Source of the DNA: Pocillopora damicornis
Lineage: Eukaryota
Direction of reading: 5' to 3'
NCBI RefSeq assembly: GCF_003704095.1
Contig: NW_020847208.1
Span: 310,001 to 374,000, forward strand
DNA: 64,000 bases
Shown here: in pieces, positions 1-64,000 of the stretch
How positions within the stretch are numbered: position 1 is the first letter of the stretch
How the letters are laid out: each line of letters begins with the position of its first letter
Notes under the pieces: generated by a model
The model's input: only the letters and a program-made list of their open reading frames with translations
Databases searched by the model: none
Told to the model about the DNA's origin: nothing
Position numbers and translations under genes: made by a program

Positions 1-102
1 AACTCATGAATAAGATTCTTTTGTACATTTCTTTGTGTTACACTCCATTTTATTCCTTTTATACTCATCATTTACCTCTCTAATCTACCTTTTCGTCTAC
101 AG

Positions 103-3100
103 CCCCAACAACTACAAACGGTGAGTAGTACCACTTGACTAGTTTTTTTGTTTGTTTGTTTGTTTGTTTGTGGTTCTGACATGCCTTAAAATAATGTTTT
201 GGTGATGATTAAGTTTGACATATCTCGAATAGAAAGTAACACTCTTATCTTCCCAAATGTAGCACCACAAGTGACAACTCAAGCCAAAACAACAAGTGGT
301 AAGCAACTGTGTTAATTTTGGATTTTCTGATTAAATTATGCTACTCCATAATATTAACTATGCATTATTTCATCTTCTGCAGCATCTCAAGTAACAACTA
401 CAAGTGGTACGTCAAATCTGTTAACTTTAATCCCGTTGCCTTTTCATCACTTCATTTCCTTAAATGCTTTCTGTTTTAATCTCATTTACGTTTAAACACG
501 CACTAACATCATAATCGTTATTATCATTATCATCATCCCTATTTTCCAATTTTGGTCGGGGTTGTTATCGTTTCCAATGTTCTTTTTTTATTCAGCACAA
601 AAAACTACAAATGGTGAATCAAATATATCAATTTTTGCTGCATTACCTCCCTACAGCACGTAGCTTTCTTATCATTATTATTCGCGCGTTTCTGCCTTTT
701 TCCTTTTTCGTAAAAAACATTTTTCTCTCTCCAAACACAGCACCTCAAGTCACAACACAAGTAACAACTACAGCTTGCATTTTGTCTTCTCATCATTTGC
801 CACGCATGTTTTACTCGGCTTAATTAAGTCCCGAGGCTATGTCACCTTATAAAGAACGAAACTGACGATAGTGACCCACATCAATGGCTGTCAATCTCTT
901 TATACGCATACGCATGCACCGCTTGAACAAAATCCTACAGAAAGTCATTTCAATCCAAGCAAACACATACGATAATGTTTTTCTTATTTATTCAGCACCC
1001 CAAGTCACAACTCAAGTTACAACAACAAGTGGTTTGTATGCCTCGTTTCTTTTGAGCTGGATTTAATCTTACTCGTGTTTTCAGACACAAAAACTGCTCT
1101 TGACTGTCAAATATGGTTCATTTTTGATTAACCTGTTCTCTTTCCAAACACAGCACCACAAGTGACAACTCAAGGAGCGAGTACAAGTGGTGTGTCTTAG
1201 TTTGACGTTTATTCGTTTTCTATAATCATCTGCATCACTCTAACATCTCCTGTGATATTGCCTATGTTCAAAAAACTCTATTTACCCTAAGGGAAGACAC
1301 GCCTGGGGAATGCAAGAAATTCATCGCCGAAATTATATTAGTTATTAAGAATTTCATACGCTGATCGCTGCAACTGGTTTTAATGTCTTGGAAGACTAAC
1401 ATATCTCTTTCGTTTCTGTTTTTTTTTTTGTTGTTATGTAGTTTTATTTTGCACGTTTTATTGTCATTTGACTTGAAAACATCGTTTTGAAAAAAAATTC
1501 CTCCGCCTTTCCATTCACAGCACCACAAGTGACAACTCCAGGAGCAACTTCAAGTGGTACGTTTAACAAAAACATTCATTTCTTCTCCTTCATAAGCTTT
1601 TTTTAGCTCTTTGTTTGAACAATGTTTATTCATCTCAAATCTCCATCTTTTTTTATGTATTCCTCCATTGCCAACAGCGTCTGGAGGAACAACTACAAAC
1701 GGTAAGTTTAAACTTTGCGGTACTTTAATTTGTAGGCACCTTACCTCAGACTGAAGTTTAGACACCGATTTTTGGATAGCTAACATTTGATTCATATGAT
1801 ATCATTTGCAATCTCTTTCAATTCTCTAGATTTTTCGTTAAATTCTCACAAAGCCATCTTAGAAATTCCTTTTCTTTAATCTTTTCTACAGCACCCTCCA
1901 CAGCCCCCGGAGTATCTACTACAAGCGGTACATGTATACTTTAGTTAGCTTTTATGATTGCATTGTCAGACAGTGCTCACAATTCTAACGTATAGTGAGA
2001 TGTTTAAAGAAATTTTTCTTCACCTTACCTCCACTATTTCATGGTGTACAGCCCCTGGAGTAACTACCACAAATGGTACGTTTGAACTTCCTCGCTCTTC
2101 AAATCGTCAATTCCTTTAAATTTAGGCAGTACGTATAACTCTATCGCTAGATAGCGATATTTAAGTAAAGGTTTTTTTCCCCTTCCTTTTCTCACCTATT
2201 TCATCTTCTACAGCTCCCGGACTAACATCTACAAGTGGTATGTTAAAACTTTCCACGACTTGAAATGTTGAATTTCTTTTGAGCTTAATCACGCAATGCA
2301 AACGATTCTTACGCTGTAACGCAATCCTAAAAAAAAAAAAAAAAAATTCCCTTTCTTTCCTTCTTCATCATCTGCAGGAATGAAAACAACGAGTGATGCA
2401 TTCAAACTTTCCAACATTTCAATTTGTCAATTCCATTTAAGCATACAATGCACACAGTAAGGATAACTAATATCTAACTTTTAACTTTTATATGTCCAAT
2501 TACAGCTCCTCAACCAACAACTCAAGGAGCTGGAACTGGTATGTCTGAATCTCTGATTTGATAAAATAAACACTGGTTTTTTTTTTTCACCATTATTTTC
2601 TTTAGTTTTTTGTTTATCTTTATGTTGACTGTGTGGTAAAGAGAGGTCCGGTTTCGAAATCTGGCCAAGTCTCTGTGTTGTGTTCTTGTGTAAAACAGTG
2701 TACTTTCTCTCCACCCAGGAGTATAAATGGGTACCAGCAAATTGTCAGGAAGGCTGCTGGGGGTGGGGGGTTAAGAGGGGGGTTAATCTTGAAATGGACT
2801 GCCATCCCTCCTAGGGGGGAGAAGTAATACTCCTAGTCGCTTCTTGCTATGGAGACGGAATAGGCTCAGCTTAGATGGGCCACTTGGCTCTAGTAGAGTC
2901 TTTACCTCGTGACCTTTACCTAACGTTGGCTGTAATTTATTTTCATGTGTGCTTGTCCTTTTTCAGCGCCAGCAACAACGGCCGGTAAGGGAGTATTTTC
3001 TTATCACCTTATTTTACATATACCCTTCGATCCATTCCTGCTCAGTCTGTGCTCACGTCATTTGAGTTTTTAACCTCACAAAATACACTTGGATGATGGA

Positions 3101-4751
3101 TTTGCCAAGTAAAACCTCTATGTCTCTTAACAGGACCACAAGTGACAACTCAAAAAGCATCTACAAGTGGTAAGTCTGAGATAAATTGATCTTGCTTTCT
3201 CTTCTAAATTAATTCAGTATCTAGATCTCTTGTTACAGGTTAAAGTCAACATAGAATAACCCATTTACTTTTTCTTGGGTGTTTCATCTTTCTTAGCCCC
3301 AGGAGCAACAACCACAAGTGGTAAGTTGAACCTTCATACTACGTTTGCAGCCCAAGCGCAAATTATCAGGACTTACACAACTAGTGTACTTGACAATAGC
3401 CAATAGCATGTGGGCTTTGAAGTTTCTTGTGCTTGCGTTTGTCCTGTGGTGTCGCTGGCCATGATTTAAATAATTAACATAGCACTAATGGGACTTGGTC
3501 GGCAATGTTGGAAAACCTGAGGTGTCTTACCGATACATGGGTCCAAATTAGATCTCATGATTAAGATGATGAAAGGCAGGAGATAGGGTAAAAATCTTCA
3601 AATAAAGGCAAAATCACGGGTGGAAACTTTTTGCCAACATATATGACGAAAATTTAAGCAACCAGTTTCCACTAGAATTTAACAGCGAAAAATTTATAGT
3701 TTAGTTTGAAAAGTGTTGCACCAAACTTAGTACCACCTTAAGTGCCATTCGGTATAATAGTAATAATAATAATAATAACAACAATAACAATAATAAAGAA
3801 ATGTATTTTTCATTCTTTAAATTTTGCTTTCATTTTGCTTTCAACAGCACCACAAGTAACGACCATAAGTGGTGAGCGAACTCACTTTTAATTGAAATAA
3901 TAAACTTTACGAAACATTTTTTCTAAATTTATCTTTTCTCGTCTTGTTCTTTCCAGCATCACAAGCTTCAACTACAAGCGGTAAGTCTTATTTTAACTTT
4001 GCTTAACTCCCAGTGTCAATGTTCTTCAATTTCATTTTACTGAAATGAACACTTTGTCTCATTTACAGCACCAAAGACAAAAACTACAAGTGGTATGTCT
4101 AAACCATCGTTGTTTCGATTAGTATCCAATAAAACACTTTTCCATTTTTGTTTGTTGATATTTATAAATTTAACAACCTATTGCTTCATTTATATCGATA
4201 TTTTTGGTGTCCAATCCTTATCTTTAGGGCCAGAAGCAACAACAACAAGCGGTATGTTTTTTTTCTTCTTTTTTTTTTTTAAATCAATACTGCTTTGATG
4301 TCTTCGAAACTAAAAAGTGAATTTGACTTTCTCGTGTCATTTCTCCACTTACAGCACCACAGTTAACAACTACAAGCGGTACGTGTATTCAAACTTTAAA
4401 AAAAGAAACTTTACTCCTAACAATAACATTCTTAAATCCACTTTCTAGTTATCATCATATGTAGTAACGACATTTCAGTGACTGTCATAAGAGTGTCAGA
4501 AATTGGCGAGCATTTGATGTGTCAGCAACCTCTGATGTTCTTTCTGTTTTTTTCTTTTTCCCTTGTGTTTTTGTTCTGTATTTCTTTTTCAATTCCTCGA
4601 TATCGAGTAAAATTTCCAGCTTCAGTTTTACCTTTGATTAACGGTTCATATAAGATAATATTTATAATATATTTATATCACTCATTCATATGTCAATCAT
4701 CTTCACTCTTGTCTTGTCATTACTTTTCAGCTCCTGAAGTTGCAAAAAGTG
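103..4751 (+). CDS. Array of 21 symmetric phase-1 micro-exons (18-36 nt) encoding a Thr/Ser/Pro mucin-like repeat
   Basis: AG/GT-flanked exons with polypyrimidine tracts at 103-120, 263-298, 383-406, 596-613, 996-1031, 1154-1189, 1521-1556, 1678-1701, 1892-1927, 2052-2075, 2214-2237, 2506-2538, 2967-2984, 3134-3169, 3297-3320, 3848-3871, 3957-3980, 4069-4092, 4228-4251, 4355-4378 and 4731-4751. All lengths are multiples of 3 and all end in G. Total 564 nt = 188 aa (e.g. APQVTTQVTTTS, APGATTTS). Confidence 0.9.
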
Positions 4752-7700
4752 GTAAATACGATAATGTTGGTCTTAAAATCATAAATAATTGACAAAACTC
4801 TCCCTAGATAATATTTAGATTAGATTCAGAAAACTAAAAAAAAAAGTTGCCATGAACAATTTTTTTTTCTGATCCTAGTGGTTTCTCACCTCTTTATCTT
4901 TATTCACAAGTTTCCGTCCAAAATAACGATCCATTTCACACACTTTTTTACCTAAGATATAAAACTATGAAACATGAATTTTTTTTTAGCTAAAAACCTG
5001 TTTGCGATTGAAAAAATTTTTCACTACACTCGGCTTACTTGAACATGCTTTATCAGAGCACAAATGGATGCTAAAGCCGTTTCACTATTAAGGGAAATCA
5101 TGGTTTATTTTGAAAATGAAATGTCAGCCTAATAAATGGGGAGATCAACGTTTTCCTTTTCTTTAAAGTTCCCTAAATTATCTTACATTTTCTTCACCCT
5201 CCAACCGTTTCTTGTTTCCTTTGCTACTAAAAAGAGTACAGTTTTTGCCCCATCATTTGGTAATATTACACATAAATTTTTCCATAAAAACGTCTCGAAT
5301 TCTGAAAACCTATTTTTAAAGTGAACTTATCAAAACAATGTTTAGCATGCTCACTCGTTGTCTTTTCCGGCAGGTGGCTGTGACTTAGCATTTTTGGTGG
5401 ATGCCTCGTCAAGCATGGATGTTACAAATTTCCGACGAGTGATAGATTTCGTCACTCGCATTTTCCGTTCATTTCCTCTCGGCGAAAGTATGCGATACGG
5501 ATTAGTTCTCTTCGGTGATAATGTAAAGGTACGTTGGTCAACTGGTCATTAGTATACCGTTCTTTATAATGGCTGCAGAAAATCAAGAGCAGTTATAGCA
5601 TAGGCGCCTTCTATTTCTATGCTTTGAAGATTGTAACTTGTTGGTTGGTGTGCGAAGGACCGGCCTCGCCGAATTTGTTCGGTTTGACTAAAATTCTCGC
5701 TTCTTTGGGAATATCTGCTATTTTATACATGGTTCATAAAGTAACTGAAACTTTATTGTAAATAAACCAAAGTGAATATTTCTTTAGGTTATCTTCCGAT
5801 TTGGACAATACACGTCAATGCCTCAGGTAGACACGGCTGCCGCCAATGCAAAGCAGATTGGTGGTGGCTGTAACTTGCGAGGCGGTTTGTCAGAGTGCAA
5901 TGCAGATCTATTCAAAGGAGACGCCGGTGGAAGGGCACGCATCCTTGTTGTGCTTGTGGCTGGAGAGTCAGAACACGACGTTTCCAGAGAAGCCAATTCC
6001 TTGAAGAGAGTCGGTGTCAAGATCATCGCTATTGGAATGGGTGGTTCATATGATCAATTCGATTTATCATCCATGGCAAATTCTCTGTCCTACATTCTTA
6101 CAATTGGGAAAGTCAGCGATATAAACAGCTTACAAGGAAGCTTGTCGACCCTTATTTTACAAGGTAATTGTTTCTCCAGTTTTCCTTTCCTTTTTCAATT
6201 TTTTTTCGTCTTTTTTTTTCATTTCTATTTGTTTGCTTCTTGGCTTTCTTCACTTTAAAGAGCATATAAAGGTTTTTTAGCCGCGCACATGGTCAGTTGA
6301 CAGGCTCTAAAAATTTTTAAGCGGTTCATTTCCAAATCTACTGTAACCATTTTGCTCCTTGTTCAATTTTCTGGTTATTTTGTTCTTTGTTGTTATATTG
6401 GATGCCTCTGGCGGTCCTCTAATTGACGCTTTCATTTGAATTAAAAACAACTTTCGGTGACCCAAAAGTATCTTGCCTTTAAATCACTTTGGTTGCTTGA
6501 TCATGCCTTTCGTTACATCTCCTTACCAATCCGAAACACTTTTCATCTAAGAATTGATGAATTCAAATTCAATTTCTTTCAGCCGAGCAAGAAGTAACCA
6601 CCTCAGGGCGTGGTGGTGAGTATATGCGCGTATTTTAGAAGGACAATGTAGCGATAATAATCAATTTATTGTTTTCAGAGTAACACGTTTGGTTTTTTTT
6701 GACTCCCTTCTATATTCCTTCTTGTGTTTTCCCTTTTTTGGGGTAATTTCCCACAGAACCTAGAGTTTTTTTTAAAGTTAATTTTGTTAGGTTTGTTAAT
6801 GTTCATATATCAATTGTATTTTATTTTGTTAATTTTCAATCAGTTTATGTCACAGTGGCCTGAACTGAGGTGTAATCATCGTATTCCCCTTTGGCCATGT
6901 CAACATGTGGCGTCGATCTCAAGTTACTCTTTCTCGTCGCTTTTTATATGAAAGATACGGTTTCTAAACAAGGAAAATTACAAAATAAATGAAGTTCGTC
7001 TAACGACTACTATGTTTTTCTAAGGTCGCTGTGATCTTGCCTTTATGGTAGATGCATCATCAAATATTAACGGAAAAGGCAACTTTCAACTAGTAAAGAA
7101 TTTCGTCAGTAACATGCTCAACTCATTTTCTCTCGGTGGCGATGTGCGATATGGATTAATAGTCTTCAGCGACAAAGTTGAGGTGAACTTATGACTACGC
7201 TTATCAGAAATTCAAATTTTCATCTCACTTCACATTTTTTTACATTCCATATTTGCTTTGCTCAGAAGTATTTCCTTGACTTTTTCCAAATAAACTCCCA
7301 TATCTTGTATTATAAACATTAGATAAAGAAGATTTTAACTTTGATAATTTGTTCGAGAGCTACCCTAACCCTAAACCCTAACTCCAATGACTCGAATCTT
7401 TGAAGGAAGTCGAAAAGAACTAATTAAATTTAATCAAAGGGAACAGAGAGTTTGCATAAAATGTAACGAAAAGGTGAGACAATCTCGTATTGTGATAGTA
7501 AATGTAAAGAAAAACTGAGGAAATAAAAAAAGCGAGTCATTTACCTTGGGAATAACAAAGGCTCTGGTGGAGGTTCAAAGATAATTTAGATTAACCATTC
7601 TGCATAACCACACCACTGCACCATCAAATATAAGCAAATAATTTTTTGAGGGACGACAAAAGAAGGCTGAGTGTACCAAGTGTCAACAAGCTTAATATTA

Positions 7701-10053
7701 TTCTAATTCTTTCAGGTCGTGTTTGGCTTCAATCAGTTTACCTCTATGTTCGAAGTTAATCTGGCAGTGAGCGAGACCCAACTGATCGGTGGAGCTTGTA
7801 ACGCTGGTGCGGCACTCACACGCTGCAAGACAACACTGTTTCCGACTACCACAGCCAAAGGAGTTGAACGTGTTTTAGTTGTGCTTCTTGCTGGAAAATC
7901 CTCAGATGACGTCTTACCACCCACCGAGTCTTTAATAAATGCTGGTGTGAAGATAATCACAGTTGGAATGGGTTTATTTATCGATAGGTCACAGCTTTCG
8001 GAGATTGCATACTCTCAGTCGTATGTTCTAACTACTGACCTGATCGCTGGTTTACCAAGCATTAGCGGGAGCTTGGCTACGTTGATTTCCCAAGGTTCGT
8101 TTTTCTTCACACATTTTAACTGTTTTAGAACACGTAAGAACTTCACTTTTGTCAATTGGCTGAATATCGTCTCAGTGCCACGAGGGTCCTTTGTTGGAGC
8201 TGCATTTCTATAATCATCTGCCAGATAATTTTGTGCAAATATAATTTAAATTAGCTACACATTTTTTTTTTAAGTCCAACGATGAACTTTTTCCGTCAAT
8301 AACAGACAAATTTTGAACGATGATTCGCTGCTGGTGTGTTTATCTCAAAAAAAGGCAAGGACTTTGAGTACTAATCTAGTAATTTCTTCTTTCCTACAGC
8401 TGGTGGTATCACCTTCAGTGGAAATTCAGGGGCAACAGACAGTTAGTCCTTATTTCAATTACTTCTCAAATACTGATTCAAACTTTTTTCCATAGATAAT
8501 TAACGCTACTGATTGATCGAAAAAACCCGCGATGATATTTAACATGAAGTTTCACGAAGGAAGCCCATTAGCTGGCTCTTATTTCTTATAAGTTTTTCGA
8601 ATGTTTCATGTTTCGAATTTTTATTATCTATTTGCTTTTTTTTTCTGTTGTCTTTGTGTTCGCTCGCCGTCTGCTTTGATTTTTTTAACCAGCTCGAACG
8701 TGGCTTTCGTATACAGTCATTTCCTAAACACTTATCATACAACCATATGAAGCAATCATGTCCAAAAGGTGAACGAACGGCATAAAACTTTTATCAACAG
8801 CGCAGTTGAGGGGCAGAGAGGATCTAATCCCCTCTTTGATGGTTTAAATAAAATAATCCCCATTCCTGGAAACCGATGCATGCAGTCAGCATAAATGTAT
8901 TTTACAAATCACTTTTTGCTGACCAATATTTCTAAAGGTTGCTTCTCGTAATGTGCTGTTGATGTATTTGGACACCAGAGCTTCTTTTTTTTTCTAATTT
9001 GCTTCTTTTCTTTTCGTCTAGTAATCCTTGACCTGGGATTTATGATAGATGGATCCTCCGCCGTGGGAAGTGAGCAGAACTTCAAACAAATTATTAAGTT
9101 TGTTAGCGCTGTAATCCATGCCTTCCCACTTGGCCATTACAAAACTCGTGTTGGGCTGGTCGTGTGCTCCTCCGAAGATTTAGTAGTCTTCAACTTTTAC
9201 ACATACTTTGACATGTTTAGCATAGATCAGGCGTTGTCTTCAGTGAAATACCCCGGGACAAACTCGGCTGGGAAGCAGCTACTCTATCTCGGACGTGGCT
9301 TGGAGGTCTCCAAGCATTTCTTATTTGACAGCTCGTGGAGGAACCATGTCCCACGGCTGCTTATTATGGTGGTTGCAGGCAACTCCGCTGACAGCGTTGC
9401 TACCCCATCGATGGAGATCAGATCTTATGGAGTAGAAATCTTCTGTATTGGAGTAGGGAGTGTATCTAGTAATTGGCAACTCAATGCCATGGCCAGTTAC
9501 CCCTATAATGCGCATGTCTTCAAGAGTAGCTACGAACAAATGGGAAAGATTGCAGAACTACTTGTTACCAACATTTTGAGAGGTAAAAAGGAAATTTTGT
9601 CGATTCGATTTCCATTTCATTACACGCAAAGGGCCATACCGTCCTATATAACTTTGTTCAACCATAAACAACTTTTTGTTTTCATTTTCCTTCGAATTCT
9701 TTCCAGGTATTTTCAGGAATTATTGTCGCCCTTGTTATTGCGGTAAGTCGACAAGTCTATTTATCACGGTTTGGCTTAGTTCACGGTGCTTTATTAATTA
9801 CGTAAACAAATTTTGTAACTTTTCAACCAGTCATACTAACTAGAATGACCATTGCATTAAAGGTTATCGGGATTACTGTGGATACTGTCCCAGCTATTTA
9901 CGAAAGAAGAGAAGCGCAATCATTTCAACAGAAAACAAGTACGACTGCTCACGTCATTTCATTATTCATCCCCTGCCACGTCGTTATCATCATCGACCAC
10001 GCGATGTCCACTATAGTCGCCTCATCGGCGGACGTCGACACCAGACGGGTTGA
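103..10053 (+). CDS. Gene 1: 5'-truncated multi-exon gene for a mucin-stalk + 3xVWA protein with Cys/His-rich tail, presumably secreted
   Basis: After the micro-exon array (103-4751) the GT-AG exons are 5374-5528 and 5788-6163 (VWA1, CDLAFLVDASSS), 6583-6615 (AEQEVTTSGRG), 7025-7182 and 7716-8094 (VWA2, CDLAFMVDASSN), 8400-8441 (AGGITFSGNSGATD), 9022-9582 (VWA3, DLGFMIDGSSA), 9707-9742 (GIFRNYCRPCYC) and 9863-10053 (GYRDYCGYCPSYLRKKRSA...PRRYHHRPRDVHYSR...TG*, TGA 10051-10053). Phases join in frame. The start codon lies upstream of the window. Confidence 0.88.
741..777 (+). pseudogene. Degenerate micro-exon copy with no in-phase GT donor
   Basis: Acceptor 'ccaaacacag' precedes CA CCT CAA GTC ACA ACA CAA GTA ACA ACT ACA (APQVTTQVTTT), but 'gcttgcat' follows instead of AGT G|gt. 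Confidence 0.65.
2378..2395 (+). pseudogene. Degenerate micro-exon copy, donor GT>AT
   Basis: 'tctgcag|GA ATG AAA ACA ACG AGT G|atgca': an 18-nt GMKTTS unit followed by AT, not GT. Confidence 0.6.
2640..2920 (+). mobile_element. tRNA-derived SINE, cnidarian Nin/Deu-like family
   Basis: Recognised motifs 'tgtgttgtgttcttg', 'ctctccacccaggagtataaatgggtacc', 'atactcctagtcgcttc', 'gatgggccacttggctc' and a 'tttacc' tail. Family assignment is from recall, not a database search. Confidence 0.7.
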
Positions 10054-13000
10054 TCAATGATCTTTCAGGGGGGAGGGTGGACACGAGGAAAAAAACTAAG
10101 ATAAATGGCTTTTTTCAGTATATTCTTAATTTGTTCCCGGAATATCGAATCAAATCGATATCTTATAAAAACAATATCGAATCTTATAAAAACAAAAGCG
10201 ACAGAGCTAAAAACTAGAAAAGAGAACTTTTTTGGGGGAACGCTCCTAGGCTTTTCGAACATTTCCCGAACGTTGCTTATAATTAAAAGAATATGTTTGA
10301 AAGGCTTTCTTGTAACAAATGCAAAAATACAGGAGACACACTGCTCTAAGTTTCTCTGTGCAATCGCGATATAAAAAGCGAAGATTTTTTAGGTTCAAAT
10401 ATTATCGGACTGGGCAGTGCTGCCTATTTCAAAGCTCTTTTGTTTTTTCTTCCTTCTTGGCTTGAGATTCGTTTGGTTTATTAAATAAGGGATTTTCTAT
10501 AGATACGGTTTAATAGATCTCTTTCCCTCAACGTAAATGGGAAATTAAATGTCTTCTTATCTCTGTTGAAGTTAATTCTGAATAAGAAATAAAGACTTAA
10601 ATTTTGACGTGATCAGCATCCGTTTTTATGCTCCTACATATAACTTTTCTTACCCTCGTCTTACTAAAGGTATTGGGGGACCATCTAGGTAAATCTAGAT
10701 TGCAAAAAAATCTAAATTAAATAGATAAGTTTAAAAATTGTTACCCTCTAAATTTATAACATAGAAGTCTCAGCCTGAAATCCTTGAATCCGTGACTAGT
10801 TTAGGTTGGTTTCTAAATTTCTCGCAATTTTCCTCGGGATTACCTCTCTCCAGCTGGTTGATTAATAGTTTTTCACCTGATACGAACATCTGTACTATGA
10901 AAGTCGTCCTCCATCGCCTCCCTCTCTCCGTTCCACATGACACTTATGTCTGATTGATGATGAGCTGGAACTCAACATACAAGTTTAGCTAGCTACGAAA
11001 TGATGTAATTGAGGAATACCCTGAAACTTTTTTAGATTTTGAAAGTCATGTATATAGTTTCAATACTCAACCTGGCATTGTAAATCTTTTTCCTTTGGAT
11101 GTTAACACAGACCCGGTCCTAAAGTGGTGCACGTATAGCGTGGTTATTTCCCAAAGCATGGTGAATTTAGTATAACAATCATTCCATTCACGCTAGTTGG
11201 ATATGCGATAATGGCTATCGGCAAATCGGTGCTCTACTATCTAATGTCCACTGCGCGCTCATAGAATAAGTGATGAAACTTCTTTCATCTACAGTTCTTT
11301 TGCGACTTCTTTCATTTCTGGAGATCACAGGATTATCTAGGCAAAATCAATCCTGTAAGGTTATTATTATTTTTAATATTTTATTTATTTATTTTACGTG
11401 TACTTACCATGTGTATGCTTTCCTTTCGAACAATGTAATAAATGCATCCGCTAAGTTTATATCACATTTTACATCAATTTTCAAAATTCAAGACTAAAAC
11501 AAATCTTAACTTGGTCATTGGTATTTTTCCGGCGCTTAAGGCTGTTTCACTCTGAATTCTTTGCAATAGTTCTTTTGCTTTAATTGGTTGTTGTGATTAC
11601 ATGTACTTTGGTTTTGTTATCTGATACTCAATCAGATGCGCTCTTTGAGCGATAAAGTCGATCTCTCGGGCCAGCCAACAGGCAAGTAGATAGACAAACA
11701 AACAAACAAACGGACAAATATGGAGGTTCCTCGTATTAAACCATTATTCCACAAAGGGTGAGCAACAAAGCCCTTGAACTTTATGCAGCGCCTGATCACA
11801 CTGTTAGTCACTACAATTGAGTATAAGAAGCGGTAGACTGGCTAACGAAAAGGTAATTAATTATTGCTGAGTCTGGGATGAACGCGCAGCTTGAATAATG
11901 TTGACGCCGTTCGTCCTTCAAAATACTTGACGAAAGTGAAATCCTATTTAACCCTTCTACCCGGATAGAAACCAGCGCTACGAGACAAGCCTGAAGAGAG
12001 AATTTGATGGCAAAATTGGAAACATTTTCTTAATATACGGACTCAATTTCAAACAGTTATTTCCTTAATAATTTTCGTCGAACTGATTTGAAAGTGTTTT
12101 CACCAGTGAGCCCTTTGAAAGTTCCTTGTCCTCTCATGGGAACAGCAATTTTTTTAGCTACATGACAGTTATCTAATCATAGCCAAAAGTGATATTCGTT
12201 CAAAGAAATAAACCTCTTATATACTTCATAATTGCAATTTGTAAAAATGACCGAGCAGAAGTAGTCAGTACCAGTTCGCCAGGTGACCGTCTATGACAAT
12301 GGAGACCGCTTTGTAATTAACAATTAGTACTGGCCGTCCGTAGCAGATTGAGGAGAGAACGAAACCACCGTAAAACTATTGAAATCATTTATGAGGAAAT
12401 GAATCCTATTCAGTACCGGGTAACATCTATTACATTACTCCCTCGAAAAGGATGTCTTGATGAAAATGCGTTATGTCTTTCAGATACGATGAGATTTCAG
12501 TATCGGATACCAAAATCAATTCTGCCAGCGACTCTGAGCTTGGCCGAGCGCACCTGTTGGTCCGCCAACTTTTCTACGGTGATCGTTTGTGAATATAACA
12601 TGGCATCTTAAACTTCGAGATGTTATATCGTGGAAGTGGAAGCTTGTTTACTTAGGATATGCAAACGAATGTGATTTGAAAATGCAAAGAGGTTGGAAAA
12701 CAAGGGTCGACAGAGAATTCACACATTTCTTAATCGAGCTGTCATTTTTATCATTATCTCATCATTTCCTGAAATAGCATACAATTGAACCAGTCACAAT
12801 CCAATAAAAAGTGAAGATCCGTCATCGAAATTAGATCCATTGCAATGAAGTTCCTGTATAAGAAACTATCTAAAAGAAATATAATTTAAAGTTGAGTTTT
12901 TTCTGCTATGTAATAAGAAACTCACCGCATCAAAGATAACAAAATCATGAATTGCCTTTTATTGTCAAAGGAATCTTAAATTAAGCTAATTTTATTAAAT

Positions 13001-13525
13001 TATATCTGCTTGACGAACCGCTTTGTGAGTAATTGGAGCGAGTTTGGAAGTTAACCACCCGTGAAGTGTAAACACACGCTTCAACAGTAATAAAAGACCA
13101 CCTCACAAAGACAAAACCGATTGAATTTCATGTACCTGCAAGAGCCACTCAATCGCTGAGTCTTCAACTATATCAAATGCTCTTGTACTTAGGGAGGCGC
13201 CGGTGCCGTCTTCTGTAAAATACGGCCTTGATCAAATATGCATCGTTGTTCGAATCTTTATTGTACTTTAGGTCCATGAAGACAAAACAACAGTCAGGGT
13301 AGCCTTCAACATGGCGTAACCTAATCTTGTTTGTGACTCTAAAACGAAAGAGGAAATTTTTTAAATCGACGTGAGCTTAGTTTGAGTTCAAGTAAGTGGC
13401 TTCATCTTCTCCGTGGTAAAATGATACCCGGTACTAGCCAATTTTAACTATGCTTTGTTCGTTCATCTTCGATCGAACATTTGTTTAGTCTTGGAAAGGT
13501 GTTATTTGAGTTTCTCTCAACAGGA

Positions 13526-16500
13526 ATGAATGTTAACCTTTTTTTCGTATTGGCGTGGAACGTCCTTGTCATCTTTAAGATCTCAACAGTTTCTAGTGCC
13601 TTGAAAAGAGGTAAGGTCAAGATTCTAAGGCGACTATTGTTCAGCGAAATGCTATGTAATTACTTTTTAATCAGTAACAACACGCTTAATTTTCAATAAA
13701 GAGAAAAGTATCAAATTACAACTATTTGACTTATGATTAGCTGTTGAATGTTTTAATTTCAGGTTTAATCTTATTGTGCCATAATGGCTAAATTTTACCG
13801 CTGGTGCCATTTACTGTTACAGTATATTCAGAAACAAAATTAGACGCCACTAGTTAAGCGCAACGATTATGCTCTCTTGCCGGTATATGTTAAATCTGTG
13901 TCACTGCTTTTAGATCTAAAGGAGTGTATGATCTTATCACAGGAAAGGTTTTAATTCGGACTGCGTTTCAGATAAGCAACGAAATTTCGACCAACGCAAA
14001 TTGAAATTATACCTCGTCGAAGGCTCTCTTTTGTCTGCAACCAGAAATTGGAAAAAAAAAGGTTGCATTAGTGTTCCGTATACCCCAATTAGACCTGTCG
14101 ATTCAACTGTTTTCGCAACAATAGACAATCGCTGCGAAGTACTGTTAGTACTAGCTCAATTGATGCAGTTTCAAGCGAGCACATCTATTTCGGTTTGCTT
14201 TCTGGTGAATCATCTGACCTTAACCAAATTCCTTATAGAGCATGTGGTACCTCCTAGGATCCATGAACTCTGAACAGGAGGCAGCGAGCGACCAGGCTTT
14301 TTTATGTTTCTTTCATCATCGTTTTTGCGTCTCCTCAAAAAGCTAACTACGGACTAAAAGTGATACTTGATTCAAAAAGAAAAAAAGAAAATGTTGGTAG
14401 CTTAAAGAATTCATTCGAAATGCCATCGTTAGCTAAGGTAGTGTGTGTAGCCTCCCTTCCGCCTTGACATATGAACTAAAGTATAAGTCTAGTCTTCCCT
14501 TATAATTTAGGAACCCACGCATTTTCAATATACAGTCATTGTTTTGTAAAGGTCCTGCTGGTTAGTTTTATAAAAGAACTAATCGTACTGATCGCACATC
14601 ATAGTATTTGGAAGCTTCAGAGGAAACTTGCTTGGTCTGGGGAGTTGTTGTTGTTGGCTATATGCTCAGCGGGATGATGAGAGTGTATCCCACTTTGATA
14701 GATTTTTTCTTTTTTCTTTTTTTTTTTTTTAGCTCTAAAAGCTCAGAACGCCGAGAGCAGGTTTCTCATCGAAAGAATTGGTTTGAAAGCCGCTTATTCC
14801 ATCAAACCGCCTCACATTAAGTCATCACCTCTGGAGAGAAGACGAAAGCAACACTCAAAAGAAAAATCTCACTTTCAAACATTATCCGGTCATGTGGGAG
14901 TAAAGAGGCAATTTAATACACAAAACAGTTTGATTCCACGACCTTTTGATGTATCTTCAGTGAAAGGTAAAATGCCAATATAAATAGTGACATGTTGGCA
15001 GTTATCATCATGCATTATATATGAATATAACTGCGTTTAAAATGAAGTTCAGATTACATTTTAGAAGCCCACATGAAGTGCAGTTTTAATCAAATTGTTG
15101 TTTTTATTTGGAAAGTTATAAATATACCAGGAATGCTACATATTAAGAAGACACCTGTGACAACGATATAAGACAAAAAAATAAAACGAATATGACAAAC
15201 ACAGCAGAACAAACAAAGCAGAATTCAATCCCTTCAACGTCAGCCTCATTATTCGACTAGGATTTCGAGGCACTGGGTTGTTTATTTCACCGTAAAAATA
15301 GTGTTTTCTATCACCGAAGGCCAGAGAACTTTGTCTCCTTGAGCCATACCTTGAGATTGGTATTGAAATATTTGTAATATGATTTTTTTAGGCCACCCGG
15401 CTAAGATCGACGGAGAATTTCAGATTCGAACCCTTGTGTTTGTGTACTTTTTTAAACAAAAATTATTTTGCTCTTAAAGTGCTTCTCCCCAGCCAGAATA
15501 TTACGTCTGGGGATCAAAAGGCTGTCAGGTGTACCTGAGAAAAAGCTTAATATGTGAAGATCGAATTAAGCCGTCAGAAGTTATGGTTCCACTAACCTTC
15601 TATCTTTTGCCCAGCCTGTAAAACCCAAATAGATCTTGGATTCCTCATAGACGGCTCTGGAAGCATAGAGATGTACGGGAAAGGGAATTTTCAAAGATGT
15701 TTGGATTTTGTGAAATCTCTTACGAAAGCTTTTGTCGTTTCTCCCACGGACACAAGAGTTGGAGCAATTGTATTTTCGTCTCGAAGTGAACTTCAATTTG
15801 ACTTCAAACAATATAGCACGCAGCAAGATTTAGAAGCTGCGATAACTCGCATAAAATATCCAGGTTACAGGACAAAAACTGGCGCCGCACTCACAATGGC
15901 AGCAGACAAACTATTTAATGACGTTAGACAAGGCGTGCCACGCGTCCTTGTTGTCCTAACTGACGGCGCATCCAACGACGACGTAGTTAAACCGTCCGAA
16001 GAACTTAGAAACACAGGGGTGGTTATATTCTCTGTTGGCCTGGGGACACATTTTAGATTAGCACAACTAAATGCGATGGCAAGTGAGCCAAAAGCGGAAC
16101 ACGTGTTTACAGTTGATTTCCCCCGAATGGACACAATAGTTACAGCAATGCAGAAAACGTTGTGCAAAGGTGAGAAAAGAATTACAGCTTGGAATTCGCC
16201 ATTTTCCAAGAAATGGAAGTAACACGTGGCTGGCCCATAAAATCATGTGATTCTGATATCGTTGGGCTCTCTCCACGGTTTGTCATCTTACATTGACTAA
16301 ATGACTGAAAAATAGACTGAGAGACAGACTGGTTTACTGACTTAAGAACAGACCTTGTGACAATGTTAGAATTTTCAAATTTCTGTTTGAAGTATGAAGT
16401 TTTCAATTTGAACATTATTATTGACAGTTTTTTGTAATTTCATACAGCTGCTGTAAAGGCTGCCGCCGAGGGAACAAGTAAGTATACTTCAATTTTTCCC

Positions 16501-19500
16501 CAGTCTTAACGTAAATTACCCAATCATGTCGAGTCCCACTCTGAAAACTTCAAGCTTTTAAACCTGACCCGCAACACTTCCATCCAACGTATAGTAAGAG
16601 ACTTGCAGAGGGATTTCATGAAGAGCCTTGCCAACCGACGAGGTGGTGGTTTTTCAATGTCTCAGACCACTACTACAAGTGGAGGCAGCTCCTCGGGAGG
16701 AATGTCTGCTGGAGGTGGTTCTGTTTCTGGTTCCGTTCATGGAGGCTCTGCTAGTGCATCAGGTGCAGCCGGAGGCGGCGGTGAGTAACTTTCCGTGACA
16801 AGACAAGAATTTGACGCAAGATGATCTACGTTCACAACGAAGAAATGGAGAATTCGAACTTTATCCCGCCACATTGGGCAAGTGGATCACACTACATTAC
16901 GACAAAACATATATTAAAGGGACGCAGAAATACAACTGAGACAAGACACGTTCCTTGACAATGGATCCTAGGATATCGTCATGGTATCGCACCATACAAA
17001 TGACGCACAGATAACGGAAATAATCTGTGACATGTTTACATTGGATAGGGAATCCTAATGGATCATATAAACATCTCATTAGCTCATGACAGTGGACGAG
17101 GAACAAATAGAGGCCAATAGACGATACAGCTATGACCAAAACCCAACATACCCTACCACTGATATTGCGACTCCCTCGTCAAGCTAACAATGCTGTGCAT
17201 TAAATAGATGTATAATACGTGACATCGGTTTGTCTAATTTAGTTGCATATTTCTTCTGTTTATTTTTGATAATCATTTAATTTTACCTACCAATTTCATT
17301 TTTTTTCAGCTGGGGGAGCTGCTGGTGCCTCGGGAGGAGGTGTGTAGCTTCTTTCAAAAATTACAGTAATTGGGTCTTACTAAGAAAACTAGAGCTCGTT
17401 ATGCGAGTCTCTTCACGTCTGATTTTTTCCCTCTGCTGGAGGTATTTTCATTTTGTTTACCCTTTTCCATTCTTTCATGATATTCATTCTACAATTCATT
17501 CGTGGATCTAAGAGTATGGGCGTAAACTGTTCGATCCTCCCGTTCAATGCCACGGTTCTATGCCACCATTTAGTTATGAGTTTTGACTTTGGTATTAAAA
17601 AAATGTTCAGAAAGCCTTTGCTTGTTCAAATAAAGTTATGTTGAATTAAGGTTTTATGTGATGTTATAGTTGCGTTGCAAACCGGGCAGCATCGACTGAA
17701 GGATGGTGAGAACATTATACAACAATCAAGCAATTAGAAAATTTTTAATCTTCCTGACCGTTTTTTTTTGTTTTTTTGCCAGGAGGATGTGATCTTGCCT
17801 TCATGGTGGATATTTCATCAAGTATTGGTGGCGATGCGAACTTTCAACTCGTCATGAAATTTGTCATTAGCATTTTTCACTCATTCACTCTTGGCGGTGG
17901 AATACGCTATGGTCTAGTCACGTTTGGAAGCAGTGCTAAGGTAAAAGTGAATTAAGGTTACCCTCTAAAGGTGCTATGCATCGAGTCAAGCACCCCTTAT
18001 CTAAAAAAGGAGCAAAAGATTTTATAGTTGCCAAAACATTTGTTGAATGTAAATTTTACCCACGAGAATACAAGTGGCCGCCGTCAAGAGGTATCTTCGA
18101 GGAAATCAAAAACAAAACCGTGAAAGCATAGTGTTGATTTTCCAAGTGTGCTAAGTGAAATACAAAACTTTGTTGAGAGGTTGGATTCTAAATGCATAAC
18201 GTCATCGCGATAGATACGAGTGTAACTGACGGCCATCTTTAGTTTCGAGTAATTATCAAACGCCATGGATTCAACAAGTGATGTTGTAGGGCTTCAATGA
18301 ATAAGTGTTTCTATTTAATGTAATCTTTTTTTGCTCAAGTGAGAAAATTACACATATCCTAGTTTAATAAGTTCATGACCTTGCAAAATTCTTTTTACCT
18401 TAGGTGGTCTTTGGATTTACCCAGTATTCCTCAATCTCAGAGATAGACTCGGCAGTTGGCAGTGTCACATTAATGAGCGGTGGCTGTACTGCAGGTGCTG
18501 CACTTTCTCAGTGCAAGTCATCTCTCTTCGAGGGTGACGCCGGAGGGAAGGCACGTGTCCTGATTGTTCTAATTGCTGGAAGTTCTACTGATGACGTTTC
18601 AAGCGCCGCTAGCTCATTGAAAACAGCCGGAGTCAAAATAATTGCTGTTGGAATGGGCAGCTCATTTGTTCAGTCACAACTTACTTCCATGGCATTCTCT
18701 TCATCCTACGTCCTTACCGCCGCTTCGTATGGAGGTTTAGCTGGCATTACCGGAAGCATTACCTCACTAATATCTCAAGGTTTTTGAGAGTTTGTCCCTA
18801 TTCTTTATTGTTTCTTCGATTCTAATTTAGGGACACTTTCTTTTCGGGTAATTTGGTATTATCAACTGAGTTGATAACGTAAATTAGCCACCTTAAAGAG
18901 TTTAAAAGCGGCGTTTCGAGCGTTAGCTTTTGGTCGGAGCGAATGACATATGGCTTACGCTCAAAACGTCACTTTTAAACTCTTAATGGTGGCTAATTTA
19001 CGTTATAAACTCAGTTGATGATATTGAATAACCCTGTTATACCCTCCCACCGACGCAGCACCACAATTTCTTCAGAAACTTTCCCCTTTTATTCACTTTC
19101 CCTTCGACCCTGATTTTAATTTCTTCTAGGCTTTCCCTCAGTGCAGACAAGCAGGGTTACTATGAACCAAGGGATCATCGAAAAAAAAAATTTAAAGCTT
19201 CACTCAGAATTTCGTGTTCTTTGATATGCACATATGTTCAAAAGGATTTTTTTAAAACTTCATCGATTTTACATGAATCCGACAAAAATATCATTGAAAA
19301 CAGCCTATGATATGCTACAACGCTGCAACCCCTCCTTTTCCTTATCTTTGAATTATCGTTTGCTAGAACTGAAGTATTTAACTTTATGCTTAGTCGTGCA
19401 CTGATTTGATACAATCTTGAAATTATAGCCGGCGGCATTACCGCTAGTGGAGGTGCCGGAGGTGCCGGAGGTGCCGGAGGTATGGACTCATACGAATTAT

Positions 19501-22500
19501 GCTTGTCATCCTTTCCATCCTCGATCGTGTTTGTTTTGATTTCGTTGTTTTTGTTGATGTTGTTTGTGATTTTGCTTATTTGGTGTTTTTGTTTAACTTA
19601 CTAGCTAGATAACTGAACTGACGGTATCGTACTTCTATTATAGACATCATGCTTTAAGACAGGCTCCATTAACATCCGAAAATCAACCCAACTAGAGGGC
19701 CTGAAAAAGCAAGTTACGGTTGAGGGAACTTCATTGAAGATGAAATTTATTCCCATAGGCTAGTCGTGGGTCTATTGAAGTTTCTCTATTTTCTTATTCC
19801 TCTTTAAGCGCTGCATGTGTAAAAAGCATCATAATTATACATGATACATGCGCAAAACGCCAGCACTCCACTATTACAATTATTTTGCTTGTCATAAAAA
19901 TAATAATAAGTTTAACGTAAAAGTTCTGAGTTAGATATTGATTCAAGCCTTTGCTATTCCAGTTTAGTAACTGGTTGAACTTTCATACTTTTTAGGTTCC
20001 TGTGATCTGGCCTTCATGTTGGATGCCTCGGACAGCATTCAAGGGGAAGCAAACTTCAAGTTGTGTATTGAATTCATCTTGGTAATATTTCGTGCCTTTG
20101 GTATGAGTGGCGGTATACGCTTTGCTTTAGTCCTATTTGGAAGTTCAGCTCAAGTTGCATTTGATTTCAGCAAATATTCTTCAATCTCTGAAGTTGAAAC
20201 GGCCCTTGGTCAGGTATGTGTACTATTTTATTTGCATTATCCCATAACACTGCATCTGAAAGTGTAAATTAGTTTGATTTAGCGAGAGAATGACGAGGAC
20301 ACTTGTCGTGAAACTCAAGGATAAATATACCCGCGTACAATTCAGATTAAATTTAAAACACTACGGATCAAATAAGGACACCTGGCCTTCCGAAAGCGGT
20401 AAGGAATGTCTCACAGGAGATAAATCCCAGTCAAAGAGGTGATCAAAGTAAGAGACCGGGTTTAAAAGGGAATTATCTTATAGATAAACTTTGACAAATA
20501 GGTGATCAAACTGGAAGGGATTTTTTTAAAAATAAGAAAAATTTTGAGTGCTATCGTCTCGCAGCTTAAATTGCTTTGTAATAGCTGCGTATAAAGATAA
20601 CTGTTGATTCTTCTTTTTAAACCTATAGATTAAACTCGTCGGAGGATCTTGTGCCGCGGGAGCGGCGCTTTCCACATGTCAATCGTCTTTGTTTGCAAGC
20701 GCTGGGGGAGGTGGAGGTGCCGCTGCCGGTGGTGGTGCTGTAAGTGGAGGGGCAGCAGCTGGGGCGAGTGTTTCTGCGCGCCTTCTTGTAGTAATGATGG
20801 CAGGAAAATCAACAGACTCCGTCTCAAGCTCATCTGGTGCACTGAAACAAAGTGGTATTAAAATCCTATGTCTTGGAATGGGAGGAAGCGTCGATGCGGG
20901 TCAGATGAAAGAAATGGCTTCCTCCGCCGAGTATTTTGTCTCAGTAGGATCGTTTGCAGAACTCTCTGGGTTCTCGCAGCAGTTTATCAGCTTAATTGGA
21001 TCAGGTGAGAAAGGAATATGATTAACTGCGAACACGAAGTAATAAAGATCCATTTCGATAAGATTACCAACGCTGTTCGCAAAACATCGCACAACACATT
21101 AAACAATTGTTATCTGTCCCGGAACACTTTATAAAATCGTGATTAGGTAAGGATTACATATTTGCGACAATGTTTTAAATAATATAAAATAAGACTTTTT
21201 TGGAACGATAGTGGTGTACTGAGAAGCAAAATAGTTGTCTTCCACGTGGTTTCCGTCTGGAAAGGCATCTTATAGAGTCAGCTTCAGTCAGGTCTAAAAA
21301 GGCTGCCAAAGTATTCTAAACTTTTCCAAAACAGATTAAGGCGTATGTGATTAATTTCTATCTTAAATAAGCTGGAGGAATTTCAGCCAGCGGAGCAGCT
21401 GGAGGAGCCGCCGGTGCAGCTGGAGGCGCCGCCGGAGGAGCAGCTGGAGGTGCCGCCGGAGGAGCAGCTGGAGGAGCAGCTGGAGGAGCAGCTGGAGGAG
21501 CCGCCGGTGGAACAGCTGGAGGAGCTGCCGGTGGAGCTGGAGGAGCCGCCGGAGGATTAGCTGGAGGATTAGCTGGAGGAGCAGCTGGAGGAGCCGCCGG
21601 AACAGTTGGAGGAGCCGCCGGTGCAGCTGGCGGTTTAAGTGCTGGAGGAGCAGCTGGAGGAGCAGCTGGAGGAGCAGCTGGGGGAACAGCTGGGGGAACA
21701 GCAGGTAGGTGCATTAGTTCACTTTGCATATATGAGTTTTGATACAAATTATATCGGGTAGTGTGCCATTTAGGGTAGGTGTGCTAACGAGGTTGATTTT
21801 GACGCCAACCATAAAGCCATATTTACATTTGACAAGATCTTTACGATACGAGACATTTTCTGACATCACAGCTCGAACGAACTTGACTTTGTACTCAAAA
21901 TGAAACGAAGCTTCACTGTACCAAAAACGTGTGACTAAAATTCCAACTAACTGAATGTGAAAATTGCATTCTGGATACACTGTTCTCTCCTGCTGCATCA
22001 AAAAGAAAAATTCGAATTTGCAGTATTAATTGGTGACTTTTATAGCATTCTCATCAAGATCAACATACATTTTGGAGCGTTAGCCATTTTTAACTACTAA
22101 GGTGGGTGTCGACACACCAGAATTTGTGATAGTATTGTATTTACTGGTCAAGACTGTGAATTAGTCAGACGATGGACGGATTGGATGGTCTCAGTGTTGT
22201 AACATACATAACAGCTAAAGATATGAAACTCTTCGTATCGCTTTAAATGGCCAATATTTTGTAACTCTGTTTGCGAAATAGGTAAGCAGGGCTTTCAAAC
22301 AAGTCTGCTTCCACGTAAGACGACTCTCGGAAAGGCAAAACAAGAAGAAGCAGGCCGTGGTACAGAATGATAACAAATACTCCTTAGTATCCCCTTCCTA
22401 TATCTGAGTACAAGAGGCTCGCATTACGACGTGAAAAAAATATGATATTTATTCCTTGACATTTATCTTGTCAATGAGGATGCTGATAAATAACGGCTTC

Positions 22501-25500
22501 AAAAAATCGTCGTTTTAAAACAAATTAACATGCTTTTTTAAAGGAGCAGTCGATCTGGCTTTCATGCTTGATGCCTCTAGCAGTGTAGGTGATGATGCAA
22601 ATTTCCAGCGGTGTCTAAACTTTGTTAGAGCAATCTACAGCGGCGTTACCATTTCATCAGCGGCATTTCGCATAGGATTGGTCTTGTTTGGCGCGTCCGC
22701 CTCGGTGTCGTTTGACTTCAGCAAGTACAGCTCAGCATCTGAAATTGACGCAGTTATTATAGGAATGAAAATGATTGGTGGAGCGTGTGCTGCAGGTCAA
22801 GGTTTAAGTACATGTCAAACTCAATTATTCGCCCAATCACGTCAAAATGCTATCAAAGTCCTGTTGGTGATGATCGCTGGAAGATCAACAGATGACGTGT
22901 CAGGCGTAGCAGGAGCTTTGAAAAGTTCTGGGGTCAAGATCTTCTGTCTCGGGATAGGAAGTTCTATTGAAAGAACTCAGCTGATATCAATGGCTAACTC
23001 AGAATCGTACATTCAAGTAGCACCCGACTATAGTCAGCTAGTATCATTGTCCAGTCATTTTTTATCACTGATTGGTCAGGTAGCTGCCGGTAAGTAAATT
23101 TTGTACCTACTTACAAAGTATACTGTAAAGGAGGGGAGTCGATTTTACATTGGTAACCCATACCACAAGTGAACGATATGTGTTTGAGGGTATCTCATGG
23201 TCCGTGACAAATGTAGTAGGCTTGGTGCCACACAAAAGCAGCCATGAGCAAAATAGCGGGCGGATATTCAGGATTTATAGCAAAGGGGAACACTTGGAAA
23301 CTATTTTTGTTAAAATAATAGCAAGGCTGCCACCACAGGTGCAGGAATGACCGCTGGAACAAAAAAGAGAGGGAAGAATTGTACTTGGGTAGGCAATAAT
23401 GCAACTGCAGGTACCTTGACATTCATTCCTGGAGAAGGTAGGAGAATGGATGTCCTTGCTGGATGAGGTACGAGAAGAGGAACTACGGGTGGTGCAGAGG
23501 GACAACTGCACTTAGGAATCATACCCAATAAAAGTTCCTCACTAGGGTGGTAGGACCATTGGATCAGAAGACGGTGTAAACGGGACTTACTAGGTTGTCA
23601 CCAGGCTGAGCTTCAGTGGTGAAATGACAGGAAGCCTAGGTGGAATAGGCGTGGGTTTCACGGAATATATGCATCTTGGAGACAACGTAACGAATGCCCC
23701 TTGCAGGTACAGGCATGACCGCTGTAGCAACAGTAGATGAAGTTGCAACAGCCACAGATCTTCCCAGACCTATCCTAGGTGGAAGCGGAGTCGGAATCAA
23801 AGTTTTCTTTTGCAGAGAAATATTACAATATATTGTCTTGTTGTTTCATTTTCATGGCCACTTTCTGCATTATTCTCAGCATCATTTACAAAACGATGAT
23901 CATTTTCCCTTCTTCCCCTCTCCTCTTCCAAGTAACAACTTGAAGTCCCACTCGGTGTTTCTTTTGAATCCTAGCCTGTTTAGAACACTCTCTCGTTACA
24001 GTTCTGGCTTGAATCGGCGTCTGCGACATATGGAGTTAGTAAGGTCTTTTCAGGGAGGCTTATCGAGAGAATCGTGAGGGAACATGTAGAAAATGAATGA
24101 TGAATGAATATGACAAACGTTTGAATTCATGCTTCAGTGATGGAGAAATAAAAACAAATTTTCTAGGAGTATGTCCTTGGAAACGAAACGTTTAAATGAA
24201 AACTTCGTTTCCGATACTCAAAGTGAATATGAGAATGGTCTAGTGTTGCATTTTTAACATTTGTACTGATGCAAAAAGGTCAAATTAAAACTGTCACAGC
24301 AGGTCGTCATGCCTATGCAGAATGCATAGAAACTAAGTCTAATGCACAATATCCTCCAAATCAACTTCTAACAAAACCCCTGCAGCAATATCTAGCGAGT
24401 GCGGCTCCGAACACAATTGCAGCTACGACAAAGAATTACAAATTACAACACTGCAACGTTACGTGACATTTCACTGTAATATATAACATAACGTTTAGCT
24501 TCATCGTGACTTTACATGGCTTACTTAAACATTACAAGACAACATGATATTGATTTCAGAGTTTAACATTGCAATACAGTATAATCGAATAACGTACCCA
24601 GTAATTACCAGGACGTTTTTTGTGCGCTTTGAAACATTTAGGGGCGAAGTCGCTTCTTTTATTGTCCTGGAGTGTTCGTAAAAAAGCTGCGTAGGTTACT
24701 TCAGTCAGGCATTTGATATAGAAAAATCTATAAACATTTTAATCAGTCTTACTTAACTTATGGACACTTAAAGGGCATGATAAATCCGTCCCGTAATAAC
24801 AATATCTTTTATTCAATAAAGCCGGAGGGATGGCAGGTGGAGCTGGCGCTGCCGGAGCAGCAGGGGGAATTTCAGGTGAATTGACAACCACAAAACTATT
24901 ATTAAATTTAAGGTGAAGCCTATCGGAGCAGTTGTGTTCATTTCTATTTGAACTTTCTTATGTACCCTGGGTGTAGTGATCTGGTTTTTAGTAACATAGC
25001 ACATGAACCTCACACTCGTATGAGGTTTTTTTCGAAAATGCATTGAGAAGTTTTAAAGCTTTGGTATTGACTTTGAAAGTTTAAAGAGTCCATCAAACCA
25101 ATTTTGAACTACTTCCATTCAGACAACAGAATAAGGGATGGGAAATTGAGCTCAATATCAAAACGACCGATTTTGCATGTGTATCTAGTGATGTCTTGAT
25201 TAATATTTGGTGGTCTTTCGGTAAATAGTCATATTAGAGACGATTAACTTTTTTTGAGTGGACTGAACGTTTTCCATCGCTTTCATCTCTCCTATTCAGG
25301 TGGGATTGCTGGTGGAGCTGGAGGAATGGGCGTTGGAGGATCCATTGGAGCAGGTGGAGCAACAATAGGAGGGGGTGGTATGTTAAGAATGTATGATATT
25401 CTTTACACACTTTCACAATTCATCAATAATTGCCTCCCTTGCCATATTTGCTTTTGTTTCTCAGTTGGTATTGGCGTGCAACCCGTGATTAGGAGACAAT

Positions 25501-28500
25501 CATTTTTTTTTCCCATTATTTGCACTACTGTTCATTTCGTTTTGTCAATCCTTTCACACTAAAAATATAAAAAAAAAACAAGAAAAACTTTGCAGTGTAA
25601 AAAAAGAAACGACACGATACATTTTCTTATTTTTCTGTTAGGAGGAGTTGCAGGTGGAGTCGGTGGAATGGGTGTTGGAGGTTCCACAGGCGCTGTTGGA
25701 GGCTCCACAGGCGCAGTCGGTGGTGCCATGGGTGGAGGAGGAGGTGAGTTGAGCAACTGCTTATTTCAATCTTTCAAGGAACAATTTTTCGTTCGAGTGG
25801 ATCCTTTTCTAGGGCTGTTTTCTCAGAAACTTTCGTCTAAGTTTATCCGAGATCAAATCAGTCAGTCACAAGAATATATAACACGTATAACTGTATTCTC
25901 GAAAAAAATCTATAAATACAGGCGAAAAAAAGGTTCAACTTTTGATTCGTCAAACAGTTGCAGATTATTAAAGTTTCCTTTTCATTTCACCATCTCCTAT
26001 TTCCTCCATGAGCGATCCTATTTATCCATCCAGATTAGATGTTAATTAAATACTCTCCGACAAGTCAATAAATAATCTAAGGACGAAACTTGACGGGTTT
26101 AAGTACTCTCAGACTGCCTCGACCCTGTGTATGTATACGTGGGTATCTTACGTGTACCTGAGTGTATCAGAAAACTGGCCAAGAACTTTATACTTGGCCT
26201 CCCCGTAAGTCGTCCTTGGTTAATATTCAAGGAATAGGTCAGAGGAGGAATAAAATGGAAACTTTTAACAGATAATTGATCCAAAAAGCTTTCAATGATC
26301 ATCAAGGGAGAGGATAACAATTTACAGTCCATTTCGGCACTGCCAGTATGTAGACCCGGATTCGCGATACACGAATCGTCACTTTTTAATTTGTGCGCGA
26401 CGCCAGCAAGTCGAAATATGCCCGTAACCGTTACACTCTCGCTGCAACCTGTAGTGATTCATTCAACCGCATTCCAAGATGGGAAATAATGAACGATTCA
26501 TGTTTTGAGACCCGGAGTCTACAAACTGCACTAAAACTAGCCGTCAAATTCTAATTCTATTATACAGGAGTAGGAGGGGTAGGTCCTGGTTGTTCTGTAA
26601 GACCGCTTCATTTGCCTCACCTCTGTGGATGTCAGCCGTTAGCGCCCATTTGCGGAACGCAAAACGTTGGCGAAGGTAATCTTTTTATGCCACCTAACCA
26701 TAGTAGAAAAAAATCGTAAAAATCAATTATATTCAGATTGAAAAACTACCAACAATGTTTACAGAAGAACAACTGACGGCTGACATTCACATCTGCAAGT
26801 TACTTCTGCATTAATATCAGCGGCTTTACCTCGCGATAACAATAAGAGACGTTGAAAGGACGTATGTGTATGTCATTTGAAAAAATTTCTCCTGGAAACT
26901 GGCGCCCACCTATAGGTGATGCCATGGCTGAGGTAAGAAAACCACGAAGATCTGCAATATACTCTGTCGAAAACAACATATCGATATCCAATGGAACAGA
27001 GAGACTAATATTTGACCGGGGAAAGGTGAATGCCACCAATGCAAACAACTCTCTCAAACATCCAGACACGAGGAAACATACGGTCCTTCGGATAACAGTT
27101 GTAAAACACGGTCGAAACCAAAGTGGCGAAACACCCCAAGTTCTAACTGTAACCAATGATTTTAAACAGGGAAATATGAGAGAGACTGGAGCTAATGCCA
27201 GGAGCAAATCTTTAGATATCATGAAGGGAGCAAACGTTCCCATTTCCTTTCAAGTCAGCGGTAGGGGATCGGGCGAAAAGGACGTCTTACTTAACGACTT
27301 ATACGGCGGCAAGCAAATTTCTTTTGATGGGCGTTCTTCAAATGAAAGCAGTGAACACGTACCACAACAAAAAGAGGCTTCTGATTTATCAGCTCAAAAC
27401 CCGGATAAGCAGCAAGGTAAAACAGATTCGAATGTGTTATTGGAGGCGAAGTTGAATCCGCTTAGAATAGGTATTCAGCTGGATGGTGACAAAACTAGCA
27501 AAGAAGAGTCCACTAATCAGCCTACTGAAAGCATTTCTCTTCAAGAAGTTTTAAAGGATATTGATGATACATCACAAAAAGCGGATCCTTCACTGGATGA
27601 AAACAAGGGTAAAAAAGAGAACGCAGTTCTTATAAGTTTAAATAATGAGAACGTAAAAGATGACGATTCGCATGGCACGCAACAACATGTGGTCAAGGAG
27701 GACGAAAACCTGGGTAAGTTACATATACAGGCAACGAGCAACAAAGAAAACAAAAATGGAACAGAAGTAAATACGGCGGGGGTTTCCATAACAACGGAGA
27801 GCAAGGGGCTTCAAACGAATGGCCTTATGAAAGTTCTTTTGACCAAGTTACTTGGAAGCGACATAAAAGATGCATTGAAAGAAAAGGAATCAGAAGCGCT
27901 AAAGCCAACAGGTGGCAGAAGAATTTCCTCTTCATTAGATATGGCATCCACAACTGCTGCTGGTACTTCTGTAGAATCTCCTCCTGGAACAATGAAAGGT
28001 GTGGACACAGCCGAAATGAACAACAACGCAGGAGCAGTCAACAGTATTGAGCCACCTTCAATGCACCAAACTGGTCCTCAGTGCCTCGGAGGAGAGCCTG
28101 AACCGGACCTGTTGCCTACTACCGGAACAAGAGTTCCAGGAAATCTTCGTCTACCAGGCGGGAGGGACTGCTCTCAGGGAATGGAAAGTTTACCCTCTTC
28201 AAACGTAGCGTCGAGTTCACCAACAGGCATGGTAATTGACTCTGCACCAGGAACACAGCAAGCAGTCGGAAATGGAATGCCCCCTCCCGCCCAGGTGGTG
28301 CCAAATCCGCCTCCCCTTGTTCCCTCTAACCAAAGATTTGGCTCCACAACGCCAGCCGGGGTTGGTGTTGAATCACCGCCTGGTACCATTCATGCGGTTG
28401 GTACCAGTATTCCTGCAGAGGGCATCAGTGAATTAGGTGATAATGGTAAGATAAGATGGTGAAAGAAGCATGCGCATGGACTCTCAAAGCGATGACTGCA

Positions 28501-31500
28501 TGGTGGCTGACAAGACTCCTCTAACATACTGGGCGTAAAACGCATGAGACTCTCTTCTACTTGAATTCAAGAGAAGACCCAAGACGCATAAAGTTTTCAA
28601 CTCTACTATTGCATCTAACTTTTATTATAATATCACTTGTTACCTTGGGCTGCAAGTGCAAAATTTGGCTCTCGCCTACGTTTCTTCTAACGCATTCGCA
28701 AAAACCCCAAATACTTTCTTCATTATATTGCCATAATGCAATAACAAAGGCACTGATTAGTCCATCAGTATTTAATATCAGCATATCTGTAATGAAAACT
28801 AAAATAACATGAAAGTAGACTCTGAAATAAAATACGCATAAATTCGTGTGCTGCCGTTTGCTGTTTAGTGAGTTCCAATTTAACGATGAAAAGCTAAGTA
28901 CTTACCTCATGACAAGCCATAAAAATCAAAGCATATTTGCTCACATCTGTAAACTAAGCGACATTTATAACATAAGATAAAAGTACCCTTGAGTGAAGAT
29001 AAAATACAGTTCTTACTAAATAGTGGTTTGTGCATATTAAAGAGGATGTTGCTGCGGTTTCATAATAATGTAACGTTAACCTCATTCTCACTGATATGCA
29101 ATTAACATGCTGTTTTTCGCTTGCTAAAACGCAATAAGGAATGTTTCAATTTTTTAGGAGAAATAGGCTATTATTTTTTCTGGCTCACATAGATAGCATT
29201 TATAAGCTACTTCTTCAGGTCCTAAACGATATTTGATTTGAAAGCAAAGTCGTTTTTTTCTCGTGAATTTCCGAATAATTAATAAGCGCGGTAAAATAAA
29301 ATTGAAAAAAAGAAGAAAAAGAAAAAAAATCAAATTTCGTCGTTATAAGTTTCTGTTACTAAACAGATGCTCGAGAAATTATAATCTGTTGTTCTCATTT
29401 ATTTTTTAATTTTCCCTAGGAGCGTCAACAGGAGTTACTGGCGGGGTAGGGGGAAGCATTGGAGGTGGCATCGGAGGCGCGGGGGGTATGGTAGGAGCAG
29501 GCGGAACAAATATTGGAGTCGGAGGGGGAAATATAGGGGGTGGACTTGGCGTTGGAGCTGGAGGTATGACTGGAGGAGGTGGCGGTGTTGGGGCTGGTGG
29601 AATGGGTGGAGGCGGCGCTGTTGGAGCTGGTGGGATGGCTGGAGGTGGTGGAATGACAGGTGGAGGCATGGTCGGGGGTGGCGGGATGGCGGGTGGTGCC
29701 ACGGTTGGAGGCGGCGGAATGGTGGGTGGAGGCATGGTCGGAGGCGGTGGGATGACGGGTGGTGGTATGACTGGAGCCGGTGGGATGACGGGTGGTGGCG
29801 GAATGGTAGGAGGTGGTNNNNNNNNNNNNNNNNNNNNNNNNNNNNNNNNNNNNNNNTATCGGTGCAATAGGTGGGGGTATGGGTGGTATTGGGACTGGCG
29901 GTGGAGTAGGTATCGGGGGAGGCATCGGTGGAGCTAATATGGGTGGAGCTGGAGCGGGAAGTGTAGGAGGAGCAAGAGGAATGGAAGGTGAGCACGTAAC
30001 AACACCTTAAATATTTGATTTCGTTGTTCTGATTTTAATATCTAGACACAAAAGTCATGAATGACTGGTTAATTCTTCTCTCTTGCCATTTTCTATAGTC
30101 GTATTGGATTTGGCGTTCTTGGTCGATGGGTCTTCAGCTGTTGGAAACGAACAAAACTTCCAGCAGTTACTCAACTTCGTTAGCGCCGTGACGCATTCAT
30201 TCTCCATCCATCACGACATGACTCGCGTCGGAGTTGTTGTTTTTTCTCTTGAGGCTTTTGTCATCTTTAACTTTCACACATACTTTGATATACAAAACAT
30301 CGATCAAGCACTGTCTTCTGTGCAATATCCTGGAACAGATGGTCCAGGAACATATATAGGACGGGGTTTGCTTGTTGCAAAGCACTACCTCTTCAGTGCC
30401 TCAGGAAGAGGACATGTGCCGAGAGCCATTGTTCTTCTTGCTGCCGGAAGATCTATTGATGATGTTATCACACCGTCTATGGATATCAGGTCGAATGGAG
30501 TGGAAATGTTTTGCGTGGGTATCGGCAACCTTTACAGTAAATTACAACTTCACGCAATGGCAAGTTTTCCACACAGTGAACACATTTTCAGGGGTGATTA
30601 CTCACAAATGGGGCGAACTGCACAACAAGTCGTCACCAAGATATTAAAAGGTCAGAATGACACTTTTTTAATCAATTTGTGAAATGAATAGTATATGCTT
30701 GTCTCGTCGTTGAAGTTATTTCCTTCATGGGTTGCGACGTTTCAACCGATTCTAACAAAATGTGCATTTATCTTAAACAGGCATTTCTGTTCACTTCTGT
30801 CGACCCTGCTTTGACGGTGAGTTCGATAAGAACATTTTAATGGAAATTCCTAGAGGTAAATTATGGTTTTTTTTAATGTATGTAAAAAACGTGTACATAT
30901 GTTATAGGGCATCAGGAACTGTGTGATTACTGTCCAAGTGAATTTCAAGATGACGATGAAGTGGAAGAGGGCTTCAAGCGTCACCATCATCATCATCATA
31001 GGCATGATAAAGTCCACGTTCAACCGTTTGATGGTGAGCGGAGACATTCCAAGAGAAAACGACCCACTGCCAAAATCAGTGGAGATTATGAAGTCAAGCA
31101 ATTAGCCGGACAAACTATGGGCCGAAAAACACATGAAGAGCAAAGCTATAACGCTGACTCATTTAGCAACACCAATGATGCCGTACACCCCACAACAAAT
31201 CCTGACACAGATTATTATGGTGAATACAAATTTGATGACGGAAAAATGACCGTGGAAGACAATGGTAAGTATTCCTAAGAAAGTATAAAGAATTACCAAT
31301 AATTCAAGATCAGTTCAGTTTACACGTGAACAAAAATTTCTTTGACAAATGAAATTTCTCCAGGAATTTTGGACTCTCTGCTAGATCTTAGGCTTAAGAT
31401 AATCAAGTATTATTTGTTGCCGCTTGGTATTCGAATATTTACCACCCGTCTAATAAACGAAGCTAGCACGGTCAACCAAGCGAGCGACTTCGGTTATCTC

Positions 31501-32506
31501 ACAGTTTAAACTGGCCTGGTTTACTGATCGCTAATCAAATGGCTCTATAAACGCAATCGCTACCCTTTCAATACTTATATTTTAGTATGTGAAAAGGAAT
31601 GAATAACCATTAAACTAATAAATGATCCAGTTTACGACCAATTATAATTTTCTATCTATACCGTTCCGAAGTGGAGGTAGCTTTAGTCAAAGAATAATTA
31701 AAGTGGGCTCATGATTTATTTCTATAATGACAGACTGCAAGGACTACTCAGATGACTGCAACGACTATGCGTCACGTGGTTTTTGTAGTGAGTATGCTCC
31801 GACAGCCAGCATAGGAACCATAAACATGATGTGTAAGAGAGCATGTGGTACCTGCTCATCCAATAGAATGTGAGTGTACATCTCCGCTGCCTTCAACCCA
31901 GTAACTAGTATAAAGATAATTAAGAAACACCTAGTTAAAATCCTTTGGCGCCTTTGAAGGTAATTCGTACCAGAGCAAGCCAAGTATTCTTATACATCAC
32001 GGGCAGCTTTTGTTTCAGGCGAAAATTTTCAATTTCAAGGTTGAGTGTGTAAGTTATACAATGTCTCTGAGTGCGAGCAAATACAGACTGCCTTTCTTCA
32101 ATAATTTTAGTTTCATGATCAGCGACATAAAATGCTCAGGTATGAATCATTCACCTTCTTTCTCTGAGAGTTGTTCTCCCATAATACAATTTTTTTTTAA
32201 TTTCGGTCGGCTTTTTAAAGAAATTTGTTATGAACAATATTGCATCTTAATGCACGCCCAAGAAACTATTTTATATTACATAACTGTAAAGTAACACAGC
32301 TCATCGAACAAACAATTTTTGTCGAAGATATTGTATTCTGAAAGCGCTGATTGTGCTTTTTTTTTTTCTCCTTATTTTGAAGGCCCAAAGAAAAACAGGA
32401 TACGTACGAGCTTAGCGAAAGAGATCCTTTTTATAAGAAAGAAGAAATTGAAAACGCCAAGGATCAAAAACCGAACCACCTGAAGCACCGTTTAAATAAA
32501 CTGTAA
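13526..32506 (+). CDS. Gene 2: secreted ~2270-aa protein with 5xVWA, Gly-rich linkers, poly-His block and C-terminal ShKT; tandem paralog of gene 1
   Basis: Coding exons: 13526-13610 (signal MNVNLFFVLAWNVLVIFKISTVSSALKR), 14733-14966 (basic propeptide), 15615-16169 (VWA1), 16448-16477, 16595-16780, 17310-17339, 17783-17940 + 18404-18779 (VWA2), 19429-19479, 19996-20213 + 20629-21004 (VWA3), 21372-21704 (GAAG repeat), 22544-23089 (VWA4), 24822-24875, 25300-25377, 25642-25743, 26568-26675, 26916-28445, 29420-29987 (contains N gap), 30099-30650 (VWA5), 30781-30816, 30908-31264, 31734-31869 (ShKT) and 32383-32506 (TAA). Junctions are GT-AG and phase-compatible, except that frame cannot be checked across the N gap. 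Probable 5'UTR exon donor at 13392. Confidence 0.85.
15615..16169 (+). CDS. Gene 2 VWA1 exon, canonical MIDAS, collagen VI/matrilin-like
   Basis: DLGFLIDGSGS...RTKTGAAL...VLTDG: DxSxS, T and D all present, with flanking Cys at both ends. Confidence 0.9.
18846..19085. mobile_element. Penelope-like-element-derived inverted repeat with degraded hammerhead cores
   Basis: Inverted arms 'gggtaatttggtattatcaactgagttgataacgtaaattagccacc' / 'ggtggctaatttacgttataaactcagttgatgatattgaataaccc' plus tail 'cccaccgacgcagcaccac'. Homologous to 49868-50124, 54172-54346 and 57568-57668. Confidence 0.7.
21372..21704 (+). repeat. Coding Gly/Ala tandem repeat exon (GGAA)n, ~12-nt period
   Basis: Repeated 'ggaggagcagct/ggaggagccgcc'. 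A 333-nt phase 1-1 exon. The minus-strand PPAA ORF is its antisense. Confidence 0.85.
26916..28445 (+). CDS. Gene 2 1530-nt low-complexity exon (510 aa)
   Basis: Lies within ORF 26852-28462. Acceptor 'cctatag|GT GAT GCC', donor 'AAT G|gtaag', phase 1-1. Charged N-half, Pro/Ser/Gly/Thr C-half with repeated VESPPGT. Confidence 0.75.
29420..29987 (+). repeat. Coding Gly/Met repeat exon (GGGM[T/V/A])n spanning a 39-N gap
   Basis: 'ccctag|GA GCG TCA...' to 'GAA G|gtgagc'. About 60% Gly with periodic Met. Confidence 0.8.
29818..29856. other. Assembly gap; others at 38723-38743, 62046-62145 and 63709-63808
   Basis: Runs of N. Confidence 0.99.
31734..31869 (+). CDS. ShKT (ShK toxin-like) domain exon of gene 2, missed by the ORF track
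   Basis: DCKDYSDDCNDYASRGFCSEYAPTASIGTINMMCKRACGTC: six Cys, starting CxD and ending CxxxCGxC. Confidence 0.88.
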
Positions 32507-33199
32507 CGCAGTGATCACAGTAGAGAATCATCCTAAAAGAACACTTCTTTCAAAGAAGATTTGTTACTGTCCCCCCTCCCCCCACCCCTTATAAATTATT
32601 CTTTAATCACCCTCTTTTGGAGATGCGAGAACTATCTAGATGTTTCTGTACATACAGGTATTACCTGTATGCTGTTGCAAACTCTTGACGGTTATATAGC
32701 TAAACCATTTTCTCCTTGTAAATTGTTTAGAAATGTACTTCATGTATCTGCACATACTTAAGGACAGGACAAACACAATCAAGAGTACAATCTCGTGTTG
32801 TTACATGAAGCAAATTACTGAAAAAGGAAATAATCCAAAATCTACTCGGTACAAATGTTAGGCTTTAAGCATTACAACAAATTTGTTACGGACCTGTGCC
32901 ACGCTTTTCTTTCTAAAATGATATATAGCTTCTAATGAGGGAAATGACTGAGATCCTTGCAGCCTTTTATTATCTCTGAATTTCATAGCTGGCGTTTGCA
33001 GACTAGCTTGTTGCACATTTTTACAAAAATATAAGTTGGGTCGATCATCTTTGGTATCACATTGTGGCTATCGAAGAGTCAGTACAACTACAATTTCTAA
33101 GGTGCAACTTGTTTTTAATTAGAATGCTTCGATTACAGCTTTGAGAAAACTTTAACGTCTACGATACTTTAAAGCGCTGTGAAGAAGTTTCTTCATTTA

Positions 33200-35781
33200 T
33201 TAGATGCCCACTTCCTTCTCTGGTTCTGAAAGAAACACAAAGGTAACACCGCAAAAGACAATGATGTGGAATTAAAAAGACTCAGAGGAGAGAATCATAA
33301 AAATGTAATAAACTTGCCTTTTTTGACTGTTAAGCTGGTACACTACAAGTCAAGAAAATTAATACCCTAGAAGGTTAGCTGCAATCTAGCAATTGCAAAA
33401 AAGAAGCTTGAAATGTATTTTAGGCATCGACAGGATACGAACCCTCTCTTCCCAGATACTAGCTTGGCGCTATTATTAACCGAAACTAAGAAGCCAAACG
33501 TTGGTCGCATGGAAAATTAAATGGGGTTCTTCTTTCCCCGTGGAGATATCTGATCACAATTTGTAATGAAATAAATTTCATCCGACCTGCCTGCTGAAAA
33601 TCAAGTACATCCATTGACCTGACACACGTAATTACTTATAACTAACGGACGGCACCAAAATTGACTTGAGTTGATAAGATTATTTTATGAGTGCCAAAAC
33701 CTTCCGCGTAACACTTATTCTTAACATAAACAAGGCCGACGCTAAAAGAGCTAAAGGAAAACAAAGATAAAGATCAGTCAAAACCTAGAGCCAAACTGAG
33801 GATGGACCGATCAAGTGATAAATCATAAAAAGCAATTGAGTAGATCACGAATCTCTATATTTTATTTATACTCACCTTCTAGCAAGAGGTACACGAAGTT
33901 GGCGTTGGCCTTCCCAACACACTCGCCTTCATCATTGATATTACACATCGTGAAGTTCTTACCGATGCACAATTGGGATTCTCCATGAAGAGAATACTGG
34001 TCACATGACTCTGGACCCGACCAACATTCTCCATAATGCTGAAGACCAAACATAGTGTATCCATGCTGAGAGGCAGTCTGGGCACAACGGCACGCGAGGC
34101 TAGGAAATGATTATTTTTCTCGGTCAAGTTTAGAAATGAAGATTCACATTTTAATTCCATGCGGGCAAATTGAAAAGCATAGATTACAGAGTATTAATTT
34201 GTCCTGAGAACCAGATATATAACTTTGAATGAATTTTAATTAACTGAGAGCCACTTTAAGAAAGACAATGCTTACTTCAAAGGTTGCGAGACTGTTTTCA
34301 AACTTGAAGAGAATTTCAACACAAAGACTACAAGGAATAAATAAAATGCTCAAAAGTTCAAAAGCGCGCGCATAAATATATCTTTCGCAAGAAAGTCATG
34401 ATGCCGATAATTATGCTTTCCCACATTCATATCAAGTTATTCGTATTCATTAACTGTACAAACCCATGCATGTAAGCTTCCCAGTTCTTCCAGTCGATCT
34501 GTTGACTTTGGGATGACCTGCCGCGGTCATTGATAAGCAGTTTAGACATGGATCTGGACCATGTCCTGTCCTGGAAGCATCCTAACTTGTAGAAGGATCG
34601 CTCGCATGTGACATGCTGACCATGCACTAGTCAAGAAAAGGAACGAATTGGTCAAAGTAAAGCAAATGATTTGAACCTCATCGAAAGGGAAATGTTTTTC
34701 AATCTGCCAAATTAGCTACAACAAAATTCACCTCATTTTTTAAGTAGGATTCGGTTAAAAGAAAAACGCGAAGTCGTTTACTGAAAAAACAAGTAGATCC
34801 TTGTATCCGCTAGTTCCCATTTTAAGCTAATTTAATCTTAAGTTATATATGTAGTCAATAGAACTACGATTATCAGGTTTATTCTATGATGCTTGAGAGC
34901 TGCCAGCGGGAAAAAATTAGTTAAACATATTTAGATATCAGGTAAACAATTTTTATGAACGACTCGAGAATTGTTGTTATCACGATTTATCGCCCCTTTT
35001 AACCCTTCCATTGATTTCCATGAGATTCTATTTGCTACTTTACATTACAGGGTGCATATTCAGCGAACAGTTATCACGCAACAACCCCTATCTACGTCGA
35101 TATTTGTCCCATGACTATTTCCGTCGAAAACAAACAAAGCCGGCGGGAAAAAGCCAGCTTAAGAGTTTTGCTTTTGCATCTTTCTTACTTCAAATGAAAG
35201 AGTGACCAACTCAAAAAGTCAACGGAATTTCTTGTCAACGCGCGATACGAAAATGAATGGAAGGGTTAGAAAATAAATAGCCTCCCTTCTGGTTGGCTGA
35301 TATGTCGGCTGATAATGTTCTTGGCTGAGAGATTGTCCTCAGAATTTATTTGCACTTGAAGCTTCGATTCTCGGCCAACTTTTCGTTTTTCGGACAATCT
35401 CTCAGACGCGGACATTGTCAATGGACGTACCAGCCGCCTAAAGGGGTTCGTCTACTGATTAATTCATCACACCCAAGAGAATATAATCTCTTTTCATACC
35501 TCAAGAAAAAACTTCTTCCCCTTACTTAATTTCGCGATAACGTAGAACAACAACAAGCGAGTTAAAAAAAACGTTTAGGGAGAGAGGGGTGAAAATGAAA
35601 ATGATGTTAGGATCTAAATGGTGTCACCACCGTAATTTTGATGCCAGTCGCCGGCCGATTTATAAATGTTGTGCCGAGATAACCCCTTTACGTGGCAAGT
35701 GCAAAAGACAAAATTACAGAGTCTACCTGAAGAGAATGACACTCTGAAAACCAGGAATGCAAGGAAAAACAGCCTCATCAT
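33200..35781 (-). CDS. WSC-like Cys-rich small secreted protein, paralog A
   Basis: Exons 35781-35727 (signal MMRLFFLAFLVFRVSFSS), 34626-34464 (VHGQHVTC..KLGCFQD..IDWKNW), 34099-33876 (LACRCA..FGLQHYGECWSG..CVGKANANFVY) and 33225-33200 (EPEKEVGI*). The TAA overlaps AATAAA. 5'UTR donor near 36988. Confidence 0.88.
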
Positions 35782-36954
35782 CTCATCAAGCCCTGAAACG
35801 AAGTTCCTAACAGAAAGTGACAGAAAAAGAGAGCTTAAGTACACTCCGGAATTATGAAACATGGAAATATGCTGATTTGAATTCATATCCGACATCAATT
35901 TCAAAATAAAAGTTGTGTCCGTATTGTCGATGGCGTTTAAAAGGTCAAAATTTGCATTAATAGAGAATTCGTCCATGCTCAGCACGCGTCTATCGAGTTG
36001 AGGATGCGGGAAGTTTGGAGTACACGTGAGAAGCGTAAAAGTTGCTCGAGGCGCAGGACATATCAACACTTCAAAATAGTTTTTATCGTTTAATGAAGGT
36101 TACCCAAAATCGCAAGGCCTCAGTTGAAGTCAGAAAGCTTAGGTTTGTTTTCAGCCATATTTCGCATCGCGAATGAAGTATCGTTAACTCCAAAATTTAT
36201 TTCGTCGCTTTAAAGAACTAAATACTCATTGTTTTTCGAAACGAGTATTATTTAGCAAGTTTTATTTCTATTTTGAGCTCCAAAAGGTCTATCTCAATCA
36301 AAATAGAGCGGGTAAAAGTTTTGAATCCTCGCGGCTAAACTCAACGGGAACTTTCAGCCAAAGAGAAATCGCACATGTCATGTAATAGATGCACGGCTGT
36401 ACTGTACATAGCGATTTTTACCATGCTAGCTCCTTAGGAAATAGATAGGTCTTGCGCGCGCGCTATGTTATAACAATACTTCATCCTCTATCGATGTTAA
36501 ACAATAAAATTTAATTTCCTTCCTTAACTAATGCACGGCATGATAAAGGCTTTTTCTTCAATATCGGTTCCTTGGTAAATTGAAAATTCAGAAAGCTGAA
36601 AGAATTCTGAAAGGTTCTCGAATCTTTGTGTCAACAGAGAAATTGGACATCGGGAATATTTTCCTTACTTGTAAACATCCAAATGTGCAACAAACGAAGG
36701 GCAACTAAAAAAGTATAATCTAAGGATGCAGTTATCATCGAGAAAAATGACAAGAATGACAAGCGAAGTGGTTGACTTGGTGTGTATGGTGTTTTCATTC
36801 AAAACCAGTAATGATATATTGCAGATGATATATTTAAAATCAGTATAACGATATAAGCAAACTAGGCCAAGTGTTGAGGAGTCAGTCATTACTATGTCAT
36901 CATTGAAGCTAACAAAGATACTGACTTATTTTAAAAAATGATATGGGATTTAAA

Positions 36955-36978
36955 ATATATATATATATATATATATAT
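36955..36978. repeat. (AT)n microsatellite
   Basis: Read directly. Other microsatellites: (TTTG)n ~147-171 and (AAT)n ~3756-3796. Confidence 0.9.
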
Positions 36979-37922
36979 TCATACTTACCTGAGTTTTTAG
37001 TTAAACGATTTGAAATTCTGCTCAACGATGATATCCGTTCGCGTTCGCCAAACTAAACTCACATGTGAAGTTTTGTTGTCTCAAAGCTGCAGTGATTTAC
37101 ATTACAATAAAACACTTTTCACACGTCGACGAACCAATTACCAACATTTGTCTCCTTACACGGAAAGAAATTTAGTTAAAGAATTCAGTTCTGTGAGCCA
37201 GACAATGAAAGAAACAACGAAATAATTCTCTGTATCCTGATGAAATTAAATTTCAAAGTTTTTGACCAAAAAAAGTCAGTCATTTAAAAATCTATAATCA
37301 TTTTATAATTGGCTGTGCGCACGAAGTCAAATAAACAGAACAATCTCCAGTTTTCAGCTTTTGATTAAGCTCAAAGAAATAATGATTTCAAGTCCTCATT
37401 CTCTTTTTGTAAAATCAAAATGTATTTTCAGATGACATACCATTATGATGTATAAACAAAAAATAAAAGACTCTCTCTCTAAAAATAAACATTTCCTACA
37501 AAATTCATATCCGACAATCGAATAATTTACATAGACTAACTGGTATGGTTATTATAATTTTTCATTCAAGACGAATTTCGTGTCATACTCATATGAACAA
37601 TGACTATGCAGTTGCTCCTGCAACCATCGCTTGTTTCAAATTTGGATCAATTACATTGTGATTTCTTCCATAAATGAGAGTGGTCTTAAGCAAATGAATC
37701 AATGGATATGAGCTGTTAGGTGAACAGTTTGTCAGTAGGCGTCAGGCTACCTAACTAGGAGCAAAATACTCTTTTTATTAACTAAATATTGCTTCAAGGA
37801 GAATTTTTGTCCTTCCCCTGTGTATTTTTTTGATAATGATCATCTCATATTACACAAATCACACGTATTCTGAAATACTCATTTATTATTAACTTTTTCG
37901 GTGTTTAAGTGCGCATAGACTT

Positions 37923-40036
37923 TCAATCAAGTATGGGTTCTACTCCACTTCCGCCTTCTGTTGAATAAAAATAACAAAATTTTAATTTTTTTTATTGTTT
38001 GATTCTTTCACCTCTGTAGGATTGTCTCAGTCTGTAAATAAGTCGCACACATGCACACTGGTAATGTAATCTAAATAAACAAAGAAAGCATTGGCTAACT
38101 AGAATTAACTACGAGAAGCCTCTTGGTATTCAGCCTGAGCGTTCTCTATTGAAATAGGATCGAAGACGGCAGAGGTGACTCAAGTCAAATGTAGTAAGAA
38201 TTTCTTCAAAAAAATTATCTTGGAAATGTTGGGAACGGAAGGATAGATCATAAATGCATAGCCTGAAACGCACGTTTTAGGCTATCGACGCGCTCGCAGC
38301 AAAGATAATCCGTAATTTAGCGCAGAGCGCAAAGCTTGTACACCGAGGCTATTGTCATTACCTGTAGGTATAATACGGTAAATGTAGTTGGCGTGACCTC
38401 CACCGACGCACTCTCCTTTATCTCCGTCATTACATTTTAAGAAGCGACCATCCTTACAGTCCTTTGACTTGCCGTAGATATCAAACCTTGCAGCAGCCTT
38501 GAGACCCGTCCAGCATTCAGCATAGAACTGAAGACCGAAATGACTGTAACCTCTGTCTTCCGTTCCTTTGGCACATTTGCAAGCCAGCCTAAAGTTGAAA
38601 AAAATATCTAATCACGAAACGAGATCATCTTTCATAATTAAACTTGCTGATTTGGCTTAAAGAGGAGCTTTCTGAGAAGATTTTAAAAGTCCGCTGACGG
38701 TCTGCTGAGCATTACTCTTGATNNNNNNNNNNNNNNNNNNNNNGGGGGGGGGGTAAGTTTGCTTGTCCAAGCATTAAGTTCTTAAATCAGTATTTCGTTG
38801 AGTGAGTTAGTTGATTGTGGAACGTGGTGACTGTAAACCGATACGACTGCACCTGAAAGTTAATGATTTGTAAATTAAAAAAACGAAAAGTAATAAAAAC
38901 CTTCCAAAGGTAAACTGATACCTAAAATTGCTATTTCAGCCATTTTATTCGGGAATCTTTATAAGAGAATGGATCGTCGTTGCGTAAGTCTGTATGAAAA
39001 CCTATTAAAATCGTGTTGTGTTTTTTCGAAAAACTTACTGTTTTAAATAATCTCCCCATTTACCAAGATCCCAACTGATACTGTATCTTTGGTGGAAGAT
39101 TAATTCAGGAAGAGCCCGTATGTCAACTTTGTCTTTAAAGCATCCAACTTTCTCAAATTTCACTTCACAGCCAGGTTTCAGCCCTCCCACAGGAACATCT
39201 TGGTCTGAATCTAAGACAAATATACGATAACTCTTCATGACAAATCGATCTACTCATAGATTTGGCAGATCGAGAGGGAAGTGATTGTCTAAAAAAACTC
39301 CACTTTGAACTACGTCGCACTTCGCGAGACTGAAGGGACTGGGAATATTTTTTCGCACTTGGTCAAATGGAATTCGTCTTACCTTTTAAGTAACAAAAGT
39401 TGTTCCTGTTTTTATTTTTGTCGGTTTTGCTGTTTTTATCGTAGCTGCTTCTACATGTGTATTCTTGGTCGACATTTCAGTCGACCCATCTGAGATGGCC
39501 ATTCCATACTCTGTCGATAGCGAACTGATGATAGACCAATGGTCGGGCGATTGTCGGCCGACATGTCGATCGAGATATCGGTCAAGTAACGGAAGAGAAT
39601 CGATCTACCATCGGGCGACTATCTCAGTATCGACTATCCACTAACGGAAGCAAAAACTGAATAAAACTAGCTAATATATACTGATCGTGTCAATGTTTGT
39701 TTCGTAAGGAAGTGTAAAACAGGCTTAAAATTTCAAACAAGAAGCCGATCGTGGCAGGTTCAATCTGTTTAGCGTCACTGCTATAATCACTTCATGCTAA
39801 GTGTTAAAAGGTTAAATGATGAAATCCTCGACACTAAAGTACGCTTTACAACTGCCTTGTTGCTTAAATCATATCATCGTTAAGACTGTAAAGTCATCGT
39901 TAGGTCTCTTTCCCTTTACCGCCCGCAGTTAACGAACATCAGACAGCAAAGCATTTTCATTACCTTCCATGATAAATCCATGTACACAAATCAATGGTAA
40001 TAAAATCAGATAGGGACTTGTTAAAGTCAGCTTCAT
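37923..40036 (-). CDS. WSC-like Cys-rich small secreted protein, paralog B
   Basis: Exons 40036-39964 (signal MKLTLTSPYLILLPLICVHG), 39210-39039 (CEVKFEKVGCFKD), 38588-38362 (LACKCA..FGLQFYAECWTG..CVGGGHANYIY) and 37957-37923 (EGGSGVEPILD*). Confidence 0.88.
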
Positions 40037-41868
40037 ACTAGGTGATCTGAAAGGAAGAAAATCCCGTGAAAACAATTTAAAATCGATATGCAAGAACACT
40101 TCACTCGGAACACTAGCAGGGAACAAATTACTCCGGAACTTGGAACAGCTATGGCGAGATACCTCAGGCCTTTAAATAGCAGTTTAAATACAGTGAATAG
40201 AAGGTTTCCCCTATGTGGCGTTGCACTACTTTTCTTGTAGAAAAGACTCAGTTCAGTGTGAACAAGAACCAGAAGTGCGCCAATAAATTTAAGATTTTGA
40301 CTTTTTCTTTTCCAAAACTTTTTAAATGTGAATTCATTTTTCTTGCCCATTTGCTGCGTTCCCGAGCTTGAATCAAATCGCTAACAATTAACATCTATTC
40401 AATATGCTTTCCCTGGATGTGCTTGGGTGTTATTATGAGCAATAAATTTTAAAGCCAGATTCTGCTCTCAAAAAGGATCGAATATTTTTTTGATGTTAGT
40501 TCTGAGGTAGGCGCATGTCTTAATACAACTTAAATGTTAATTTTGAATAACTTCCCTCACTCATGGCGAAAGGCCAAGTATATACAAAGACCCGTGAAAT
40601 TTTCGTCTTTTTTCATTTGGGAAAATTTTGTGCTCTGTCTCTGAAACACGAATAGCAAGGTAAAGACAAAAACACCTTTGTTTAATTATGAGGTGAAAAT
40701 AAAAAATTAAAAAAAAAACGTTTTCAATTTGAAGACATTATCAGATTCAATCAGATATCAAAATAACATAAAATACCTTGTTCGCGGATGGAAGATATTT
40801 TAAATAGATGGGAACAGGATTACTTCCTCAAAAAGTGTAGCGAGTAACATTACATATCACGAAAGCTGTCAGGATAAAGATGCAAATTAGAAAAAAACAA
40901 ACTGACGCTCACGTTTTAAATTTCCGGTTGTGTTAGCTTAAAAAAACACAGTTTGTTCTTTTCTCAACCAGCTCAATCACTAGTAAATTTAGACGTGTTT
41001 TTAAGTTAATCAAATTTGAGTTGTATTCAAATCAGTGGACTACATTTGTTGTGGTGTTAAAATTGTCATGATGAGGGAAAGAAATACTCTTCTTCCCCAA
41101 GCATTTATTACTGCCTCTCTGCAAATTTCACCCCACCGATAATTAATTTTCGTCGATTTGTATTCTTCGATAGCACAATTTATTTCATGAGGAAATACCC
41201 CTCTTTAAATTTGACACAATGATTGACAATTCAAAAAAGGCATATCACGTTGCTTTTTCAAAATTTCGGGTATATCCTTTACGTGTGAGTGAAACAGTTG
41301 TGCAAATTTTGCAAATGAGTGATGATTCAACGGAATATAGCGTGGCCCCGTTTAAAAGCATTTCGCTATTGTCATGATAGCAAAGGAAATATTTTAGTCT
41401 TAGACTCAGGAAGGCAGAAGAGCATTTTTAAAGTAGGAGGTGGGTTGGTGGTCATTGTATACCAAACAAAGCGCATATCTCTTTTAAAAAATTTCCCCCA
41501 ATTCTTTTATAAGTATAAACCCTTTTATAAATATAAACCCTTATTCAACCTTGAAAGGTTTTCCAGAGTGTTATAAGTCGATCTTCTACGAAGCATAAGT
41601 CATGAGCTCTTGTTCATTTCGTCGAACTTGATCATGGTGAGGCGATTTGTAAAAAGACCACGTAAAAGAAAAAATTTGCGAGGGCAATTCTATTCTGCGC
41701 TGGTGATGGTTACATGACTGAAAATCCCCAGTTCGTGGTTTCGGTGTTGGTGAAATATTTTATGTCATGTATGAAGAGTAGTAGGCCGTTTGTTGAATTT
41801 GCATTTTATTTGAGACATATTTCAACTGAAGCGACCGTGTAATGAGTCAAAAGTGGATTAGTTCTTCT

Positions 41869-44390
41869 TCATGCTTTAGGAGATCCACCTCCGCTTCCTC
41901 CTAAAAAGAAAACAAAAACAAAAACAAAAAAAAGAACAAGAAAATTGTTTGTAAAAAATCCATTCATTTAGTTGCCAGGTACTTGTAAGCAAAGCTATAT
42001 CAAAATATTGATTAACATTCTCGTCACAATTGTTACATGTTGAAGAATTCCCATTTTCTTTTCCTTTTTGAGACGTTTGCCGACCATGCTTCATTGCCGT
42101 ACTCGTTTCGCGCGCTAGAATTGCCATGTGGTATGCGATCATTTTTCTCAAAACAGCGCTAAAAGATTCTCCAAATAGCTAAAGAGGGTTGTGTCATAAA
42201 ATGAGCATGCTGAATCATTACTTTGACCCGCGGTTTTGTGATCCATTTGTGGTAATTTTCCCCACATTTTTGCGTCATCGTTCTTTCCCTGAGGATAAAT
42301 ATCTCTCAATTGTTTTTCCTTTGGTTCTACTTTAGTTATATCTCTTTGATTGGACGATAGTTTTGCACGGCGTGTCGTAATACGACGGGTCCATGTTTAA
42401 AAGTGCTTAGAAAGGGGCAGGGCTGTTGAAAGGGATTTTTTAGCATTTGTCTATTTTTAACAACGAATATCCTGTCCGCTCTCATGCATAAGAACATAAC
42501 GGTTATCTTTGTTTTTATCTTTTTTTTTACCTTCCATAATGCGGTACACGTAATTAGTCATAGCTTCTCCGACGCATTCATTGGGGTCGTTGTTTTGGCA
42601 TTTCTCGTATTGAAAACTAATACACTTTTTGGATTCGCTATAGCTATCAGACCCAAGAGGAGGCCTGTTTGAACCACTCCAACATTCACCGTAAAACTGA
42701 AGACCAAACACGTTGTATCCCTCGCCGCTTGATGCTTCCGCACAGCGGCAAGCAAGCCTAAAAGTAAATATTCAAAGCGAATCAAAAAGCATCAGATGTA
42801 CTTTTCCGCATTTTGCTAAACGGAACACTGCACTCTATCTAAAATCTTCTTAAAAGCTTTTTCCAGTTTGTTATCGTTAGACCAAAACCAGAGAAATTAC
42901 ACAATTCATTAGGAACATGGTAATACCACTAAAAAGTTAAAAAGTTATCAGTCAAAGCAAAAATTCCCAAAATGAAAACCCATCACCAAAAATAAAACAG
43001 GTTGCCAAGAGGCTTTAGCCTATACAACTCACCAGCAAAGTTTGATATCTAATAGTCTTGACTCATACTCCTTATTTATGGCCACGGGAAAAAACCTTTC
43101 TCGTGTTTAAGATTTAGATGTTGAGCATAATGAAATCGTGAGTGAGTACCCTCTGTTAAAACCCTTTCCAACCTAGTTCCCAAGGCTCTACCCATGAACA
43201 AAAGTGCAAGGAGTTAGTAACGAGATTGGCCCCTTTCCTCTTGAATTACCCATAAAACAATCCTGAAATCAGGGGCCAGGTATTTTCCCGCTCCTCTCCT
43301 CTTACCTCCCCGTTGAATGTTAATAGCACTGGAGAGGCTTTAAGCTTATTTCGGTTTTCCAAGCTAAGCTCGCTAACCATGTTACATCCAGTTTTTCCTT
43401 AGATTTTTCTAACGGTTTAAGACACCCATTTATAGTTTGCAATCCGTTTCTGTAGAAAGCGATGAACTATGGGAGTAACGTTCATTACCCAAGAACACGA
43501 TAAAATGACCAGGCATGCGCTTCAAGCAGGACCTTTCAATCCGGACTCCAGCTCCTTCGCGTCTAATTTCCCATTCGCTCAACAAAGTTTATTGTATAGT
43601 ATTATATCTTATGTATGCGTGTCATTCAATAGTTTTACCTCTTTAAATATTTCTCCCATTCTCCAGGTTGCCAGTTTATTTTGTCTCGATCACTGAGGAT
43701 CAGTTTTGGAAGCGCCCTGTTCTTAGGATTGTCAGAAAAGCATCCAACTTTTTCATATTTTACGTCGCATTCTTCTACTGCTGCATCTGAAAGATTCTCT
43801 GAAACGAAAAAACGTAAAAATCGATTGAGGTAGAAAGAACGTCCAAACACGGGATGAAAACTTATTAATCTTGAAATTGCTAAGAGAAGTGATTAATTGA
43901 TATTTCAGCTTACCGTCTTCCAGAAATGCACGGTACATCCGTTTTATTTCCTTGTCGGTGCCCAAGCCTAAAATAAAACGTGAAATCTTTGATCATGCGT
44001 ATTGTTAGACGATACAAGCAAATCAGAGATCCTTAAGGAGAGATCCTGAACTTGAATTTACTAGTAATGCACTCTTTGTACAACCTCAGGCAACAGGCGT
44101 GCAGAAATTTTGGTATGCATGTTTGAAAAAATGTAAATATACGCAGAGGCTGGCGGTAGAATATATAGGAAACTCTTTCTGTACTTTAAGTAGCGTTCGG
44201 ATATAGCTTAGTCGGAATGCAAATTGATCGTCCCGATTGTTTCACGTTTAGAAACGATTAGAACAATAGATAATAATTGGAAATCAGCCCTAAAGATTGT
44301 GCAAATAAAACAATACAATAATGGCTGTTAGTTACCCGTGACCGATGATTCCACAGTCAAAAGAACCAAAAAAATCTTTGTTATCAGCAT
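41869..44390 (-). CDS. WSC-like Cys-rich small secreted protein, paralog C
   Basis: Exons 44390-44336 (signal MLITKIFLVLLTVESSVTG), 43967-43914 (LGTDKEIKRMYRAFLED), 43786-43639 (CDVKYEKVGCFSD), 42757-42531 (LACRCA..FGLQFYGECWSG..CVGEAMTNYVY) and 41900-41869 (GGSGGGSPKA*). 5'UTR donor near 44879. Confidence 0.86.
43270..43560 (-). mobile_element. Degraded tRNA-derived SINE
   Basis: The reverse complement reads 'gctggagtccggattgaaaggtcc...tcgtgttcttgggtaa...ataaatgggtgtc', resembling the head and core of the 2640-2920 SINE. Confidence 0.5.
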
Positions 44391-45769
44391 GGATAAACTA
44401 GGAAGAACAAAAATGATGGCTGTTGATTTTTCATTCGCAACACTAAATTTCTACAACAATGTAAAACCAAGCAGAAAGAAAATGCATGTCAAAACAGCGG
44501 TTCAATTATTGCCTAACACTTTTTTACACGTGCACAAGAGCCTTTATTTTTAGTTTAATCTTCAATTTCCTAGTTTAGACAACTCAAAATTATTTGTCAG
44601 TGTACTTGAGGTACTTGAGACTACACCAATCCTCTTAGCAGACACCAAATCAAGAATAAGTCAGTACGTAAAGAAAAATGACTTTCGTTAACATAAATGA
44701 TCGAGCTTGATACACTTCTCCTTCGTTAAGAAACTAACAGAAAAATGTCTGTAAGGATGTGGTGTCTTTCAATTTTTAAAAGACAAATAGAATCCGGAGA
44801 TTTTATGAGCACAATTCAAGATGTCCTTCTTGAAATGCCGGTACAATTTTACTATAAGCTTCAAAAATAAAACACTTACCTTTGATTTTCAAATTGGAAT
44901 GGGATGGCTTTTCAATGCACCTAAGATCGGCTGGTTATAGACGTAAACACGAAAGACAAATTTCAACGTATGCAAGGAGATTTCGCTTTTATATCTATCT
45001 CACCCCCTTTGTCAAGATCAGCTGTGTTGTCTCTTTCAGTAAACAATTGATTTTTCTCAGATCATAAAAACACAAAAACGAACCCCTTAAATTAAAAAAA
45101 AATTCTCTCTTTATAATTTTGATATTTTTCCTCATTTGATACAACCTTAGAGGCCTCTTCAGATTAAGGTGATTTCAAACCGAGGATGAAAAGAATTTTG
45201 AAGCGAATGAAATCGACTTTAGCTATAGATATCAAATTTTTTTTAAGTAGAAAATCAAAGAGTTTGTTGCTGGGGTAACAACAGTTGATAGCTAGAAAAG
45301 GTCTCCTTGTCTAGTTTTCTCGTAAAAAAAGAGAATATGTGGCCTAAGGTTCTGCTTTTCTTATCATATTTTACGTATAAAAGGATAATGAGGTATCGAA
45401 CGAGCTATATGGCAAGCACTGCCTTTTTTACTGTCTGCAGTTGTACAAATAACCAACCATATTTCGTGCTAATGAGCAATAGAAAAACGGGCGTCAATAA
45501 TTGACGAAGCTAACTCAAACACTAACCAATTTTAATAATTGTTCAGCATGATTTTACGGTGTAAAAGGACGTTGAATCGTTGCTATTATGAGCCATGGGA
45601 ATTGAAACAGAGCTGAATGGAAGGTTTTTTAGAGCTACACGATAATTCTTAATGGTGCCTGCTACTGTCTTATAAGCAAAACTATGCAATTATACAATAA
45701 TTTCCTTTTTTATACAAGAATATTTACGATTAGTTTTCGACGTTTTACTATTAGTTTTCTTCTTGTGAT

Positions 45770-46500
45770 CAATTGGCGTGTCGAAAAAATAAATAGTGAA
45801 CATGACTAGCGTTGTTTTTGTCTTTGTTGAACTACTGGTACATTGGAAACTTTCATGGTCGAATTACCAGCTGAAGAGCGAAGAGACTTTCTGCATTTTC
45901 AACAAGCTCTGGTAAGACGATATGCTGCTATGGAGCCCACCTCAGAGTTCCACTGGATTATTGTCGAATTATGTCCAGAGATTATAATCTCTTGATTATA
46001 TCAAGGACATGTACGAGCTATTTAGTGGGTTAGACATGCTGAGGTATTTTATCGAGGGATCACCAAGTCCTGGGGCCAGATTGAACGATTGATCGAAGCA
46101 CTCAACCGCAGCCAGTAGGTATTAGCCCAAGCACCACGTATGACAATTTATACATTCCCTAACACCTCTCAGCCACAGGTTCTACATGCTCAAATTAAAG
46201 CCTTCACATGACTGAACACCTAAAACTACAACGTCAAACAAGGTTTCCGCGAATTCAGAACCACAAAGAAACTATGAACAGAAAGTAAATGAGCTTACGC
46301 TGCTTATGCGGCATAAGCAGGGACAATTACAGGACCAAAAAGTTCAGTTGAAGGACCAAAAGATCATTTAAAAGCTCAAAACGATCAATTAATGGACCAA
46401 AGAGATCATTTATAGGACCAAATTTAAACTTAGATATGCAGGTGAACGCACGGATTAATGGTCTAGCGCAACGTGGGCATGGAACACGGAGCAACCGAGA
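45770..46500 (+). mobile_element. Possible decayed LTR-retrotransposon gag relic
   Basis: PBS-like 'ttggcgtgtcg' at ~45772, then broken frames (..FMVELPAEERRDF../..QQALVRRYAA..) and a 21-nt (heptad) periodic 'ggaccaaa' repeat at ~46330-46435. Confidence 0.3.
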
Positions 46501-47052
46501 TAGGTCTAGAGAATTAACAGACACGTTAACACGCGATACGAAATCCAAGCGGTAATTGTCCCGATGTAAAATCTAGCAAGTAAACAATTCATGACATTTT
46601 TAATTGCAAACGATGTATTAAGAAGAATAGCTTGGAAAGGTTGCTGTTTTTCGACACCGTTCGCGATATTTATTTTCAAGAGCGTCCACACCCCTCCTTC
46701 TAGCTTGGATCCCAAACAGCTTATCAAGGGAACGAAAATTGAACTGTTCACATTCTGGGTTGATCGGCATTATCTGAAATGATATTCCTCGTTATTAATA
46801 GAATAAGTTAACTCTTGGTTAAAAGCAACGAACATAACGCGTACGAGTATCATTGTTACATTTTTTCCCTCCTGTTTATTTAAACATCCTTATACAGCAA
46901 AGAGATGATTGAATGATCTTAAAAGTCATTCGTCAACACCAGTGTAAATGAAAAAAAAGAACATTCCAGAATGCAAATAGCTCGATGCCTGGCTAAGAAC
47001 AAAAGGAGGATAACAATGTAATTAAGAGGGTTTATCTACCATCAGGATTTGG

Positions 47053-49579
47053 CTAATTGTAAGTATTCAAGTCTTTGAGGTCCACTTGGTCGTATGCGTT
47101 GCCGTAATCAATCTCGCCATTACCACTGCCATCTGTAAAGTAGTGTGAGAAAAAAAAATAATCCTTATACAACGCAAAAATAAACGTACATGATGGGTAG
47201 TGTAATTCAAAGGGTTTATTTTACTTGCTTGAGTTCTTTGTTTGTTTATCTGTTTAGATATTAATTTGTATATTTGCTCTGTATATTTTTCGCATATTTG
47301 ACAGGGAGGCAAGAAAATGCAGAAGCTCAGTTCATTTATGAGAGATCTGGAAGAGGTCTCAAGACAAGCTTACTCATGGATATAACATCATTTGTAATTT
47401 AATCGCCCTGTATCTTGAATCCTATATAGTCTGGTTATTTGAACAAAGTTGAGCCGTTGTTTAACAAAACCGCGTCCTGAGCAGTCCTCAATTTAGCTAA
47501 ACCTTTTATCTGAACATTTATTTTTGTGAACAGCGTCAAGGGGGCCGAGAGCTGTGAGTGGAAGGACATTCATTCATTTAAATCAACCCACTTACAGAGA
47601 ATGCCTGAAGCCCACTGACTGGGTAAAACCCTGGTTTTGGTTAGACCTCTTGTAAGTAACCGGCCCAGTTGGGTTTCGCTACACTTAGAATTCTGAAACA
47701 GTCAAGCTCTCTCTTTAGTATAACAATAAAACAGCTCTATCCCGGCTGAAAAACAGAAAGGAAAATGTACATAAAACCTTAGGTAGAATACGTATAGTAC
47801 ACTTAAGAGTCTTGCATACCATCCATACTGATTTTGTATATGTAATTCACTTTTTGGTTTTTTCCTACGCACTGCCCATAAGCATTGTCATCACACGGCT
47901 GGTGGTATTGATTAGAGCAACTGCTCGAGTCTCCATGCGTGCTGTAACTTGTAGAGGCGTGTGGATCACTGAAGCATCGTCCGTAGTCTTGGAGACCAAA
48001 GTAAGTAAAACCATTCTGGGCACTGCTTTTGGCGCAGCGGCATGCCAGACTGTAAGAGGTAGCAATATACACTCATTAGTTTTTTGTCGTTTTGGGAGCT
48101 ACAACTTCATGAAGCGGAGAGATTATGAAAGAATGTAAAGAACGATCTCGTGGGATGTCTTCACAAACTACTCAAAAAGCGATCCAGCAAAAAAGCATTA
48201 AACCTTCCTGTGTTCTGAGCCAATCTATTTTAAAACGTTTATTTATTGATATATCTTAAGACCTCTGGAGAAAATTTGAAAGACTTCTTATTTTAACATG
48301 ACACACGAATTTTAAGTTGAAAAAAATGCCTCGCCAAAACATAAAATATAAAAAGTATGTGTGTAAAGATGTACAAAAAAAAAGAAGTGAAAGTAGTAAA
48401 GCTCTGAAAACCCTGTATTTAACTATTTGGTCTCTCTCTGAAGATCGCGACCATATTTTCAATTTATGGCAAACAGGATGAAATTGTGGAAATATTTTAC
48501 TTTACATACTGTTCACCTTTTGAGGTATGTACTGTAGTCGCCCCAGTTCACCTCTTGTCCACTGTAATTTGGGTCGCTTGGTATCCTGTCTTGGAAAAGT
48601 TCCTGTGAAAGCGCTCTGTCGCTGGTGTCTTCTTTGAAGCATCCGACTTTCACATAGTTAACCTTGCAGATACTGTGTAATTTGATAGGATTCTCTGGAT
48701 AACCAAGAAGAAGAAAATTTTAATACTGAGAGTTATCATTTTTCTCTCAGTTTGCTTAGCTAGCCTATGGAAGAATATGAGACTTAAATCTTAAAGTATA
48801 GGAGGTAGAGAGTAAGGAGTTTCTCTAATATAAATTGGCAACCAGGGCCTGGAGTTTGGAGGACTGAGTACATTTAGGGTTTCTTTCTTCCTTTACCTTT
48901 TGGATGAAATTTTGGCCCCGTAAGGAAGGAGTGAGAGAAAAGTTTAAAAGAGATTTAATCAAAATCCATGTCTGATACTTAAGTAAGGTGGTTGGACATG
49001 TAATGTAAGTTAGCCCAAGTAAAACGAGTGAAAATTGATAACAAACAAACAAACAAACAGGTTAAATTTAATTTACCACGGAACACTACTTCATGAAAAC
49101 AGCTAGTAAGGTTGTGGGAAAAAAGACAAAAGTGCACGTGGCATAATGAAAAAATATTCTAGCTAAGGAATAGGCTGTCCATCATTTTTCTATGGGTCTA
49201 ACAGCGTAATAATCCTCTAAGAATTCTGGAATCATACCCTCATATCGTTTGTAAATCTATAGCCGACACAGATTTAACGCGAATTATCAATCATGTCTTT
49301 GAGCTGAGACGAAATTAGGTTTCGAATTTTTGTCTTATTTAACTTACCAGCTTCTTCTAAATCCTCAAAAAGAGTATTCACTTTTTTTCGTTCATCTTTG
49401 GTTTCTAAAATAGCAGAGTAAGGTGAATTAGAGCATTTCAACGTTCAGCACTGCTAATGCGTAATGGAACTTGAAAGATTTGTTACTTTCATCTCACCTC
49501 TTTTTGAATTACGTTGAAGCCGTGCGTGTGACGCAACAATGATGGAGAGCAACAGTAAAGAAGAGGCTATTACCTGCAT
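47053..49579 (-). CDS. WSC-like Cys-rich small secreted protein, paralog D
   Basis: Exons 49579-49498 (MQVIASSLLLLSIIVASHARLQRNSKR), 49404-49348 (ETKDERKKVNTLFEDLEEA), 48694-48517 (ICKVNYVKVGCFKED), 48049-47820 (LACRCA..FGLQDYGRCFSD..CVGKNQKVNYIY) and 47132-47053 (DGSGNGEIDYGNAYDQVDLKDLNTYN*). Confidence 0.88.
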
Positions 49580-49867
49580 ATTTTGAACTGTTAAAGTACT
49601 TCATCATTAGAACAACAACCGTTTGTAAAGTATATTTGGACACCATGTTAGTCCTAATAAACAATAAACGCCAAAAATCTAGACAGTAGGCGTAAAAATT
49701 GACGGGGGAGTTTTAAGGGCGTCCCCCCCCCCTTCCGTCTTTGTTACGAAAAACCAGTAATTGATGATTGAAAAGGCCTGATATTTCCTTGAAAACACGG
49801 GAGCGAAGGTTTCTTCATCAAGAATCCACGTCCTTTACTTAATATCTAGAGAATGAATAAAGAGGGT

Positions 49868-50124
49868 AAGTTTCTAAAGAAACTGTGGTGCAGCGTCGGT
49901 GGGAGAGTGTTACAGGGTAATTTAGTATCATCAACTGAGTTGTTAAAGCAAATTGGTCACCGTAAAAGAGTTTCAAAGTTGACGTTTCAAGCGTTAGCCC
50001 TTCGTCTGAGCGATTGACAAAGGGCTGAGCTCTGATGAAGGGCTAGCGCTCGAAACGTCAGCTTTTAAACTCTTTATGGCTCCCAATTTACGTTACCAAC
50101 TCAGTTGTTAGCACTAAATTACCC
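49868..50124. mobile_element. Penelope-like-element-derived inverted repeat
   Basis: Arms 'gggtaatttagtatcatcaactgagttg...' and '...caactcagttgttagcactaaattaccc' around head-to-head hammerhead motifs. Confidence 0.75.
50027..50064 (+). ncRNA. Minimal type I hammerhead ribozyme motif
   Basis: AGCT-CTGATGA-A-GGGC-tagc-GCTC-GAAA-CG-TC-AGCT. Stem I is AGCT/AGCT, stem II GGGC/GCUC, stem III the palindrome ACGT. Predicted cleavage after GUC (C50059). Confidence 0.75.
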
Positions 50125-52187
50125 TAAGTATCGAGATAGTTTTTTAACATGTAATTTTGTTTATACGAAGGCCTTACTTTCACAGAAAATACCTTTAAAA
50201 TTCCTGAACTGTCAAAGATGACTGTTGTTGACAAATTAAAACAAAAAGTGTCATATAAAGCACACATCTTTGTGTATCTAGGTTTGAATATTTAAATTTT
50301 AAATGGCTGCAGATATGTGGTCGCTTTCTTGTGCCATTGCATTCCTTGCGTAATAATTCAAGATCGGTCTATAATATGCAGTCGGATATCTCACAAAAAC
50401 ATCCAATACATTTAGGCACAGCACTGAGCCATTTTAAAGTGGACAAGTTTTTGATGTACGATATTGCATGTCTCTCCAAATTGAGTGCGATCTTGTCGAA
50501 GTCATATTCTAGACGCGTTAAATACTTCTTCCACTTCATATAATACTAAACATCTCTGTTCTCTCGAATCATCTATCATGAGCAAATTTCTTATTCCCTG
50601 CATTCAACGCTGGATAATGAAGTTTGACTGGTAAGAAAACTACCGTGAAGGTTTCGCCGAGATTATTCGGGAATGTTTGAGACAGACCATATTGTTATTG
50701 TTGGCAACGCAAAAAACCTCTGACAAAATGATATTATAAAAATAAATCTTATATCCGTTGAATGGCAAAGTGAGTTTTTTTTCCTCAAGGATCTAAGAGC
50801 AATGAGGTTCGAAAATTTTTCTGTAAATTCCAAATAAGACAAAGATGCTGTTAACGAAGAGGCAGAACACCCTTTTAGGGAACAAGAGAAATTTAGCTGA
50901 GTGCGGATAAGATTCTAACCTTGAGTAAAAAGTATGAAAAAGCATTTTAAAGCAAAATATTCTTTCTTGACTATAGTATGTTCTCATTCTAAAGAAGGAA
51001 AAACTACTCACTCTCTCTCTCCTTTCAGACCTCTTTTACTGCAAAACCTTTGACCTTCCCGATGCAGGAATGCAGTCTTTATTATAAAGTTAATGCCCAT
51101 CTTTTAAGAAATTTGATTTGCGCATTAAGTATGATTGACGAAGACGTCATATATTTTGTCACCACAAGACAAACATGACCGGGAATCCATAAACCCGTCA
51201 AGATGAACCATATTATTTGGTACAATTATTGCCGTGCTAAGTGCATTTGGCATTAAAAGTGTATGTTCCCATTTTTCCCTGATCATGAGAAGGTTGGAAA
51301 ATTAAAAGTATTATACGGCACTTTGGTTTTTTCGTCTTACACACTCTTTTCGGTATGTCCCTGAGTGAATCGTGGGAGTAACTGATCCTCGATCCCACCT
51401 TAAAAATTCCTCGTTCAATTTGTTTTCGATCATAGTTCAATTACTAGCATGACTCGGAGGCTTTGAGCCGGGAAAAACGGACGTGGGATTGGGGCACAGG
51501 GCGTTATGTTTTGGATGCGAAATGAATGAGTAAGGGATGTTTTCATTTACGATAAAACTTGCTGTAAAAAATCGCCAACCGACCCCAATACACAGCAAAC
51601 AAATTCATTTACGATCAAATGAAAGGAACTGCGGTGCTAATCCAAAAACATCATTTTTTCCTTGCATTTCTAGAAGTAACCCACCACTTTCAGCAATCGG
51701 TTGCCAGATGAATTGAGTTTTATTATATTCGGCTTCCGACTTGAGGGTAAACTTCCGATTTCTAGACGGCGACCGTCAACTTCAGTTTGAGACCTCTGAC
51801 ATCACCTTAATCCAACGTTCATCTTCAAATGCGTTATTTCCAATCAAATAATTCTATCTACATGCTGTACCTTAGTTACAAAATGTCTGAGACGGCTGCA
51901 AGATCGTAAACGATGACGATAATGATGATTACTATTGGGCAATGCCGAGTTGCATTAATTTTCTGTTCAGTATTTGAATCGAATCGAGATGCATAACAAG
52001 TTCAATCCTCAATTTAGCTGAACCTTCATCTGAACATTTGTTTTTGTGAACAGTATCAAGGGGGCCGAGAGCTGTGAGTGGAAGGACATTTATTTATTTC
52101 AATCAACCCTCTTACAGAGAATGACTGAGGCCCACTGACTGGGTGAAACCGTACTTGAAAACCTTAGACATAACACTTATAGCACAC

Positions 52188-53948
52188 TTAAGCGTCTTGC
52201 ATACCATCCACGGTGATGTGGTATATGTAATTCATTTCTTTGCCTCTTCCCATGCACTGCCCGTAAGCATTGTCATCACACGAGTAGAAGTATTGATTAA
52301 AGCAATGGCTCGAGTTTCCATGCCTGCTGTAACTTGTAGAGGCATGTGGATCACTAAAGCATCGTCCGTAGTCTTGAAGACCAAAGTAAGTAAAACCATT
52401 CTGGGCACTGCTTTTGGCGCAGCGGCATGCCAGACTGTAAGAGATAGTGATAGCCACTTAGTAGTTTTTCGTCGTTTTGGGAGCTACAACTTCATGAAGC
52501 GGACAGATTATAAAAGAATGTAAACAATCATCTCGTGAACTCTCGTCATAAAGTACTCGATAAACGACGCAGAAAAAAAGCATGAAACTTTCCTCTGTTC
52601 TAAGTAAAATTGTATTGAAACGTTTATTTATTGACTCATCTTAAGACTTCTTAAGAAAATTTGAATGACTTCTCGTTTTCACAAGACATACGAATTTTAA
52701 GTTGGAAAAAATATATCTCGCCCAAACACGAACACGCAAACTGCATGTGTGTGTAGAGGTAAAAGAAATGAAGTAAAGCTCTGGAAACTCCGTATTTAAC
52801 TTTATGGCATCTCACCGATGATCATGACCATATTTTCAATTTATGGCAAACACGATGAAGTTGTTGAAATATTTTATTTTATATACTGTTCACCTCTTGA
52901 GGTATGTATTGTAGTTGGCCCAGTCCACCCTTTGTCCACTGTAATTTGGATCACTTGACATCCTGTCTTGGAAAAGTTCCTGTGAAAGTGTTCTGTTGTT
53001 GGTGTCTTCTTTGAAGCATCCGACTTTCTCATAGTTAACCTCGCAGATACTGTGTAATTTGATAGGATTCTCTGGATAACCAAGATGAAGAAAAATTTTA
53101 ATACTGAGAGTTATGATTTTTCTCTCTATTTGCCTAGCAAGGCTATGGAAGAAAATGAGATTTTAATCTTAGAGTCGAGGGGATAGAGAGTAAGGAGTAT
53201 CTCTAATATAAATTGACAACCAGGGCCTGGATTTTTGAGGACTGAGTACATTTAGGGTTTCTTTCTTCCTTTACCATATGAATGAAATTTTAGCTACGAC
53301 AGGAAATAGTCAGAGAAAAATTTAAAAGAATTGATCAACATCCATGCCTGATACTTCAGTAAAGTGCCTGAACATGTTATGTAAGTTAACCCAGGTAAAA
53401 CGAATGGAAATTGAAAAAAAAACATTTACATTTAATTTACCACGAAACACTATTTCATTTATACAGCTATTTCGAGAAAGGTTGTCGGAAAAAGGACAAA
53501 AGCGCACCCGACATGATGAAAAAGTATTCTAGTCAGCAATAGACTGTCATTTTTCTATAGGTCTACCAGCGTAATAATCCACTTAGAAGTCTGGAATAAC
53601 GCCCTCATGTAGTTTGTGAACCTATAGCCGACATCGACCGATTTAGTGCGGATTATAAATCATATCTTTGAGCTGAGACGAAACTAGGATACGAATTTTT
53701 GTCTCATTTAACTTACCAGCTTCTTCTAAATCCTCAAAAAGCGTATTCACTTTTTTTCGTTCATCTTTGGTTTCTAAAATAGCAAAGTAAGGTGAATTAG
53801 TGCATTTCAACGTTCAGCACTGCTAACGCGTAATGGAACTTGAAAGATTTGTTACTTTCATCTCACCTCTTTTTGAATTACGTTGAAGCCGTGCGTGTGA
53901 CACAGCGATGATGGAGAGCAACAGTAAGGAAGAGGCTATTACCTGCAT
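52188..53948 (-). CDS. WSC-like paralog E, recent duplicate of D lacking its own terminal exon
   Basis: Exons 53948-53867, 53773-53717, 53071-52894 and 52434-52205 have the same lengths as in D (82/57/178/230 nt) and are open. I found no copy of D's last exon downstream. Read-through gives DGMQDA* (stop 52188-52190). Confidence 0.78.
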
Positions 53949-54248
53949 ATTTTGAACTGTTAGAAATAATTTATCATTAGAACAACAACCATTTGTAAAG
54001 TATATTTGGACACCATGTTAGTCGTAGTTATAGTCATTGATACGATGGTGTAACACCTTCAAGGCGCCCCATGTCGATCGCTGTAGAGTTGTAGAAAAAG
54101 CTATCCACTCATTTGGTACCTAATAGTTTCGTACGCTGTAATTTCGTTCCCAAATTCAGTGAGTTTTTAAATTAAATTGATCACCGTAAAGAGTTTCAAA
54201 GCTGACGTTTCGAGCGTTAGCCCTTCGCTAGAGCAATTCGCGAAGAGC

Positions 54249-54286
54249 TAGCTCTGACGAGGGGCTAGCGCTCGAAACGTTAGCTT
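54249..54286 (+). ncRNA. Minimal type I hammerhead ribozyme motif, duplicate copy
   Basis: AGCT-CTGACGA-G-GGGC-tagc-GCTC-GAAA-CG-TT-AGCT, with a GUU triplet. Lies within inverted repeat 54172-54346. Confidence 0.7.
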
Positions 54287-57270
54287 TTAAACTCTTTATG
54301 GCAGCCAATTTACGCTATCAACTCAGTTGTTCACACTAAATTACCCTAAGTATCGAGATAGTTTTATAACAAGTGATTTTTTTTATACGAAGGCGCTACT
54401 TTTACAGCAAATACTGTTAAAATTCCTGAACTGTCAAAGGATGACTGTTGCTGACTCTGATAAATTAAACCAAAAGTGTCATGCAAAGCACACAACTTTG
54501 TGTATCTAAGTTTGAATATTTAAATTTGAAATGGCTGAGATATGTGGTCGCTTTCTTGTGTCACTGCATTCCTTTCGTAATAATTCAAGATCGGTTCATC
54601 ATATGCAGTCAGATATCTCACAAAAAACATTCAACACATTCATCCAGCACAATACTGAACCCTTTTAAAGTGGACAAGTTTTTGATCTACGATATTGCAT
54701 TTCTCTCCAAATTGAGTGCGATCTTGCCGAAGTCCTAATCTAGACGCGTTTAATACTTCTCCTATTTGATACAATACTAAATGTTTCTGTTTTCTCGAAT
54801 CATCTATCATGAGCAAATTTCTTATTCTGGATTCTCTGCATTCAACGCTAAATAATGAAGTTTGACCAGTAGGAAAAATACCTTTGATCAGTCTCAAAGA
54901 TGTACAAAAGTTAAGATAATCTTTTCCAAAAATAGCGTCCAAATGAAAATTAAAAAAAAACAACAACAGCAACAAGGAGAAAAGGTCTACTGACAGCAAG
55001 ACATTTCACGATATCAATGATAAGTAGAGATCTGAAAGGGTTCTTATTTAGAGATCCAAGTTTTTTTATGACGAGATAGATGACGCTCAAAGATATAAAT
55101 TGTGACCCTCTTACATACAAATCTTTGTACATTTGTTTCATACTTTCAAAGCTAAATCAACGCATGGCTGACTCGCACTCTATAGGAATTGAAAAATTAA
55201 AGGTGGCCTATGTGGATTACATTTGAGGAGTGGTAAGCATTTTCAGTGCAACTTGATATCAAGCTGTTTTTACATGGAGAAGTCAACTCGACGAAATTAA
55301 TGATGCATGGGCGTTGAAAATGTGACGCCCACAAGTATTTCGAAGCGCTACTCCAGATATGAATAAAGGTAACTTTTTTTTGTCTGTGAAGGTTTCACCG
55401 AGATTATTCGGCAATGTTTGAGACAGACCATATTGTTACTGTTGGCAACGCAAAAACCTCTGACAAAATGAAACAATAAAAAAGAAATCTTATATCCATT
55501 GGATGGCAAAGTGAGTTTTTTCTCCCTAGGATTTAAGAATTAGGTTAGACAATTTCTCTGTAAATTCCAAATGAGACAAAGATGCTGTAAACAAAACGCA
55601 AAACACACTTTAAGGGAAAAAGAGAAATTTAGTCGAGCGCGGATAAGATTCTACCCCCTAAAGTAAAAAGTTCTCCTGACTATAGTATGGTCTCATTCTA
55701 ACGAAGAAAAAACTACTTACTCCCTCCTTTTCAGACTACTTTTACTGCAAAACCTTTGACCTTCCCGATACAAGAATGTAGCCTTTACTCAAATGTTAAT
55801 ACCTATCTTTTAGCAAACTTGATCTGCGCACTAAGAATGACTGACGAAGACGTCATATATTTTGTCACCACAAGACAAACATGACCGGGAATCCATAAAC
55901 CCGTCAAGATGACCCGCATTATTTAGCACAATTATTGCTAAGAGCATCTAGCATTAAAAGTGTATGTTCCCATTTTTCCTGATCATGAGAAGGATGAGAA
56001 ACTGAAAGTACTGCAGGGGACTTTTGAGTAAGTCTCTGCGTGAATCGTGGGAGTAACTAATCCATACTCCCACCTTAAAATTCCTCGTTCAATTTGTTTT
56101 CGATCATCGTTTAATTACCAGCATGACCCGGGAGTTTGGAGCCGGGAAAAACGGGGGTGGGGTGGGGGCACAGGGCGTTATGCTTTGGATGCGTAATAAA
56201 TGAGTAGGATATGTATTCATTTACGTTAAACTTTGCTGTACATAGCAAAGTAATTCATATACGATCAAATAAAAGGAACTGCGGAGCTAATCCAAAAACA
56301 TAATTTTTTTCCTTGCATTTCTAGTAGTAACCCACTACCTTCAGCAATCGGTTGCCAGATGAATTAAGTCCAATTACATTCGGCTTCCGACTTGAGGGTA
56401 AACTTCCGATTCCTAGATTGCGACCGTTCACTTCAGTTTGAGACCTATAACATCTCCACTATCGACCGTCCTTCTTCAAACTCGTTATTTTCGGGAAGAA
56501 TCAGTGATATAATCTTGACGCCTGTATGGAGAACTTATAGGGCCAATAACAAAATACTCATAAAAAAAATGCGCTTCACTTGCCAGTAATCAAAGAATTG
56601 CATAAACAAACTTTAAGGCAATTAAACCTGGTAGAGAGAGATGATAATGACAGCATATTAAAATGAGGCAAAATTATTTCGACTTATTTGAGAATATTTA
56701 CAAATAGAAGCGGCAAAAGAGTGAATAAACATTGAAATAAACGAAAACGGTTCAAGGATCGTAGCTTGCAGTGTTGAGAATGTATGGGATTTAAACCGAA
56801 CATTATAACAATCACTCACTTTTGTCTACAAGTTAAAATCAATAATGCTGAATTCAAACATGAAAAAAAACTTAAACTTTCCAGGCCTAAAATAGTATAA
56901 GATTCTGATAGAGAATACAGCGCACGCTCGAATTGAGTCGTTCCCCCACCTTCATGCAACACAGATAATAAATTTACACTCTAAATAAGCTTTATTGAGA
57001 CGACTAGGCAAAAAAATTCAATAAAATGATTCTATCTACTTTTACTGTACTTGAGCTACATAATGTCTGAGACGGCTGCAAGATCTTTAACGAGTAGAAA
57101 AACAATGATAATGAGGATAGGAATGTATGACATATTGTGCGTTTGTCAAAAAAGATAAAAGAAGATGAAAGAAAAATTGTTAAACGAAGAAAAAAGTGTG
57201 TGTGACGAGTAACTAAATCTTATTTTGTTATATATTTGTACATTCTCAGATCTCAGTTTATAGTCGCTGG

Positions 57271-58630
57271 CTAATATTCCTCCGGTCTGAGCTCACCATT
57301 TCCACTTTGAGCATCAGATTCTGAAACAAAAGGAAACAACAAATCTGAGCTTGAGGCAAATCATCTACCTACAATTTTGATCTTTGGATTTGCCTTAAGG
57401 TGTTTTTTGAAGACCGGTTGAAACATACTTATGCTACACCCATACGAGACATGTTGGTGCCTTGTAAGGGGCATATTTAATCTTCTATGCACATATCACA
57501 AGAACTCAGACTGTGCTGAATGAAAATATGGATTTACATCATGTAAAATTGGACTATCTTTGTCACAGTGGCTAACTTACGTTACCAACTCAGTTGATAA
57601 TACTAAATGACCCTGTTATACTTTCCCACTGACGCAGCACCACAGTTTCCTGAGAAAATTGCCCCCTTCATTTCATTTGTCTTTGTCATTTGATTAGATA
57701 TAACTCACTGTCTGATGAACATACCTTCCTCAGTGAGCGCTTTCAATTGCTCCTGATAGTTATCTTTTGCAGGGCCTTTATGGAGGTTTAGCTCTAAATA
57801 GATTTAATCAAATTGAAAAAGTTAGATCGTACTAAGGAAATATCAAGCTAAGAGACTTGATCTCAATAAAGAGCTTTTCTTAATTCATTCTAAGTAGTAT
57901 TCGTTTCTTCAACCGCAGTTTACATGTATAATTTTCATGTATTTACAGTCATTTTTCGATCATCGCCGTTTTCCCATGAGAATGTAGAACTAGCCAATCA
58001 TACGTCACTCATTTTTCTCAAGTGGACATTTCGTCTGCGCCCAATCGCTCTCTACCAAAATATTCAAGCAAGTCAGCGCCGGGTGCAATTCACATTATTC
58101 CCTGAAGAACATTTTGCTTTTCAAGGAATTGCGCGCCTTCAAGTAAAGCCACAATCAATTATTCATGCTTATTGTTTTGAGCACTTAGGAATCATACGTA
58201 ATTTCACGTGCTTCATAGTCTGTGTGACTTAATGGTAAATCCCAATACAGTTTCAAGATTTTGGGTCCCCTGCACTCGAACCCAGCCCTCCTTGAATTAA
58301 AAAGGTCACTTACTCTCGAGTCAATGCACATCAAATGAAATGATTCACATATCGTCTGCTAAATTTTTAAAGCAGCTTTGGCTTACCTGACTCTCTCAAA
58401 TCCCTCATTGTTTCTTCGAGTTCCTCGGCGTCGGTTTTATGTTCTTCCAAACAAAAACAAAAACAAATTGTACTTGAGTCCCAACACAAGAGTACAATGT
58501 TTGAAACTCGTCTGGGAGTAAAAAGATCGAATCCACAATTGATTGTCTCACCTTTCTTAAGTGGTATGGATTTAGCTTCCATTACCAAAAGACAAATGAG
58601 AAGCATAAAACATATCAACGGTGTGCGCAT
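57271..58630 (-). CDS. Paralog F: ~84-aa acidic secreted peptide precursor with no Cys domain
   Basis: Exons 58630-58552 (signal MRTPLICFMLLICLLVMEAKSIPLKK), 58443-58387 (EHKTDAEELEETMRDLRES), 57793-57725 (ELNLHKGPAKDNYQEQLKALTEE) and 57320-57271 (ESDAQSGNGELRPEEY*). All junctions are phase-1 GT-AG. Confidence 0.78.
57568..57668. mobile_element. Partial copy of the Penelope-derived repeat
   Basis: 'gtggctaacttacgttaccaactcagttgataatactaaatgaccctgttatactttcccactgacgcagcaccacagtttc' matches ~18987-19075. Confidence 0.7.
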
Positions 58631-60933
58631 CTTAGCTTCTGTTGAAAGAGAGGTAAAGAAAGAAAGAATGAATCATGGAAATAGCAATCCATTGGAAGCT
58701 TAAAACGTGGCAAAAATAACGTTAAGAAATATATTTTTTTCTCACTTATCACAGAGATTTGAAGAAATTTGAAAGCAAACTATATCATCAGGTTTATATT
58801 TTTTAATTAATCTCCGAGATGTTATGGGTGATATTAGCCTGTATATTATTTCATTGTGCATCTCAGTTAGATCATGACATGCTACGAAATATACTTGTAA
58901 AGTCGCAGGCTTGAGCTGTTTTGAGAGCTGTGTCCATTAAAGGATCCAGTTTTGTTTAATTTCTTAAGTTTTCTGTCGCATGTACGCCTTAATTATCGAC
59001 AAAATCCCTGAAAAAACTTACTACAGAGATTCAAAGAGGACATTTTTCAATCATTAACAGTTTTTATTGTAATATAGGGATTCATTTAAACTTTATAACA
59101 TATTAGGCGAATTGTTTAAATATCTAGGTTTGATGAAGATTGTTGCCCTGAATAGCATGTTAATGAAATGCATGCCAGAGAAAAAAAGAGATACTTCAAC
59201 TTAAAACCCCAATTAAAAATCAATAATTTAAATCCTCGATAAAAGCAAACATACCTGTGACACGAAAAATTAAAAACCCAACGTTTTGCGCAAAACTGAA
59301 GAAATTTGGTTGGGAATTGATCTCACAAGCCTAGTATCTAGTTAGCTTTTCATTACCTTGGAGTAAACTAAAATCTTATTTATGGGCCCAACCCTCATCC
59401 ACAAGTTTCATTGTAGGGCTGGGTTGTGTAATTGTATCCATGCTTACCTTATAAATGAAAAATCTTAACAAAATGTGAAAAACATAGATCTCAAATCTCG
59501 AGCTTAGCATCCCAGCACCCAATATTATGGATCAAAAAAGTTCTCCACGAGAGTTTTTGTCTTTTTACTTGCTAAATGATAAATTGCCTCTAGCTACATT
59601 TAGGCAAAGAACTGATGACAATCAAGTTTATTTGTTTTCGTCAAAAGAGCACCGGCAAGGTTTATCAATAGTTCATTGCCTAGCCTCTCTCTGCTAATTC
59701 TTCGAAAAATGATTCTCTCCAGTTGTACGAAACGGTACCTTTGATTATCCGAAGTCATGAGTGATTCAAGATTCTCTTGAAGGTAAAGAATTTTTAAGCG
59801 AGCTAGATGAGTAAAATTAGGGGAAATGTAAAACTCTGTGTCTGCCTTAGTGTTCAAAGAATGTACTCGCTGATTGCTTCACAGAGAAAAGAGGTCAATC
59901 TTTGTCAGACCTGAGATAAAAAAAATATGTGTGCATTATATCAAGAGGTTTTGACTCAACGTGCGTTTCACAGCATTTAAATATGTACGCACAGGCTGTT
60001 TCTAAGAAGTACGTAAATGAATTACACTGATTTACAAATATGATTTGGTGCACTACCGGTGCGTGAGTTCCTACCCAACTTCTAAACCCGTCCAATTGTT
60101 TCAAAATTCTAGATAACTAGAATTTTTACAGTTACCTCTATCCAACGCTTGGATGTTCTTCGTCCTTAGTGACAGTCGAATAAGGTACCCGAAGACTGAA
60201 GCAGGCTTAAATTTAACCAAAACACGAGGCAAATGGCACCAAGGACTTTGCACACCGCTCGAAGCTCCGCTCCTAACTCCTGCAGGATTTTGTCTTCGTT
60301 ATGCAGGAATGTTTTTCCACCCCCGTGTTTGCTAAATCCACATATAGGCTTTAATAAAGTGTGGTTAATGCTTAACGAGCTCAAGTCCTCTATTTACTTA
60401 AAAGGGTTTACCTTTAAAAGTACTTCAATAGATTTAAATTCTTCACTGGAGAAGCTGATATTTCTCCTTTGATTTTTTGCGTTCATTCTCAACCAAAGTG
60501 CCCAACTTTCTTTGCATTGATCTCAATTTTTTCATGTGGGAAAATCTTTCCGAAATAAAATTATCCTGCGTTTATTTTTTTCGTGATAGACTTGTTTAAC
60601 TATTCAATGACATCTTATGACCATTTTCATGCTAATTTTTCGGTCTCTTAGAACAAACATTCTCTCGGGAGACATTTCATTTTACTACTGCTGGGGTCTC
60701 AAGTATTACCAAGTCCCGGATGCGGCCTTCCAACTTGACATTTTAGTCTTCACAACATGACAGCTACAGCAAATACCTCAGGAGAAAATGAAAGTTCAAG
60801 CGGAACAATGTTCAGTTTCCATAAGTCATTTTTAAACCTTTCAACTGACCAGTATGCTTCTTTCAAAATTTTGTCATTTTTCAAACGCGGTGAATAATTG
60901 AAGAGCCCGGGATTTGTTGCCCTAGACTTGATC

Positions 60934-61139
60934 AACCTTTAACTCTCACGAGTGACTAATAGAGAATTTCTCCTGACGATATCAATACCAGACCAAGCAC
61001 AGTTGTGATGAGAATAAAGAAAAACATCAACTGGAGGATCATTGGTTGGTCCAATACCAAATTCTCAAAACTAACATTATAAGATTTTTAAGCAGATAGT
61101 CAGGAGAATTACTAATGAGATCTTGAGAGTGAAAGGGTT
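60934..61139. mobile_element. ~205-bp MITE with terminal inverted repeats
   Basis: Left end 'aacctttaactctcacga'; reverse complement of right end 'aaccctttcactctcaaga'. Non-coding interior. Confidence 0.7.
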
Positions 61140-62273
61140 CACAATTAGCCCTCGACCCACCCAGTAAAGCACGGATTCGACCACTGACATTAAAAGTGTT
61201 GCCGTAACACAGTCTACTCCTTATCGTTAGTGTTAAGAACATGAACCTATGATGTCCTCGTTTTTGTTCGAAAAAAAACTTATAAAAAATCACACTGATA
61301 ACATGATGCTATTTATTTCAAGAAACATACAGTGCACTAGGAAAATATTTTTTAAAAAGCCCTGACTGAAGATTCATATGCCACTTGGTATAACTTTTGC
61401 TAATTTGTATGATGACTTGCTGTTTCTCTGTCTCCCAAACACAGATCAATGAAGGAGAACGATCTTAATGTTTCTGAACATGGCACTTTCTTCAGTCTCG
61501 GCGAACATTTAAGCGTCAGTACTCGTCTGGGTTTATTGGTGGCCCCACACCACTCCCATCTGGATTATCTCCTAAGAAAGAGAGAGAAGGAGAGAAAAAA
61601 CATTTCTTTAGGCCATTCAGTTGAATCAGCTCCTCTAAAGCATTTTGCTCCTGATTCTCAGACATTCCGACGTCTAGAGTCCTGCAAGTGGAGGGCAGGT
61701 TAAACAAGTGGCTTCGTACTGTCTGAGATTCCAGCAATAGCGCAAGGCACTACAGGAATAGCAACAAGAGGTTTTGTAAAGAGGCAGTAGGTTGGATGCA
61801 GTCACTGAATTTGATTGAGGGTTGCAAATTTTTAAAACGTATAGACTTGCACGCGGTTAATGCACAAAGCTGAAAGGAGGGTGAGAAACGCAAGTTTTGA
61901 TAAGTACAATTATAACTTTCAAGAGCTAACATTAAGCTCTCGTTTCTTCTCAGATTCTGATTTGGCTGCCTTTGGCTGCCTGCAGCATCTTCATATAAAC
62001 TTTAATCAACTTTCAGATTTACAAGTAAAATGACAAATCTGAGGTNNNNNNNNNNNNNNNNNNNNNNNNNNNNNNNNNNNNNNNNNNNNNNNNNNNNNNN
62101 NNNNNNNNNNNNNNNNNNNNNNNNNNNNNNNNNNNNNNNNNNNNNTTTGGCATGACAGAAGCTCTTGCCACGCATTTGCAGCCTGTAGGAGAAAGCAAAC
62201 CGGGGAGTGTTGGTGTACCTCTCATAATTCGGAATGTAAGGTATCATCGGATGATTCGATTTAGCGCGTTCCT

Positions 62274-62392
62274 TCCAATAAGCACCCCCTCTCTAATGAG
62301 AGCCTCCCTCGAACCTGTTTTGCCAATAAGCGCCCCTGTTCTAATAAACACTCGTATTAAGTAAGCAACCTCTTTCCATAAGCGCCCTTATT
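62274..62392. repeat. Short degenerate tandem repeat (ccaataagcgcccc-like)
   Basis: About 6 units: ccaataagcacccc, ctaatgagagcctc, ccaataagcgcccc, ctaataaacactc, gtaagcaacctc, ccataagcgccc. Confidence 0.55.
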
Positions 62393-63941
62393 CTGTTCCA
62401 GTAATAGCACTACAAGAGCGCTTGTACATTGAGATTATGCTCAAAATTATGCTCTTTTTTGCTATTGACGCTACATTTTTTAAGTACGCTTTTGAAAAAA
62501 GAAAAAGGAGAAAAACCAAACTCATATGTCTACTGTTAATGAAGCATGATATCTTCTTGATCCTAAGTTACACACTTTCCCTGATAAAACACAGCTAATT
62601 ACAATACTTCATTCCAGACTAGAAGCAGTGACCCAAGGTGTCAAAATGCACGATGCTAATATCACGTTTGATATTTTCTAATGATCAAAACATAATGGTG
62701 ATACTAACGTTCTGACCCGTGGGGTGGCTGTTCTTCTTCTCGTATTTGTAATTTTCTCAATGCTATTTAGTTGCTTGGGAAAGCGGAATGGGACCGACAC
62801 AATCTAGACGACGAATGACGCAGTATGGCAGTTACCTTCTACCCAAGACATGGCAAAATTGATAATTGATTGAACCGTGGACCGGACTTGAAAATAATCA
62901 TAATCTTAGAAACTAAGCAAGTCATGACTCTGGTAATGTTCCCTTCGAAAAAACTTAAAATATGCTGATTATGCTAGCTGTGCTACTTTTATAAATATTG
63001 AAAAAAACTAAGCTTGTTTTTCCGAATTATGCCATACATGCTAACACAATCCTGGGCCTGCATACCGGCATCCATTTCAGAAATCTCGTGCCCAGAGTCC
63101 TTACTCCCCTTGACTAGACAAACGTAATGGAGACTCTTCAACCAGAGTTATCTAAAGGTTTACATTTTCATATCCGTTTTAAGAAATCGGACAGTTTTCA
63201 CTAATCGCGAAATCTAGTCACAGAGGTATGGAGGTGTTTAAAGATAAATAGTTCACTGTTGCTAGCGAATGGCTCAGGAGAAAAGGTGTACAAACTAACT
63301 TTTAAAGCTTAGTCAGTTTTGCCTCGTACACAATCAGATCCAAACCAGTGACGTTTATAGAATACGTGGGGGAGAGGAGTCTTGGAATAAATGGCTTTTA
63401 TTACGTAAATTAGCGCAAATAAACGAATGAAAGTCAATCAACAACTTATTAGAGAGCGGAGGTGGCTGGATTTCTATCATTTACGTCAACCTGTCAGAAT
63501 TTGGATTAAAGTTTAATAGCAACAAAGGCGGTGTCTGTCTTCGCTTGCATATAGATTACTTGATAATGCCCGCATTTCAATACCATCTTAGATTTCGTTA
63601 ACTAAAGTGCACAGATCACTTACTGCTTGTGGAAAGTTTTGAGGGGTAAATGAGGTTTGAAAAGAACGATACTCAATTTAACTCGTTGGGTGGAATCAGA
63701 GGGAGGAANNNNNNNNNNNNNNNNNNNNNNNNNNNNNNNNNNNNNNNNNNNNNNNNNNNNNNNNNNNNNNNNNNNNNNNNNNNNNNNNNNNNNNNNNNNN
63801 NNNNNNNNTAAGTTAAAGTAATACGATACGTGCCCTCGTCCTATACGTAACCGCTTTCCAGGGCCATATTCGCCAGCTACAAAAACTCAGTGGCCCATTC
63901 AGTAGAGGCGGTGAGGAACTGGTGACGGGTCAATAAACAAG

Positions 63942-63973
63942 ATGGCGGTCTCAATGGTTGTATTCGTGCTCGC
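63942..63973 (+). CDS. Probable first coding exon of a downstream gene (MAVSMVVFVLA...)
   Basis: 'aacaagATGGCG' start context in a GC-richer stretch, hydrophobic N-terminus, donor 'GC|gtatgt'. Confidence 0.5.
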
Positions 63974-64000
63974 GTATGTATTTGTTATGAGAATTCTTTA

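Follow-up and report, generated by a model that had tools for sequence, protein, structure and literature searches.

Introduction

The closest described precedent for the coral one-repeat-per-exon mucin reported here is SmPoMuc, the polymorphic mucins of Schistosoma mansoni. Their 27-bp exon 2 encodes a 9-residue repeat, and a single gene can hold up to about 20 tandem copies of this exon with its flanking introns; the units, of about 1 kb, are more than 93% identical and homogenised, belong to a recombining multigene family and encode the N-terminal part of a small secreted protein (PMC2576457). The initial annotation of the coral locus had set it against the usual mucin, whose PTS region is encoded by one large exon, but the one-repeat-per-exon design has a precedent in SmPoMuc (PMC2576457). 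Both systems place one mucin repeat on each micro-exon and both show tandem duplication of exon plus intron (at 92-93% identity in the coral locus L008). However, the coral units measure 100-600 bp, their introns have diverged, and they lie in a single locus, where they encode a spacer inside a giant VWA/lectin protein, instead of forming a homogenised multigene family. The likeness is one of design, and we claim no sequence relationship.

The micro-exon genes (MEGs) of schistosomes are a second term of comparison, and the initial annotation had likened the array to them. PMC10526429 describes MEGs as trematode-specific genes for small secreted proteins, made almost wholly of micro-exons, with long introns of up to 5 kb. 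Runs of symmetric micro-exons whose skipping keeps the frame are common to both, the coral ones being tandem, 18-36 nt long and multiples of 3. The coral micro-exons, in contrast, amount to about 550 nt of a many-kilobase coding sequence, and the introns between them span 84-589 nt. Because micro-exons make up a small share of the coding sequence and the introns are short, we rejected membership of the Schistosoma-type MEG class.

Repeat-per-exon spacers also exist outside mucins. In the PEVK region of titin each short symmetric exon, of about 75-84 nt, encodes one low-complexity repeat, and how long the extensible spacer is depends on how many exons are included; this charged region lies inside the cell, carries no glycans and is well known to be differentially spliced. 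The coral array resembles it as a repeat-per-exon spacer, but is of extracellular type, with few charges and exons of 18-36 nt. CD44 and CD45 carry variable O-glycosylated stalk exons that are alternatively spliced, as cassettes several-fold longer than the coral micro-exons.

Among extracellular proteins, DMBT1 contains Ser/Thr-rich SIDs, single spacers of 20-24 residues that alternate with SRCR domains; these short O-glycosylated spacers vary in number (PMC3100851). In such proteins, copy-number polymorphism or alternative splicing changes how many segments are present. The coral array differs in that about 21 micro-exons follow one another without a break, in place of lone spacers between SRCR domains. 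The frog integumentary mucin FIM-C.1 is described in PMC7177656 (citing Hauser and Hoffmann 1992) as highly size-polymorphic via alternative splicing; it has cysteine-rich TFF modules where the coral protein has VWA domains. In gel-forming mucins of the MUC2/5AC/5B type, the PTS region is one large tandem-repeat exon, according to PMC13345508. Like the coral protein, these mucins set a Pro/Thr/Ser-rich region between adhesive or oligomerising domains, but their flanks are VWD-C8-TIL and a cystine knot, whereas the coral flanks are VWA and C-type lectin, and the coral PTS region is only about 185 residues long. A gel-forming mucin was rejected here, as the nine flanking exons scanned gave VWA and Lectin_C only and the PTS region is split over about 21 exons. 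Our literature search, within the library it covered, found no cnidarian precedent for a mucin with one repeat per micro-exon, and gave no usable match for the small exons of MUC19 or for frog mucin gene structure.

Results

Anatomy of the array

The window is a stretch of 64,000 nucleotides from Pocillopora damicornis (RefSeq assembly GCF_003704095.1, contig NW_020847208.1, positions 310,001 to 374,000 of the forward strand). Between its positions 103 and 4751, sequence reading and a scripted scan identified 20 micro-exons on the + strand (Table 1), of 18, 21, 24, 33 or 36 nt; each length is divisible by 3 and each exon is phase 1-1. Each has a pyrimidine-rich tract and AG in front and GT behind. 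Every micro-exon opens with C or G followed by one more base, and ends with G, so that the codon at each junction between micro-exons is always GCN or GGN (Ala or Gly). Beside these 20 lie one well-formed unit which transcripts skip (596-613) and two decayed copies; counted with 596-613, which has AG and GT, the micro-exons account for the count of at least 21 symmetric units, each ending in G, in the initial annotation. Joined end to end by local concatenation, the 20 micro-exons give 546 nt, or 182 codons, with no stop, and the earlier statement that any subset can be spliced in frame holds. The array was suspected to run on to the left of the window. It does so by only one 18-nt micro-exon, located 107-124 bases before position 1, and one 30-nt linker exon. 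As the linker exon has a final A, the first junction codon is AAG (Lys), and the Ala/Gly rule, proposed as general, applies within the array but not at its entry.

Table 1. Features of the array and of the exons behind it, in window positions. A junction a/b joins the last base of one exon to the first base of another; X1, X5 and X8 are RNA runs, L008 and L010 coral-type loci from other assemblies.
Feature	Position	Strand	Evidence
Micro-exon, 18 nt, APTTTN	103-120	+	AG/GT, phase 1-1; between joined flanks in RNA contigs X1, X5; identical in 8 haplotypes
Micro-exon, 36 nt, APQVTTQAKTTS	263-298	+	RNA junction 298/383 (X1, X5); conserved in 8 haplotypes; alignable to L008
Micro-exon, 24 nt, ASQVTTTS	383-406	+	RNA junctions 298/383, 406/996; conserved in haplotypes
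Well-formed unit, 18 nt, AQKTTN (APKTTN in other haplotypes)	596-613	+	AG/GT; weak donor GTGAAT; bypassed by 406/996 in X1, X5
Decayed copy, 36-nt exon type	741-776	+	GC at donor position in reference and 8 haplotypes; bypassed by 406/996
Micro-exon, 36 nt, APQVTTQVTTTS	996-1031	+	RNA junction 406/996; conserved in haplotypes
Micro-exon, 36 nt, APQVTTQGASTS	1154-1189	+	RNA junction 1189/1521 (X1); splice sites conserved
Micro-exon, 36 nt, APQVTTPGATSS	1521-1556	+	RNA junctions 1189/1521, 1556/1678
Micro-exon, 24 nt, ASGGTTTN	1678-1701	+	RNA junctions 1556/1678, 1701/1892
Micro-exon, 36 nt, APSTAPGVSTTS	1892-1927	+	RNA junction 1701/1892; onward to 2214 or straight to 2506 (X1)
Micro-exon by sequence, 24 nt, APGVTTTN	2052-2075	+	AG/GT, conserved in 8 haplotypes; no junction among those listed; bypassed by 1927/2214, 1927/2506 (X1)
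Cassette micro-exon, 24 nt, APGLTSTS	2214-2237	+	In at contig depth 5.7, out at 17.2 and 10.8 (run X1); conserved
Decayed exon copy, GMKTTS	2378-2395	+	AT instead of GT donor; member of repeat family D1; bypassed in RNA
Micro-exon, 33 nt, APQPTTQGAGT	2506-2538	+	Entered from 1927 and 2237 in RNA; loose end after 2538 reads start of 2967
Dispersed intronic repeat, outside coding array	2641-2907		More than 40 genome copies, 69-81% identity; very high contig depth in RNA runs
Micro-exon, 18 nt, APATTA	2967-2984	+	First 11 bases read by X1 loose end behind 2538; conserved
Micro-exon, 36 nt, GPQVTTQKASTS	3134-3169	+	RNA junction 3169/3297 (X1); alignable to L008
Micro-exon, 24 nt, APGATTTS	3297-3320	+	RNA junctions 3169/3297, 3320/3848 (X1, X8); alignable to L010
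Micro-exon, 24 nt, APQVTTIS	3848-3871	+	RNA junctions 3320/3848, 3871/3957 (X1, X5, X8)
Micro-exon, 24 nt, ASQASTTS	3957-3980	+	RNA junctions 3871/3957, 3980/4069
Micro-exon, 24 nt, APKTKTTS	4069-4092	+	RNA junctions 3980/4069, 4092/4228
Micro-exon, 24 nt, GPEATTTS	4228-4251	+	RNA junction 4092/4228 (X1, X5, X8)
Micro-exon by sequence, 24 nt, APQLTTTS	4355-4378	+	AG/GT, conserved in 8 haplotypes; none of its junctions among those listed
Final micro-exon, 21 nt, APEVAKS	4731-4751	+	RNA junction 4751/5374 (X1, X5)
VWA, first half, after array; in phase 1, out phase 0	5374-5529	+	Pfam VWA E 6.6e-11; RNA junction 4751/5374
VWA, second half (continues 5374-5529)	5788-6163	+	Pfam VWA E 3.7e-12
Two further VWA and Cys-rich/RKKR/His-rich C-terminal exon, same gene	7024-10050 (limits of open frames, not of spliced exons)	+	Pfam VWA on 7024-7191, 7707-8210, 8952-9743

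The exons contain 39% A, 32% C and 12.5% T, the introns 38% T. The micro-exons are A+C-rich islands (70%) with strong splice sites within short T-rich introns, an arrangement that fits recognition by exon definition.

The reading of the array as non-functional, either chance AG...GT pairs or relics of dead repeats, can draw on the two decayed units, and we give it next to no credence. Indeed, a strict filter applied to positions 1-4800 returned 20 units, namely 19 of the 20 micro-exons plus 596-613 (the filter carries a Thr/Ser rule, which 4731-4751 fails), against a mean of 0.065 and a maximum of 1 in 200 composition-matched first-order Markov shuffles. The other 59 kb of the + strand yielded 4 such units and the entire - strand 1. 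This control and the exact RNA junctions described below led us to reject the chance pattern and the pseudo-exon relic, and the units are moreover conserved in other taxa and haplotypes. A search for the same exon family elsewhere in the genome found no arrays above background, leaving this locus only.

Character of the encoded peptide

As the initial annotation proposed, each micro-exon encodes one repeat, rich in Thr, Ser, Pro and Ala and of the form Ala/Gly-Pro-x-x-Thr-Thr-Thr-Ser. The 182-residue peptide consists of 30.8% Thr, 13.7% Ser, 11% Pro and 16.5% Ala, and it is devoid of Cys and aromatic residues, which makes its composition mucin-like (PTS). From this composition and from the types of the neighbouring domains, we would expect the peptide to be O-glycosylated and the protein to be secreted.

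A quite unlikely alternative is an unglycosylated flexible tether, that is, an entropic spring comparable to titin PEVK, or a protease-sensitive hinge between the VWA blocks. A low-complexity, Cys-free peptide containing Pro, Ala and Gln would be disordered either way, and the PEVK spring is likewise built of one repeat per symmetric exon. However, Thr-Thr-Thr-Ser runs beside Pro in a Ser+Thr-rich peptide (44.5% here) are the classical signature of mucin-type O-glycosylation, and the charge pattern of PEVK is missing, only 7 of the 182 residues being charged.

Position within a large VWA/C-type-lectin gene

The initial annotation placed a mucin stalk ahead of VWA domains. The VWA flank is confirmed by Pfam, but the array is an internal spacer, with VWA blocks on both sides, of a very large VWA/C-type-lectin gene and not an N-terminal stalk. 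Downstream of it lie three VWA domains and then a Cys/RKKR/His-rich tail; upstream lie VWA and C-type lectin (Lectin_C) modules. Exons on both sides matched PF00092 with 37.6-103.8 bits (gathering cut-off 23.8). The nine flanking exons scanned with Pfam gave VWA and Lectin_C and no other family, and no Pfam family matched the C-terminal exon 9844-10050. The gene order would run from about five modules (C-type lectin and three VWA) through the 30-nt linker exon and about 21 micro-exons to the three VWA domains and the tail. One chain of X1 contigs runs from the upstream single-exon VWA through the 30-nt exon into the first micro-exons; among the upstream modules, it reaches the nearest one only. 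At least 6 VWA domains adjoin the array, and the whole gene probably totals about 18 VWA and 4 lectin domains.

Searched exhaustively with HMMER, the neighbouring VWA exon matched multi-VWA proteins by the thousand; this gene occurred among them as fragments only (P0100, P0131). Word-index searches for transcript-derived proteins matched only ORF-style calls on genomic contigs, which run through the donors into the introns; these matches led to the ortholog and haplotype loci.

Conservation and turnover

The initial annotation had proposed a comparison with orthologous loci, and colinear arrays were found in three other coral-type assemblies (L008, L010 and L011). L008 has about 27 micro-exons, its exons being about 80% identical at the nucleotide level and its introns beyond alignment; L010 has at least 11 up to the end of its contig, next to a VWA domain of 58% amino-acid identity; in L011 the array begins. 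These identity levels suggest great age for the one-repeat-per-exon layout in corals. L008 carries about 3.8 tandem copies of a five-exon unit of about 740 bp, which are 92-93% identical over exons and introns. The units of the window align among themselves over the exon and about 25 nt of flank only, not over their introns, and the repeat families of the window take in the exon plus its splice flanks. Exon content turns over as exon-plus-intron units are duplicated in tandem and splice sites decay, and the documented length differences, judged from these sequences, are genomic, arising between species by such duplication.

None of the exons or splice sites is disrupted in 8 near-identical haplotypes that come from other samples, and exons show no indels against 85 gapped columns in introns. 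Variable sites make up 1.6% of exons and 3.1% of deep introns, a modest difference (Fisher p = 0.046). We saw no exon copy-number variation among these close haplotypes, the three apparent insertions being scaffold gaps of N.

Spliced RNA and exon skipping

At least 11 RNA junctions in assembled contigs, from runs of three studies (X1, X5 and X8), fall exactly on predicted borders (298/383, 406/996, 1189/1521, 1556/1678, 1701/1892, 3169/3297, 3320/3848, 3871/3957, 3980/4069, 4092/4228 and 4751/5374). The micro-exons are therefore real spliced exons, joined through to 5374, as had been predicted. Most of these junctions come from X1, a run classed as RNA by an automatic guess; its GT..AG junctions show that it contains spliced RNA. 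In assembled contigs rare isoforms drop out and contig depth does not give inclusion levels. On this evidence transcripts mostly include the whole block of micro-exons and occasionally skip a cassette (2214-2237; 596-613): the listed junctions, which are all but seven of the total, are mostly serial, neighbour to neighbour, across the three studies, and two units (2052-2075 and 4355-4378) are absent from all of them.

The initial annotation went further and proposed independently chosen cassettes, whose regulated skipping would give the spacer many different lengths and varied loads of O-glycans, in the manner of the Schistosoma micro-exon genes. Some observations favour this. Beyond the fact that any exon subset stays in frame, exon 1892-1927 is joined either to 2214-2237 or directly to 2506-2538 in X1, with 2052-2075 bypassed both ways, and 596-613 is skipped in two runs (X1 and X5) despite intact signals. 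No genomic deletion of the skipped exons occurs in 9 haplotypes (the reference and the 8 others), so that skipping is likelier than a missing allele. We nevertheless consider the combinatorial model unlikely: the remaining listed junctions are serial in three studies, the variable event comes from one run, in contigs that cannot quantify it and from an animal whose own genome lies outside the haplotype comparison, and the documented length differences are those between species.

Conversely, the linker could be strictly constitutive, with apparent skipping due to allelic structural variation, assembly noise in repeats or splicing error, and with a layout that is the neutral trace of unequal crossing-over. 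The predominance of serial junctions and the growth of the array by tandem exon-intron blocks agree with this, as do the dead copies 741-776 and 2378-2395, which fit a simple birth and death of units. Furthermore, the two X1 forms are partly tied to different alleles, which have either A or G as the final base of exon 1892-1927. However, the A-allele carries forms both with and without 2214-2237, an exon intact in all 9 haplotypes. A strictly constitutive linker is possible, though we lean against it.

Discussion

Our preferred reading, to which we assign a probability of about 0.7, is that the array encodes a mucin-like stretch of about 185-190 residues which serves as a spacer within a single, very large extracellular protein. 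Its Thr/Ser/Pro-rich peptide would be densely O-glycosylated and could form an extended, protease-resistant rod of a few tens of nanometres, which would hold the C-terminal VWA trio apart from the upstream VWA/lectin modules. Since the units are multiples of 3 in phase 1-1, their duplication, loss or skipping keeps the frame and the length of the spacer is readily changed. Such change would be mainly genomic and would proceed over evolutionary time.

A more ambitious proposal, which we regard as improbable, is that of a regulated length dial. Corals would pick among about 21 frame-neutral micro-exons, including the 'silent' 596-613 and 2052-2075, by tissue, life stage or environment, and would thereby adjust how far a VWA/lectin protein of the matrix or of adhesion reaches and how many O-glycans it carries. 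Cnidarians would then have an extracellular equivalent of titin PEVK splicing, which Scleractinia would have maintained for hundreds of millions of years.

In conclusion, the locus offers a clean, RNA-supported case of a mucin-like spacer made from one micro-exon per repeat and not from one large repetitive exon, and several coral lineages keep this design while their exon content changes as exon-intron units are duplicated or decay. The repeat-per-exon mucin design, known from SmPoMuc, may have arisen here independently for a second time. The array also provides a tractable locus for studying how cnidarian spliceosomes define 18-nt exons, and a warning that the PTS regions of cnidarian matrix proteins can escape searches based on ORFs or on mucin exons. 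If the skipping events prove to be regulated, the array would be a simple model for the tuning of extracellular protein length by splicing.

Results

Between positions 103 and 4751 of the + strand, a scripted scan and the sequence itself give 20 units in which a pyrimidine-rich tract and an AG are followed by 18-36 coding bases and a GT. The length is a multiple of 3 in 20/20, the last base is a G in 20/20, and in all 20 micro-exons two bases, the first a C or a G, complete the codon opened by the G of the preceding exon, so that this split codon is GCN (Ala) or GGN (Gly) throughout. Joined end to end, the micro-exons make 546 nt, that is 182 codons, with zero stops. The in-frame run of symmetric micro-exons described in the initial annotation is thus borne out by scripted units that are multiples of 3, G-ended and stop-free, and its count of at least 21 is reached once 596-613, whose signals are intact, is added to the 20 exons.

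A strict scan filter returned 20 units within 1-4800, corresponding to 19 of the 20 exons plus 596-613; exon 4731-4751 fails its Thr/Ser rule and was excluded. On 200 Markov shuffles of the region the same filter gave a mean of 0.065 units and a maximum of 1, and elsewhere it found 4 units on the + strand (remaining 59 kb) and 1 on the entire minus strand. The consensus is GTG/GTAAGT at the donor and TACAG/CAC at the acceptor (the slash marks the exon border), with a mean pyrimidine content of 0.75 at -20 to -4; the intron stretch from +7 to +15 is conserved as well. Exons are 70% A+C and 12.5% T, and introns 38% T. When the genome was searched, 6 of 6 matches to a 24-nt exon-start pattern fell in the array, and an exon-end-plus-donor pattern clustered there only, its background being no higher than that of a reversed-pattern control; the exon family is confined to the array locus.

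Across the entire array, the window was aligned with eight Tara reef metagenome contigs (L012-L019; 94-98% identical), drawn from other samples. All exons, acceptors and donors are intact in 8/8 haplotypes, among which no exon gain or loss was found, three apparent insertions being N gaps. Variable sites number 9/557 in the micro-exons, 134/4,261 in deep introns and 22/1,087 in the VWA exons (micro-exon versus deep intron, Fisher p = 0.046), and gapped columns number 0 in exons and 85 in introns. The reference allele of 596-613 has lost the Pro of its repeat, reading AQKTTN where all eight other haplotypes read APKTTN or APKATN. Two further copies have defective donors (see table); these defects are fixed across 9/9 haplotypes and the spliced RNA skips both copies, which is direct evidence for exon death within the array.

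The array introns carry microsatellites of the (GTTT)n and (ATA)n types at 142-171 and 3754-3796. Exons 2506-2538 and 2967-2984 are separated by an intron that holds a dispersed repeat some 265 bp long (2641-2907). More than 40 copies of this repeat, at 69-81% identity, occur on many contigs of the genome searched (234,350,878 bases, 4,393 contigs). In 4/4 RNA runs it is covered at very high contig depth and shows numerous distinct loose ends; it resembles a SINE- or MITE-like element that is abundant and transcribed.

Four RNA-type runs (X1, X4, X5 and X8), each of a different study and labelled 'coral metagenome', supplied contigs that were aligned to a 6-kb stretch spanning the array (L007 = window + 470). 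At least 11 GT..AG junctions, from X1, X5 and X8 (three studies), fall exactly at predicted borders; X4 gave unspliced contigs only. The letters between the two flanks of an X1 contig are the micro-exon left of the window and then exon 103-120. One loose end, just ahead of the 30-nt linker exon, matches the final bases of the upstream VWA exon; another, behind 2538, matches the first bases of exon 2967-2984. Taken together, loose ends and junctions place the upstream VWA, the linker, the micro-exons and the VWA exon at 5374-5529 in one transcript, in that order. None of the listed junctions belongs to exon 2052-2075 or exon 4355-4378. The micro-exons are confirmed as real, used in spliced RNA and conserved.

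Splice junctions and dead micro-exon copies of the array (window positions; junctions as exon end/exon start)
Feature	Position	Strand	Detail
Junctions, 5' part of array	298/383, 406/996, 1189/1521, 1556/1678, 1701/1892	+	RNA contigs
Junctions, 3' part of array	3169/3297, 3320/3848, 3871/3957, 3980/4069, 4092/4228	+	RNA contigs
Junction from array to VWA exon	4751/5374	+	RNA contigs
Dead micro-exon copy	741-776	+	GC at donor position, after CTT
Dead micro-exon copy	2378-2395	+	AT at donor position

Are the micro-exons used alternatively? Junction 406/996 (X1, X5) bypasses 596-613 as well as the dead copy 741-776. Two forms occur in X1: exon 1892-1927 is spliced either to 2214-2237 (contig depth 5.7) and from there to 2506, or straight to 2506 (contig depths 17.2 and 10.8); 2052-2075 is absent from both. 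The 'extra letters' at the X1 joints match allelic differences found too in the Tara haplotypes, and for the A-ended allele of the exon the forms with and without 2214-2237 are both present. These assembled contigs, from a single run and a single animal, are suggestive of cassette skipping of 2214-2237. Of the variable splicing initially proposed, there remain this event and the skipping of 596-613 in X1 and X5, but the other listed junctions are all serial. Regulated, combinatorial use is therefore unproven; the transcripts mostly include the micro-exons as a block, with a little skipping.

The array was also suspected to continue left of the window, and it does, by a single further micro-exon of 18 nt (at 107-124 bases before position 1) and one 30-nt exon, preceded by a single-exon VWA domain about 600-1150 bases before position 1. 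Pfam places VWA above threshold in exons on either side of the array, and Lectin_C upstream. A tblastn map, taking in 60 kb on the upstream side and 35 kb of the window, gave the domain order. The upstream module, composed of a C-type lectin, two split VWA and one single-exon VWA, occurs in about 5 copies from about 29.7 kb to 0.6 kb upstream (L021, L006, L005). Same-transcript RNA support reaches the nearest module only, and the modules form either one giant gene (roughly 18 VWA and 4 lectin domains) or a tandem gene cluster. Downstream of the array come two split VWA, one single-exon VWA and a last exon (9844-10050) with a Cys-rich motif, RKKR and a His-rich tail, for which no Pfam family was found. 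Since VWA modules occur both upstream and downstream, the array is an internal spacer and not, as first supposed, a stalk preceding the VWA domains. VWA exons of these types recur in a second gene downstream (15620-23079 and 30104-30610), in which the scan for micro-exons detected no similar array.

In other coral-type assemblies, loci were found as ORF fragments on contigs with the neighbouring VWA exon as query. In L008, where the query exon shows 73% amino-acid identity, the lectin, the VWA exons and the post-array VWA exon are colinear with those of the window gene, with exons of 79-86% nucleotide identity and unalignable introns. L008 has about 27 micro-exons of the same type between the corresponding two VWA exons, few of them in one-to-one correspondence with those of the window. 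Nineteen of these (L008:13722-16507) belong to a unit of five exons and about 740 bp, GTKVSPTS / APEVTTSTS / GTQVTSTS / EPQVSATS / APQVTTTSGSTN, present in about 3.8 tandem copies of 92-93% identity including introns, which is a recent expansion. Microsatellites of the (GTTT)n and (TTTG)n types lie in its array introns (13488-13548 and 16497-16535). L010, a Tara reef scaffold (58% amino-acid, 65-69% nucleotide identity), has at least 11 micro-exons beyond the same VWA exon, up to the contig end, most of them 24 nt long (AP/AQ-G-A-T-T-T-S) and separated by introns of about 80-160 nt; in L011 (61% identity) an array begins at the contig end. Among the window units, similarity is limited to the exon and roughly 25 flanking nt; the duplications that built this array are old.

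Discussion

The 182-residue peptide is 30.8% Thr, 16.5% Ala, 13.7% Ser, 11% Pro, 8% Gln and 6.6% Gly, with 0 Cys, 0 aromatic and 7 charged residues, a composition of the mucin (PTS) type. O-glycosylation and secretion are predicted; neither a signal peptide nor the 5' end of the gene was found. On the best reading, the micro-exons encode a spacer, probably O-glycosylated, within a giant VWA/lectin extracellular protein. Titin PEVK, CD44 and CD45 are analogous spacers.

No cnidarian precedent for a micro-exon mucin spacer was found in the literature searched. The closest precedent is the Schistosoma mansoni polymorphic mucin SmPoMuc, whose tandem-repeat region is encoded by the 27-bp exon 2, repeated in tandem together with its introns; a unit measures about 1 kb, one gene can hold as many as about 20, and the genomic repeats are separated by microsatellites (PMC2576457). 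Microsatellites lie between the repeats there and in the array introns here, where they may play a part in unequal crossing-over; the two systems differ in homogenisation, multigene context and protein architecture. The array had also been likened to micro-exon genes (MEGs). These encode small secreted proteins, and their short exons alternate regularly with long introns (PMC10526429); the coral gene as a whole falls outside that description, and the array segment alone looks alike. DMBT1 has Ser/Thr-rich spacers of 20-24 residues in variable number (PMC3100851), and variation by alternative splicing is reported for the frog mucin FIM-C.1 (PMC7177656). Typical mucins hold their repeats in one large exon (PMC13345508), whereas the coral array has one repeat per micro-exon.

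The design overall is a variation on the known repeat-per-exon mucin layout. Comparison of the arrays shows that the layout is conserved and that its content turns over by exon-intron block duplication and splice-site decay; on the best reading, the spacer changes length over evolution as exon-intron units, each frame-neutral, are duplicated or lost.

Follow-up and report, generated by a model that had tools for sequence, protein, structure and literature searches.

A predicted secreted protein of VWA domains and glycine-rich strings in the coral Pocillopora damicornis, with a likely place in cnidocysts

The 64,000-nucleotide window of the Pocillopora damicornis genome analysed here (contig NW_020847208.1, forward-strand positions 310,001 to 374,000) contains a long coding region that raises two questions, namely whether it is one gene and what its product might be. 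The gene model comprises 24 exons on the forward strand, from an ATG at 13526 to a stop codon ending at 32506, with GT-AG boundaries at every intron and no internal stop, and predicts a protein of about 2,270 aa (about 2,273 aa in the model, one assembly gap included; Table 1). At least 10 of the 23 introns are shown directly by RNA contigs (15 of 44 joints being listed). The joints 17337 to 17781 and 21002 to 21370, and those of the cysteine micro-exon 30781-30816 and exon 30908-31264, occur in four of four RNA runs and the joint 29985 to 30097 in two of four; the acceptor of exon 5 agrees with contig-end distances, and RNA runs past the stop into a 3' UTR reaching at least 33200 (record 16). 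The VWA4 exon is skipped in all four runs (joint 21702 to 24820), and the included form is covered by records 3 and 9. In runs X5 and X8 contigs cover the polar and Gly-Met exons little or not at all, and as RNA contigs are evidence of presence only, no additional isoform is claimed from this. The region forms a single coral gene, which is expressed and alternatively spliced. The sequence-only reading had left out the skipping of the VWA4 exon, the 1,530-nt polar exon, the two conserved cysteine micro-exons (26568-26675 and 30781-30816) and the assembly gap, which spans 29818-29856 within the Gly-Met exon.

It is very improbable that two genes are present instead, split between the glycine exons (to 25743) and the polar exon. 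The Stylophora database model does begin around this point, but it opens within a glycine run that is joined to the polar exon; the joints 25743/26568, 26675/26916 and 28445/29420 are absent from the RNA joints listed (15 of 44), as are 13 of the 23 introns in all, yet between the halves there is neither a stop codon nor a signal peptide, all exons there are of phase 1-1, and the exon order is the same in two other coral loci (L009 and L012). As a weak hint, the cover of run X4 where exon 17 begins matches that of the upstream contig (0.31 seen, 0.30 expected). A split would also fit the searches for full-length homologues, which gave none among 896 candidates of 1,863-5,000 aa, just vertebrate collagen-type multi-VWA proteins, and none among 2,989 candidates of 318-2,000 aa with VWA4 as the query, both being weak evidence of absence. 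In a HMMER search of 1.84 billion representatives multi-VWA proteins dominate, and single-domain matches at 46-65% identity make up 5 of the best 150.

Table 1. Features of the gene in 5' to 3' order, with positions in the window.
Feature	Position	Strand	Evidence
Exon 1: start codon and predicted signal peptide	13526..13610	+	Sequence, hydropathy
Exon 2: basic pro-region with RRRK and VKR-Q	14733..14966	+	Sequence; RNA contig covers exon (record 12)
VWA1, class A, sole domain with complete DxSxS-T-D metal site	15615..16169	+	Pfam 140.6 bits, motif survey, RNA records 7 and 13
Exons 4-6: RR site and Gly/Ser/Ala linker	16448..17339 (16448-16477, 16595-16780, 17310-17339)	+	Sequence, RNA joint
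VWA2, class B, two exons	17783..18779 (17783-17940, 18404-18779)	+	Pfam, motif survey
Gly linker exon (19429-19479) and VWA3, class B (19996-20213, 20629-21004)	19429..21004	+	RNA, Pfam, motif survey
(GGAA)n block, 111 aa	21372..21704	+	Composition; RNA joint 21002 to 21370
VWA4, class B, cassette exon	22544..23089	+	Pfam 100.5 bits; RNA shows inclusion and skipping
Gly-rich exons 14-16, 54% Gly	24822..25743 (24822-24875, 25300-25377, 25642-25743)	+	RNA contigs, composition
Four-Cys micro-exon, no Pfam match	26568..26675	+	78% / 83% identity in loci L009 / L012
Polar exon, 510 aa, 1,530 nt	26916..28445	+	RNA record 10
Gly-Met block	29420..29987	+	Composition; RNA joint 29985 to 30097
VWA5, class C, degenerate metal site	30099..30650	+	Identities, motif survey
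Cys micro-exon (30781-30816) and exon 30908-31264: CxxC-x7-CxxC tail, acidic stretch, KR-His6, polar spacer	30781..31264	+	RNA joints in four of four runs
ShKT domain without Lys-Tyr dyad	31734..31869	+	Pfam, alignment
Last coding exon and stop	32383..32506	+	RNA record 16

The signal peptide and basic propeptide proposed earlier both find support, the former predicted from the hydropathy of the N-terminus at the ATG (best 15-mer 2.33) and the latter by ERRRKQ at 14834-14851 and VKR-Q at 14900-14911. Further dibasic sites, which that reading did not mention, are conserved, among them an RR-S site that opens the polar exon and an acidic-KR/RR site just N-terminal of the histidine run. Convertases may cut at these sites, and cleavage would release three products, one with VWA1-4 and glycine segments, one with the polar region, the Gly-Met block and VWA5, and a tail with the His run and ShKT. 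All five VWA domains are recovered by Pfam PF00092 (140.6, 32.7 + 61.2, 41.1 + 34.7, 100.5 and 108.4 bits), and an Atlas search with VWA returned generic VWA clusters only, all under 0.9. The MIDAS metal site has been lost in four of the five, a feature that had gone unremarked: VWA2-4 read D-S-S-C-A (in VWA2, Thr to Cys and Asp to Ala) and VWA5 reads D-S-A-T-A. VWA3 has a Gly/Ala loop inserted within the domain. VWA5 is the most conserved VWA measured (identity 96% with the Stylophora sequence, 87-90% with five coral loci and 65% with Nematostella). These mostly metal-free domains may serve as stiff, sticky beads, the number of which could be tuned by skipping of the VWA4 exon; the self-association prediction for VWA5 with its Cys tail (two copies of Nematostella A7SV32 residues 908-1124, run without alignment) gave no verdict, with a score of 0.00.

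The glycine blocks between these domains are present as described (19 GGAA, 9 GGGM and 18 GGM), and the longest Gly-nonGly-nonGly run is three triplets, so that there is no collagen helix, in agreement with the earlier reading. The label “silk-like” fits less well. Spider silk and fibroin are characterised by crystalline poly-Ala blocks and spidroin terminal domains; here poly-Ala runs reach at most three residues, the blocks lack Pro, Tyr and Lys, no spidroin Pfam match was found in the 12 exon pieces scanned, and the conserved block is not the (GGAA)n one (47% Gly, 42% Ala, Pro absent) but the Gly-Met block, which is nearer to abductin. Scallop abductin is Pro-poor with about 60% Gly and about 10% Met, and the Gly-Met block has a comparable composition (58% Gly and 9% Met in the window gene, without Pro, Tyr, Lys or Cys; 57-69% Gly and 9-12% Met in nine of nine sequences), while its length and sequence drift. 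However, abductin is a small stand-alone protein, whereas here the block lies within a multidomain precursor and is without Tyr, and the likeness is convergence, not homology. The Nematostella orthologue has 8-9 copies of GGMGGG, the corals only 0-2; in a text search, “abductin” and “GGMGGG” co-occur in four published papers. The Gly-Met block may act as a disordered spring. Tyr and Lys, through which links of the resilin or elastin type would be made, are absent from the glycine blocks. This leaves Cys as the cross-linker, and disulfide cross-links could be formed by the Cys micro-exon, by spare cysteines of the VWA domains and by the CxxC-x7-CxxC tail. The four-Cys micro-exon is missing from the Stylophora database model. 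The polar exon contributes two conserved Cys, three copies of the motif [VI][ED]S[AP]PGT and all seven N-glycosylation sequons of the model; it has no match in Pfam or Atlas, its motif region matches only itself in its own genome, and its predicted fold, from four sequences only, has a mean pLDDT of 28.5 and stays below 50 throughout.

Orthologues occur in Stylophora (XP_022785540), at five other coral loci and in Nematostella (A7SV31/A7SV32, XP_001624544/5). Loci L009 and L012 have in common the order of glycine exon, Cys exon, RR-S polar exon, Gly-Met, VWA5, Cys tail and KR-HH, the ShKT domain is also kept in L012 and L013, and the two Nematostella entries together share the polar region, Gly-Met, VWA5, Cys tail and ShKT with the coral gene. 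Databases call the Stylophora protein, a partial model, “cell wall protein IFF6-like” and the Nematostella ones “predicted protein”. The window gene stands at the end of a cluster of VWA(+ShKT) genes, one of which has polyproline and Cys-rich segments that presumably resemble those of capsule proteins. In Nematostella, an in-silico matrisome table lists NvvWFAShKT-1/-2 and NvvWFAGGP as the adjacent genes NV2.8258-8260, with the vWFA Gly/Gln-rich gene between two vWFA+ShKT genes (PMC12549020). In the rows shown, all three have their highest values in cnidocytes (4.78 in spirocytes; 0.50 and 0.88 in nematocytes), no non-cnidocyte state exceeds 0.16, and mesoglea proteomics values, given for most of the other vWFA rows shown, are lacking (PMC12549020). 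They resemble the coral gene in combining vWFA with ShKT or a Gly-rich region and in being adjacent, two of the three rows bear a cnidarian-specific label, and the likeness is drawn from catalogued names and expression rather than from their sequences. The domain combination, which had seemed unfamiliar, is thus less singular, as vWFA+ShKT and vWFA+Gly-rich proteins are named, uncharacterised, in these supplements; the coral gene is itself uncharacterised, yet not of an unknown kind. A7SV31/32 are candidate counterparts of NV2.8258-8260, judged by their domains and by the clustering of the genes; when best hits are compared, the NV2 labels differ by a few bits only, too close to call. In a text search, the orthologue accessions and NV2 identifiers were absent from the main texts of papers.

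Taken together, these data make it likely, with modest confidence, that the predicted secreted product is a structural precursor for the wall or thread of cnidocysts, either nematocysts or spirocysts, and is disulfide-linked and not a His-metal glue; the cnidocyte would secrete it into the growing capsule. What survives of the earlier reading is thus a single non-collagen protein of secreted type, with VWA beads on strings rich in Gly and probably located in cnidae; mesoglea and attachment tissue, also named there, are less supported. The canonical cnidocyst Cys-rich domain is CxxxCxxxCxxxCxxxCC, and Cnidoin combines such domains with an elastic repeat of the GXGQQ type. Neither motif has a match in the gene model, where other Cys motifs occur, and both absences count against a cnidocyst role. 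Hydra Cnidoin, an elastic nematocyst protein thought to be disulfide-linked, is likewise Gly-rich (PMC4321713), whereas the coral protein has five VWAs and lacks both motifs. It is conceivable, as a tentative extension, that NV2.8258, which is spirocyte-specific, is the Nematostella orthologue of the coral gene, and that the latter encodes a main component of the sticky, stretchy web of the spirocyst thread, made of cleaved, disulfide-knotted VWA beads and abductin-like Gly-Met springs and tuned by exon skipping. The gene order would fit (coral X, Y and this gene against NV2.8260, 8259 and 8258, with the Gly/Gln-rich gene in the middle), although the reverse order fits too. To our knowledge, the proteins that make up the materials of spirocysts and of anthozoan capsules are poorly defined, and our literature search found no paper joining spirocyst, von Willebrand and glycine. 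As the gene is conserved from corals to an anemone and the Nematostella counterpart can be knocked out, whether a non-collagen VWA/Gly-Met polymer gives cnidae their stretch or stickiness is a testable question; the spirocyst web, if true, would open the adhesion of spirocysts to molecular study and supply a new design for a marine elastomer.

Other materials must be weighed against a cnidocyst precursor. A matrix or attachment protein of the epithelium or mesoglea, binding collagen via VWA1 and forming collagen-VI-like beaded filaments without a triple helix, is unlikely. VWA1 does retain a full metal site, and VWA5 has two PDB matches at E<=1e-15, namely collagen VI alpha3 and PTMP1, a VWA matrix protein of the mussel byssus; collagen VI alpha3, the best match, also has VWA strings with several degenerate metal sites, and the degenerate “LL.AG.S” motif of VWA5 recurs in several collagen VI domains. 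However, domain identity is only about 30%, the coral protein has several VWA domains (five PF00092) but no Gly-X-Y triple helix, the gene is conserved in a skeleton-less anemone, and the candidate Nematostella counterparts, if the mapping holds, are cnidocyte-restricted and without mesoglea values. More doubtful still is a gland-cell mucus or surface-coat polymer, multimerised by terminal disulfides, in which Gly-rich linkers replace the Thr-rich ones of a neighbour. This closest paralogue, upstream, shares the VWA classes and the Cys tail and adds C-type lectin exons and Thr-rich, mucin-like linkers (micro-exons). Such linkers would also be in keeping with a function in mucus or at the surface, as would the sequons of the polar exon; but the glycine blocks, the first linker excepted, are poor in Ser/Thr for O-glycans, and all three Nematostella cluster genes are below 0.01 in the mucous-gland states shown (PMC12549020).

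The C-terminal tail bears on two further alternatives. The poly-His block that the sequence-only reading reported is real (KRHHHHHHRH at 30976-31005), and KR followed by a His-rich run occurs in five of five coral sequences covering it (window, P0002, L009, L012, L013), as might be expected of a byssus-like adhesive cross-linked via His-metal coordination, which was part of that reading. Such cross-linking is weakened because the run, lying C-terminal to the conserved acidic-KR/RR site, is probably on a cleaved piece and because Nematostella has only HH. Mussel preCols have a collagen core, Gly-rich flanks and His-rich domains at both ends; here there is no core, a single His run and no Tyr in the glycine blocks, and a byssus-like glue is accordingly rated highly unlikely. 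The ShKT domain has its six Cys, and is near-terminal rather than terminal as proposed, about 41 residues lying C-terminal of it. It shares one chain with the VWA domains, as in the Nematostella vWFA-ShKT proteins, and scores 20.1 bits, just under the Pfam cut-off of 20.9 (15.3 in A7SV31). A venom precursor releasing an ShK-type potassium-channel blocker is scarcely credible: the functional dyad of ShK-type Kv blockers is Lys-Tyr, and the segment aligned to it has neither residue here. The domain does lie downstream of dibasic sites, and the named Nematostella vWFA-ShKT genes are filed as “Putative Venoms” in the supplementary rows (PMC12549020); yet, unlike fast-evolving toxins, it is 100% identical to that of Stylophora and 88% to those of two other coral loci (68% to Nematostella), and it makes up 2% of the protein.

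The gene is real, conserved and alternatively spliced and codes for a non-collagen VWA/Gly-rich precursor, and all of the features named in the sequence-only reading are present in its 24-exon model. Each of the 23 introns has GT-AG ends, and no stop interrupts the reading frame; the predicted product (17.7% Gly) includes 13 X for an assembly gap of uncertain real length, so that its count of ~2,273 aa is approximate. Among 12 exon pieces scanned, Pfam bore out the five VWA domains, and its ShK match was weak (20.1 bits vs. a cut-off of 20.9). The 5' half is partly present in 22 public runs, labelled mostly as coral or marine samples, 12 of which are recorded as RNA. Joints were taken from contigs only, in four runs of three studies (the RNA status of one run being a guess), and all joint counts refer to 15 listed of 44. 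Ten of these 15 are model introns (nine in all four runs, one in two), four fall in a repeat within intron 8, and one (21702->24820) skips the VWA4 exon in all four runs; since other contigs cover this exon, it is both included and skipped. One contig spans the entire polar exon, and the joints brought to light the 36-nt Cys micro-exon at 30781-30816; the 15 listed joints include no intron between 25743 and 29420. Continuity across that region is suggested by exon phase, by the Stylophora pistillata model XP_022785540, which joins the Gly run to the polar exon, VWA5 and ShKT, by an exon order that is the same in two other coral loci, and by a weak hint from contig cover; two separate genes instead of one would seem highly improbable.

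VWA5 is 96% identical to the partial Stylophora model and 65% to the Nematostella models A7SV31/A7SV32, which places the window in a stony coral closely related to Stylophora. A metagenome scan narrowed 164 pattern matches to eight loci, of which five are clear orthologues (87-90% identity), the others being a broken paralogue, a more distant orthologue and a chance match. Relative to L009 and L012, loci from other coral/metagenome samples, the four-Cys micro-exon (26568-26675) is 78-83% and the polar exon ~52% identical, and ShKT is 88% identical in L012 and in a further such locus, L013. The Gly-Met block, 116-249 aa long over nine sequences (two clipped at the 5' end), is 57-69% Gly and 9-12% Met and is free of Pro, Tyr and Cys in all nine; the pattern fits selection on composition. 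Elastomers follow a Pro/Gly rule, a composition threshold for disorder, by which this Pro-free block (56-69% Gly) lies at or over the disordered threshold; the GGAA block, with 47% Gly and 42% Ala, lies under it and could form sheets instead. The gene's Gly blocks contain neither Tyr nor Lys, and therefore any covalent links would come from cysteines.

On balance, and with moderate confidence, the product is predicted to be a disulfide-linked structural part of cnidae. Three adjacent Nematostella genes, vWFA-ShKT-1 (NV2.8258), vWFA Gly/Gln-rich (NV2.8259) and vWFA-ShKT-2 (NV2.8260), reach maxima over 110 cell states of 4.78 in spirocytes and of 0.50 and 0.88 in nematocytes, respectively; outside cnidocytes no state exceeds 0.16, and the catalogue rows for these genes hold no mesoglea proteomics values (PMC12549020). 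The VWA/ShKT pairing, part of a combination that the sequence-only reading did not recognise, is already catalogued in Nematostella; the literature searched yielded no functional study of it. Because the coral cluster holds three matching gene types, the Nematostella orthologue is likely one of NV2.8258-8260, and labels in a best-hit comparison did not discriminate among them. Beside this cnidae assignment, a matrix or attachment protein is a lesser possibility, and a mucus coat is unlikely.

The metal site is complete in VWA1 only, with Thr replaced by Cys and the last Asp by Ala in VWA2-4 and VWA5 likewise degenerate. Two dibasic sites are conserved, RR↓S and acidic-KR/RR↓H; at the first, the Nematostella model opens with a poly-Arg run. 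As the second directly precedes the His run, predicted cleavage would likely leave this run and ShKT on a separate C-terminal piece. The poly-His run noted previously is present, but its proposed role in metal cross-linking is weakened by that site and by its shrinkage to HH in Nematostella, and a His-metal glue is accordingly doubtful. A venom precursor is less probable still, as ShKT lacks the Lys-Tyr pair present in the aligned channel blocker.

The gene closes a VWA gene cluster of ~110 kb on its contig. Immediately upstream, 19 VWA domains form an array (possibly more than one gene), which resembles the Oculina "cochlin-like" XP_078375014 and carries C-type lectin exons (one Pfam-confirmed, 54.8 bits), many Thr-rich micro-exons of 24-40 nt, and a Cys tail (CRPCYCG/YCGYC, then RKKR) similar to that of the subject gene. 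In a midpoint-rooted tree of 40 domains, with second exons only for the neighbour's split domains, the three VWA classes stand apart (98/100, 99/98, 100/100), and Nematostella VWA5 falls outside the pair of subject gene and neighbour (98/93). The neighbour thus probably arose by duplication within the coral lineage, and the subject gene probably retains the older Gly-Met/ShKT layout. Still farther upstream the cluster contains another two VWA genes, whose ShKT domains exceed the Pfam cut-off.

Coordinates of the gene, its cluster and neighbouring elements (G000:C3843, the own-genome contig; L002-L005, loci on it; L014 and L015, loci from other samples)
Feature	Position	Description
Subject gene	window 13526-32506 (+)	ATG to stop; sequence 12,500-34,500 read
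Inverted repeat, intron 8	window 18846-19034	82 nt, 85% complementary, with hits in hundreds of unrelated contigs; probably a miniature transposon
Pro-rich open stretches, intron 13	window 23300-23800	minus strand, short direct repeats; possibly a mobile-element remnant
Polar exon	window 26916-28445	1,530 nt
Dibasic site RR↓S	start of polar exon	seen in window, Stylophora, L009, L012
[VI][ED]S[AP]PGT, three copies	window 27971-28387	in polar exon; last copy nearly identical in Nematostella, rest of region aligns at ~21%
Assembly gap	window 29818-29856	
Cys micro-exon	window 30781-30816	36 nt
Dibasic site acidic-KR/RR↓H	directly after CxxC-x7-CxxC tail	
Upstream paralogous array	window 1-10050 and G000:C3843:279500-310000	6 class-A, 12 class-B, 1 class-C VWA; ends near window 10,050
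Gene-like array (L002-L004)	G000:C3843:244600-262800	eight divergent VWA exons and ShKT exons
Cys6-polyproline-Cys-rich exon, same array	G000:C3843:261421-261933	reminiscent of capsule proteins
Second VWA/ShKT gene (L004-L005)	G000:C3843:265400-277200	one very divergent VWA, three ShKT exons, long Gly/Gln/Ser/Pro-rich polar exons; candidate counterpart of Nematostella vWFA Gly/Gln-rich gene
Broken cluster paralogue, other coral sample	L014 400-3800	VWA exons with stop codons and frame change; looks like a pseudogene
More distant orthologue	L015 734-2254	73% and 63%; intron within VWA5, His-rich sequence downstream
Three related Cys-rich exons	window 33879-34193, 38282-38611, 42457-42771	minus strand; LAC.CA and GLQ.Y.ECW in common; repeat-domain gene converging on subject gene
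Local tandem duplication	window 47719-48138, 52125-52523	similar stretches ~4.4 kb apart
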